This document shows positions 1 through 64,000 of a stretch of 64,000 bases of DNA, one piece after another. Below the pieces are notes generated by a model. That model ran no database searches. It saw only the letters and a program-made list of their open reading frames with translations, and was not told the DNA's origin. Position 1 is the stretch's first letter. Each line of letters starts with the position of its first letter. Source of the DNA: Anthoceros angustus. Its lineage: Eukaryota > Plantae > Anthocerotophyta. The stretch is from contig VJWM01000068.1 of NCBI GenBank assembly GCA_010909165.1, forward strand, positions 558,001 through 622,000, written 5' to 3'. A program made the position numbers and the translations under genes.

Positions 1-391
1 AACCTAAAGTGGAGGTAAAAGAAGGATTGAAGATATTTTGTTTGATGTACTAAGTGCATATGTTTTTGTTCGCAAACAAAAAGGTGCACATATTGAAAAG
101 CTCTTTTGATCTCCGGGAGATTAAAATACATGAATCAAATTATTTTTTATTTTTTATTAATTTACAACGAGAACTTACATCCCCATTTTGCAAAGAATGG
201 TTTGGATAACACGATCAATTAAATCCACTTTTGGAAATCTTCGTGAGAAACCTTTTAGCACATTTTGTCCAATTAATCCACCTACTTAGAACATCACCAT
301 TTCCGGCTTTCTAGAACGAGGCAGCGGAGTTGGTGCTGTGAAGAAATGGCAGTGTGACTGGCGAAGGCTTTGAGCTGAAGGTTCGCTCGCT

Positions 392-1958
392 ATGGATGCA
401 TGCGGGAATGGAAAGGGAAGCGAGGATTGGAGGTCGCGCATGGGCGAGGAGTCACATAGCCACATCAGAATGGAGAAGCTGAATAGGATGTGAGTTTGGC
501 TCGCACCTATAGCTTGTACCTTCATGTAATTTGGTGCAGGTGGTGCGATTCTTCATCAGGGCCGGGGAGCAGAAGATGGTGTGCACTAGTGAATTGTGGA
601 TGGAGGAGTCTGGAGGAATTCATCTGAATGGACTTGTTGGTTGCAGAGCGCACAATCTGCTGAAGCACAGGCCAGTTGAAGATGAGCAGGGGATGAACGT
701 ATTGTTTGAAAACGCGGTTGAGTGGGAGCAGATTATCTTCGACGTTGCTATCAGTCTGGTAAGGTGGGAGTGTAGACGGGGCGGCTCTTCTATAGTTGTG
801 CTGTCTTTCATGCTGGCCATGTCCTGTGTCTGTTGCAGCATGATTATCTCGTCACAGCAAGTTTGAATGCAAGTGAGGTGTTTACCAAAGCGCAGGGTCC
901 TGCTGACGGAGAACGTGAGCCAGGTGAGGTGAGAGGGGGAGGCTATAGGGAAGGGCTCATGGTGTGGTGTGGTTAAATAGCTATGGGTGTTAATTGTGCT
1001 GTGTTGGACAGAACCGACGAGTCTTCCGACAACCAGCTTTCAACCGTCAGGAGGCGGGGCTCAGGCTGCACAGAATGCAGTGGGCACCACGTCTATGTCA
1101 TGTCTTGCACTTGCTCAGGCGCATCAGCAGGGGCATATCGAGCAGCAGCCACAGCAGCCGCAACTCCCATCTAATTCTCAGGTCCTCTCGCAGCATCAGC
1201 ACCAGCACCAGCAGGGGCAGCACCAGCAGTGGCAGCACCAGCAGGGGCAGCACCAGCAGGGGCAGCACCAGCAGGGGCAGCACCAGCAGGGGCAGCACCA
1301 GCAGGGGCAGAACCAGCAGGGGCAGCACCAGCAGGGGCAGCACCAGCAGGGGCAGCACCAGCAGGGGCAGCAACAGCAGGGGCAGCAACAGCAGGGGCAG
1401 CACCAGCAGGGGCAGAACCAGCAGGGGCAGCACCAGCAGGGGCAGCACCAGCAGGGGCAGCACCAGCAGGGGCAGCACCAGCAGGGGCAGAACCAGCAGG
1501 GGCAGCACCAGCAGGGGCAGCACCAGCAGGGGCAGCACCAGCAGGGGCAGCACCAGCAGGGGCAGCACCAGCAGGGGCAGCACCAGCAGGGGCAGCACCA
1601 GCAGTGGCAGCACCAGCAGTGGCAGCACCAGCAGTGGCAGCACCAGCAGGGGCAGGACCAGCAAGGGCAGCACCAGCAGTGGCAGCACCAGCAGGGGCAG
1701 CACCAGCAGGGGCAGCACCAGCAGGGGCAGCACCAGCAGGGGCAGCACCGGCAGTGGCAGCACCAGCAGGGGCAGCACCAGCAGGGGCAATACCAGCAGG
1801 GGCGGCACCAGCAGTGGCAGCACCAGCAGGGGCAATACCAGCAGGAGCAGCGCCAGCAGTGGCAGCACCAGCACGGGCAGCAACAGCAGCGGCAGCACCA
1901 GCAGGGGCAACACCAGCAGGGGCAGCAACAGCAGCGGCAGCACCAGCAGGCAGCACCC

Positions 1959-1991
<33 letters not shown>

Positions 1992-2612
1992 GCAGCAGCA
2001 GCAGCAGCAGGGGCAGCAACCGCAGCAGCAGCAGCAGCAGCAGGGGCAGCAACCGCAGCGGCAGCAGCAGCAGCAGCACCAGCAGGGCAGCGGGGCAGCA
2101 CCAGCAGCAGCACCCGCAGCGGCAGTGGCAGCGCCAGCAGTGGCAGCAATAGCAGCGGCAGCGGCAGCGGCGGCGACAGCACCAGCAGCGGCAGCGGCAG
2201 GACCAGCAGGGGCAGGACCAGCAGCGGCAAGGGCAACCACAGCTGTAGCAGTCTCAACAACCTGTCACTTCTAAGTGACTTTTGTTTGACAGCCTCCCTC
2301 GATTCAGGGGAAGTTACTCCTGGACGGAGCAACGCATATGATAGAGTTAGCATTCAGCAGCAACGACAGCAAGCCCAGGAGCAGCGCTGACTCAGCAGCA
2401 AGCCAAGCAGCACCAACACCAGCAGCAGGGACTCAGCAGCAAGCCAAGCAGCACCAACACCAGCAGCAGCAGAGCAGAAGCAATCCCAGCAAGATCTAAC
2501 ACATCTCGGGTCCTCCCGCTGCACACATCAGCAGGTTAGCCGATTATTCTACTGCTGTTGGCCTGCGCGTGGAATCTTCGTGAATTTCTCTGACTCAGGA
2601 GCCACCAGCTGA
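392..2612 (+). pseudogene. MED15-like: MED15-like KIX + (QQGQH)n protein, copy 1; 5' part intact, 3' part frameshifted or stopped
   Basis: Exons 392-489, 647-758, 839-923 and 1012 onward splice in frame via GT-AG introns to give MDACGNGKGSEDWRSRMGEE..KLNRI/AHNLLKHRP..AVEWEQIIFDVAISL/HDYLVTAS. This matches the plant MED15 KIX pattern (DWR..IVNKI/METLKKH..FEEKIF/DYLRKIS). The Gln frame shifts at ~1950 and ~2090 and has TAG stops (2150, ~2246). The final exon has TGA at 2388-2390, followed by a broken TM-tail relic (RSNTSRVL..IILLLLA..FVNFSDSGATS*). Confidence 0.75.
1200..1950 (+). repeat. 15-bp coding minisatellite CACCAGCAGGGGCAG, about 50 units, encoding HQQGQ; followed by CAG-rich microsatellite to ~2240
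   Basis: Directly visible tandem array with single-base variants (TGG=W, AAC=N, TAC=Y). Confidence 0.97.
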
Positions 2613-3153
2613 GGTTTCTCCAGACACTCCTGGGGCAGAGTGCACCACAAAGAAGGCGTCGTGTCGAAGCAGTGCGGAAGAAGAGAGATCCAACCGCGCT
2701 CAGCGAACGCTAGATTGAACCGTGAGTAGACTGTTTCTTCCAGATCTCAGAGTTCCAGATGCTGGATCAAGCACCAGCACCGGCACCCATCTCTGCCAAC
2801 GCACGCCTCTGCTACCTACAAATGATCATAGCAATTCCCCCTGCTAGTTCCCAGCTTCTCTGCACATTATCATCAATCCTTCTCAGGTTTGAAGTGTAAC
2901 TGTAGCAGAATATGTTGTGCATATTTTGACGCATCTTTATCGAAGCTCAAACGCTAGTGTAAATACTAGCGAGCTACTTAGACTTGCGCGCGAGCTGCTT
3001 CCGTCTTCAAATCCCGTGCCACTTACGGGCTTTTACAGAGAAGCAGCGGAGAGGAGTTGTTGGTGTCAAGGAAGCAGGCAGTCGGGTCCGTGGCCGGCGC
3101 ATTCGGCTCGAGCTGAACGGTCGCCGAGCGGCTGAGAGCGCCGGCTGCCCGCC

Positions 3154-4108
3154 ATGGATGCAGGCGACAATAATGGAAACGGAAGCGGGGATTGGAGGTC
3201 GGGCTGGACGACTGGTTACGCCCCAAAATGGTGAAGAGGATGTGAGTTTGCGTCGCCCCGCGGATCCAGTTTGTGCCATGCAGGTGGTGCGATTCTTCAG
3301 CAGGCCTAGGGCGGGGTGGCCGAAGATCTAGAGGAGGGAGCCCCGTACTTGGGGTGTTCATAATATAATTTTAGGATCTCTTAATGTTGCGATTAGGGGT
3401 GCCGCTGGACTACAGTTGGTGCGCTCTAGTGAATTGTGGATGGAGGAGTCTGGAGGAATTCAGGTCGAAAACTATGCACAGGCTCATGCCGGAAGTAGAT
3501 CGGATGGAACCGATAGGTCGATATCCTATGCGAAATAATTGATATTGCTATCGGGTTTGAGCGCGAGATCTTCGAAGTTGCTACCGATGAGGTAAGTTGG
3601 GCGGGAGTGTAGACGGGACGGCTCTTTTATGCCTGTGCTGTTTCTCAATATGCTGGCTGGCCATGTGCAGCAAGATTATCTGCGAAAGATATCGTCGAAG
3701 GTTCTTTTGCTGGAAAACCGGGCGCAGCATACTGAGGAATGGCAGGGGGATTTGCAAAGGTTCCTCAGTTCGATGGGTTTACTGAGGAAGCAAACTCAGC
3801 CGCTAGCAGGTGGGTCTCAGGTGCTTGTGCAAGGGCAGCAGATCATTGCTCAACAACTGCAGAGTGGTATCGACGGAGGTCCGTCGACTCTTGCTGGTGC
3901 TCTTGTACAGAATGCCCTAGCAGCCACGCCTGTCCCAAATCTTGCACAGAGGCAGCGGTTCCAGCTGCTTCACGAGTTACCGCACTTTCAACAGCTGCAA
4001 CTACTGATCGACTACCGACGGGAACATCCTTATGGACCCATACACTTTACGGCGGCAACCCCAGGCAGACCTGCATTAATCGTCTCGAGAGGCTCGAATG
4101 CTAAATGA
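3154..4108 (+). pseudogene. MED15-like: MED15-like KIX gene, copy 2 (frameshifted)
   Basis: MDAGDNNGNGSGDWRSG..(frameshift)..RPKMVKR|gtgagt at 3242. Exon 2 ends IDIAIGFEREIFEVATDE|gtaagt at 3592. Exon from 3671 reads QDYLRKISSKVLLLENR, nearly identical to the MED15 KIX helix-3 motif DYLRKISxKxL. There are 1-nt frameshifts in exons 1 and 2. Confidence 0.8.
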
Positions 4109-5366
4109 TACAGTTCAGGGCACCAGCAGCGGTAATTCCCTACCGGAGGATGGTGTAGAATATTAATGCTTCGGTCCGTGCAGTAGCACCCATAATGCAG
4201 GAAATCGATCTTACCCGTAGAAACTGTTAGAATCGGCTCAGGTCTCACATTCTTTAAAGGCTGAGCCATAGGTAGTTGCGATGGCAATAGAATATGTGTA
4301 AACGAGTGACTTTCTGGAACATTGGAAGATGTGCAGCCGCCAGAACATTATGATGTCTGAGCAGGCCGAGAACTATAAAGCCCCGCTCGAATTTCGCAAG
4401 GACAGGACAGTCGCCCTTCCGCTTCCAACTGTTTTTTTCTGTTGTATGTGTGAATGTGATGTCCATGGTTTGCTAACGCCAGGCTTGGAGGCCCGGTGCA
4501 GAGCCCGGTCACATCTTTTCCGATTGCTTGTCCCTGCTACTGACACCAGAACTGGCTTTCGTCTGAACTCCCTTTCCTGTTTTGTGAGAGACTGCCGTGA
4601 AATCACTACCTTGTGAAAGTGTCGCCGTTAATCAAGACTGTTCCTTGCTTTTACTAGGTTTATTATATTAATTTTAACATTAGAATCGGAATGTTAGAAA
4701 CCACTTTACCAGTCACAAAAGGAATACATTTCATGGCGTCCAACTTTCATCTTTCATGGCAATCTTTGGTGCTTACCTTCATACACAAGACCATGGGATC
4801 CTGCTTTCGACCGATCACAGGAGTGATATATCGAAAGCAAGAAGACGTAAAGGCTATGCCTTCTCAGCCACCTTCTCTAGGGCTTACTTGGGGTGAGGAA
4901 GGGCTCTGCCAAGAGTCAAAATGCGAGCCTTAGCCCCCTTTTTCATATGTAGTTTATTATATTGAGCACTCACTTGGAAGACAGGTTCCATGGTGAGCTA
5001 GCGGAAATCAGCACACATCCTTTATCTTATGTATGGAAATTACAATAGGTGAGACCCATTCCGCATGTGCTACCTCCTCATTTAGAAAACTAAAATAACT
5101 TATACGTATACCAAAATATTCAAATTACGAAGTAGAAAAAATTCAAAAAAATAATTTCTCATCTGTTGCAGATGGTTCGGATACTCGGTACTTTTGTTTC
5201 ACAATCCCTAGCTAGAGAAAGAAGAGACATACTTCTTATTACGTAGAGATTGGATTTTTTTAAGATAAAAATTAAAAATACAATATTAAATATAAAAAAA
5301 TGAAATTACAATAGAGCTCTACATTGACTCTTCAGCAAATCCACCCTATGGAACAGAGAGTTTGTT

Positions 5367-5560
5367 ATCGTTTCATATTACACATGTTTCATGATGTTTA
5401 GGTTACATGTACTTTTACAAAGATGTCTCATCGTTTCATATTAAGTATCGGTTTCATGATGCTTAGGTTATATGCTCTTTTACATATATGTCTCATCGTT
5501 TCATTTTGCGTATTTATTATATGATGGATTAGATTATATATACCTTTATATAGATGTCTC
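5367..5560. repeat. Degenerate ~63-bp AT-rich tandem repeat, 3 copies
   Basis: Recurring ATCGTTTCAT..TTTCATGATG.TTAGGTTA.ATG..CTTTTACA..ATGTCTC unit. Confidence 0.75.
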
Positions 5561-6400
5561 CAATAACCTGTCATAAATCCAAGGTCATATATCAAACCGC
5601 CCAAAAGGCATCCCAAGATCATACACATTAGACAGCTCGAAGGGCAAGGATGGTCAATTCCAAGGGCAACGACGGCCAGCCGGAAGGGTAACACCAGCCC
5701 TCTTACATACGAGACCATTAGATAAAGAAAAGCTTACTAGAGGGCTAAAAGCGTACACAACAATTAGGCCACTGGCCAATGGTTACCCCAATCGGGGAGT
5801 TCTTTGAGCTCGGATCACTCCTCAAGGGAGATCAGGTAGCCCCTACTCTCATTATGAAGAGTTGTAACACATCATTTCGCGAAAACGATTACAACATCAT
5901 ATAAGTGTAGAAGCATGAAAACATACCATGTGGCAAGTGGCAACTGCTGACAATTATTCTCATTCCGCAGTTCCAATTCAAGTTCAAGTTTATTGAAGAT
6001 GTCTCCGTAGTGTATACAATTGACATCCACTAGGACGTGAAAACTAACTAAACACTTGGAGAGACAAAAGTAAATACCCGGACAATTTCAAAGATAGGTA
6101 AGACTGACTTCCTGCACTAGCGAAATACTAGGTGAAGACATTTGCGGACCAAAAGGGCAGAAGTGCAGTGCAGATCACAGGATACTCAACCTGGCTGGAT
6201 TCAAAGGTCGACACTGCTAAGGAGCTGTACACAATTGCTAAGAGCCTTATCAGCGAAAAGAAACAGGCAAACCATCCTCAGGCCACATCCGGAGCGAGCA
6301 AGGACAGGAAGCCTATCATACGGAAATTCTATCTACTGAACTGCACATTGCTTGCGAAGGCTTGAGCTGAAGGATTACCGTGCGGCCGGGTTTGCCCGCT

Positions 6401-9037
6401 ATGGATATGGATGCATGCGACAATGAAAACGGAAGCGGGGATTGGAGGTCGGGCATGGGCGAGGAAGAACGCACGCGCATCAGAATGGAGAAACTGAATA
6501 GGATGTGAGTTTGGCTCGCCGCTCTAGCTTGTGCCTTCGTCTAATTCGGTGCAGGTGCACGACTAGTGAATTGTGGATGGAGGAGTCTGGAGGAATTCAT
6601 CTGAATGGACGTGTGGGTTGCAGAGCGCACACTCTGCTGAATCACAGGCCCGTGTTAAATGACGAGGGGATGAGCGCATTGTTCGTTGACGCCGTCGAAT
6701 TTGAGCAGGCAATCTTCGACGTTGCTACCGATCAGGTAAGGTGCGAGTGTAGACGGGGCGGCTCTTCTATGGCTGTGCTGTATCTCATGCTGGCCATTTG
6801 CTGTGTCTGTTGCAGCTCGATTATCTGACCACTGCAAGTGTGCATGCGGACAAAACCCGATGGGGTAATGAACCAGGTCAGAGGGGGAGGCTCTAGGGAC
6901 GGGCGCATGGAGTGGTGTGGTATCCATCTCTCGTTGCTCTATTTCTTCTGGTTTGATTGTGCTGTGTTGGACAGGTCCATTCTTCTCAGAAACAAGTCCG
7001 TTCGACCTTCTGAGAAGACGAACTCAGACGTCAGCAGGCGGGTCTCAGGTTAAACAGAATGCTGTGGCCACCACGTCTGTCTCAAATCTCACTCAGGCGC
7101 ATCAGCAGCGGCATATTGAGGAGCAGCCACAGCAGCAGCAGACGCTCCCTCAGTTGCAGCATCAGGACAAGCAAGGACAAACGGGATTGGGTGGAAGTGG
7201 ACAACTGCAAGAACAGCAGCAACAGGCAGTCGAGCAGAGCCTCCTTCAACAGCAGGAGGTGCTACAGGCCGATGTACAAAGGGCCCTTCCTCAAGCTTCT
7301 TCTGGTTGGTATGGGAGGTCAACATTGTCATAGGCTGCAAGATTTACCAAATTGGCACTCTCATTCTCAGTGACATTTGTTTGACAGCATCCCTCGAGTC
7401 GCCAGGGCAGCAGCAAACGTTCCCTCAGTTGCAGCATCAGGACAAGCAAGGACAGAAGGCATTGGGTGGAAGTGGACAACTGCAAGAACAGCAGCAAGTC
7501 CCAGCAAGCCCAGCAGCACGGACAGGCCGACAGACATATCTAGAGGCATTATTATCATGTGTAAATGGGACTCGATCGAATAACGACTTCGGGCAGCACC
7601 AGCAGCGGCAACACCAGCAGCGGCAGCGCCAGCAGCATGTTCAGAAAGTGCCTCAGCTACAGAAGCGGCAGCAGCAGCTGCACCAATTGCAGCAGTCAGT
7701 TGGGCAGCGAACTCAACAGTCAGTTGGGCAGTCTCAACAGTCAGTCGAGCAGAGCCTCCTTCAACAGCAGCAAGTGCAACAGGCCAGTCAGCCACGGGCC
7801 CTTCCTCAAGCTTCTTCTGGTTGGTATGGTAGGTCAACCTTGTTATAGGCTGCAAGATTTGTCAAACTGTCATTCTCATTCTCAGTGACATCTGTTTGAC
7901 AACATCCCTAGACATGCTGCTACAGCAGCCTTCACAGGAGGGACTGCAGCACCAGCAGCGGTTACAGCAGCGGCAAGAGCAGCACCAGCGGCAGTTACAG
8001 CAGCAGCAACAGCAACATCCACATCCACATATTCTGCAGCAGCAGGCGCAGCCAGTCCTGCATCAATCGTCCCAAGTGGCTCAACTGCAAAATGCAGTTC
8101 AGGGCATGCAGCAGCAGCAGCAAGACCAACCACAGCTGCAGCAGTCCCAACAGCCAATCACTTCACAAAGTCAGTCACAGGAACAATCTCAGCAGTCACA
8201 TCAGATGCTTGCAGCGGTAACTAGCCAGCCGCAGCAGCGAATTAAACAGTCAGTTGGGCATCAACAATCAGTCAGGCAGAGCCTCCTTCAACAGCAGCAG
8301 GTGCTACAGGCCACTCAGCAACGGGCCCTTCCTGAAGCTTGTTCTGGTTGGTATTGTAGGTCAACCTTGTTATAGGCTGTAAGATTTGCCAAACTGTCAT
8401 TCTAATTCTCAGTGACATTTGTTTGACAGAATCCCTCAATTCGTCAGGGCATTCTATTGGCCTGTCGCATCAACCAGGCCTGTCAAGTCAGATGATGCAA
8501 ACACATCAAGTACAGCTTCAGCAACCGCCGCCTGGGGTGCAGACACAATCGCTGCAACAGCAGCAGCAGACGCTCCCTCAGTTGCAGCATCAAGACAAGC
8601 AAGGACAGCAGGTACGACAACCCCTGCAGCACATCCCTGCCCAAGTTCCTGTCTCGACATTGTATCGTTCTAACCTTTCATCCATACATGTACAGCCAAA
8701 TGGTGAACATGGGCCGCAACAAAACATGATGAACCTTCAGCAGAATGGAGGAGAAACATTTCCTGGACAGAGCAACTTATCTGGTACAGCATTAGGTGAA
8801 AGTGGACCAGTTAGCATTTTGCAGCAACAACAGCAAGTCCAGCGGCAGCAGAGACCCAGCAGCAACCGCAGAAGGAGAAAGCGCAAGGACACCAAGCCCA
8901 GCAGCGGAGCAGAAGCAAGCCCAGCGAGATCTAACACATCTCGGGTCCTCCTCCAGTACATGTCATCGTGTTTGGCGGTGATTATTTTGCTGGTGGCCTT
9001 CTTCGTCAAATTCTCTGACTCTGGTGCAGTGAGATAA
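6401..9037 (+). CDS. MED15-like: MED15-derived protein, copy 3: N-terminal KIX, Q-rich region, basic NLS-like patch, C-terminal transmembrane helix (~693 aa)
   Basis: Exons 6401-6504, 6624-6735, 6816-6876, 6975-7304, 7388-7819, 7912-8346 and 8430-9037 total 2082 nt and stay open. KIX motifs are GDWRSG, AHTLLNHRP, AVEFEQAIFDVATDQ and LDYL. RRRRKRK lies at 8867-8887 and VLLQYMSSCLAVIILLVAFFV at 8945-9007, followed by a 9-aa tail. The acceptor at 7911 is inferred because the paralogous AG reads AA at 7901-7902. Confidence 0.7.
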
Positions 9038-9056
9038 TCTAGATGGTTCTCAAACA

Positions 9057-9243
9057 TTCTCAAACAACTGTTACTGTTCGTAATCCAAATGTTCCTCAAA
9101 CGTCCGTTACCGTTCATAGTCCGCATGTTTCTCAAACATCCGTTACCGTTCAGAAATGCTTTTGTGGTTTCGGATGTGACGAAAGTTCCTGCCTTCTCAT
9201 CCAAGTTCCTGCCTTCTCATCCAAGTTCCTGCCTCCTCATCCA
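9057..9243. repeat. Two short tandem arrays (33 bp x3, ~20 bp x3) downstream of copy 3
   Basis: TCTCAAAC..C.GTTAC.GTTC units at 9057-9152; AAGTTCCTGCCTTCTCATCC units at 9183-9243. Confidence 0.8.
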
Positions 9244-10375
9244 GAAGCGAAAGAAGCGCGTTTCTCACGGCTTGGACCAGGGTTCGGAGAACACTGCAGG
9301 ATGCGTTGGAACGGTTTCAACCCTTTGGAAAAGCCTTCAGGTAGTCTCCGCCAGCTCACTAGCCAGAATGCTACTGTTCAGACAGGTCGGGATCCAGACG
9401 GAGCTGCCGGTGTGGCCCCACGGCACAGCTATGAAGAGCGTGGGGAAATATAATCCACAAAAGCCTCTATCGCGGCTACAGCTTTAGTAGCAGCAACACA
9501 GGACCCTTGATACCTGCAACAGTGCCAAACTTGTCATCCTTCCTGCCCCGTCTTGTGACATTCATGGTATAGGTGCACAGAAAGCAGACAAGAACTTACG
9601 TAGCGATGATAACATAGGAAAAGGTCCGACATATGATAGCCCCAGCTCCCGCAGGATCAGTGTGATTGATACAACGCGCAGCGTACAAGTGCTCGTCAAC
9701 AGTTGTCACCATGTCTGCACATGCAACATGTAACTTGTCGAGGACTGCCCACGCGATTCACACGCACAAGTTCAAGTACTAGTTGAAAGCATACATCTGC
9801 TTGATCCAATGTTGAAGAAGTTAGTATGTAGGGAATTGTCTCTAACCCCTTCCATCACTGGCCTGACATCAGCAGGCTTCAAGTTGAGGCCCTGTTGCTC
9901 CACCCTGTCCACACATACAGAAACTCTTGAGCCTCAGAAGGGAGTGACGCCATACAAAAAGATCCTCCACACATCTTACTCACACGAGAGTGGAGAAGCG
10001 GAAAGGACGATCCGGAGCCACGGTGACCACTGCTGCACCGGTCAGAGGTTTGCCTGTGACATCCCAACATGTGGGTTAGGTCTTCAGAGCGAAAACAAAA
10101 GAAAGGAAACAGTTTCTGGTACCAGAAGATGCTATGGTTGCTGCAGCCCATCGATCCCACCCGCGATGCAGAACAGCTTTGTCCCCCATCACCTTGCCTA
10201 CTCAAGCACCAAGCACCTTACCTTGCAAGTTGTCAAGTATGATGGGAAAAGTCTATCCAAGTACCTTCCGGTCAAGCACCTTCCTGTCGTGGGGTTTCAT
10301 CCTCTTAAGGTTAGAGTTAAGCCCTATAAGTAGTTGCGGAGCGCAACGGCTTACGATCTAAGAGCCGGTGGAGCG

Positions 10376-13300
10376 ATGGCGAAGCAGAAGGCGGGGTCGG
10401 GATCTAAGAAGAAAAAGCATGGCCCTGAGGCTGTAGCTATGAAGCGACGGGGAGCGAAAGTAGCAGCTCCCAATCCCTTTGACACCGTTCGGACGAGGAC
10501 AAAATTTTTTGTTCTGGGCAAGAAGCGGAAAGGAGCTGCGCGGAATATTGGTGAGACACGAGCTGGAGCGGGGGACAAGGTGACATTCCATCTGGGCCGT
10601 TACCCGTCAGAAATTTTGTGGATTGTAGGCAGGGTTTATCCAGGGTTTAAGGAGCTGCCAGATGGAATCCTGCTTCAAGGAGGATGCATGAGTTTTGCGG
10701 TGGATTTGCTGCTTTGAGGGATGCACGTGCCATGGGCTCCTCGTACCTTTGGCCATATTCGGGGTGAGTGTATTGGCATAATCTAACCCACAGCACCGTG
10801 CAGAGGAAGACGACTCTGTTGGAGGAGTACAAGCAGCGAGGCAAATCAAATGTTTTCCTGGATCGTCGCTTTGGTGAAAGGGATGAGGGCCTTACAGAAG
10901 ATGATAAAGCGATTTTGCGGTTTCAGCGTGAGCGGCAGGTGATTCTTCGGTGTCCTCTGTGTGTGTCTTCAAGGGTCAATGCAGGAGAACGATAAACAGT
11001 CCAGGAGGCCAAGGTTGACAGGATATTTGTTTCAGGCACAAATCAATCGTCGAAGCAAGTTTACATTAGCGGATGATGATGACGATGTGGAGCTCCTTAC
11101 TCACAAAGGCGCAGTACTGTCCAGTCTTGATGACTTTAAAGATGACGTCCCTGAAGACGACGATGAAGATGCAACAAGTATGCATGTGTGGAAGTAAACT
11201 TCATTCGTGCGTCTGATATCTGCTTTGTGTCTTACTTTTGGAAGTAATGGTTCAGGGGACGAAGATGCCTTTGAGGAACTGCGTTTTGGCGGTGGCATCT
11301 CCAATCAGAGGAAAAGTGGTGATGTCCCTGAAGGAGACGGAGAGGTGTGTCTTCCTGTTTAACGACCTCTGATGGGTTCTGCAAGACTGGTGGTTGACGG
11401 TCTTTGCACTTTGCACGAAGTTTTGCTTCATGTAGAATCTAACTCGAGCTATTCATTTCGCAGCATAGGAAAACAAAGAAGGAAGTTATGGAAGAGGTTA
11501 TGGCAAAGAGCAAGTTTTACAAGGTGCGGTTTTGGACCGGCCCTAGCTTTATTGGTGAGGGCTATTTCGGCTTAAGATCATGACTTTTCATGAGGTTCAC
11601 ATATGTGATCCATGCAGGCACAAAAAGCCAGGGAGAAGGAAGAAGACGAAGATCTGAAACAAAAACTGGACAAGGATTTTGCTGCGTTGGCTCAAAGCCA
11701 GGCATTATTATCCTTGGTGCGACCAAAAAAGGGAGCTGCTGACCCGTCAAGGAGTGAGAAGGTAACATCAACATGCAGTGCGTTTGGACTTATTATTGTG
11801 GTGGTCAAAAAGTCTGACCTGACACAGCATGTGGTTTTCCTGAAGCTTCCGTTTGATTTGCTCACTCCATTGCAGGCAGGGCCTGATGACTACGAGAAAT
11901 TAATGAAGGAAATGGTGTTTGATATGAGGGCACGTGCTTCTGACAGACTTAAAACTCCGGAGGAGCTTGCTGAAGAAGAAAAAGCTCGCTTGGAGGAGTT
12001 GGAGGTTAGTGGGGTGTGCCTAAGGGGTTCTCTCTCTCCCTTTCCCCTAATGGTTTAGTTAGACATGTGCGGGGACTGTGTAAACCCTACAAAGTACAAT
12101 ATGTCGTTTTGGGGTGTATGCAGAAGAAGCGCAGAAAACGGATGCTTGGAGAAGAGACCTCTGAGTCTGAAGGCGACAGTGAGGATGAGGGTGCCGGGAG
12201 GTGATCATTGAGCAGTTCTACCGACCTATGGTCCTATTAAGATAGACATTTTCATCTGGTCTTTTGTTCACCACTCTTCCTGGTGTTGATAGTGTCTTTT
12301 AATGACTCTATACCAGGAAGAGGAAGAGGAGGAGAGAAATCTCTGGTGATGCCTTGGGTGAGAATTTTGTACTCGAAGAGGACGAGGAGAATGAGGAGAG
12401 AGGCTGGGTAGATGAGGTGCTAGCGAGGAAGGGGGGAGAGGAAGGAAGTGACGAGGAAGATGGTTCTGATGATGACAGTGAAAGTGAAGGTAGTGAGGGC
12501 GTGAATAGTGATGCAGAGGAAGATGAGGATGAAAGTGGAGAGGATGAAATACAGGAGAACAAGGACTGGGAGCAGAGTGATGATGAGAATGCCGGTATGG
12601 AAGATGCTGCCAAAGCCATAAACGGGAGCAAGTTGAAGAGTGCTCAAGTAGATGGGAATGATCCTGTGCCTGCATGTCCATCAAAGGGACCTGATGGGGA
12701 TAGTGGGCTGACCAAGTCTGAGCGGAAGAAGAAGAAAGGAGGGAGAGGCGAAGTACCTTTGGACAGAGCCAACGAGCTCCCCTTTGTCATCGAAGCTCCA
12801 AAAACTTTGGAAGGTTTCAGGCAACTTGTGGATAACAGGTCGGATGAGGAACTTTTGGTTGCCGTCCATCGCATACGGACATGTAATGCCATCAGCTTGG
12901 ATGCAGAGAATCGCAAGAAGATGCAGGTACTTGTCGTCACTGATGTGTAGTGCTCTGTGAAGTCTGGTCACCAGTGGGATAAACTGCTACCTATTTGTTC
13001 TTCGCAGGTCTTCTATGGTGTTTTAGTACAGTATTTTGCTGTGCTTGCTTCAGACAAAGCTCTACCTTACAGCAGATTGAATGTTCTCACTAAGCCCTTG
13101 ATTGAGCTGGGGTCAGAGACACCTTACTTTGCTGCACAATGTGCCCGGCAGCGTATAGTGCGAATGCAAAAATTGTTATCAGAGAAACTGAGAAATCCTG
13201 GTAAGCACGCTGTCCGTTGATAGCTCAAATTGGCCTCGGGGATTTTCTTATTGTTGTCCACGTCTTGCGCCGTAAGTATTGACGTTTGTCCAGCTTTCTG

Positions 13301-14681
13301 AACGACTATTTTGTTATCTGGTGATGTGGCTTTGTGTAGATGGAACAAGTTGCTGGCCGTCAGTGCGAACACTGCTGCTTCTCAGGCTTTGGTCAATGAA
13401 TTTCCCTCCTTCTGACTTCCGGCATGCTGTGATGACCCCTGCCATGCTACTGATATCGGAATATTTGATACGATGCCCTGTTCTTTCTGGTCGCGATGTG
13501 GCTGTGGGCTCGTTCCTGTGCTCCCTCGTCCTCAGTGTAGGTCCTATGACTGCGCTTTCCGCTGCTGATCTCTGACGTGTTTCTACTTGGCAAGTGGGCA
13601 CTTTTTGACATCAGGCTGCAGGTCATGAGGCCTGCCCGCAGGTTTTGTCCTGAGGCACTAAATTTCGTGTATGCACTTTTATTATCGGCTTTGCCAAGCA
13701 GTAATGATCTCAGGATCGAGACTCTGAGGAAATATGTGAGTATCTCATCTTACTCCGTGTTCGGCAGGTCCTTCTTAGGAAATGAAAGTTTGCAGGACGC
13801 TGTGGAGGAGATGCCTGACTAGCCGGTTTGCCAGTGTCCAGCGTTCATGTTGCAGCTTGTTGGATCAAAGCACTGGCTGCTGCTTGAAACGAAGAAGCCA
13901 GCAGTGGAGGATCTGGATTTTGTCAGTCTCATGACGTCAGAGGATACGGCGGCCATTTTCTCTACGGATACTTTCCGGTACGCACACCATCTCCTCCTTG
14001 GTGAAATTTCACCGTTCCCCATGGGGTCCGTTACCCTGACAGTGTGTATCTGGCAGGGCGGGAATACTTTATGCCATTCTCCAGACTCTGAAGAGCTTCA
14101 TAAGCATGTACGAGGACCTGAGCTCCTTCCCAGAACTCTTCAAACCCTTCATCTTGCTCGTCACAGAGCTGGCAGACAACACGGAGCTTCCAGAGAAGCT
14201 TCTTCTGCTCCTGACAGAGATCCGTCAGACCACGGAAGCGAAGGTCAAGGAGCAGGAGACTCTCCGGCAGCCACTCCGCATGCGAGCCAAGAAACCAGTG
14301 CCCATTAAGCAGTTCAATCCGAGATTTGAAGAAGAGTACGTAGCATCAACTCCACCTCTCCTTCCCCACGTGAGCAAGCTCTCTTCTGACGCACTCTCCC
14401 TTTCCTGCCGCAGTTTCGCCGCTGGCAGGGACTATGACGTGGACCGGGAGCGAGCCGAGAAGAAGAAGCTGCTCCGCCAAATCAAGCGAGAAACCAAGGG
14501 CGCAGCCCGGGAGATCCGCAAGGACAATCAGCTCCTCCAGCACGAGAAAATGAAAGAACGCGCAGCGGCCGACGAGGAGCGCAGAGAGAGGTACAATAAG
14601 GCCATGGCGTTCTTGCAAGAGCAGGAACACGCCTTCAAGTCGGGCCAACTCGGAAAAGGACGGAAAAAGAAACGAAGGTGA
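10376..14681 (+). CDS. NOP14: Nucleolar protein 14 (SSU processome), multi-exon
   Basis: PNPFD; RKTTLLEEYKQRGKSNVFLDRRFGE; LTHKG; KTKKEVMEEVMAKSKFYK; DDYEKLMKEMVFDMRARASDRLKTPEELA; acidic region; ELPFVIEAP; FPPSDFRHAVMTP; PIKQFNPRFEE; KRETKGAAREIRKD..LQEQEHAFKSG. GT-AG introns, e.g. 10580-10803. Confidence 0.95.
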
Positions 14682-15427
14682 AGTCATCTTTCAGCACAAG
14701 CGCGAGCTAGTGATTACTTCGAATATTTTAGCTCCCGGGACTGCCATGCCCTTTTGGCCTTGAGCGCCACGTAGCCAATCAGGCAGCCGTTGATGCACAG
14801 GCTAGCGCTCACTGTAGAGGGCCGACCTTGAGGTCAGCATTCACGCTCTAACTAACTCATCAACAACAACTTTGTCCGGGAAGGATGAAAGGATCATCAT
14901 GGGGGATAGAGATATTATAGTGTAAAATAGGGGAAAAATTGAGTACACGAACGGGGAATTGCTTGAGATGAGTAAAAGAGGGGAAACCTCTGTCAATCTG
15001 CGCAGATAAGGATTGAATTCCCTCCGCAGTGCTCAGGATTCCGTCCCCACACAGCATCAGTGAGTCCACTCTTGATGACTGTAAAGAGGTGTACCTGAAG
15101 TGGAGGATGATGATGCAGCAAGAACTGGTCTTGTAAGCTCCATTCGTGCATCTGATTTTCTGCTTTGTGCATCTGATGGTAGCATCTTCAGGAGGTTGCC
15201 AAGATGGAAGTCTGCTCTGGACGCTGGCAAAGGTTGCACAGCCACACTGATGCTGCTGCTGCTCATCTCTCTTAGGTTTCCCCATTTCCCCAACCGACCT
15301 CTGGTTTGTGGAAACCTGCTTGTCATAGGTGAAAGGTCTTCCTGAGCAATAATGCCAACCCATTCATAGCCTCTGCACAATGCAAGATCTGTTGGCAGAC
15401 GCTCGGAAAGGAGCGGCTTGGAGTGTT

Positions 15428-15570
15428 GAGAGACACGAGCTGCTGCGGTGGGCAAGGTGACATTCGATCAGAAATTTTCTGAATCCTAACGGGGTAAACT
15501 TTATCTGGGGTTGAAAAGACCCTCAGATGGAATCCTAGCCTGCTTAAGGAGGATGCATGAGTTTTGCAAG
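15428..15570 (+). pseudogene. Small NOP14 fragment (end of exon 1 and part of intron 1)
   Basis: GAGACACGAGCTGCTGCGGTGGGCAAGGTGACATTC and GATGGAATCC..AAGGAGGATGCATGAGTTTTGC match NOP14 ~10553-10700. Confidence 0.7.
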
Positions 15571-15660
15571 TGTCATGGGCTGCGCTCCCACGCGTTAGCT
15601 ACCAGGGTTACACGCGTTAGCTACCAGGCTCTTGTTGACCACGGTGCTAAGGTTGTTTGT

Positions 15661-16610
15661 TCATGTTTCAGCAGGTTTTTTCCGCCTGAATGTCTCCATG
15701 AGGGACACGATTTGCCTGGAGAAGGTCTCCACCTTCTCCAAATTGAATTCCATTGGCAGTCTCTCTTTTGGCACAGTCAAGTAAGGAAGCATTCGTCCGA
15801 GAACTTCTATATAGTGGTGAAGCTTCGAGAGCTGCTCTGCCGCCATTGCCTGACATATCCACCAATCCCAATTATCAGCACACCACGAAAATTGCTATGC
15901 ACGTCTCCAAGGGGATGGGGAGAAGGAAAGATGGAAAGGAGGGAGGGGAGGGAGAAAAGGGGGGCGGACCGACCTGTTTGCTCTTATATGTTAGGAAGTT
16001 GGAAAGGGCACGCATGTCTTCAAGATACTCCTCCTTCAAGACTTGGAGCTGCACATGATTCCCATACTTGGATCAGAAATCCCGACCAGGGCCGATATTC
16101 AACCAACCTTATTACACTAAAAACCAGAAATTATTCAAGCAACCTTCTTTGCATCATATAAGGAATCACCTTGGGCCACACGAGATCGCGTTCATCAACA
16201 ATGGAATCCTCTGACACAAAAAGCAAGACAAAGCAATGAGACATGGATGGAAAGCTACTCCGGAAATGTTGCCGCAGTTTTCCATCCCAAATCCCTCTTC
16301 ACAAATTCCATTCAACATAGCAACTTTAAACTTCTTTGACCTGGAAGCTTAAACCACACCACTCCATGAGCCCTTCCCGGAGACTCCCCTTCTCACCTGC
16401 CCCACCACCCTGGGCGATCCCTCCTCCCATTCCTCTGTTATTAGCAGGAGTCTCCGCTCGGGTTTCCAGCTTATCTCCAGATCTCGCTGCAACAGACACA
16501 GCACATTGCCAGCATGTAAGACACAACAGCCGCAAAAGAGCCGCCCCGTCTGCACTCCCAACCAGCTTTCTTACCAGGTCCCTTCCGTTCCAGTTGCCGC
16601 CTGCATCCAT
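15661..16610 (-). pseudogene. MED15-like: MED15-like copy 4: KIX largely deleted, retains the MED15 central helical region
   Basis: Exons 16610-16575 (MDAGGNWNGRDL), 16486-16397 (frameshifted; ..KLETRAE..), 16210-16170, 16048-15974 (LQVLKEEYLEDMRAL) and 15849-15661 (EQLSKLHHYIEVLGRMLPYLTVPK..KVETFSRQIVSLMETFRRKKP). The last two resemble the MED15a segment KIKSMKETYLPDL..QLEKL..LERMIQFL..KQII..RKP. Its intron resembles intron 2 of copies 1-3. Confidence 0.7.
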
Positions 16611-16937
16611 GCAAGGAGCCCGGGAACTCCGCCGCACAGCAAGCTTCTAGCTCAACCCTTCGCCGGCCACGTATCCAACTGACACAGCTTGACTGCAGGA
16701 ATCCGCTGTTTCGCTCTGACACTGAAGTAGGACAAACTAGGGCGAGGGAAGCCTGTTCGGGTAACTGGGTGACCGACTGCTGCCGGGATCGGTAACCCGC
16801 TGCAAAACCAGACCTCCGTCTCCAGCTTTGAGAAGGAACCGCGCGGAATGCTGGTCGGAAACGATCAAATCCAGATGTTTCTCAAAGATCCGTCAGTCGA
16901 GGAGCGTAGCTGCGAAGGATCTGAGAGCGGTGGAGCG

Positions 16938-19620
16938 ATGGCGGAGCACAAGGCAGCGTCAGGATGTAAGTATAAAAAGCATGGGCCTGAGGCTGTGGCT
17001 GTGGCAATGAAGCGACGGGGAGCGCAAATAGCTGCTCTCAATACATTTGACACCGTTCGGACGGAATTTTTTGTTCAGGGCAAGAAGCGGAAAGGCGCTG
17101 CGCGGAATGTTGGTGAGACACGAGCTGCAGCGGTGGACAAGGTGACACTCGATCTGGGCCGTTACCCGCCCGAAATTTTGTAGATTCTAGGCGGGGTTTA
17201 TCCAGGGTTTAAGATGGAATCCTGCTTCAAGAAAGATGCGTATGTTTTGCGGTCGATTTGCTGCTTTGAGGCATGCACGTGCCATGGGCTCCTTATGCAT
17301 TTGGTGAGTGTATTGGCATAGTTTAACCCACAGCACCGTGCACAGGAAGATGACTTTGTTGGAGGCATACAAGCAGCGAGGAAAATCAATTTTTTTTCTG
17401 GATCGTCGCTTTGGTGAAAAGGGATGAGGGCCTTACACAGGAGATGACAAAGCCAGGTGAACGGCGGTTTCAGCGTGAACGGCAGGTGATTTTTCGGTGT
17501 TTTTGGTGCAGGAGAATGATAAACGCTCCAGGAGGCCAAGGTTTACACGATATATGTTTCAGGCACAAATCAATCGTCGAAGCAGGTTCGCATCAGCGGA
17601 TGATGATGGCAATGTGGAGCTCCTTACTCACAAAAGCGCAGTTCTCTTCCACTCTTGATGACTTGAAAAATGACGTCCATGAAGAGGACGATGATGATGC
17701 AGCAAGTATGTTTGTATGGAAGTAAGCTTCATTCGCTCTCTGCTGATTTCTGCTTTCTGTCTGACTGTGGGAGTAATGGTTCAGGGGGCGAAATTGGCTT
17801 TGAGGAACTGCGTTTTGCGGTGGTATCTCAAATCAGAGGAAAAATGGTGTGTCTCTGAAGGCACATATGAGCTCCATGTAGGCTCAAAAAGCCAGGGAGG
17901 ATCTGAAAGAAAAACTGGATGATGTTGCTGCTTTGGCTCAAAGCTAGGCACTATTATCCTTGTTGCATGCAGGGACAGATCACTACGAGAAATAATGAAG
18001 GAAATGGTGTTTGACATGAGGGCCCGTGCTTCTGACAGGCTGGAAACTCTTGAGCAGCTCGCTGAAGAAGAAAAGGCTCGCTTGGAGGAGGTAGAGGTTA
18101 GTGGGGTGTGCCTAGGGGGTTTTCTCTGTCCCTTTTCCCTAAAGGGTTTTTTTAGACAGTCGTGTAAGAGTGTGTCTACAAAGTGCATGGATGTTGTTTT
18201 GGGGTATATGGGCACAAATCGAATGTTTGGAGAAGAGACCTCTGATTCTGAAGGTGACAGTCGGAGCCTCCCAAAGTCTGGAAGAATTTAGGCAGCTTGT
18301 GGATGAGGAGCATCTGGTTGCCGTTCATCGAACATGTGTTGCCATCAGCTTAGCTGCAGAGAATCGCAAGAAGATGCGTGTACTTGTCTTCACTGATGAG
18401 TAGTGCTCTGTGAAGTCCGGCCAGCACACATACAATCAACTGGTGTGAGCGCCTTCATACAATCAACTGTCCCTTGATCGCTCAAAGTCACCTGGGAGAT
18501 GTTCTCATTGGTGTTCTCGCCCTTTCGCTGTTAGTATTTGACGTTTGTCAAACTTTGAGAAAGACCATTTCCTGATCTGGTGACGTGGCTTGTGTAGACG
18601 GAACAAGTTGCTGGCATCAGTGCGATCACTTCCACTTCTCAGGTTTCGGTCCTTGAATTTCCCTCCTCCTGACTTCCGGCATGCTGTGATGACCCCTGTC
18701 ATGCTACTCATGTTGGATCAAAGCCCTGGCTGCTGGTTGAGACGAAGAAGCCAGCAGTGGAGGATCTGGATTTTGTCAGTCTCATGACGGTGCACTTACC
18801 GTCTCCTCCTTGGTGAAATTTCTCCTTCCCCATGAAGTCCATTACCCTGACTGTGTCGTTAGTGGGGGAATACTTTATGCCTTTCTCCACACTTACGAAG
18901 GGCTTCAAAAGCATCTACGGACCTGAGCTCCTTCCCAGAAATCTTCAACCCCTTGGCCGTCGCAGAGCTGGCAGAACGGAAGGAGCTTCCTGAGAAGGTA
19001 CTTCTGCACCTCACGGAGATCCGTCAGACCACGGAAGCGAGGGTCAAGGAGCAGGGGACCCTCCGGCCGCAACTACGCATGCGAGCCAAGAGACCTTTGC
19101 CCATCAAGCAGTCCAATCCGATATTTTAAGGGTTGAAGTCCACGTGAACAAGCTCTCTCCTGACGCCGTTTCTCGTTCCTACTGCAGGTTCGCTGCTGGC
19201 TGGAAGACGACGTGGACTGGGAGCAAGCCGAGACGAGGAAGAAGCTGCTCCGCCAGCTCAGGCGAAAAACCAAGGGCGCCGCCCGGGAGCCCCTCAAGGA
19301 CAATCTATGTATGCTTCCAGCCAGAGAAAATGAAGGAGCGCGCAGGTGACGAGGAGCGCAGGGAGAAGTACAACAAAGCCATGGCCTTCTTCCGGGAGGA
19401 GGAACACGCCTTCCAGTGGGGCCAACTCGGGAAAGGACGCAAGAACAAACGGAGGCGACGTCATCTCCCAGCACACGCGCCAGCCAGTAGTTGCTGTGAA
19501 TATTTTAGCTATCGGGAGCGCCATCTCCCCTTGGCCTCTAGCGCCAAGCAGTACAGAACTGGTTCCGCAAGGCAGCCGGTGAGCATGACGGTCAAGAGAC
19601 GTCTCCCGGCCTGAGGTCAT
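16938..19620 (+). pseudogene. NOP14: NOP14 pseudogene from segmental duplication (introns retained, large deletions, frameshifts)
   Basis: Colinear similarity to 10376-14840, including introns and 3' flank (KKHGPEAVAVAMKRRG, MKEMVFDMRARASDRLET, FPPPDFRHAVMTP, EKYNKAMAFF). The frame is repeatedly broken and the acidic exon is largely missing. Confidence 0.9.
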
Positions 19621-19796
19621 CCTCCCCCCCGTTCCACTAGCAGACGACAATGCAGCAGTCCTGTCCAGCCGAGAGCTCGGAGGAGATGGAGATGGCCGGA
19701 GCGTAACGCCGCTTTTACGCCAAGTGCGATGGGCATGCAGCGCGCGGCTGTGCGCCACATGTGTCATGGCCATATTCTGTGGCCCCTGCCTGACAG

Positions 19797-20035
19797 CCAT
19801 GCACATACAACCTGTCCGACTTGTCGATACAGACCTTCTTGTCGGCGTCCATGGCGGCTCATCAGCAGCCGCCTTGCCTGCCACTGCTGCAGGGAGGCGG
19901 AAGGACGGGCCTCGGGAGCAGGGACGTCGATATCGCCTGCTGCTGGTGGCGGCTCTGCTCGCTGTGATAATTCTCGTGTTGGCCAGCTTCGCCTCGGGCC
20001 CTGAACCTGGTGCTTTTCGGGGAAGAGAAATCACG
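19797..20035 (+). other. Orphan exon resembling the TM tail of the MED15-like family
   Basis: Follows a TGACAG acceptor. RRYRLLLVAALLAVIILVLASFASGPEPGA aligns with copy 3 CLAVIILLVAFFVKFSDSGA; DNA GCTGTGATAATTCTCGTGTTGGCC vs GCGGTGATTATTTTGCTGGTGGCC. Confidence 0.45.
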
Positions 20036-20091
20036 CAATGCGACCCGGGTCGGAGACGCAGTGAGCGAGAGAGAAGACGGAGGATCGGGGA

Positions 20092-21387
20092 ATGGCGGCC
20101 CGGTTGGCGACGCTGCTGGTGGCGGTGGTGTGCGCGACGCTTCTTCCAGGCGGGGGCTGGGGAATTCGGGGCGCAGCGGGGCAGCTGTCGGTGGATTTCT
20201 ACGCCAAGACGTGCCCCGATGTGGAGGCCATCGTGCTGGGAGTGGTGAAGGCCAAGTTCGCGGAATCGCAGATCGCGCCCCCGGCCACGCTGCGCCTCTT
20301 CTTTCACGACTGCTTTGTCCGAGTGCGTGAGTGAGCTACGCCCGGCGTGCGCCGTTTCTGTGGGGCTGTGTAAGCGGCTTGTGCTGACGTGAACGGAATT
20401 CACGACCGAGTGTTGGGTTGGCAGGGGTGTGATGGCTCCGTGCTGGTATCGTCGCGCGGCAGTAACGTGGCGGAGAGGGATGCGCAGCCGAATTTGTCCC
20501 TGGCCGGGGACGCGTTCGACTCCGTCGTGCAGGCCAAGCAGGCGGTGGAGGCCAAGTGCCCCGGAGTGGTGTCCTGTGCGGACCTGCTTGCAATCGCAGC
20601 GAGAGATTTTGTGGGTCTGGTGAGGAATCGGATTTCCCGGCCGTTGCCGGAAGTGGGTCGTGGGGAATCGGGCTGGTTTGTGACATCGATCGTCTCCTTG
20701 GTTGGTTCTTCAGGTGGGAGGGCCGACCTGGCAGGTGCAGAAGGGGCGGAGAGACGGGAGGGTGTCCCTGGCGTCTGAGGCGGTTGCCAATCTCCCGGAG
20801 GCGGACTTCGATGTGGACAAGCTGGTGGCCAGGTTCGCCTCCAAAGGCCTCTCGCAGGACGACATGGTTGCTCTCTCAGGTGACTCAACTTCCGGGTTAT
20901 CGTAATCGAGCACTCGCACTCGTGTTGTAGACTGTATGGATGGGGGGCTTGAATGGAGGAATGTGACATCGATGTTGCAGGTGCGCACACCATCGGGTTC
21001 TCGCATTGCGATTCCTTCTCCACGCGGCTGTACAGCTTCAGCACGAGCGCAGCCACCGATCCCAGCATGAACGCCGCCTTCGCCAGCGACCTGAAGCAGG
21101 CCTGCCCCAAGGCGGGTGATCCCGGGCAGGTGGAGCCCCTGGACGTGACCACCAACTTCCAGTTCGACAAGGCTTACTACGCCAATCTGGTGGCAGGCAA
21201 GGGCCTGCTCTTCTCGGACCAGGTGCTCTTCACGGACGACAGAACCAGGAACCTGGTCCGCGTCTTCTCCAAAAGGACGCCCAAATTTTTCGACGCTTTC
21301 GTTGCCGCCATCACCAAGATGGGGGCCATCGGAGTCCTCACGGGTTCCCAGGGGGAGATACGAAAGGATTGCACCGCCATCAACTAG
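20092..21387 (+). CDS. Class III secretory plant peroxidase
   Basis: Exons 20092-20322, 20425-20619, 20714-20879, 20981-21387 (canonical 4-exon layout). Signal peptide; FYAKTCP; [16 protein letters not shown]; VSCAD; GRRDG; VALSGAHTIG; GLLFSDQ; GEIRKDC. Confidence 0.97.
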
Positions 21388-22215
21388 ACGACGTTACCGC
21401 TACTCCAAACCACCCACCTCAAAAATTTTAAAATTAGATTTCGTAAACGCAGGGAAACACAATCACGAGGGATATCGTGATTCGTGTCAAGCAGCCAGCT
21501 TCCTTCCACATCGTCGTTCTCGCGGAAGGGACGCCCGTGGAAGCGCGAGAAAGAAAGAACTGGAAGGTTGCCAAGCCGGAGTTTGATCGTCTGATCGCCG
21601 GCTTTCCAGCTCTCCCTGCTATTATACGTGCCATTATGGTCTCGTCAGTGGACGGTTCTTGATGAGCCGGCAACGTTGTCCTTCCACAGCGAGTACAGGA
21701 CAGTTAGCATCGCCATGTACTTATGTATGTACATACATACATCGTATGTACAGTGGACTACGTGGTACAATACAATACAATCCACGAAAAATTGGCTTTT
21801 CTATCGGATTGAGTGGGATGGAAGGTGAACGTTGAACCGCCCAGCAAAGGAGGTGGACATGGGTCTGTAGAAGTCGGAGTTCTGGTTCATGCTACGTTTT
21901 TGGAGTAAAATCCTGTCCTAGGTGCTGAGGAGCTCGGAAGAGGTTGGTATCTTAAGCGTTTGAGCTCGCATGGAATTGCATGAGGTGGGAACTTGAAGAT
22001 CGATAGATTAAGGTAGAATAATCTGAAAACTCGATCAAACCGTCCTCCCCTCTCCCACCTCCCAATGCAAATACCCTTCCCCTTTCTCTGTCTTTCCCAC
22101 CACTTTCAGTTTGCTCCTTGCTTTTGCTCTTGCTCTTGTTTTCAATTGCTCCAGCGGTTGCAGTGTCCTTTTACTTTTATGCAATTACGAGTTGCTTGAT
22201 CTGACACACGTGGAG

Positions 22216-23085
22216 ATGGAGGCATCACGAGACAAACAGGTGGACCAGCCCGCACCAATGGCCTTTTCCGGGCACTCGGGAGGAGAGACATATCCGATGC
22301 CGGCAGGGGAACGTGAACAATTACCGCAGATGTTTAACACTCATTGGGAGGTTGATCCGCACGGTTTATACCCGCGTAGCGCCAAGTGGAAAGCGGCAAC
22401 GATGATTGATGGCGTGCAAAACGCAAGCGTGAGTTTGAAGAACCTCCAAGCCGCAATGAAGTTGGGAGGGAAAACGGCCATCACCACGTGTTGGAAAATC
22501 ATGGCCCTAAAGAGAGATCTTGCCTTCATGAGCGAGAAGTTGAGGGCCTCCAAGTATGAGCAACAGCAGGCGAGGGACAGAGTTCGGGGCATGGGTGATG
22601 CTCTGGAGAAAATGAGAGTGGAGTTCGAGACGGCCCGGGAAGAGCTCCAGGAAACAGAGGAACAGTACAACCAGCAGCTCTGGCTGGAGAAGGCTTTCGG
22701 GGACAAGCTGAGACGAGAAGCGGCGAAATCCACCGAGGCCGTCGCAGAATTGGAGGACAGGTTGGAAGAAACTCAACTTGAATTGGAAACGATGCAGGAT
22801 AGAGCCGAGAAAAGCCACGACTGGCTGCTAGACTACAACAGAATTCGCGAGGAATACTACGCGCTCAGATCTAAGACAATTGCAACCCAGGAAAAGCTCA
22901 GTGTTGAGATGGTGAAACTCTTCCAGGCCAAGTTTGACGCTATCATGGTACAAGACCCAGGGAAAGCCCTTCAGCTGGTGAAACTCTTGAAGGAAACATT
23001 TGGCGATTTTCTGGTGGAAGAGCCGGACAATGGCGGAGACCAGCAAAACGAGGGACCAAACAATTGCAATTCTCATACGGGTTAG
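22216..23085 (+). CDS. Intronless ORF (~289 aa) with long coiled coil; unknown, possibly transposon-derived
   Basis: Open frame from ATG 22216 with E/K/Q/L-rich heptad-like sequence (ELQETEEQ..AELEDRLEETQLELE). It is preceded by a pyrimidine-rich leader. No recognised domain. Confidence 0.5.
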   Translation: MEASRDKQVDQPAPMAFSGHSGGETYPMPAGEREQLPQMFNTHWEVDPHGLYPRSAKWKAATMIDGVQNASVSLKNLQAAMKLGGKTAITTCWKIMALKRDLAFMSEKLRASKYEQQQARDRVRGMGDALEKMRVEFETAREELQETEEQYNQQLWLEKAFGDKLRREAAKSTEAVAELEDRLEETQLELETMQDRAEKSHDWLLDYNRIREEYYALRSKTIATQEKLSVEMVKLFQAKFDAIMVQDPGKALQLVKLLKETFGDFLVEEPDNGGDQQNEGPNNCNSHTG

Positions 23086-23741
23086 AATCGTTCTTGTATG
23101 CCTACCAGCGTAAGAGAAGCAATGGTGGAGACCAGGAAAAATAACGAGGACCCAAACCCAGGATGTCTTTCTTTTACGCCTGCGCAGAGTAAAAGAAGCG
23201 ATGGCGGACACCATGGAAGAAGGGCCCAAACCAAAGCTTTTTTCTTTTACGCCTGGGCAGTTTTAAATAAGCAAAGGTCCAAATAGAAGAGGGCCAATTC
23301 TCCCCTACGCGGTATGCGGACTTTGTTTGAGTTGTTATTTTCACTATCTCTTCCCGAACCAGAGGTCCAGCCCTTGCCGATCGGACACGGCCCGGGTGCT
23401 TATGTTCATTTATCCCAGCATCCAATTGTCTATCCGGCTCTAGAGGTCCGTTCCTCTCGAGGGAAGACCAACTCTTGTTCCGAATTGCAACGTGGGCCAT
23501 GGCACGTACAAGATGTAGCTTTTAGTAACGGCTACAAGACTTCGAGTGAAAATGTTCATTCCCCTTCTTTTGAGTACCCAACCCAAAGGACAACTTGTTT
23601 TGGGCTTTTCACAAACTTTATTTTTATTTTTATTTAAATTTTAAAAATAAAATTATAAAAAAAACTTCTAGTAATGCATTACACAAAGCTTTGGCGCACT
23701 ATTAACTACTCCTCTTTGTTAAGGTGATGAGCCAGTCTTAT

Positions 23742-23948
23742 GGGTACAACTCTCTCATGTATGCTTGCTGGTACAGTACCCTCGAGAACTATCTTCATAG
23801 TCTATCTTGTGGGTACAACTCTCTCATGTATGCCTACTGGCACAGTATTCTCGAGAACTATCTTCATAGTCTATCTTGTGGGTACAACTCTCTCATGTAT
23901 GCCTACTGGCACAGTATTCTCGAGAACTATCTTCATAGTCTATCTTAT
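23742..23948. repeat. 69-bp tandem repeat, 3 copies
   Basis: GGGTACAACTCTCTCATGTATGC..CTATCTTGT starts at 23742, 23811 and 23880. Confidence 0.95.
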
Positions 23949-26351
23949 GAATGACAAGCTTGTCACAGCAAACTCTTGGCATATGCCACAAGAGGATAGA
24001 CGTGGTAGGGTGGATGCCCTTGAGAACTTGCTAACGCACAGACCTATTGAATGCCACAAGTGCCTATGCGAGAGTGTTGAGGACAAGTATCTTGCAATGT
24101 CTAGGCTTGCGCATACAACCGGACCTTACATGCATAGCGACTTCATGTAGGGTTGGTTAGGATACAACTCAAGAGAAGTCTTTCAGAGACGCTGACAAGA
24201 TTGTGGTATTGGAGCTTAAAAGCTTTGTCATGAGCAAAGAGGCTTGGCCTCTTCCATTGGTGAATGTCCTTCAGAAGATAGCTGAGGCTATTATATGTAG
24301 TGGGAGCCTACTGTTAAAGTTGGCACTGCTGGAATTCTAGGTGCCTATAGGCTATAGGTACCGTTCCTACAAGAGCCACTTGCTTTGAAATAGAAAGCCC
24401 TAATATATCCACTCAAATCCTGTTTCACACTGTCTAACCTCCTTCCCACACATTAGCACCCACCGGCTGGCGCATGGATCATCAACTTGGATATGGATTC
24501 CCCGCCCATGCACATCACGAACTGATTCACCAAATCCTTGTATTGTCATGCCGTGTGACACTAATCTCTGCACTTGGTTTTAGTGTTTGATTAGCATTAA
24601 TCTAATTACTTATCTTTAAGTAATTAGTATTAATTAAACATGGTTAGCAATAGCTAAGTGGATAAGCACAAGTAATATGCCCCTTTCAAAGAGGACAAGC
24701 TTAGATCATAGAGGACAAGCTTAGATCATAGGTTGTCCTCTTCTTCAAAATCTTGGCCAAAAGGTACACCAAACAATACCACTCTCAGAACTTTGCAGAT
24801 CGCCCACTATTTCGAAGATCCACCCAACTAGGCATGAAGTTCTCCATGATTTCCAAGCCTCGTCTCATGAAAATGGGAGGTCAACCTTGCAAGCCTCCAC
24901 CTCTATGCACACTTGATGCAGCCACAGATGCATTATTAAGAAGATCTTCCCAGCATTTATGACACTTTTGAGTCCAGTGTAGTGATTGCCTTGCCCAAGA
25001 TACTTAGATTAAGCCTCCTTCTATCACAACACTTTATTGGACACCACTCATTGTGCTTATCGCAATAGGATGAGAACATAGTAACCTCTCCTACTACAGG
25101 GCCTTTGCAAGAGTTGAGGATCGTAGGAGGGCCAGAACGAATCCATGGTCATCCTTAGCAAGGCACATGTACTTCCCTCAAAGTACTTATACTAATCTTA
25201 CCATAGACGTATTATCATAAGCCACAAGGTTAGATCACTAGCAACTAGATCTTGAGTCACACATCAGATTCTTTCCTTATGTAAAACCTTATCTTCCTTG
25301 AAATAGTTTTTAGGTCAGATGCCTCCTACTTATGGCCTGGGAGCACCAGCCACACCCAATTAGCTATCAGTCATGCGACATTAGCAATAATACCTCTTCA
25401 ATTGATCAAGACCAGTTTATTGTTTCCACTACTAATTCATAATCAGATCCATTAGCATGCCTTTTCTTATCCAGCCATGGCCCTTCCCATCGTGGCTTCA
25501 GTTTTTCACCCAACTCCGTTTTTTACTTTTCGAGTACCTACGGACACTTAACCTAAGATACCAAGCTCTGGTTAAGGTGTGGGCAAGATGTTGTGCCGGG
25601 AAGAGATCATTCATTTTGAGAGTACAAGTATAGAGCCTAAATTTGGATCTTGATATTTATCGAACGAGTATCAGGAGCATGTTTGAGTCCTGGCATCTAC
25701 AACCGGAGCTATGATTGTTTTCGTGAGTGAAACATAGTTAAAGGATTGTTCTAGATGTGTGCATAATGTGTACATGTGTAGAGGAATTCTCTTGTCATAC
25801 CTCATCATGGGAACTAGGGCGGCATTAACACCGTGTCATTGGGGAGATATTTGAGACAAGATTGATGGGACTCTATTTAGAGCTAAGCCAGCATTAAGGG
25901 AAGTGCGTATCTTTCAAGGTGGACTAAGGCCTTAGAAAATATGCCTCTTGAGGACTTTGAAGTAGCATCTTGATTTTTGTGCCGCTCTGAGCAATAAGAG
26001 AGGTTAGACAAGATGAAAAAAATAAGACTCTAAAGGAGCCTGGCTCCTGGGCTCACTCCTTAGTTACCATGTGTCTTGTATCCTACAGTCTCATTTTGTA
26101 GTGCTCACTGACCAAGTTCTATTCTGATGATTGATGGGCATCTACTGTTGTACCAGATTGTCCTAGCAAACTGATGATAGCTAAAGTTTTCTCTTTTTGA
26201 TGTGTGATGACAGCTAAAGTTTTCTCTTTTTGATGTGTGATCACCACTGTGCACCTTCATGTCGTGTGGATGCTGTCACAACAGCATGATTACTTTCTAA
26301 TTGCAGCACTCCTACGACACTATTGTATGTCAATCATGCTCTTTTTGGTAT

Positions 26352-26874
26352 TGACATTGTAGCGCGGCAAGTGTAGCATATATAAGTGTGATATCTATTT
26401 GTGGATGTGGTGAAATACAAACAACCTGTGCAATTGCAATATTTGCACCACACAGCCTGTAGAATAGCTGTCTTTGCACCAAGCTCCTTGTCGTGCAATA
26501 CCTATCTTTCCATTAGGCTTCCCATCGTGCAATACCTTGTCTTTGCACAAGGCTCCCGTCGTGCTATACCTGTCTATACATGAGGCTCCCCACATGAGGA
26601 AGCTAAAGAGGGAATATACAAAAAGCCTCCCCATCTCTCTTTCTCATATACTTATTCACCAGTCTACATGATAAATGATCCTATTAAACAACCCATTATC
26701 ATCTTGGCTCAAACACTCAATAGCCCTTTGTATTTATCTAGACTTAACAGCCTAAACTAGCTTACACATGCAAGCAAGCCCAAACTAGCAAACTCCAAGC
26801 ATGCACTATATTTCTACTTAACAATTTTATATTCAATATGGCTGTAAACTTCAATCAAAACCTCCTCAATGTCA
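26352..26874. mobile_element. Possible degenerate solo-LTR-like segment
   Basis: 8-bp inverted termini TGACATTG..CAATGTCA, internal ~33-bp degenerate repeats (GTGCAATACC..CTTTGCAC..GGCTCC), and a TATA-like/CT-rich stretch. No TSD found. Confidence 0.3.
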
Positions 26875-27448
26875 TCGGGTCACAAATGAGTCCTCCGCCT
26901 CGTATAGTCTAGGTTACTAGGTAGTAGGTAGCGGAGAGACTGCCGAGAAACGTCTCCGTCATCCAATTCTATTCATGATACATTTCATCAAACATTTATT
27001 TCTTAAAAACTTTGAAACTTATGGACAGCGATGAGATCAAACTTGCAAGACGAGGTCCTTGCTGAACAAATTTGAAGAGTCCGGGAGGTCACCAGAGACG
27101 GTAAAGCAGCCACGACCTTCGTCTGGCTTCAACCCAATGCATCCAAAAGGGATGCAAAAATTTTATGCTTGCAGACAAGACCTGCAGTGTGGACAGGGTT
27201 GTTTGCAACCTGCTCCATCTTTGCAGCGCCTGCTGACTACAGACTGTGAGCCACATGCTGCTTTGGAACGGGACGAGTTGCCACCGGATGTTATCTGCAC
27301 TGCACCAGTAAGAGGTTTGCTCGATCATACCTCAACACTGTGGGGCCGTCGAACATGTTTTCTGGTAGCCCAAAGTCCTCATCATTGGGCATAGCATGGC
27401 TCCTGGCCCAAGATCTCCCCTGCCTTCCTGAAAAGCCCTGATAAAAGA

Positions 27449-29773
27449 CTAGAAGTCCGCCTGCGACGATGACTCTTCCTCCACGTTGGGCCGCATGAAG
27501 GTTCGCCTCCACCAAACTTCAAAAGCCTTTTGCAGGTTGGGGCAGTCGTCACCGTTGCTTGAAAACCGATCGAACCAGGCCATCAGGATGTTCTGCTGCT
27601 GCTTCAACGGCAGTGTCAAAATGGTCTGGCTGATACCCTCTTCCACGACCTTTTTGTCCAGACCCTTACACCCCCGTTGCATCCACCCAAAGTCGTCAAC
27701 CAGCGGTTGCAACCAAGTCTGCAGGAGACAAAACCGCACTTCCTTCGGGCACAGCACTTGCCCTTTCCCGATAGCCACGCAAAGGCGGGCAGTGAGGCGA
27801 CTCACTTCGTACCGGAACATGGTGGGAATCTGCGTGTGCAGAGTGGCCAGCTCCGACTGGTGCGCCCACATTTTAATAAAATCATCCGCAATCCGCCTGT
27901 CAATCAGGATGTCCACAAGCCAGTGCAGGTTATCCGCCTGCCGCCCTATCTGCGACACCATAGTCCCCCTATCCCCCCCATTCTTGCTCACGAAGTCCGG
28001 GCTGGTGGCCTGCATGAAGAGATGCAGCAGCGAGTCGAGGCAGCCGTGGCACGCCCGGTACAGGCTCTCCTTGCTCACGTCCGCCGGCTCCTTCTGCTGG
28101 TTGGAATTCTCCCGCAGCATCCTGGCCACCAGCGCCTTCATCTCCCTCCTCGCCTTCTCATCCGTACTATTCGTCACCGACTGCAGCAGCTTCACCAGCA
28201 CATCCTCGTTGTCGCTCCCCGCATCCGCGGAGTAGCACCTCTTCAAAACCTCAGCCGCCCCCACCCTGTCCAGCTGCAGCTGCGACAGCAGCGTCGTCAC
28301 CTTCTCCTCCTCCTCCTCTTGCCACGGCACCGCCTCCAGATACTCCAGGCACGATATCACCCCGGCCTCGAACACTATCGCTGCCGACACCTGCAACATC
28401 CATTCCGAGTTCCATCCCAGCCCCGGAAAAAAAACAACCTCTGTCAGCCTCCATCTCCACCCGCTTCAGCACCCCTAACCCTCCAGCGTCTCAATAGGAT
28501 CGAAAAGGCGACTCAAACACGATTCAAACAACACACACCTTGAGGATGCCGAGGACGCGGGGGACGTTCTCCTTCATGAGCCGGCGCTTGACGTCCTGGC
28601 AGTACATGAGGCGGAGCGTCTCGAGGTAGAGCTCCACATCCTCGCAGTCGGAAATCTCGACGAGGTGCGGGAGGGAGCGCTGCTGCTTGGACCAGCGGTC
28701 GGAGAGCTTGGCCGCGAAGAACCTGCTGTGCGTGACGAGGATATGGCGGTGCACGTTCACCGAGACGCTGTACCCCTCCTTGCTGCTGAGGGTGAGCTTC
28801 ACGTCGCTGGAGTCGGCGTCGTTGAACTGGCTCCCGGGGCTGCCGCCTGCGAGCAGGAGGCCATCTTGTCCTGGAAGGAAGTCTGGCGGGCGCCGTGCGC
28901 CGCCATGACCATGGCGGCGCCGCCGGTAGCGCCGGCTGCGCTGCCGAGCTGCAATGCGGGGACCGGCGCAGCCATGGCAGCCGGCGGCGCCGCCACTTGC
29001 TGCGGAGGCGGTGGAGGCCGCCGGCTTCGGCTGCAGCTCGTGCTCGTGGGACATCATCTCGAAGAGCGTGGGGAGGACTTGATCTTGTCCACGGGCGGGG
29101 AGGAGGAGACGGTGCTGCCCGCCCGGGCGGAATACCCCGGCGGCATGGCCTGCTCCACCAGCGGCGACACCTTCCCCGGGGACAGTGACAGGCGGCGGAA
29201 GGGCGAGCCAGACGATCCCTGCTGTTGCTCCCCGGACTTGCCCTTGCTGCTCTTGAGCGGGACGATGGCCAGCTCTCCGCTCTTCTTGTTGTACGTGACC
29301 TGCAGCTCGCCGGATTTCTTGTTGTACGCCACCAGCTCGCCGGACTTCTTGTACGTGGCCACCACGAGCTCGCCGGAGTAGGAGCGGGATCGCATGCGCC
29401 GGTGGCCTGGGCCCTGCGTATGCTGCTGCTGCTGCTGTTGCTGCTCCTTCTCCTTGTGCTGCTCTTTCTGCTGTAGCCCGGGCGGGGAGGAGGCGGAGAG
29501 CGGGCGGGAGATGCAACACCAGGAGGGCTCTGCCTCCACCACCTCCTTGCGGAGCGTGATGCGGCCGCTGCCGCTGCCGCTGCTGCTGCCGCCGCGGTGC
29601 AGCAGGGAGGTGGAGCTGGAGTCCTTGCCGCTGCCGTAGACCCCGGCGGCGGGGGCGGTCTTAGGGGCGGCGTGGTCGTCGTCGACGCCGACGCGCCAGG
29701 CAGGGGTGGGGCGGGCGGTGTAGGGCGGGGAGGAGGGCGCTGCGGCTGCAGGCGCGGGAGGCTCCACTGCCAT
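27449..29773 (-). CDS. Plant BTB/POZ-domain protein (At1g63850/At3g50780-type family); apparent indel frameshifts in exon 1
   Basis: Exon 1 29773-28539: [68 protein letters not shown]. Intron 28538-28391. Exon 2 28390-27449: [62 protein letters not shown]. Confidence 0.92.
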
Positions 29774-32700
29774 GAGCGGATGTGGCCTGGCCCTGGCCTA
29801 GTTCTGCAATCCGAGGTAGGGCTGCAGGAAGCAGCTGGATGAGGAGGAGGAGCAGGGCAGCCTTCCCCTTCACGCTCTGCCAGCCCTGCCTCGCCTTCTC
29901 CTCCGTTGCAGCTGCAGGTGCGGCTGCGTCCCCCTGGCCTCCATGCCCCCGCCGGCTCCACCTCCATTCATGGCCGGGTGGCTGGATGGGAGCCTGCACG
30001 GGCGGGAATAACCACCTCCCGGTGCCGATTGCCCCGTCTCTCTCTCTCCCCGGGCCGGGAGTGGTGGAGTGGAGTGGAGTGGAGACCGGAATGGACACCG
30101 CAGTGGCTCTTGCCTCGAGTCCTCTTGTCTCTCTTCCTGTCTGTCTTTCCGTCTTCTTCTCCCCTCTTGGACTAGGATCTCTCTTCCTCTTCCTTCCTCT
30201 CGGAAGACTCTCCTCTTCGCCTTCTCTTCCACACCTCTCTTGGACTCCAAAGTCTGCCCCACCACGAGCTTTATGTAGATAGCAGAAGTTGCCCTCCTTT
30301 CCCTTTTCCGTGCCAACAGGGAGCGCCTGCCGCCATTGCCAGGCCCATCTGGACTTCTGGAGCGCTTCCCGGCTCTGCTCTGTTTCTGGGAGAGAGAGTC
30401 TGCTGCGGCACTGTGGAGTGGCGAGCACTGCTACAGGCGTGCTTGATGTACCCCTTTTTATTCCTGGCCTCTGGGCACTGGGGTGCCCGAGAAGAGGGGG
30501 CAGCAGGCGGGCTGGGCCCTCCACATGGCCTCACCCTCCAGCGCTGCACCATGATTAGAGAGTTGAGCACTCTTGGGCCTCGGTTTCTGAGCCTGTAAGC
30601 AAGCTCAGCCATGGGGCATGGGACTCCATGACCCATCGCCCGACCTTCCCTTTTCCAAGGGCTATGATAAACAGCGACATCCATTCCATTCCATTCCACA
30701 CCTGACACCGCCATTGCCTGCGCCTGCAATTCATTACCTTTTCCATCACCACAGCTTTTCCCCTCCTTTTCTCTCTCACACCCATACTGTAGCAGGCTGT
30801 AAATACTGTATCCCACACTGTTGAGATGCAGCTGACAGTGGCAGACGGGCTCCTGTCGTTTCGGAGAATGGGACAAGCGCAGAGCTAGAGCAAGAACCCC
30901 GGGTAGAATAGAATCCATGCCGCAGGCGCAGGGCACAGGGCGCAGGCCTGCGCATTTTTATTATTACCCGCATTCCGAGTCCCGAGTCCCCATTAGGATT
31001 GCTCTGGCCGTAGCTCTCGCAGTCTCTCGTGATGCCCGCCTAACAGGTCATCAACTGCCATTAATACCGCCTGAATCCCTGAATCCAGCATCGGCCGTGA
31101 ATCGTGATAGCAGCCAGGCAGCTGCCGCTCCGGCTGCACCTCTCACTGCGAGACACACACAGTCATCACATCCACATCTTTGAAGTGTGCACTGGTCCAT
31201 CTGTCGCCGGCCCCGGGGCACGGGCTCCGGACAGCCCACAACCCTGATTGGACCTGGTAACTGCCGCCATCTCTATCCCCGACTCCGCACTCCATTACAG
31301 TCCCGGAACTGCGCGCCCATTTCTTTCTTTCGATTTCTCCTCCCGGAAATGAGGAAATGCGAACCATACGTGCGGATCACCAGAACCCACAACCCACCTC
31401 CCCAAGCTTCCCACCGGAGTCCGGACTCCACACATGGTCAGTTTGTCCATGATCCCAGGACAGCAGGGCCCACTGAGCCCGGGCACGCTACCTCCTCCGG
31501 GGCCCTGCCTCTGGCCCGGCCCTCGCAACCGCCTGCCTGCTGAAATGCGGGTGGGGTGCACCAGGACCAAGACCAGGACGGGCAGCACCAACGCACCATG
31601 TCCGGAACCATCATGGACGGGACTGTAAAGTGTACATGCAATGCCATTGCCGTGGCTCTCACCCGAATCTGCTGTCTTTTGTGTGACGCTGCCCTTGCCC
31701 TTGCCCTAGCCCCTCATCACTGTTGCTCCTGCACTGCTCAAGTGACACTTCAGGGCCTCCTGCATCAGGACATCGTTGGGGATGCAGCACAGAACACCTG
31801 TATCCTTCTCCTTATCATCACCAATGAGGATGATTAATCAGCATGTCCTGGTGGCATAAGACAGTTGCAGTTTCGCACCACAACAAACGGCTCCCACCAA
31901 CTGGATACATATCTACCAATACCACCACTCTGTGGCCTCCATTCCATAACTTTGCATCGCATTTTATGTTGCCATTGCACCTGCTTTCAAGGCCCAGTGG
32001 CTCCCCATATGTGACAGTGCTAGGACCGTACGAACCTGTGGCATACCTGCCACAGTCCTCAGTCCATCAAACTGCTCCTTTACTCTGCGACCCGTTTACA
32101 TATCATAATCCCGATTTGCTGTAACCGATATACCAATGAATGCAGCCTTCGTACAGTACCTCTGACATTCAGCTTGCTGGAGACCGTAAACAACTCCCAA
32201 GGGCTGTCCTGTGCAAGAGTGCGATTCCTGCCACTTCTCTCACATGCAGTATCAAGAGAAAGGCCTGTAGAAAACTCATACCCTAGATACATGGGTGCAG
32301 GACTCCAGGCTCCTTCTGGCGTGCCCGTACCGGCGCTGTGGAGATGAATATGCCAGCAGTAAATACTTTGGCTTTCGTCACATGAAAGATCTCCTGCATC
32401 AGGAGGTGCATTATTGCTTCATCCAGCTTAATCCCAGGTGTTCATGCTCCAGCCTGCATTGCATCAACTCAAACTCGCTCTTCCCGTTAGGAATCTTTGG
32501 AGCTAATACGTCAGCCCGGGCCACCGTGATGACCACAAGAAAACGCAGGGATTTGCCGTAGATACGACTACTACTGTTCACAAGATAGGGCAAGGGAATG
32601 TCTGGCGAGAAGCCTAATCATGCGGGACCGCGCATCATGCTGACAAAACTCTTTCTCAAATCCGCTAACAGTTTTGTAGCATATCCTCTAGAGTCTAGGT

Positions 32701-33778
32701 AGACTACCCGGTTTTGGCACCATATGCTATTATGGTACTCATTTGGTCCATGGAAGCTATGTCCCAAGCAAGCAAAGACTGAGGAACAGGTTTGCGCTTT
32801 CCTTCCAACTGCCGGTGAGACTTGCACCAGGTCTGGTCTGTTTGTTGTTGCTCTTGCGCTTCCTATGATTTGATTTGCCATCTGCACTAGATAAAAGGAC
32901 GGAGGGAAAGGAAAATGCATGTACGTCTGGGCAGGTACAGTCTACAGACGACATGAAGCGAAGGTGGAGCATGCGCTGCTTGTTGTCGGCATGTAAATCC
33001 GCATTAGCAGTCTGGCAGACAGGCTGGCACTCGAGCACCTGGCCTCACCACAGTGGATGCCCTTAAGGACCTGCTGCCCTTCCCACTGCCAGCACAAACA
33101 CCTTTGGAAGAGGCCGGCATGCATGATGCATAATCGGGCATCGGGCACGAGGCGGAGCCAGTTTTGGATAAAGCGAGACATCAGTCCGCTTCCCGACCGT
33201 CCAGAATCCGACACTAGTCTGGAGGTTTGTGCTTTTGCTTGTTGCTGCCTCGAAGAAAAGAAGAAAATGTAGTGCAGTCCCTGGAGGGTTGGTACACACG
33301 TAAGACGTAACGCAATGCCATACACATGCTACCGTGCTATGATGTGGGCTGGGTTCTGGAAGATGTGAGCATCTCAAGAAGATGGCTCCTTGGGGGCGGT
33401 GAAGCCATCACAAGTTTCCTGCAGGAGGCACGACTGGCTGATTACCCTGTACAGTCTTCAACGCATGGCCTGGGACAAGGCACAGCTGTGCAGCCCTCGG
33501 CAGGCCTTCTGCCAACGGGAACTGGGAGGCATACAACAAACCAAGGGCCAGGGAATCCTGTACAACGGCTACTGTGTGCTTACGGAAGTAGGCATTCATA
33601 TTCACAGTGCGACGATAACTGTCAGCAACAGGAGCTTCAGTGGTGTGTTATCACCTTCGCAGGACACGCATGCTGTTCACGATCTAGTAGAGGCAGGAAA
33701 TTACATCGCGTACTAGAAGGTTGGTCAAGCTGGGCTACCCTATTGAAGGCGGGAGTGTATTATGGTGCCTGCCGGATC

Positions 33779-36023
33779 TCAGACTTTGCCATCTTCAGGT
33801 GCTTTGGCACCAGGGGTTCCTTCTTTCAACATCTCGACAATCACCGTCTTGAGATCCCTGCAAGACCACTGTTTTTCAGCAAATATTCTTTCTGGGGGAG
33901 TCCCCTGGGCTTGTTGGTCCTGTCCCAGCTAGGCACAGATGTTAAACCGGAAAGGTACTGGAAGTGAAAGACTCACTTGCGGTCGACTGCTGGCCTGGGA
34001 AACGGCACTCGTAACTTGTGCCGTCCTCCCTTTCTCGAAACCTGTAATTTGGATCACATGCACATGCAGCAAGGTGCGGTTTACAAAGTGTACGAGGAGA
34101 AAGTTCCAACAGCGATGAACATGCAAGGGGAAGGAATACAGAATGCGTGTGTGTACCTCCACGGTTAGACCGAGTCTGTCAAGAGAGAGGATCTTAGCAT
34201 GATCAACCTGCAGAAACAAGTCATCGCTTAGTTATACAGCAACCTTTCTCGCAGGGTCTTCCGAGAAGAGGTTCTGACACCGTACCTTGATTCCAACTGC
34301 AGTCTCCACTATGAGCTTGGTGTCGTCGGCATGATCTTTGTTCATGTGTCCCTGAGGAACAACACGTCATGACTTGACCAAATACGCGATCGACGAGAGC
34401 TATTGATACTCTTCAAAACGAAATCCACATACCGCTACAGGGGCACTAAATGCGGCTATTCGATCCAGAGTAGCAGCTTTGTAGTCCTCCCCAGAGTAGC
34501 CTGTAATATAGCAAATCAAATCGCACAACAAAGAGGTCACCAGATTAGTCTTCTTCACTGCAGAACAAGTGCCGGATGCAGATCGAACCACACAATTTTT
34601 CACGAAACCGATTTTCAAGACTGACAGGTTCAACGCTTACTTCCTACTGCTGCTGCGCCAGTAGCAATGCCAGTGACGTAACGAACCCCCTTCGGTTCAA
34701 GCCTCAACAGCCTGAAATCACCGAAGTCTACCTGGATGGAGACGACATGTTCAGACTCACTTCGGAGCAAAAGAATCAGAAAGCACAAACTGCCTTCGGG
34801 CTGAAGCTCAAGTTCATGCTCAATGAAGTTGAGCTTCATACCAACAATACAACATCACATGGTAATGCCACCATACCCAAAAAGCCTTAGGGAGTTTCTT
34901 GAGATAGGCGGCCCGAACTCCTGCTTCCTCCTCTGCAGACACCTGTTCCAGGTAGGTGTTTAGTACTCAATCCCACCAGAACAAACAGAGAAGACCCTTG
35001 CTGCGAATTCCAGTCCTTTCCAACTCACTTTGAGGGCGTCACCAATCAGAGTTATAGTCGTGTCACTTTTGTCAAGTGGATCTCGCGGAACAAGCAGCGA
35101 GCACCTTGGATTTGCTTCCAGATCCTACATAAAATGGATCGTCAGGCTCCAAACAGACAAGGATTTTGCAAGCAGAGGATCATTGCGACAAAAGCATAAA
35201 TCTTGCGAGTCATCAATACCCTAGTGTGCTGTGAAAGTGTGCTAATCGCCAGAATGGGTCGCCCTTCATCATCAGCTGCAAAATCAATCAGCGATCCAGT
35301 TGGATAACCTTCATATTTCTGCACCAGTGCAGAGATCAAAAAACTGAGCTTGCAAGACAAAGGGCTACGTAGAACAACACATAAGAAAACCATCACATCA
35401 CGGACCCCAACCTGCGAGTTGGTGGAAAGGATCCCGCTGACGCTGGTGCCAACAACCAGGCGAGCTTCCTCCAGATGGGGAAGCCGTGCAGCAGTTCTCT
35501 GTGCCCACATGGCCGGTAAGCGCAATTCCAGCGGCAATTAAAGACCCACACACCCACAATAACCCACTCTCCCGCAAGTCACCTGATGCTCTACAAGTCG
35601 CTCCCAGAACGCGAGCTCTTCCTCCTCCGTCTCCACCGCAGCAGCCTGCGCCGCAAAACCGAGACCGTAAACACCAAGCACCCAACAAATCCTCTCTCTC
35701 TCTCTCTCCCTCGCTTACGCGCACATGCATCCACATTCACCACGACAACCCAATTGCGCAGCAAAAGTGCGCACCTCAGACGACGCCCCTGCTACAGAAG
35801 CCATGGCCCTGACCCCGGGCTCGCGAGGGCTGTGGTTCCCGAACCCCAGCCCGGCCACCTGCGAAGCATGGAAATGCAGGGCCCGGTGCTGCGGAAGCCA
35901 ATGGGAGCTGGAGGAGGAGGTGGAAGCGGTGAGCTCGGACGCAACCCTACAGTGAAAGGACCGCGCGCACACCGATGCAGCCAGGGGCGAGAGCGGCCGG
36001 GACAACACGACTCGCAGAGACAT
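33779..36023 (-). CDS. HOZ: Plastid HugZ-like heme-binding protein (PNPOx-like split barrel + DUF2470), multi-exon
   Basis: S/R/A-rich transit peptide. Exons give AARLPHLEEAR..GILST, YEGYPTGSLIDFA..GRPILAISTL, DLEANPRCSLLV, AYLKKLPKAFW/VDFGDF, GHMNKDHADDTK, LSLDRLG, KLRVPFPRPAVDRK/DLKTVIVEML. Stop at 33779-33781. Confidence 0.88.
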
Positions 36024-36789
36024 GGCTGGCCACACGTCGTGGGAATGCGATTTCTTGATCCTCTTCCTTTGCAGATTGCACTCCTCGTGTTCCTTGGCCA
36101 GAATAGCACCTACCAGAAAATGGGCCAGAGTCCTAGTCCGAAGTCTTCCATTCCGTTGAGCTACCTTCAGTTCTAGAAAACTCCATCACCAGCTTCAACG
36201 AAAATCAACGCTTACCTAATGCACTGCATCAACGTGTCCTCAACTGGAAGCTGATTAGCAGGTCAATCAATCAAGACTACGGTAATATTCCAGGATTTGA
36301 ATTAGGTTGGTGGCTACAATGTTAGGTTTGGTAATGTCATGCGTTCAGGTGTAAGCGTTCCATAGGTGGAAATGCATCGGTCGGTATATGTGTCATAAAA
36401 GCGAGGTGATTATAAGTGGGACATATCTTGCAGCAGGGTTTTCGAAGCAGTTTTGCGGGAGCATCTTGGCGGCTTTCCTCGCACCGTGGTGCATGCATGT
36501 ATATAAGCTGATTGCGCTCAAGCGTGGGAGGAGCTGGTGCTGGGAGAGCTGGAATCGGGAAGCGTGCGGGTTTGAGACGTTTGGAGCAGGAGACGGGATT
36601 TCTGTAGGCTGTGACCCTAGTGTGGGCTCTGCGGAGGGAGATTGCGGAGCTGAGGGTGTGGAAGGCTAGATTTGCAGGAAGGGGGATCAGGGTTGGGGTT
36701 TCTGGACTTCGAGGACAGCCCGATTGGACGGGTGCGAGGGCCTAGGCGCTGCTAAGCAGGGTTTAAAAAAGTCCGTCAAGCTGGCGAAG

Positions 36790-38310
36790 ATGAGGCCCGT
36801 GTTTTGTGGGAACTTTGAGTATGATGCTCGACATTCGGAGATCGAGCACATGTTTTGCAAGTTTGGAAAAGTTGATCGGGTGGACATGAAGACAGGTCTG
36901 ATTCCTCCCCGTTGAAAGCGGCTGTTGCGTTTGTGGCTAGGTCGTGGTCGTGCCAGGTTTAGGATCCCGCGGCAGGTTGTGGTGCAGACGGCCCCGGGGA
37001 GTAGTTGAGATGCTTGAGTGGTTTTTAGCTGATTACATGGTTGTTTCTGTGGGTGTGTACCCGGCATACTCAAGAATCGGTGTGGTGCAGGCGTATGCTT
37101 TGAGCATAAGTGCTCTTGCTGGTTGCTGGACTCCTGTGTGTGCCCATCCCACATGATGCCAACATTTTCTTCGTTAAGAGAGTCACTTGTCATACAATGC
37201 ATCCACAGACCTTTCATCCTGTCGTGTATCATGCAACGTGCTTCCTGACATCATACCTTTTTTGCAGCAATCAACATGCCAGGTGTAGTGTTAACTACTC
37301 CCTTGTCTGCTGGTGTTGTCACGCCTCTTGTGAAGATGCCTGCTAACGGAGTGATTTGTTATTTGCTCTTGAGCTTCGATTTGATTCAATGGGTATTAGC
37401 TGTTGTTTGGAAAAGCAGGTTTCGCGTTTGTCTACATGGATGATGAGCGGGACGCGGAAGACGCTATCCAAGCTTTGGACAATACCGAGTTCGGTCGACA
37501 ACGGCGTCGGCTGCGTGTGGAGTGGGCTAAGGTCTGCCACCTTCTTCTAATAGGTCAACAGTCATCGTTCCTGATGCCGCTTTAGGTGATTTAAAGGAGA
37601 GTGAATGCGCTGCAGCAAGGTGACGGTGCAATCAGACGTCGAGAGGATGCTAGACGGAGCATCACCAAGCAGAGGCCTACGAAGACATTGTTTGTTGTCA
37701 ACTTTGATCCTATCAACACTCGAGTACGGGACTTGGAGAGACACTTTGAGCCGTATGGGAAACTAGTGCGTGTGCAGATTCGAAAGAACTTTGCATTTGT
37801 ACAGTATGAAACCCAAGATGAGGCAACCAAGGCTCTGGACTGTACCAATCTCAGGTAGAGTTGCATCCGCATCTTCTCCTCTTGTCAACTTAGGGATGGC
37901 AGGGTCCTTAATTGTTTGCCCCTCTTCGTGTGTTTCAGCAAGGTGATGGACCGAGTAATCACTGTGGAATATGCTGCCCGAGAAGACGGTGATCCCCCTT
38001 TGGGTGGCTACGGTGGCGACAGACGTTCTCCAAGATCCCCTAGTCCTCGCAACGGTGGCCGAGCCCGTGGCAGCCCTGATTATGGGCGTGCTAAGAGTCC
38101 TTCCTATGCTCGACACCGAAGGTTCGCTTGTGCTGTCCATGCACTTGCACTCCTTTTTTCATGCTGGTCTCCTCGCCTTGAGTGCTCACCATTGGTCTTT
38201 TTTGTTTAGTGCTCACCTTTGGGTTGTTCCACTTGTGCAGTCGGTCACCAGCAAGACGATACCGTAGCAGATCACCAGACTACAGACCATACCCTGCAGG
38301 GCACAGATGA
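36790..38310 (+). CDS. Plant-specific RS-subfamily SR splicing factor (RS31/RS40/RS41 type), two RRMs + RS domain
   Basis: Exons 36790-36895, 37419-37531, 37616-37854, 37939-38121, 38241-38310. [25 protein letters not shown]; RRLRVEWAK; [13 protein letters not shown]; [11 protein letters not shown]-like; SPDYGR and RSRSP. Confidence 0.96.
37091..37282 (+). promoter_or_regulatory. Candidate alternative (poison) exon in the long RRM1 intron of the RS gene
   Basis: The 523-nt intron is far longer than neighbouring introns. It has an internal TGCAG acceptor (37090), a CCAG|GT donor (37283), in-frame stops, and the position known for conserved unproductive splicing in RS-subfamily genes. Confidence 0.55.
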
Positions 38311-38812
38311 TGCAGCCCTGAGCCACCAAGTTTTGAGTTACTCAAACCTCTGCTCCTGTGGTGGGTGCAGCCTTTTTCCATGTGGTGTTGTGGGCGTGTA
38401 CAACCAGCTCTCTAGGGTATTCGCCGGAGTGTTGATGCCAAGCGCGTGGTGAGGTGTCTCAATATATTTTTTGCGGGATTGACGGGGATAGAAGGGTGGA
38501 AGAGGAGTTGCACTTCAGTTTCTGGGCTTCACAATCTAGCAAGATGACCAGGGATTAGAAACTCCAAGCTGGAAAGGGTTCACAAAATTCATCAAACTGT
38601 CCTATGCTGGATTAGATCAACGATTCTCCTCTTACATATTTTTCTGTGTATATTTGAAACCTACCGACGAGGAGTCACAAATAACTTCACGCCTTGACAT
38701 ATCGTCCCCTGCCATGTCAACTCTCTGGGATAACCCCTTTCGTGTGGCTGTGAGGATCCTTCAAATTCTGTTGGCCAACGCGAGAGGGAGAGACGGCCGC
38801 CTGGAATCGGCG

Positions 38813-40929
38813 ATGGCGGCTCAGCTCCCCTCTTGGCTCGCGGCTGCGTCCCTCGGCCGCAGCTCCACCTTGACGACGCACAGCTCCGGCAGCATCCGGT
38901 GTGGCGGATGGTGTCGGGCAGGGAAGAGGAAGCCCTGCGTCGTCGCTGCGGCGGATAATGACGCGCAGGAGAGCAAAGGCCTCTTCAGCTTTGTCACGGA
39001 CAATGAGTCCAGCAGGACGGCCATTCAGCTTCCTAACACACCTGCCCAGGATGGCAACTTGGGACAAATGATCACCGTGAGCACGCATTTTTTGAATTGA
39101 GCTATGATCCGGATTATCGGCTTTGGGGCAGGCTGTTTGCTTCCTGCTGCTCTTTTTCATTCTTCTGCTTGGATGTAGGCAATAGAGAACAAGGGGAGGG
39201 ATTTTGGGTCCTATGTTCGTGCTGGCGAGTTCAAGTGGTTTGTGCGAGAAACTGGTACTTTCCGTGGAAAATGTCAGAATGCGCAGTGCGGATGGTGAAC
39301 TTTGGCGCCTCGTTTTGCTGACCTGGTCCAGGTGTTTGGTTCTTGAAGGATCGGGAGCGGCGAATAAGGGGACTGTGGTGCTTTTGCATGGCTCTCCAAC
39401 GCAATCCTACAGTTTCCGAGTGGTGATGAGTCAGGTCTGCTGTCCGCAGATGTACCTGATCCTAGCCCTCTGTGCCTTTTTCTCTTCGTCTTATCTGCTA
39501 ATAATTGCTGTGAATCAGCTCGCTGAAAAGGGGTACCATTGCTATGCCCCTGACTGGATTGGCTTCGGGTTCAGCGAGAGACCACAACCAGGCTACGATT
39601 TTGCTTACACTGGTTTGTCACGATGCCAATCTTGCCGTTCCAGTTATGACTGCTCAGTAGACTGCAGTTGTGATGTTGTGGCAATGTCCATTGATAAAAG
39701 ACTCTGGTTCGTATTCTGATTTTGCTAGGTATTCTCATGATCAAGTGCTGCAGAGGAAGCTTACCATGAGGAATTGGATAAACTGCTGGCGAGGTTGAAT
39801 GTGACGTCGCCCTTCTTTCTCGTCGTTCAGGTACCGTTGTAGGCATTCCGACTGACGGCTTGCTACCATCCTTCTTCAGGTTCAACCCTGGGTGTCTGAA
39901 TGTTTCTCTTCAGAATTGCAGGGATTCATCGTGGGCTCATACGGACTTACATGGGCCTTGAAACACCCTTCCAGGGTTTCCAAGATTGGGATCCTCAATT
40001 CTCCTCTCACCCCGTCGGCTCCACTGCCAAGTATCTTTCAACAGCTGAGGTAGACGATCTGACCAAGTGGTGAATTGTCCGTTTTGACAGACGATCTTTT
40101 CAGAATTTGACTCCTTACGAAGTGCTTTTTTGCAACTTCCGTTCTAGAATCCCATTTGTGGGGGAGTTCACATGCCAAAATGCTGTCCTACCGGAGCGGT
40201 TTGTCGAAGGTGGCAGCCCGTATGTTCTCACCTCCAATTATTTGTTTCATCTGCGATCTGTGTCTCTCCATCTTTTTTCTCATCCAGTTTTGCATGGTAC
40301 AGGTACGTTTTGGAGCTGGATGACGCAGATGTTTACAGGTTGCCATACTTGGACAGTAGTGATCCAGGATTTGGTGAGACCTCGCTCTAAAATGCTTTCA
40401 GTTGTCGTCGTGCGCAAGTTTAACCAGGATGTCATTTGACTTTGTTGGTATGTTTCAGCACTACTGGAATCCTCGCGAAAAGCTCCTCTGAAGGACTTGA
40501 CTAAACGAATCAGTGAAGGATTCGCTAAAAAGTGCGTTCAAACCAACGGCAAACCTCCTTTCTAGTGTTTTTTTTTGTTTCTCTGACTGTCAAGGTTCTC
40601 TACTCTTGTGTGACGCAGCTGGAGTGTGCCCGTGATTGTACCATGGGGCGTAGCCGACAAGTATTTGCCTGTCTCGGAAGCTGAAAACTTCGCATCCAGG
40701 AACTCCGAGTGCATCAAGGTGAAGTTCTTGGAGGCTGCTGGCCATCTGCCTCAAGAAGACTGGTAAGCCGATTGACAGACCAGGCCACCTGCAAACTTTA
40801 GAGTCTCATCGGCCAACGCTCACTATCGTTTTGTTTTTTCCTTTTTTTCCCTTTCTACGTTACTCACGTGTTGTTACACACATTTGTAGGCCCGAGAAGG
40901 TGGTGGAGGCGCTCTCCGGTTTCTTTTAA
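38813..40929 (+). CDS. Chloroplast alpha/beta-hydrolase fold protein (haloalkane-dehalogenase-like, At1g52510 type), multi-exon
   Basis: Transit peptide; FVTDNESSRTAIQLP..DGNLGQM; WFVRETG; LLHGSPTQSYSFR; APDWIGFGFS; VVQ/GFIVGSYG; IPFVGEFTCQNA; ADVYRLPYL; GHLPQEDW/PEKVV. TAA at 40927-40929. Confidence 0.92.
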
Positions 40930-41599
40930 AAGGACTGGTCTCACAGCAAACAAAGTTAAGCGTTATGTGATGGTTGCGACATCAGCTCGGAGCAGCTCGA
41001 GATCTGAATTAACCTTTTGAATTTTAGTACCGAGCCATGCCCTCACCTGAGCCCTCTACCTCCACCTGATGCTGAGTCCGGTTTTTGTATTGCCCTGCGG
41101 GCCCTTTAAATTAAGTGAATGTAAAATATGATCAGAAAAGATTGGAAATCTGTGGAGGCAAACTTGCGAGAAACCATGGCAGACTTGTAAGATCAATAGC
41201 GACCTTGAAGACATGGCTGGAACATCAACTGCAAACTTGGATGCAAAGATTGGATAAAATGGACAGGTTGAAGCTGAAGGTATGGGCGAGAGAACGAAGG
41301 TGAAAATGGAGGCAAACTGGCGAGTTCAGGTTCAAGTTTGTTAAAAATGTCTTGAGAAAATGGAGGTAAACTCGCAAGTTCAAGTTTATTAAAAATGTCT
41401 TGTGCTGAAGAACTATCTCGAGGGAGTTCGCCTAGGGACAACCACGAAGTACATATGCCAATGTATCCATTAAGGATATTGACAGACATCCAAAACTTGG
41501 ATGCAAGATTGAGTTCCTAAATGAACATCCAATAGTTTCAGATGCAAGATTGCGTTCCAAAATGAATATCCAAAAAATAGTCATCCAACAAATGAGGAC

Positions 41600-41995
41600 A
41601 AACATCCAACTAATAAGAACAAACATCTAACTAACGAGGGCAGACATCCAAGCTCTTTGACATCCAAGCCCTCAAAGAGCCGATGCAAAAGTACCTAACT
41701 AACGAGGGCAGACATCCAAGCTCTTTGACATCCAAGCCCTTAAAGAGCCGAGGCAAAAGTACCTTTCTGTCGAGGATAAAGTATGGTGGAACAGGTACTA
41801 ACGAGAGCAGACATCCAAATAATGAGGGCAGGCATTCAACTAACAGGGGCAGACATCCAACTAGTGAGGGCAGGCATTCAACTAACGGGGGCAGACATCC
41901 AACTAGTGAGGGCAAACATCCAACTAGTGAGGGTAGACATCCAACTAGTGAGGGCAGACATCCAACTAATGAGGGCATACATCCAACTAACGAGT
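41600..41995. repeat. 21-bp minisatellite CATCCAACTAGTGAGGGCAGA (left arm; resumes at 59308-59360)
   Basis: Tandem units at ~41800-41995 with related units from ~41600. The same unit reappears directly after the TG..CA element (CGAGTGCATACATCCAACTAACGGGGGCAAACATCCAAC). Confidence 0.9.
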
Positions 41996-44900
41996 GTGTT
42001 ATTCCCCATCATACTGACATCGTACAGGGAGCGGGCGAGGGAGCGGCGGGAGGGAGGGAGCGAGCGAGGGAGGGAGCGAGCGGTGAGGAGGGAGGCGGTG
42101 AGGAGGGAGGAGCGGTGAGGGCGCGGTGAGGAGGAGCGGGCGGAGGGAGCGGCGGGCGGTGAGGAGGGAGCGAGCGAGCGAGGGAGGGAGCGAGCGGGGA
42201 GGGAGCGAGCGAGCGAGGGAGGAGCGGGCGAGGGAGGAGGGAGCGGTGAGGAGGGAGGAGCGAGCGAGGGAGGGAGGAGGCGGAGGGAGGGAGGCGGGCG
42301 GTGAGGAGGGAGCGGGCGGTGAGGGAGGAGCGAGCGGCGCGGGAGGGGCGGGCGGAGGGAGCGGCGCGGCGCGGGCGGCGGCGCGGCGCGCGGCGCGGCG
42401 CGCCGGGCGCGGCGGCGCGGGCGGGCGGACGCGGCGCGGCGGCGCGGCGGCGGCGCGGACGGTGGCGCGGAGCGGGCGAGGCGGTGAGGCGGCGCGGACG
42501 GGCGGCGGGAGGGGCGCGCGCGGGCGCGGCGGTGAGGCGGGCGGGAAGTGCGCGCGCGGGCGCGGGCGGCGCGGCGCGGGAGGGGCGCGGCGCGCGCGGC
42601 GCGGCGGGCCCGGGCGGAGGCGGCGCGGAGGCGGTGCGCGGAGGCGGCGGCGCGGGCGGGCGGTGAGGGCGCGGCGCGGAGGCGGGGCAGCGCGGAGCGG
42701 CGGTGCGGGCGGGCGGTGCGGCGGGCGGCGCGGCGGTGCGGCGCGGCGCGGCGGTGCGGCGCGCGGCGCGGGCGGCGCGAGGACGAGGTGAGGGCAGAGG
42801 CGAGGGCCCGGCAGTCTGCCGCGGACCGGCCGCCCGGACGGCAAGGCCCGGGCGGTGGTAGGTGTGCCTCGGAGGTAGGGTGGGCGGGTTGGCGGTGAGG
42901 AGGCGGCGCGGACGGTGGCGCGGTGCGGGCGGCGGCCGGGCGGGCGAGGGCCCGGGTTCACGCCGCTAGTGTGCCACCGAGTTGCGGCGGTGCGGCGCGG
43001 TGCGGCGGTGGGAATTTATTTTTCCCAATTTTGTTCGGCCTTTCTAGTGGTGGATTTCCTACCCCGCCTTTTGGGTTGCGAGTTGCGGGCGCTAGTTTGG
43101 TGGGTCGGCGGTGGTTACGTGGGTTGCCCTCTAGGCGAGCTCTTTGGCCGGCCTTTTGGGGTTCGCCATCACGGAGCTCACACTGTATGTCCGTAAAGGC
43201 CGGGTCATTTGTCCCGGTCCCGGTACCTCCTCGGCCCCTGCCGCCCGATCGGGCGCTTATGGTTCTTTTAGTACCTTCCCAATGGGGCGGTCTACACCTC
43301 TGGATCGATAAGGACACGGAGTGTCCCGTCTGCTCAACTCTCTGCGGTGTCGAGGGGTGAAAACCCACATTGGGCACATGCATAAAGATTTCACCGACTA
43401 CTTGGGCTGCCCAAGTGCACATTGCGACCTCCTCCGCCTCAGCAGTGCTCCGGCCCAAAGATCGCCCATCGTGGGGTACCTCTTCCGGAATGGTTGCGGG
43501 GTCAGCTGGATCACATACTTGGGATGTTTGAAACCCGCTTTCCATGCCCGCGCATCTTCCGCAGCTCCCCGCCACCTTCATGATGATGCCCGTTTGGCGT
43601 TCCGTCTTCCCTTGGATCGCCTTGCGCTCGATCCCAAGGACGAGTTAGCTTGGTGCCTTCTCCTGCTTCTCCCCCGGTGGTGCCTTCGGTGTTCTAGGGG
43701 TGGGGCCTGGGCACCGGAAGTTGCTAGCCGCGCCGGGCCGGTGGATCGGGCATCCCTCCGTGAGGAGGCTTTGCGTCTTTGCCAAGGCTCGGGCGGAATC
43801 CGCATGCAGCTTGAACAGTCCCGTAATGCAACCAACTCGCTGCTGTAAGCCGCTTGGCTGCAGTGAGTATGTCATACGCTGTGGCTCTTCGACCCTCCCT
43901 AGCCCCCGCTTGAGGAGACCATTGTTGCCCTCCGTGCCTCCATCCAGCCTCCCAAGGATGCCATCCCCGGACATATCTCGACCACGTCCGGAGGATCCCT
44001 TCTCTCTGACCGGCTTTTGCTCGCTCTCTACGACCCCACGCCTTTCATCCGCCGGTTGTCGTGAATGGTGTTTGAACACCTCGGGGACCTTTTTCTCCTC
44101 AAGATCCATCTAGCGGCTTCCCGTAGCTCTTTTCTGCAGCTGCGGTGGCTCGGGGTGAGACGCCCACCGGATTTCCCATGTTCTTGCGGCTAGCGGGCTT
44201 GTCGCTATGGACAAGCCTCGCCTCAGCAGGCGCCCACTCGCGGTCGGCGAAGCCTTCATGCGACTACTCACCGCACTATTGCCCTTCGCCGCCTCTCTTC
44301 TTCAAGAAGACCTCAACCCCTTCAATTTGGCATTGCACCCGGGCCGTGAGTCCGTGGTGCTTGGAGTGAAGGCATGCCTTGATACCCACCCGAGTGGGTG
44401 GTCTTACAGTTGATGTCGAGAACGCCTTCAATACCATCTCTAGGCGCCATCTTCGAGGAGCTTAGGGATGCCGGGCGCCTGGGAGCCTTATACCTTTTGT
44501 CCGGTGCTTCTACGGAGGTCCTCCAACCTCTACTACCAAAGACAAGAACGCTCTTCGTGGATTTGCCTGCCTTGAATCGCCATGTGTACTGTGCAAGGCG
44601 ACCCCTAGGCGGTGCTCTCTTCGCCATTACTCACTATAGGGCCCTTTCTAGGCCGCCTCTCTTCCCGGCTTTCACAGGCTCGGGGCGGTCTACACCTCAC
44701 ATCCCTGCCCGGGACAAAGTTAAGGAGGCCTTTGAGCTCTTCTCTCATGAGCTCGTGGGCTTGAAGGTCAAGCCGCCCAAGTGCCGGGTCTCCGCTGGGA
44801 TTCTACCTACTTTGCAATTTCTCACTGGGAGATTGCTCCGGCCTGGATCATGGATTCTAGGGGTCCCTCTGCCTCGACTTCATCGGAGCTTCTGGACCAG

Positions 44901-47900
44901 CTCGCAGAGGACCTCTCCCATGTCGAGGACCTCCCTTTCTTTGGAGGATGCACAGTGGCCTTTGGAATTCTTTCCTCCTGTTTTGCTAGGCGCCTGTTAC
45001 CTCATCCGCCGGTTGTCGTGAATGGTGTTTGAACACCTCGGGGACCTTTTTCTCCCGAAGATCCATCTAGCGGCTTCCCGTAGCTCTTTTCTCCGCCGGG
45101 TTCACGCTAGTGTGCCACCGGATTTCCCATGTTCTTGCGGCTAGCGGGCTTGTCGCTATGGACAAGCCTCGCCTCAGGCGTCGCCCACTCGCGGTCGGCG
45201 AAGCCTTCATGCGACTACTCACCGCACTATTGCCCTTCGCCGCCTCTCTTCTTCAAGAAGACCTCAACCCCTTCAATTTGGCATCACACCGGGCCGTGAG
45301 TCCGTGGTGCTTGGAGTGAAGGCATGTTTTGATACCCACCCGAGTGGGTGGTCTTACAGTTGATGTCGAGAACGCCTTCAATACCATCTCTAGGGGCGCC
45401 ATCTTCGAGGAGCTTAGGGATGTCAAGGGCGCCTGGGAGCCTTATACCTTTTGTCCGGTGCTTCTACGGAGGTCCTCCAACCTCTACTACCAAAGACAAG
45501 AACGCTCTTCGTGGATTTGCCTGCCTTGAATCCACATGTGTACTGTGCAAGGCGACCCCTAGGCGGTGCTCTCTTCGCCATTGCTCACTATAGGGCCCTT
45601 TCTAGGCCGCCCGATCGGGCGCTTATGGTTCTTTTAGTACCCTTCCCAATGGGGCGGTCTACACCTCACATCCCTGCCCGGGACAAAGTTAAGGAGGCCT
45701 TGAGCTCTTCTCTCATGAGCTCGTGGGCTTGAAGGTCAAGCCGCCCAAGTGCTGTCCGGGTCTCCGCTGGGATTCTACCTACTTTGCAATTTCTCACTGG
45801 GAGATTGCTCCGGCCTGGATCTGGATTCTAGGGGTCCCTCTGCCTCGACTTCATCGGAGCTTCTGGACCAGCTCGCAGAGGACCTCTCCCATGTCGAGGA
45901 CCTCCCTTTGCCGGAGGATGCAGGTGGCCTTTGGAATTCTTTCCTCCTGCTTTGCTAGGCGCCTGGTTACCTCATCCAGACCGCCCATCCTCGACACTTT
46001 TGTCCCTACCGCGGTTTGATAGGAAGATTATGGATACTCTCGGGGACATCCTGGCCTGTGGGCTTTTGAGTGCCCTATGGGCGATCCGCTCACGGCAAGC
46101 GTCCCTACATGCAATTTGAGGCACAGTTCCGCCTGGAGGTCTCTTCCCGGCTTTCACAGGCTCGGGGCTTTTGCTCGGCTCTGGGGCTGCAGTTCTAGGG
46201 GTGGGCTTGGGCATCCCTCCGGAGGAGGCTTTGCGTCTTTGCCAAGGCTCGGGCGGAATCCGCAGTTGGAGCAGTCCGGGTAATGCAACCAACTGCGTCG
46301 TTGCAAGGCTTGGCGGCGGTGGTATGCTCATGTTGCCGGGCTCTTGACCCTCCCTAGCCCCCGCTTGAGGAGACCATTGTTGCCCTCGTGCCTCCATCCG
46401 GCTCCCAAGGATGCCATCCCCGGACATATCGACTACGTCCGGAGGATCCCTTCTCTGGATCGGGCGGCTTTTGCTCAGCTCTCTCGACCCACGTCTTTCA
46501 TCGGGTTGTCGGGAATGGTGTTTGAACACCTCGGGGACCTTTTTCTCCCGAAGATCCATCTAGCGGCTTCCCGAGCTCTTTTCTGCAGCTGCGGTGGCTC
46601 GGGGTGAGACGCCCACCGGATTTCCCATGTTCTTGCGGCTAGCGGGCTTGTCGCTATGGACAAGCTCGCCTCAGGCGTCGCCCACTCGCGGTCGGCGAAG
46701 CCTTCATGCGACTACTCGGCCGCACTATTGCCCTTGATTGCGCTCTCTTCTTGACACCTCAACCCCTTCAATTTGGCATTGCCACCGGGCCGTGAGTCCG
46801 TGGTGCTTGGAGTGAAGGCATGCCTTGATACCCACCCGAGTGGGTGGTCTTCTGAGTTGATGTCGAGAACGCCTTCAATACCATCTCTAGGGCGTCATCT
46901 TGAGGAGCTTAGGGATCTTGGCGGCGTTGCAGGAGCCTTATACCTTTTGTCCGGTGCTTCTACGGAGGTCCTCCAACCTCTACTACCGGCGTCTCTTGAG
47001 TTCTTGTCTACTGTCTTGGAATCGGCCACAGTGCCGGGCAAGGCGACCCCTAGGCGGTGCTCTCTTCGCCATTGCTCACTATAGGGCCCTTTCTAGGGCC
47101 GCCCTCCGGGACCCCTCCATCCCGACACTTTTGTCCGTGGCGACTCTCACATCCCTGCCCGGGACAAAGTTAAGGAGGCCTTTGAGCTCTTCTCTCATGA
47201 GCTCGTGGGCTTGAAGGTCAAGCCGCCCAAGTGCCGGGTCTCCGCTGGGATTCTACCTACTTTGCAATTTCTCACTGGGAGATTGCTCCGGCCTGGATCA
47301 TGGATTCTAGGGGTCCCTCTGCCTCGCCCACCTGGAGCTTCTGGACCAGCTCGCAGAGGACCTCTCCCATGTCGAGGACCTCCTTTGCCGGAGGATGCAC
47401 AGTGGCCTTTGGAATTCTTTCCTCCTGTTTTGCTAGGCGCCTGTTACCTCATCCGCCGGTTGTCGAATGGTGTTTGAACACCTCGGGGACCTTTTTCTCC
47501 TCAAGATCCATCTAGCGGCTTCCCGTAGCTCTTTTCTCCGGGTCCGCGGGGTGAGACGCCCACCGGATTTCCCATGTTCTTGCGGCTAGCGGGCTTGTCG
47601 CTATGGACAAGCCTCCTGTGCTCTCGGCGCCCACTCGCGGTCGGCGAAGCCTTCATGCGACTACTCACCGCACTATTGCCCTTCGCCGCCTCTCTTCTTC
47701 AAGAAGACCTCAACCCCTTCAATTTGGCATTACACCCGTGAGTCCGTGGTGCTTGGAGTGAAGGCATGTTGATACCCACCCGAGTGGGTGGTCTTACAGT
47801 TGATGTCGAGAACGCCTTCAATACCATCTCTAGGCGCCATCTTCGAGGAGCTTAGGGATGCCGGGCGCCTGGGAGCCTTATACCTTTTGTCCGGTGCTTC

Positions 47901-50900
47901 TACGGAGGTCCTCCAACCTCTACTACCAAAGACAAGAACGCTCTTCGTGGATTTGCCTGCCTTGAATCGCCATGTACTGTGCAAGGCGACCCCTAGGCGG
48001 TGCTCTTCGCCATTGCTCACTATAGGGCCCTTTCTAGGGCCGCCTCCTGACCGTGTCTTCCTTCGCACGACTCTCACATCCCTGCCCGGGACAAAGTTAA
48101 GGAGGCCTTGAGCTCTTCTCTCATGAGCTCGTGGGCTTGAAGGTCAAGCCGCCCAAGTGCCGGTCCGTCTCCGCTGGGATTCTACCTACTTTGCAATTTC
48201 TCACTGGGAGATTGCTCCGGCCTGGATCATGGATTCTAGGGGTCCCTCTGCCTCGACTTCATCGGAGCTTCTGGACCAGCTCGCAGAGGACCTCTCCCAT
48301 GTCGAGGACCTCCTTTGCCGGAGGATGCACAGTGGCCTTTGGAATTCTTTCCTCCTGCTTTGCTAGGCGCCTGTTACCTCATCCAGACGCCTCCATCCTC
48401 GACACTTTTGTCCCTACCGCGGTTTGATAGGAAGATTATGGATACTCTCGGGGACATCCTGGCCTGTGGGCTTTTGAGTGCCCTATGGGCGATCCGCTCA
48501 CTGGCAAGCGCCCCTACTGCAATTTGAGGCACAGTTCCGCCTGGAGGTCTCTTCCCGGCTTTTCCGCGCTGGGCCCTCTCGCCTCGCTTTGGCTTCTCGG
48601 TTCATCCTCCATGACAGCCCTTTCTCGAGGATCTCGACGTGTGGAGGAGGGAACCTTCTCTCCAAACGCCCTGAGGCAAGCTAGGACATGTTATCGGTGG
48701 ATGCTAAGGACTTCCTCCTTTCTCGACATTTATTATCGATGGTTTCGGGGTTGTGCATCTCGCCGAGAAGCGCCGCCAGCTTCCCCCTCCAGACCCCTCC
48801 ATCCCTGTGTCCACAAGGCGGCCCGCCTTGTTCGGGAAGGGCGCAGTGCTTGGCTATTGGCCCGCCCATGCATACGGGTTTTCACATCGCACCAACCACC
48901 TTCACCATCGCGATGCGATTCCGTCTGGCTCGCCCACCGTGGCTTCTTCGCTCCTTACTTGCGAGTGCGGCTCGCCTCGATGATTCCGGGTACACCTTGC
49001 TCGTTGTCCCACGGGTCATCGCATTGCCACTCACGACGCCATCCGCGATGTCATGTTCGCCATCGCCGCGAAAGCGGCTACATGGCATGGAGGAGCGGAT
49101 GTATACTCCGCATGTGTCGCTCAATCCGGCCGACCTGCACTTGTCCGTGGCGACTGTGTTTCGTGGCGTATGTGGTGGTTACCGATCCTACACGTGACAC
49201 CATCTCCGCCAGTCATCACTAACCGTCCGCTGGTTGCCGCCGGAGCTTCTGGACCAGCTCGCAGAGGACCTCTCCCATGTCGAGGACCTCTCCCATGTCG
49301 AGGACCTCCTTTCTTTGGAGGATGCAGGTGGCCTTTGGAATTCTTTCCTCTGTTTTGCTAGGCGCCACAGTTACCTCATCCGTCTGTTGCCTCCATCCCG
49401 ACACTTTTGTCCTGCGGCGGTTTGATAGGAAGATTATGGATACTCTCGGGGACATCCAGGCTCGGGGCTTTTGAGTGCCCTATGGGCGTCGGCCCGGCAA
49501 GCGTCCCTACATGCAATTTGGAGGCAGTGCACTCTCTGGAGGTCTCTTCCCGGCTTTCACAGGCGATTGGGCCCTCTCGCTTTGGCTTCTCGGTTCATCC
49601 TCCATGGCAGGCCCTTTCGGAGGATCTCGTATCAGGTGTGGAGGAGGGAACCTTCTCTCTCCAAACGTCCTTGAGGCAAGCTAGGGACATGTTATCAGTG
49701 GATGCTCGGAAGGACTTCCCTCCTTTCTCGACATTTATTACTGATGGTTTCAAGGGGTTGCAGGCATCTCTGCTCGAGAAGCAGCTCGGCCAGGCTTTCC
49801 AGTCTGCCCTCCAGGACCCCTCCATCCCCAGGTCCACAAGGGCGCGGCTCCGCTCTTGTTCTGGGAAGGGCGCAGGTGCTTGGCTATTGGCCCGCCCATG
49901 CATACGGGTTTTCACATCGCACCAACCACCTTCACTCTGCGATGCGATTCCGGGTACACCTTGCTCGTTGTCCCTCCTAGATGGGCTTTTGAGTGCCCTA
50001 TGGGCGATCCGCTCACGGCGCCATCCAGCGATGTCATGTTCGCCATCGCTCGCGGCGGCTACATGGCATGGAGGAGGCGGATGTATACTCTCCGTCTGGT
50101 CGTTCAATCCGGCCGACTGCACTTGTCCGTGGCGACCGGTTTGATGGCGGATGTGGTGGTTACCGATCCTACGAGACACCATCTCGCTCGGTCATCACTA
50201 GCGTCCGAGTTGGGCTGCCGGAGGCGGTGACTCTCAAGGTCCGCAAATATTGCGGGATGCAAGCGGCCACCTCTTTATTCCGCTTGCACTAAAGCGTATG
50301 GGGCAATGGTGAGGACTTTGACAAATTTGTCAAGTCTGTGCCAAAGCTTACCATGCACGTAGACACGGGTCATTCCTCGACTTCATCGGAGCTTCTGGAC
50401 CAGCTCGCAGAGGACCTCTCCCATGTCGAGGACCTCCCTTTGCCGGAGGATGCAGGTGGCCTTTGGAATTCTTTCCTCCTGCTTTGCTAGGCGCCTGTTA
50501 CCTCATCCAGACGCCATCCTCGACACTTTTGTCCCTACCGCGGTTTGATAGGAAGATTATGGATACTCTCGGGGACATCCTGGCCTGTGGGCTTTTGAGT
50601 GCCCTATGGGCGATCCGCTCACTGTGGCTTCTTCGCTCCTTACTTGCAGTGCGGCTCGCTCTCTCTGGAGGTCTCTTCCCGGCGGCTTTCACAGGCGATT
50701 GGGCCCTCTCGCTTTGGCTTCTCGGTTCATCCTCCATGACAGCCCTTTCGGAGGATCTCGACGTGTGGAGGAGGGAACCTTCTCCAAACGCCCTTGAGGC
50801 AAGCTAGGACATGTTATCGTGGATGCTAAGGACTTCCTCCTTTCTCGACATTTATTATCGATGGTTTCGAGGGGTTGCATCTCGCCGAGAAGCGCCGCCA

Positions 50901-51823
50901 GCTTCACCGCCTCCAGACCCTCCATCCCTGTGTCCACAAGGGCGCTGCCCGCCTTGTTCGGGAAGGGCGCAGTGCTTGGCTATTGGCCCGCCCATGCATA
51001 CGGGTTTTCACATCGCACCAACCACCTTCACCATCGCGATGCGATTCCGTCTGGCTCGCCCACCGTGGCTTCTTCGCTCCTTACTTGCGAGTGCGGCTCG
51101 CCTCGATGATTCCGGGTACACCTTGCTCGTTGTCCCACGGGTCATCGATTGCCACTCACGACGCCATCCGCGATGTCATGTTCGCCATCGCCGCGAAAGC
51201 GGCTACATGGCATGGAGGGAGCGGATGTATACTCCGCATGTGTCGCTCAATCCGGCCGACTGCACTTGTCCGTGGCGACTGTGTTTCGTGGCGTATGTGG
51301 TGGTTACCGATCCTACACGAGACACCATCTCCGCCAGTCATCACTAACCGCCCAGACCCCTCCATCCCAGGTCCACAAGGCGGCTCTCAAGGTCCGCAAA
51401 TATTGCGGGATGCAAGCGGCCACCTCTTTATTCCGCTTGCACTAGAACGATGTAATGGTCGAGGACTTTGACAAATTTGTCAAGTCTGTGCCAAAGCTTA
51501 CCATGCACGAGACACCATCTCTGGGGCTGCAGTTCTAGGGGTCCCTCTCAGATTACAAAGATACTTCCGACAACGGGTTTCAATTGCCCTTCAACGCGCC
51601 TCAACGGCGATCCTCCACAAGGCGGCGGTGGGTGGCGCATCTTCCTCTACCTCCGTGGTTTGCGGGCCGTTTATTCTTCCCGCATATGACATTGTGGGTG
51701 CGATGGGTGACTTTAGGTAGGGAGCTTATTTGCTCCTCTTCACCTTGACCCCTGGTCCTCTTTGGTTGTCCCCTCCTAGATGGGCTTTTCCCATCGTTTT
51801 TCACTTCAATAAAATATTTCCTT
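41996..51823 (+). mobile_element. CRE-like non-LTR retrotransposon (RT + restriction-like endonuclease), internally repeated and frameshifted
   Basis: N-terminal C2H2 finger CPVC..THIGHMH (~43320-43385); LLLLPRWCL; RT motifs RPLAVGEAFMRL, DVENAFNTISR (4 copies: ~44410, 45360, 46860, 47800), QGDPLGGALF, GLKVKPPKC. C-terminal CECG..C, HDAIRDV, PADL, DVVVTDP, KVRKY, FIPLALE (3 copies). AATAAA at 51808; flanking direct repeat ACTAACGAGT at 41986-41995 and 51824-51833. Confidence 0.8.
42026..42955 (+). repeat. Extremely G/GC-rich low-complexity tract (GGGAG, then GCGG/GCGC)
   Basis: Almost devoid of T. Purine-rich first third, CpG-saturated remainder. Lies in the putative 5' UTR of the non-LTR element. 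Confidence 0.9.
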
Positions 51824-51833
51824 ACTAACGAGT

Positions 51834-54800
51834 TGTGGAATGGGTTTTTGCATCCGAAGACGCAAAGAGGCCACATTTACCCTCTATGTCGTTATAGTCC
51901 TAGGATTCGATCCCAAGGGAATGGTGTTGTGTCAAGGTGTTCGGAATCTATGGATTCTAGACCTACCCCGTCGCTCACTACCCCACCTTCTCCAGCTACT
52001 CTGCCCAAACCCACCACCGTGGTAGACTCGGCCACCGTGGTAGACTCGGCCACCGTGGCGGGTCCCACCACAGACCCCTCTCGCCTCGGCCTTCGCGGAG
52101 TCTATTCGTCACGGCTTCTCGGCGGACCTAGGGGCTATGGGCATACGGACACCTATATACACCTCACTTTACTTCTGGGAATTTCTGCGATTCCACCGCA
52201 CGCTTCCACTCCTCTTACGCATTTCCGATTTTCCCTCACACACTCTCACAATCCCTCCCAGCGCGCACTCATCTACCCTTTCGGGAACCTCCCCCTTCCT
52301 AATGAACTCTCCCTCGTCTCACGGGCCACAGACCCCTCCTTGGGCCACACAGACCCCTCCTTGGGCCACACAGACCCCTCTCTCATGGAATGAACACACC
52401 TGGTGGCAGCAGTTGGAAAAGAGGATCAGGAAGAAAACCCCGGTCAGTGCTTGGGCGATTCGCCTTCCGGCAGTTCCGCCTCAGCCTTCCGCGGCAATTC
52501 CTACCTCTTTTTCCGGCTACCTTCCGTTACCCCAGGCGTGGAGCTTGGCCACTCCGCTCTCGACCATCCAGAGATCTTCCCGGCCTTCTTGTGACCAGAA
52601 GACGGTGCGCCCGTTTGATCTTGACGGGCGTCTCCAATCAACCCCACACGAGGTTCGATACGGAAGTTCACACGAAATCGTCATCTTTGAGAGACACCCA
52701 AAGGGTCTCTTATACATCCGGGCCGTGGTCCAACACGGCTCACTTCTCTTTAGTGTCTAAAATTGTAGCTCCTACCACGGCGCCTTACCAATCTAAGCAA
52801 CATGACTCTGGTGATGGAACTCCCTATCCTCTGAAAAACCCGGTCCTAGGCTATCGCGACTCCCCTAAAATCAGTGCCGCCTCGCGATTCTTTGCCTCGC
52901 CCTCGGCCCATGGGGACCCCTCTCGCTCTTGACCTCGCCTCGATCCGGCGATTTTCCCCACAACCTCCACCTCACTCTCCTTTTGAGTTTCCCTCGCGCC
53001 TTCCAGCGGACGTTGCGCCTTTGTGACCTCTATGTCCATTGTCCGCTCCTCCTCATTTGGACAACCATACCGTGTGCTCCTCCTCCATGCTCGCTGCGCC
53101 TCGCTCATCTCTTCCGGCACCACTTGCGGAGGATAGGCGCCCGCTCCTACTCGAAGGAACCAGCAGTAGCGCTTTGTGGCGGTCAAGATGTCTGACCGGT
53201 GGTTTACGCCCCTCCATCCCAACAACCACATACGTTTAGAGTGAGCACCGCTCACCATGCGGCGGCGAGGACATGAGCATCCTCATCCGGGCCGTAACTG
53301 TCGCCCGATCTGGTCCTTACCCTCTCCTCCGTGGACAATCACAGGCGGTGCTGTTGATTCTCGGAGATCATCCCTCCATCTGCGACACTCCAGCCGGTGA
53401 CTTCCCCACCTCGGTTCCCGTTCCACGGCGGTGGCTGGTTTAGCCACCGTGGTGGTTCTTCCACGGTGGTTGCTTGGCTCCTGCGGTGGCATGCTCGGCC
53501 TTTCTTGGTTTGGCCACCTCTCTCTTGACTCGGCCTAACCCGTCTCTTTCCGCTTGTACCTCTCCTTGACTTCTTGAATTTCTCCAAGGCGCCATCGCTT
53601 CCACTGCTCCTGGACTCGAGACCTCATCTTGAAGCTCTTCAATTGTAGCATCGCCCCTTGACTGATTTACTAAGGCCTCTGAGTGGACATGTCCCTTAAG
53701 CGCTCCTGCCTTGCATAAGGCCGCACTCCGTCTGCGCTCCTCGGCCGCCTTGCTCTCGCCTTCCGGGCTTCCAACTTCTCCTTGAGCAACTTCTCCTGTT
53801 GGCCTTGCACTCGGCCGGTGAGAGCCATGGGCTTGATCGAGGAGATCACTGCGTCATGCCATGGCGAAGTCAAACCACCAAATCCCCAAATTGGGCTGTC
53901 CCTTTGCCCATCCGCCTCCACAACAATTCTCGGCGGTGTCTCCTATCCCCACCTCGGCCGGATGGTTCGGTGAAATGTCGCCAAAATATCCGGAGCTCGT
54001 TGCGGTCTCGGCTGAAGTTAACCCCTCCTCTCCTAGGGGTTGATGCCTTGCCTCTTCCCGCTCCATTCTCCCCTAGCGGATTCATCCCACAGGAGGGAGC
54101 AACTTGCCATTTCCCTTTATTTTCTCCTCCTTTACCGCGTTCTGCTGTAGTCTTGACTGGTGACCACAGGTGTGGCTGGGTTCCTCCTCTGTGCTCCTCC
54201 CTTTTCGCCGACCCCTGCTCGACTGCCGCCGCCTTCGCTTACCCTTGGAAACTTCCCCACCCTCTTAGAACCTTCGAGGCGCATTCCCAAGCTGGAATCC
54301 TTGCAGAATCCTCCTTAAATTCCTCCTCTTCTACCTTGAGTTCCCCGACCGGCTTCCAACCATGCGGGCGGACCGACTTCAACTCCGTTAAACACGGAAT
54401 GCGCAAATACATGAATCGAGAAAAGGCGAAATCAAGGAGGGCCGAGGGAAGGAGAGAGTAAATTCGCCTTCTCCTCACAGGCTCTTTGAAAATCATCCTC
54501 CCCAATCAATTTGTGTACCCTTGACCACCTCGTGAAGAAAAACCAAGAAGTGATCCGCCATATGATCCGACTTAGGTTACATAGGAAACACAAAATCCAT
54601 TTGGCCAATCCACAGGCGGTGCTGTTGATTCTCGGAGATCATCCCTCCATCTGCGACACTCCAGCCGGTGACTTCCCCACCTCGGTTCCCGTTCCACGGC
54701 GGTGGCTGGTTTAGCCACCGTGGTGGTTACTTCCCGGTGGTTGCTTGGCTCTGCGGTGGGCGGCTCGGCCTTTCTTGGTTTGGCCACCTCTCTCTTGACT

Positions 54801-57800
54801 CGGCCCTAGCTTCGCCTCTTTCCGCTTGTACCTCTCCATGACTTCTTGAATTTCTCCAAGGCGCCATCGCTTCCACACTCTGGACTCGCGAGACCTCATC
54901 TTGAAGCTCTTCAATTGTAGCATCGCCCCTTGACTGATTTACTAAGGCCTCTGAGTGGACATGTCCCTTAAGCGCTCCATGCCTTGCATAAGGCCGCACT
55001 CCGTCTGCGCTCCTCGGCCTTGCTCTCGCCTTCCGGGCTTCCAACTTCTCCTTGAGCAACTTCTCCTGTTGGCCTTGCACTCGGCCGGTGAGAGCCATGG
55101 GCTTGATCGAGGAGATCACTGCGTCTGCCATGGCGAAGTCAAACCACCAAATCCCCAAATTGGGCTGTCCCTTTGCCCATCCGCCTCCACAACAATTCTC
55201 GGCGGTGTCTCCTATCCCCACCTCGGGGATGGTTCGGTGAAATGTCGCCAAAATATCCGGAGCTCGTTGCGGTCTTGGCTGAAGTTAACCCCTCCTCTCC
55301 TAGGGGTTGATGCCTTGCCTCTTCCCCGCTCCATTCTCCCCTAGCGGCAGCGATTCATCCCACAGGAGGGAGCAACTTGCCATTTCCCTTTATTTTCTCC
55401 TCCTTTACCGCGTTCTGCTGCGTCTTGACTGGTGACCACAGGTGTGGCTGGGTTCCTCCTCCGCCGCCTTCTTGTGTCCTCCCTTTTCGCCGACCCCTGC
55501 TCGACTGCCGCCGCCTTCGCTTCTTACCCTTGGAAACTTCCCCACCCTCTTAGAACCTTCGAGGCGCATTCCCAAGCTGGAATCCTTGCCCGAATCCTCC
55601 TTAAATTCCTCCTCTTCTACCTTGAGTTCCCCGACCGGCTTCCAACCATGCGGGCGGACCGACTTCAACTCCGTTAAACACGGAATGCAAATACATGAAT
55701 CGGAAAAGGCGAAATCAAGGAGGGCCGAGGAAGAGAGTAAATTCGCCTTCTCCTCACAGGCTCTTTCGAAAATCATCCTTCCCCAATCAATTTGTGTACC
55801 CTTGACCACCTCGTGAAGAAAAACCAAGTGATCCGCCATATGATCCGACTTAGGTTACATAGGAAACACAAAATCCATTTGGCCAATCCACAGGCGGTGC
55901 GAACACGAGTTGGCGAGTCACCCATTATTCCTCTCACTTCCCAGGCTTCATGGCGCAGCTCTCAAGGTCTTCTTTATTTGGGGTCAATCACCAAGCTCCC
56001 ATCTTGATGCTTCTCGCCCATACCTTTGCTCGAAGAGGCCAAATCCAGATTCTGCGGCCTTTTCCTCGCGTCACCCTCTTGCGACTTGGTCCTTAATTGC
56101 GGGCGCACTCTTGCACCAATGCAGTGTCAGAGCACCATTTCTTCTCCATGAACTTGAGGCCCGGCTCACACGGTGCCGGCTCTCACTTTCCGATGGTCCA
56201 TGTTGGGCCCTGCGTGAGTGAGATTTCGGCCGCGGCTCGGGGCGCCATCTCCTTCTCTCGTTGTTTCCCAAAAACAAAACCTCGACTACCCTGCAGTTAC
56301 GGTCGAGAAAAAAATCGAGCCGCCCTCGCGCTCCTTCCACGCCTCCTCGCGAACTTGCGGCGCCCGATTTCTCTCCTCCGCCGCCGCCTGTCACGATCGT
56401 CGCCTTCCTCCTGCAGTGAGGCGGAGATTTGGCTGGCGTGGTTATGCAGCGCGCCCCTCTTCTGCGGCTCGCTCGCCCCTCACGGAAAGTCGCGACCTCG
56501 CGGTCTTGGCTGAAGTTAACCCCTCCTCTCCTAGGGGTTGATGCCGCCTTGCCTCTTCCCGCTCCATTCTCCCCTAGCGGCAGCGATTCATCCCCCCACA
56601 GGAGGGAGCAACTTGCCATTTCCCTTTATTTTCTCCTCCTTTACCGCGTTCTGCTGTAGTCTTGACTGGTGACCACAGGTGTGGCTGGGTTCCTCCTCTG
56701 CTTCTTGTGTCCTCCCTTTTCGCCGACTGCCGCCGCCTTCGCTTACCCTTGGAAACTTCCCCACCCTCTTAGAACCTTCGAGGCGCATTCCCAAGCTGGA
56801 ATCCTTGCCCGAATCCTCCTTAAATTCCTCCTCTTCTACCTTGAGTTCCCCGACCGGCTTCCAACCATGCGGGCGGACCGACTTCAACTCAGTTAAACAC
56901 GGAATGCAAATACATGAATCGAGAAAAGGCGAAATCAAGGAGGGCCGAGGGAAGGAGAGAGTAAGTCGCCTTCTCCTCACAGGCTCTTTGAAAATCATCC
57001 TTCCCCAATCAATTTGTGTACCCTTGACCACCTCGTGAAGAAAAACCAAGAAGTGATCCGCCATATGATCCGACTTAGGTTACATAGGAAACACAAAATC
57101 CATTTGGCCAATCCCACGCTTGAGAACACGAGTTGGCGAGTCACCCGACCATTGTTCACTCTCACTTCCCAGGCTTCATGGCGCGGCTGCGGCTTTCAAG
57201 GTCTTCTTTCACTGGGGTCAATCACCAAGCTCCCATCTTGATGCTTCGCCCATACCTTTGCTCGAAGAGGCCAAATCCAGTTCTGCGGCCTTTTCCTCGC
57301 GTCACCCTCTTGCGACTTGGTCCTTAATTGCGGGCGCACTCTTGCACCAATGCGGTGTCGTAGCACCATTTCTTCTCCATGAACTTGAGGCCCGGCTCAC
57401 GCACCGGCCGGCTCTCACTTTCCGATGGTCCATGTTGGGCCCTGCGTGAGTGAGATTTCGGCCGCGGCTCGGGCGCCATCTCCTTCTCGTTGTTTCCCAA
57501 AACAAAACCTCGACTACCCTGCAGTTACGGTCGGAAAAAAATCGAGCCGCCCTCGCGCTCCTTCCACGCCTCCTCGCGAACTTGCGGCGCCCGATTTCTC
57601 TCCTCCGCCGCCGCCTGTCACGATCGTCGCGCCCTTCCTCCTGCAGTGAGGCGGAGATTTGGCTGGCGTGGTTATGCGCGCCCCTCTTCTGCGGCTCGCT
57701 CGCCCCTCACGGAAAGTCGCGACCTCGCGGTCTTTGGGTGTGCCCTTCTCCCGATTGCGCTCCGTGGGGTAGTCCCGCCCGCCACTAGGGGTTGTAAATT

Positions 57801-59307
57801 CCCACAGTGCATGCGTCCGTTTCTCGGCCACCGTGGTGGAACTAGCCACCACCCTTGACTACTCAAGCGTGGCATATTGTGAGCATCCCTAGCATATATA
57901 GACACCTTTTATTCTAAAATTCCCAATACCCAAGGACTCTATTTCTACCCACCCTCCGGGTCAAACCTAAGGGTCGAAAAATTATTATTATCTCCAAGGG
58001 CCAAGGACCATTCCGTATAAAAGACGACTCGATGATTCTCAAAGCACTTTGCTATTCTAACACATCAAAACAAAAAAAATCGTTCATCCGACACTTGGGA
58101 GGCGGGGTTAGTGCACATGTGGTCTTCCACAGTGCATACATCCAACTAACGGGGCAAACATCCAACAAAACCGGGTAGACTTGCAAGGATCATTTGCTAG
58201 GCTAGAGCAATGTATGGTAATATCTGATTCAATGCTTTTAGGCATTAGTAAATTCCTTAAATGTGTGTTCTTGCATTCCCTCTTTGAAATGTACAAGGGT
58301 TTACGAAGATAACATTTGCACCACGTTGAAAAGATGTTTGGGATAGACTCATTCCTATCTAGGTAATGAGATGGTTTTCTATATGGAATAAGTGTTGCTC
58401 AATAATATGATTTTCATTGTTTGATCTTTCCTCTTTTCGGTCACTTCACGATTTTGCATTATTTCTTCATCATCAAGTCACATCCGAATTCAACATGGTG
58501 TGAGATTTTATTAGATCCGATGCAAATGGCCCAAAAAGTGACTGGAGCATAGTGAGAGAAAATTTTCAAAACAACTTTTGCAAAGGTTGGAAAAGTTCTA
58601 TGGCCAAACGTGGTGGATAGTGCCGTAAATTTGCTCGACAATGATTTTATGTGTCTTCTTGGTAATTATGATGATAAAGCTCTCAACATTGCTTTGAAAG
58701 AAGTTGAAGAAGGTGTTGCGACTTCAACAGGCGAAGAGTAGAGGTAAGTTAAATTGCTTCAAACTTCTACAATGTCTTCTATTTGAACATTGTTTTTTGC
58801 TCTAACATTATTCTCAATTCGTAGGTACTTCCTGTGAGTGTCGGGCATCATGTGTGATGGCATGTTTTCCTCTATTGTATTTAAATAAGAAAGCATTACA
58901 TTATCTAAAATACTAGACTTCAACGCTAAATATTGGATGTCCTATATAATGGACAATATGGTTATATAGATATAAGAGAAATCAAGTTAAGTCTTGATTA
59001 CAGCAGCGCTGTAGAGTAATTCGGTCCATATCTTGGGGCATTGAAGTGGTTTATTTGTATGAGCTGTGATCAATCCGAAGAAGTCGTTTTAGTAGGCCGA
59101 TTGTTTGTATTCAAAGACGGCACTAATTAGGATATTACGGATAGGAATCGAAAATTATTATTATCTCCAAGGGCCAAGGACCATTCCGTATAAAAGACGA
59201 CTCGATGATTCTCAAAGCACTTTGCTATTCTAACACATCCAAAACAAAAAAAAAATCGTTCATCCTGACACTTGGGAGCGGGGTTAGTGCACATGTGGTC
59301 TTCCACA
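51834..59307. mobile_element. LTR-type-terminus element (large solo LTR or internally deleted element) with frameshifted ORFs on both strands
   Basis: Termini TGTGGAA (51834-51840) and TTCCACA (59301-59307) are inverted repeats with 5-bp TSD CGAGT (51829-51833, 59308-59312). Internal duplications ~53340-54610 / 54610-55900 / part of 56500-57120, and 55900-56500 / 57120-57730. No gag, protease, RT or integrase motif seen. Confidence 0.7.
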
Positions 59308-60360
59308 CGAGTGCATACATCCAACTAACGGGGGCAAACATCCAACAAACCAGGGTAGACTTGCAAGGATCATTTGCTAGGCTAGAGCAATGTATGGTAA
59401 TATACAGTTCAACAGTTTTACAGGGCATTAGTAAGAATTCCTTAAATGTGTGTTCTTGCATTCCCTCTTTGAAATGTACAAGGGTTTACGAAGATAACAT
59501 TTGCACCCACGTTGAAAAGATGTTTGGGATAGACTCATTCCTATCTAGGTAATGAGATGGTTTTTCTATATGGAATAAGTGTTGCTCAATAATATGATTT
59601 TCATTGTTTGATCTTTCCTCTTTTCAGGTCACTTCACGATTTTGCATTATTTCTTCATCACGAAGTCACATCCCGGAATTCAACATGGTGTGAGATTTTA
59701 TTAGATCCGATGCAAATGGCCCAAAAAGTGACCTGGAGCATAGTGAGAGAAAAATTTTCAAAACAACTTTTGCAAAGGTTGGAAAAGTTCTATGGCCAAA
59801 CGTGGGTGGATAGTGCCAGAAATTTGCTCGACAATGATTTTATGTGTCTTTACTGGTAATTATGATGATAAAGCTCTCAACATTGCTTTGAAAGAAGTTG
59901 AAGAAGGTGTTGCAGCTTTCAACAGAGGCGAAGAGAGTAGAGGTAAGTTAAATTGCTTCAAACTTCTACAATGTCTTCTATTTCTGAACATTGTTTTTTT
60001 GCTCTAACATTATTCTCAATTCCGTAGGTACTTCTGCACTGTGAGAGTGTCGGGCATCATGTGCTTGATGGCAGCTGTTTTCCTCTATTGTATTTAAATA
60101 AGAAAGCATTGCTGTTATCTAAAATACTAGACTTCAACGCTAAATATTGGATGTCCTATATAATGGACAATATGGTTATATAGATATAAGAGAAATCAAG
60201 TTAAGTCTTGATTACAGCAGCGCTGTAGAGTAATTCGGTCCATATCTTGGGGCATTGAAGTGGTTTATTTGTATGAGCTGTGATCAATCCGAAGAAGTCG
60301 TTTTAGTAGGCCGATTGTTTGTATTCAAAGACGGCACTAATTAGGATATTACAGATAGGA
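57975..60360. repeat. ~1.2-kb tandem duplication spanning the element end and its flank
   Basis: 57975-59148 vs ~59149-60360. The first copy differs mainly by many single-base deletions. Confidence 0.9.
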
Positions 60361-60586
60361 ATCAGAAAATTAGAGACATATAGCATACTCGAAGTGGAGG
60401 TACAAACTTATATCTATATAGGTTGTGAGTGGAAAACCATAACTCATCACTTGAAGACTTGATCAGTATTGTGTAGCCGAACAAGAATGTGTGTAAGATA
60501 TTGCTAAGAAAAGAATTGTGATATATGAGATATGACAAGGGATATAATGCTGTAAGGGAATTGGGATTTGGAGCGTTATGAAAACT

Positions 60587-60775
60587 AAAGTGAGATAGTT
60601 TTCAATCAAAAGTATACCTTCTTAGAAATTAAAGTTAGTTAGTTCTTAAGTTAGTATCAATTTCTTGATGCAATTGTTCTAATCAAAGTGTGATAGTTTT
60701 GTATCAAAATTATACCTTCATAGAAATTCAAGTTAGTTAATTCTTAGATTAGTATCAATTTCATGATGCATTGTT
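60587..60775. repeat. ~98-bp AT-rich direct repeat, 2 copies
   Basis: AAAGTG.GATAGTTTT..ATCAAAA.TATACCTTC.TAGAAATT.AAGTTAGTTA..TAGTATCAATTTC.TGATGCA twice. Confidence 0.85.
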
Positions 60776-63700
60776 ATATTCACACAGAACATATCACTCC
60801 TTGAGTCCTTGTGCACAGAAGACAAGGCTCTTAGAGATGGGACAATTGATGATGCAACACAATTATGTATTGAAGCATCATTGGAAACCGAAGGCGAGTG
60901 CTAGTCTTCTGTCATCATCGTTGCACCAACAACAAAAAACAAGGATTGAATAAAACGCTGAATCTTCACTACTTACAACTGGCAGCAATGTAAGCAACGC
61001 GGCACCAAAATCCTTAATTGCCATCAGAATTGCGCCGATCTATCGATCCTTAATTTCCGGTGGATTGCGTCGACGCGTGCATCCTTCAGTGCATTGGATT
61101 CAATCGTTCGAACAATTTTCAGTTCGAAGGTTGATTTGCTACCAATGGATTTCCGCCACTTAGGCAAGGCAACGTTACGCCAGTCCAAGTATGCTTACGT
61201 ATGAAAGATTCATTTTTCGAACAGAAATTCCTTGCCTCATATGCTATATGTTGATGAGTTGCAGAGAGGGAATTTGAAATGTGACAATTGGAGGCTATTC
61301 ATGAGCAACGAGGACGGACTGTCTTGAGTATTGGCGGATGACATAGGGTAACACTCAATGGAGGACCAGGCAAGAGGCATTGCAAATATATACAAATTAT
61401 TGTTTGAGCATGTACACGATTCTAAGCACATTGCTAGACTCGAGGCCCGGAATGGTGCGTGGACAATTTACAAGTATCCACTGACTAAGGTACAAAGTGA
61501 GGCAATGATGACATCATTGCCTCACTTTGTACATTATGTGTAACCCACTTTTTCGGATACGATCTTACAGTAGAGTAGAGGAACAACAGGGATCAAAGAC
61601 TAGCGCTGGCTTTAATTCTTTATTAGCCATCTTGACCATCCATCTTCAAGGGCTTCTGGCCCCCAAAGTCAAAAGGGATTAATCATAGTTTTGTTGCAGA
61701 CGATCGGCTCTGCTGAACATTGGTGGTGATGCCAAAGCCTTGTGCGGTTGTTTTGAAATACCTGTGTGGAGCCTAATGGACATGCACATAATGACTCCAT
61801 GCAACAAAAGGTTGTGCCATCGGAGCCTTGAACTAAGTGGTCGTCTAGTGGGTTGCTTAAGGTCCAGCCCTGTCGTCGGCGGTCATGCTTATGTTTTGCA
61901 TCGTTTGTCCTCTGAGCTGCTCAAAGAAGAGCAGAACCATAACTCTTCTCCTATTCGTTCGTGTCGATGATCAATGATTCTCGTCTTTTATCGCAAATTT
62001 GCAATAATATTACACCAAAAAAAACAAGCACAAGGCAAGGTAGCAAATGTGCAACCAGTAGTTGCAACACCAAGAAAGGGTGTCAAGTCAACAACCAAAG
62101 GTGATACGAACACAACAATTTCAAGTAGTACATGCTATCTGTGCAATGGCAGAGATAAATGAGATGCACTACATAGATTGAAGTGGCGTTCCTGGAAACC
62201 CAAAGAGAAGAATTACAATGAAGAAAAACGCTTTGTCATCCGATGATATGTTTGAAAGTCTGACTACGTACAGACTTAATGAATGCAAGTGGTACATACC
62301 ATCTTTGCAATGGCAAAGATAGATGACATGGACTCCGTAGATTGAATTGGCATTCATGGAAGGCCAAACTGAAGAATGACAATGAAAAAAAACTCTTTGT
62401 CATCCTATGATATGTTCAACAATCCAACCATGTACAAACTCGATGAAGACTAAGATAGGGAAAAATGAACCCTAAGCTTCCGTCAACAGCAGCGCAAGGC
62501 ATAAGTCCACTATGGCATGTCGGGACTGCTTGTAATGCCAATTGGTGGTGGTCAAAGTCTTTGCTATCAGGTAAGGCTTAGATTGACTACTTGCTGTGTT
62601 GCATGTAGACAAGGCAGCTGGCCTTAGCTGACTGAAGGTGCATGTCAGCTTTCTGGCATATTATGCCCAGGTAAGACAGAAGTTGTATCGCCTCTGCTGT
62701 CCCTCATCTTGGATCAAGTTGTGGAATTGGTCGAGTGGTACGCCATCCCTGCTGCGTTGCAAGGTGTTGGACCTTGACACGATTATGTACCAGATATCCA
62801 TGGTCATCTTTTTCTGGCTCCCCATATACTGTTATGTACCATATAGGGGACTAGGGACCCCCTGCGATTAGTGAACTCCACCAGGGAATCGGCTACAAGC
62901 GATCTAGACGATTTTTATTGCGCGCTGCAGATGAGGGCTCGAACTAAGCGAATAACATGCCTTAGACGTGCATTAGACAAACGGAGAAAAGGCGAACTTG
63001 CAGAAGATTCTTCTACTGTTTATTTTAGTGATTGTTGTTGGGTTCGTGATACCATTACGATCCCGGGCTCGAATCTTGTTCTCGGCCGCGAGAATGCTAG
63101 CCCCGGGCCAGATGGTCCTCGGGTTAGTAATAATCCTCGTCCAAACATTTCGACCAAATTAAAATATAATTTCACGTTTGTCCAAACGTGTATAAAGGAG
63201 GCGCGGCTGCAGCGGGTCGTGAACTCGCAGGAAGCCCCATGCAAGTGCAGGGTTTCCGTGCGCCGTTTTAGCTCAGAAGTGGGCGGAATTTGACCTCCCG
63301 CTTCCCTTCCTTCCCTGTTGGCGCCATCCAAAAGCAGGCCGCTGGTGTTGGATGACCTAATTTGAACCTGACTTGGGCGTGACATGGCGAGGCCAATGCC
63401 ACAGGTGTTGGAAAACGCACTTTGAACGCGACCAAAGCAGCAGGAGGCCATGGCTGCAGGTGACGAGAGAAGGAGGCGGCAGGTGCTGAGTAGGGCGTCC
63501 TTCAGCCGCGTAACGTTGAACGCCATCGTTACTGCGCAGGATTTGGAGGACGGATTCGGCTGGATCGGGGCGGGTGAAGCTGTTGTGTGACCATGAGGGC
63601 ACCCTCCCGATCCAGCAGAATTCATCCTGGATTGAGACCTTGGTCGTTCAGACCGATGCTGCTGAAGTAGGCCCTATCCAGTACCTGCCGCCTTGTTCGA

Positions 63701-64000
63701 TTTTTGAGAAGTCTGAAAGACGAGGTGTAGCCTAACAAGGGCTAATGTTGGAGCCTGGGGATTCTCTGCTTTGCGAGGGGCGCCATCGCCACTCACAGAG
63801 GTCTGCAAGTGGACTGGGCAGCCTTTGCCCTCGAGGCCCAGTTCTGGGGCAGAAGGGCCATGCCCAGAGGAAGAGCCGATCCTGTGAGGCCGGATGCGGC
63901 CAGGCAAGGAGAAGGAGAGGTCGCCCGGAACGCTCCGGATCCCGATGTGGCGCGGGAGGGTACTGGTAGTGAGAATCATGCAGTGGAGGTGGAGGCGAGG

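Follow-up and report, generated by a model that had tools for sequence, protein, structure and literature searches.

The window analyzed here, a 64,000-nt stretch of the Anthoceros angustus genome, contains a KIX-type gene (gene 2) at 6401-9037 of the forward strand, with three related copies in its neighborhood (copy 1, copy 3, and a fragment) that are all visibly broken. The seven exons of gene 2, every one of them bordered by GT..AG, join into an open frame of 693 codons, and the host DNA is eukaryotic and plant-type, with a G+C content of 52%. As judged from the sequence, gene 2 appears to be the only structurally intact member, within the window, of a MED15a-like KIX cluster shaped by birth and death of its copies. 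Positions of its exons, of the features of its predicted product and of the other genes are collected in Table 1.

Elsewhere in the window, a Nop14 gene is accompanied by a second copy, shortened by deletions, that is probably a pseudogene. The KIX-gene fragment lies head-to-head with this second copy. No Pfam family was matched by the exons of the small gene that converges on gene 2. Further downstream, the regions 43748-57734 and 57978-60372 hold several tandem-repeat families with units of ~1-1.3 kb and 79-95% identity, set in G+C-rich DNA; after them comes A+T-rich sequence that contains a duplication of 1.2 kb.

Table 1. Genes, exons and protein features in the window (positions counted from its first nucleotide).
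Feature	Position	Strand	Description
Copy 1	392..2390	+	Open KIX exons, HQQGQ array, frame change to poly-Ala, mostly deleted intron, stop ahead of the tail relic
Decayed tail relic of copy 1	2465..2612	+	69% nucleotide identity over 259 nt, E 1.6e-27
Copy 3	3154 to ~4100		Stop in exon 1, shortened
Gene 2, exon 1	6401..6504	+	ATG at 6401, donor GTGAGT at 6505; KIX-like start (DWR motif, helix 1)
Gene 2, exon 2	6624..6735	+	KIX core, helices 1-2; Pfam KIX_2 match
Gene 2, exon 3	6816..6876	+	Remnant of KIX helix 3, DYL alone kept
Gene 2, exon 4	6975..7304	+	Q-rich, phase 1-1, open frame
Gene 2, exon 5	7388..7819	+	Q-rich, phase 1-1; 3' end and next intron duplicate their exon 4 counterparts
Gene 2, exon 6	7912..8346	+	Q-rich, phase 1-1; acceptor shifted
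Gene 2, exon 7 and stop	8430..9037	+	Open to TAA at 9035-9037
Basic patch RRRRKRK	8867..8887	+	Read from the sequence; NLS-like; would give the helix a positively charged cytosolic flank
Hydrophobic 21-residue segment (residues 664-684)	8945..9007	+	Candidate tail anchor
9-residue C-terminal end after the helix	9008..9034	+	Net charge +1
Convergent gene, 148 aa	9205-10189	-	Four introns, all confirmed by RNA (CT..AC when read on the + strand), stop codon at 9429-9431
Nop14 gene	10376-14690	+	Pfam Nop14, E 9e-36
KIX-gene fragment	16350-16620	-	Broken copy
Second Nop14 copy	16895-19546	+	Shortened, with deletions; 76-82% identity
Class III peroxidase-like gene, start	20092-20331	+	Signal-peptide-like start, FHDCF motif, weak Pfam peroxidase match on first exon
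BTB/POZ gene, At1g63850/At5g60050 type (PF25553)	27449-29520	-	Best database relative from Sphagnum, 74%

The joined protein of gene 2 was used for the frame check, hydropathy, comparisons within the window and dN/dS estimates, and family scans were run exon by exon. Outside the Q-rich runs, ~310 codons contain no stop (0 found), a length far from what chance would leave open. The 3' ends of exons 4, 5, and 6, together with the introns that follow them, are 84-94% identical to one another and thus arose by internal duplication; since all three exons are phase 1-1, any one of them could be skipped with the frame and the tail kept. At exon 6, the ancestral acceptor (7901-7902) reads AA rather than AG, and an AG located 9 nt downstream (7910-7911) restores the frame. 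A candidate in-frame intron of 84 nt can be read from the sequence within exon 7 (8612-8695), where the donor reads CAG/GTACGA (8611/8612) and the acceptor tacag (up to 8695), with a ctaac motif as well; its removal would yield 665 residues instead of 693 and leave the C-terminus unchanged. The introns of gene 2 measure 80-119 nt, in keeping with the 69-86 nt of the RNA-confirmed introns of the convergent neighbor, which favors the model. Of the architecture proposed in the sequence-only reading, the seven-exon frame of 693 codons, RRRRKRK, the 21-residue segment, and the 9-residue tail were all recovered, while the KIX part is represented by a partial match of exon 2 alone.

A genomic DNA run (X1) carries 1-nt deletions, one of which shortens the GGGG homopolymer near 6666 in exon 2. 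We rejected a true frameshift in favor of run errors, because X1 departs from the window by one base at seven places in the neighboring gene and the RNA contig has the window's letters at five of them (9442, 9831, 10183, 10393, and 10475), and because GGGG preserves the frame that is common to copy 1. Compared with the window, X1 shows single-base gains or losses at 6666, at 6883, and between 9442 and 10475, nearly all of them losses and at least one (6666) in a homopolymer. The RNA run (X2) matches the window at every such place that it covers, so X1 looks error-prone rather than the window wrong. One X1 contig resembles the first part of exon 7 (8461-8623) at 95% or more, with several differing letters and other sequence upstream; a close paralogue of this segment is present elsewhere in the genome.

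Scanned alone, exon 2 matched the Pfam KIX_2 profile (PF16987) with an E-value of 0.0023 and 18.2 bits, below the gathering score of 25.6 bits, across profile positions 22-58 of 83, and exons 1 and 3 scanned in the same way gave no match; the profile check thus bore out the proposed KIX domain for exon 2 in part, and left exons 1 and 3 without a match of their own. Exon 2 of copy 1 matched positions 24-55 (E 0.019) and exon 3 of copy 3 positions 58-80 (E 0.021). Given that exons 2 and 3 of these paralogues map to consecutive parts of the profile, exons 1-3 of the family encode a single KIX_2 domain. The third helix of KIX_2 (positions ~58-80, DYLRKIS-type) is not recognizable in gene 2, in which exon 3 retains DYL alone and gives no match; it is degenerate and has diverged past detection. 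On this sequence evidence the head of gene 2 looks KIX-derived, with a KIX-like fold and binding that are putative. No Pfam family was matched at meaningful E-values by exons 4-7, where no conserved C-terminal domain was detectable, and the exon-by-exon Pfam scan found no DNA-binding family in any exon of gene 2. A sequence search for a PDB relative of exon 2 came back empty.

The KIX domain of MED15 is one of the chief places where plant activators, DELLA and NPR1 among them, dock, and a conserved C-terminal region links MED15 to Mediator. Gene 2 resembles the plant MED15/MED15a-like proteins (Arabidopsis MED15a-f; KIX_2, PF16987) in possessing an N-terminal KIX_2-type segment with DWR, seen here as a partial KIX match, followed by a long, disordered Q-rich region (175/693 residues of the protein, or 25%, are Q), and in belonging to a multi-copy family. 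It differs from them in that KIX helix 3 is not recognizable and in that the protein ends in a basic patch and a hydrophobic helix.

Comparison of gene 2 with copy 1 showed that the KIX exons have diverged more than the introns between them. Identity was 92% in intron 1 and 91% in intron 2, as against 85% in exon 1 and 76% in exon 2, the KIX core (Fisher p = 1.3e-4). By the Nei-Gojobori method, dN was 0.21-0.26 and dS 0.35-0.55, compared with an intron distance of ~0.085. One reading of these values is that the KIX exons may have been driven apart by selection; another is that the introns may have been homogenised while exon diversity was maintained. Faster divergence of KIX exons than of introns hints at an arms-race-like or specificity-shifting family. 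The better-conserved intron sites lie at 6505-6623, 6736-6815, 490-646, 759-838, and 3426-3462, and three copies, of which two are dead, share an identical 37-nt island within intron 1, with ~4-5 genomic copies carrying it as estimated from depth. The conserved islands matched no credible Rfam family, the only hits being bacterial sRNA models that fell on CAG repeats and scored far under their gathering thresholds, and intron 1 folded no better than shuffled sequences (z = -0.14), so neither a known RNA nor a structured element was retained as an explanation.

Gene 2 is weakly transcribed. Contigs of the RNA run lie over exon 4 (7138-7295, depth 2.5) and exon 5 (7626-7796, depth 3.7), both with no mismatch, and over exon 7 and its downstream sequence (8724-9212, exact match, depth 13.5). 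These contigs carry no strand; no splice joints inside gene 2 were seen in them, and no contig of the run was seen over 6288-7023, which includes KIX exons 1-3. On the opposite strand, a 3035-nt RNA contig of the convergent neighbor with four CT..AC joints reaches 9205 and runs into the Nop14 gene that stands head-to-head with it; at 9205 a tandem repeat breaks DNA and RNA contigs alike. Because the depth of 13.5 is well above the 2.5-3.7 of exons 4 and 5, and because the neighbor has its stop codon at 9429-9431 and a contig extending to 9205, the antisense 3'UTR of this neighbor may make up a large share of the RNA seen at the tail. The expectation that RNA would document the gene was consequently borne out by exact contigs on exons 4, 5, and 7, and fell short at the junctions, over the KIX exons, and at the tail, where the signal is ambiguous.

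These observations bear on the possibility that gene 2 is a real KIX-polyQ gene whose mature mRNA omits the tail through an alternative 3' end or splice, giving a soluble nuclear MED15-like protein. RNA on exon 7 that shows neither junction nor strand, and a signal at 8724-9212 that the 3'UTR of the neighbor could explain, are compatible with such an mRNA, and the extra donor at 8611/8612 is a good one. The sole in-frame acceptor found for this donor (ending at 8695) nevertheless retains the tail, the convergent neighbor leaves just 170 nt downstream for another last exon, and the tail was coding in the ancestor (see below), so that we consider a tail-less product distinctly unlikely.

The tail itself contains one outstanding hydrophobic segment. 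On the Kyte-Doolittle scale, residues 664-684 average 2.48 when all 21 are counted and 2.37 for 19, and their Hessa-scale sum is -1.1 kcal/mol. Elsewhere in the protein of gene 2, the best 19-residue value is 1.06, and there is therefore no signal peptide and no second membrane helix. Modeling of the last 113 residues with AlphaFold2, without an alignment, gave a sole helix at residues 76-109 of this fragment, which spans the hydrophobic segment, with pLDDT values of 87-95, and disorder in the rest. A single helix no more than ~30 residues from the C-terminus, with no other membrane segment in the protein, is the layout of a tail-anchored protein, and membrane insertion is predicted from sequence and model. 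In such an arrangement the helix would enter the ER or nuclear-envelope membrane post-translationally and leave everything N-terminal to it exposed to the cytosol or nucleoplasm, with the basic patch on the cytosolic side. Like tail-anchored proteins of the GET/TRC40 class, gene 2 combines a helix within ~30 residues of its C-terminus with a positively charged flank toward the cytosol and a luminal tail that is short, and it lacks a signal peptide; that class is defined by experiment (post-translational insertion), whereas gene 2 is likened to it by sequence and the N-terminal third of its helix is semi-polar. NAC NTL factors, bZIP28, and bZIP60 likewise hold a nuclear-acting N-terminal part on a single C-terminal membrane helix (predicted in gene 2), from which it is released by proteolysis or splicing. 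Unlike gene 2, which is co-activator-like and shows no DNA-binding domain and no evidence of a cleavage site, they possess DNA-binding domains of their own and conserved cleavage contexts.

A search of the last 113 residues against 1.84 billion representative proteins found no real relative at E<=0.001. The one match, P0001, is a 683-aa tandem-repeat protein that was matched near its N-terminus, and it was discarded as spurious. When the window's BTB gene was searched as a control, the best match came from Sphagnum (74%), followed by a lycophyte, a conifer, and a fern, with no near-identical protein among them, and close relatives of the organism are therefore poorly represented in the library. 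The spread of these matches and the short introns would fit a hornwort. The tail thus appears to be lineage-specific in the sense that it is absent from the well-represented plant lineages, close relatives being poorly represented. The depth of the DNA run over the tail is 11.6-14, which is the single-copy level, and so there is no near-identical second tail in the genome.

The sequence-only reading had held that no described TM-anchored KIX family was known, a statement contradicted by RhMED15a-like of Rosa hybrida (XP_024157462.1), a protein of 529 aa with an N-terminal KIX and a predicted C-terminal TM domain (PMC11059607). According to its authors, RhMED15a-like is the only TM-bearing protein among the homologues that they aligned, and GFP-RhMED15a-like was located at the nucleus and plasma membrane (PMC11059607). 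A literature search for KIX or Mediator proteins with a tail anchor or membrane tether yielded nothing beyond this paper (PMC11059607), and one on hornwort MED15 arrays yielded nothing. The rose protein and gene 2 have the same domain order, KIX and then a C-terminal TM segment. They differ in that rose is an angiosperm and in that no relation between the two tails was found, as seen through the search of the representative library; this would point to an independent origin of the tails or to divergence past recognition. The anatomy of gene 2 thus appears real and unusual, with the combination of KIX and C-terminal TM already known from rose.

A tail that is present in the protein need not be an anchor. 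The helix might instead mediate a protein contact, an amphipathic association, or degradation, with RRRRKRK driving nuclear import. Residues Q, Y, S, and S in the first third of the segment reduce its uninterrupted apolar core to 13 residues, the classical NLS-like patch lies 19 residues upstream, and the TM-bearing rose protein was also seen in the nucleus. Inserted helices, however, show values of this order (here 2.4-2.5 on average across 19-21 residues, together with a Hessa-scale sum below zero), and we regard such a role as very unlikely. As to the sequence-only reading as a whole, the architecture of a KIX-like head, a polyQ region, a basic patch, and one C-terminal helix of membrane grade stood up in silico. 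The proposed function drew no support: RNA was seen neither across the splice junctions nor over the KIX exons, KIX helix 3 is degenerate, the tail is without relatives, and the gene is placed among dead copies.

The age of the tail could be addressed through the neighboring copies. In copy 1, ~70 tandem 15-nt units encode HQQGQ between 1190 and 1960 and then slip into a poly-Ala frame; further on, a large part of exon 7 is deleted and a stop codon stands at 2388. The relic of the tail proposed earlier at ~2490-2612 was confirmed by nucleotide identity (Table 1) and by agreement of 20 of 33 residues with gene 2. The relic contains an in-frame TAG and a frameshift, lies in another frame than the upstream coding sequence of copy 1, and matches gene 2 by halves in two frames; because both halves match the protein in its coding frame, the tail was coding in the ancestor. 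The tail is thus older than the duplication that separated gene 2 from copy 1. This much of the proposal that it predates the duplications is upheld, whereas the third relic on which the proposal also drew (19797-20035) is at chance level. We dismissed this segment because its 15 agreeing residues of 45 and Smith-Waterman score of 55, where chance gave at most 48 in 2124 six-frame windows, place it at the top of the chance distribution and not beyond it, and because there is no nucleotide match. The ORF at 19797-20035 matched no Pfam family and consists of G+C-rich DNA directly 5' of the peroxidase gene, whose start codon is at 20092.

Since their split, copy 1 has undergone a frame change, has lost an intron in large part and much of exon 7, and has acquired a stop within its tail, while gene 2 has merely undergone a compensated acceptor shift. 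This asymmetry argues that selection may have kept the frame of gene 2, including the tail. Alternatively, gene 2 was recently inactivated or was never functional, with its frame held open by the short time elapsed and by CAG/CAA-rich sequence that is poor in stops, and the tail is a leftover without a role. The broken state of copy 1, copy 3, and the reverse-strand fragment at 16350-16620 would fit such a history, as would the degenerate KIX helix 3, the loss of the ancestral acceptor, the low and fragmentary RNA that is missing from the KIX exons, and the orphan state of the tail. It accounts poorly for ~310 non-Q codons that are free of stops and frameshifts when the equally old copy 1 shows several lesions, and for a lost acceptor that was replaced in frame in a gene whose exons 4 and 5 are transcribed. 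We consider inactivation somewhat unlikely.

Taken together, our preferred reading, to which we assign a probability of about 45%, is that gene 2 is a lineage-specific, weakly expressed MED15-like paralogue with a tail-anchored product. That product would consist of a divergent KIX-like head, a long, disordered Q-rich middle derived from internal exon duplication, an NLS-like patch, and a terminal helix. This reading is favored by the canonical exon borders, the open frame, the KIX_2 match, the single C-terminal segment of membrane grade, the AlphaFold2 helix, and the precedent in rose; it is weakened by the missing RNA on exons 1-3 and the junctions, the orphan tail, the unrecognizable helix 3, the loss of one acceptor, and the dead neighbors. 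Membrane insertion, the choice of membrane, activator binding by the altered KIX, and a decoy or release function are what we infer from these features, and gene 2 might serve as a decoy or a tether, or be released from the membrane. A bolder proposal, to which we give a low probability, is that a fast-diversifying KIX family in an early-diverging land plant has yielded a membrane-tethered member, that its KIX-polyQ part would either trap activators (or MED15 ligands of pathogens or hormone pathways) at the nuclear envelope or ER or come free in response to a signal, and that the KIX exons would be under positive selection, evolving ~3x faster than the introns.

If gene 2 is merely a copy that is not yet broken, the cluster would represent ordinary gene-family turnover. 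A membrane-held KIX-polyQ protein, if true, would add control of location to a co-activator, a principle that is known for NAC and bZIP factors and has hardly been explored for Mediator-like proteins. As a second, apparently independent case beside rose, it would suggest that this is a recurrent design.
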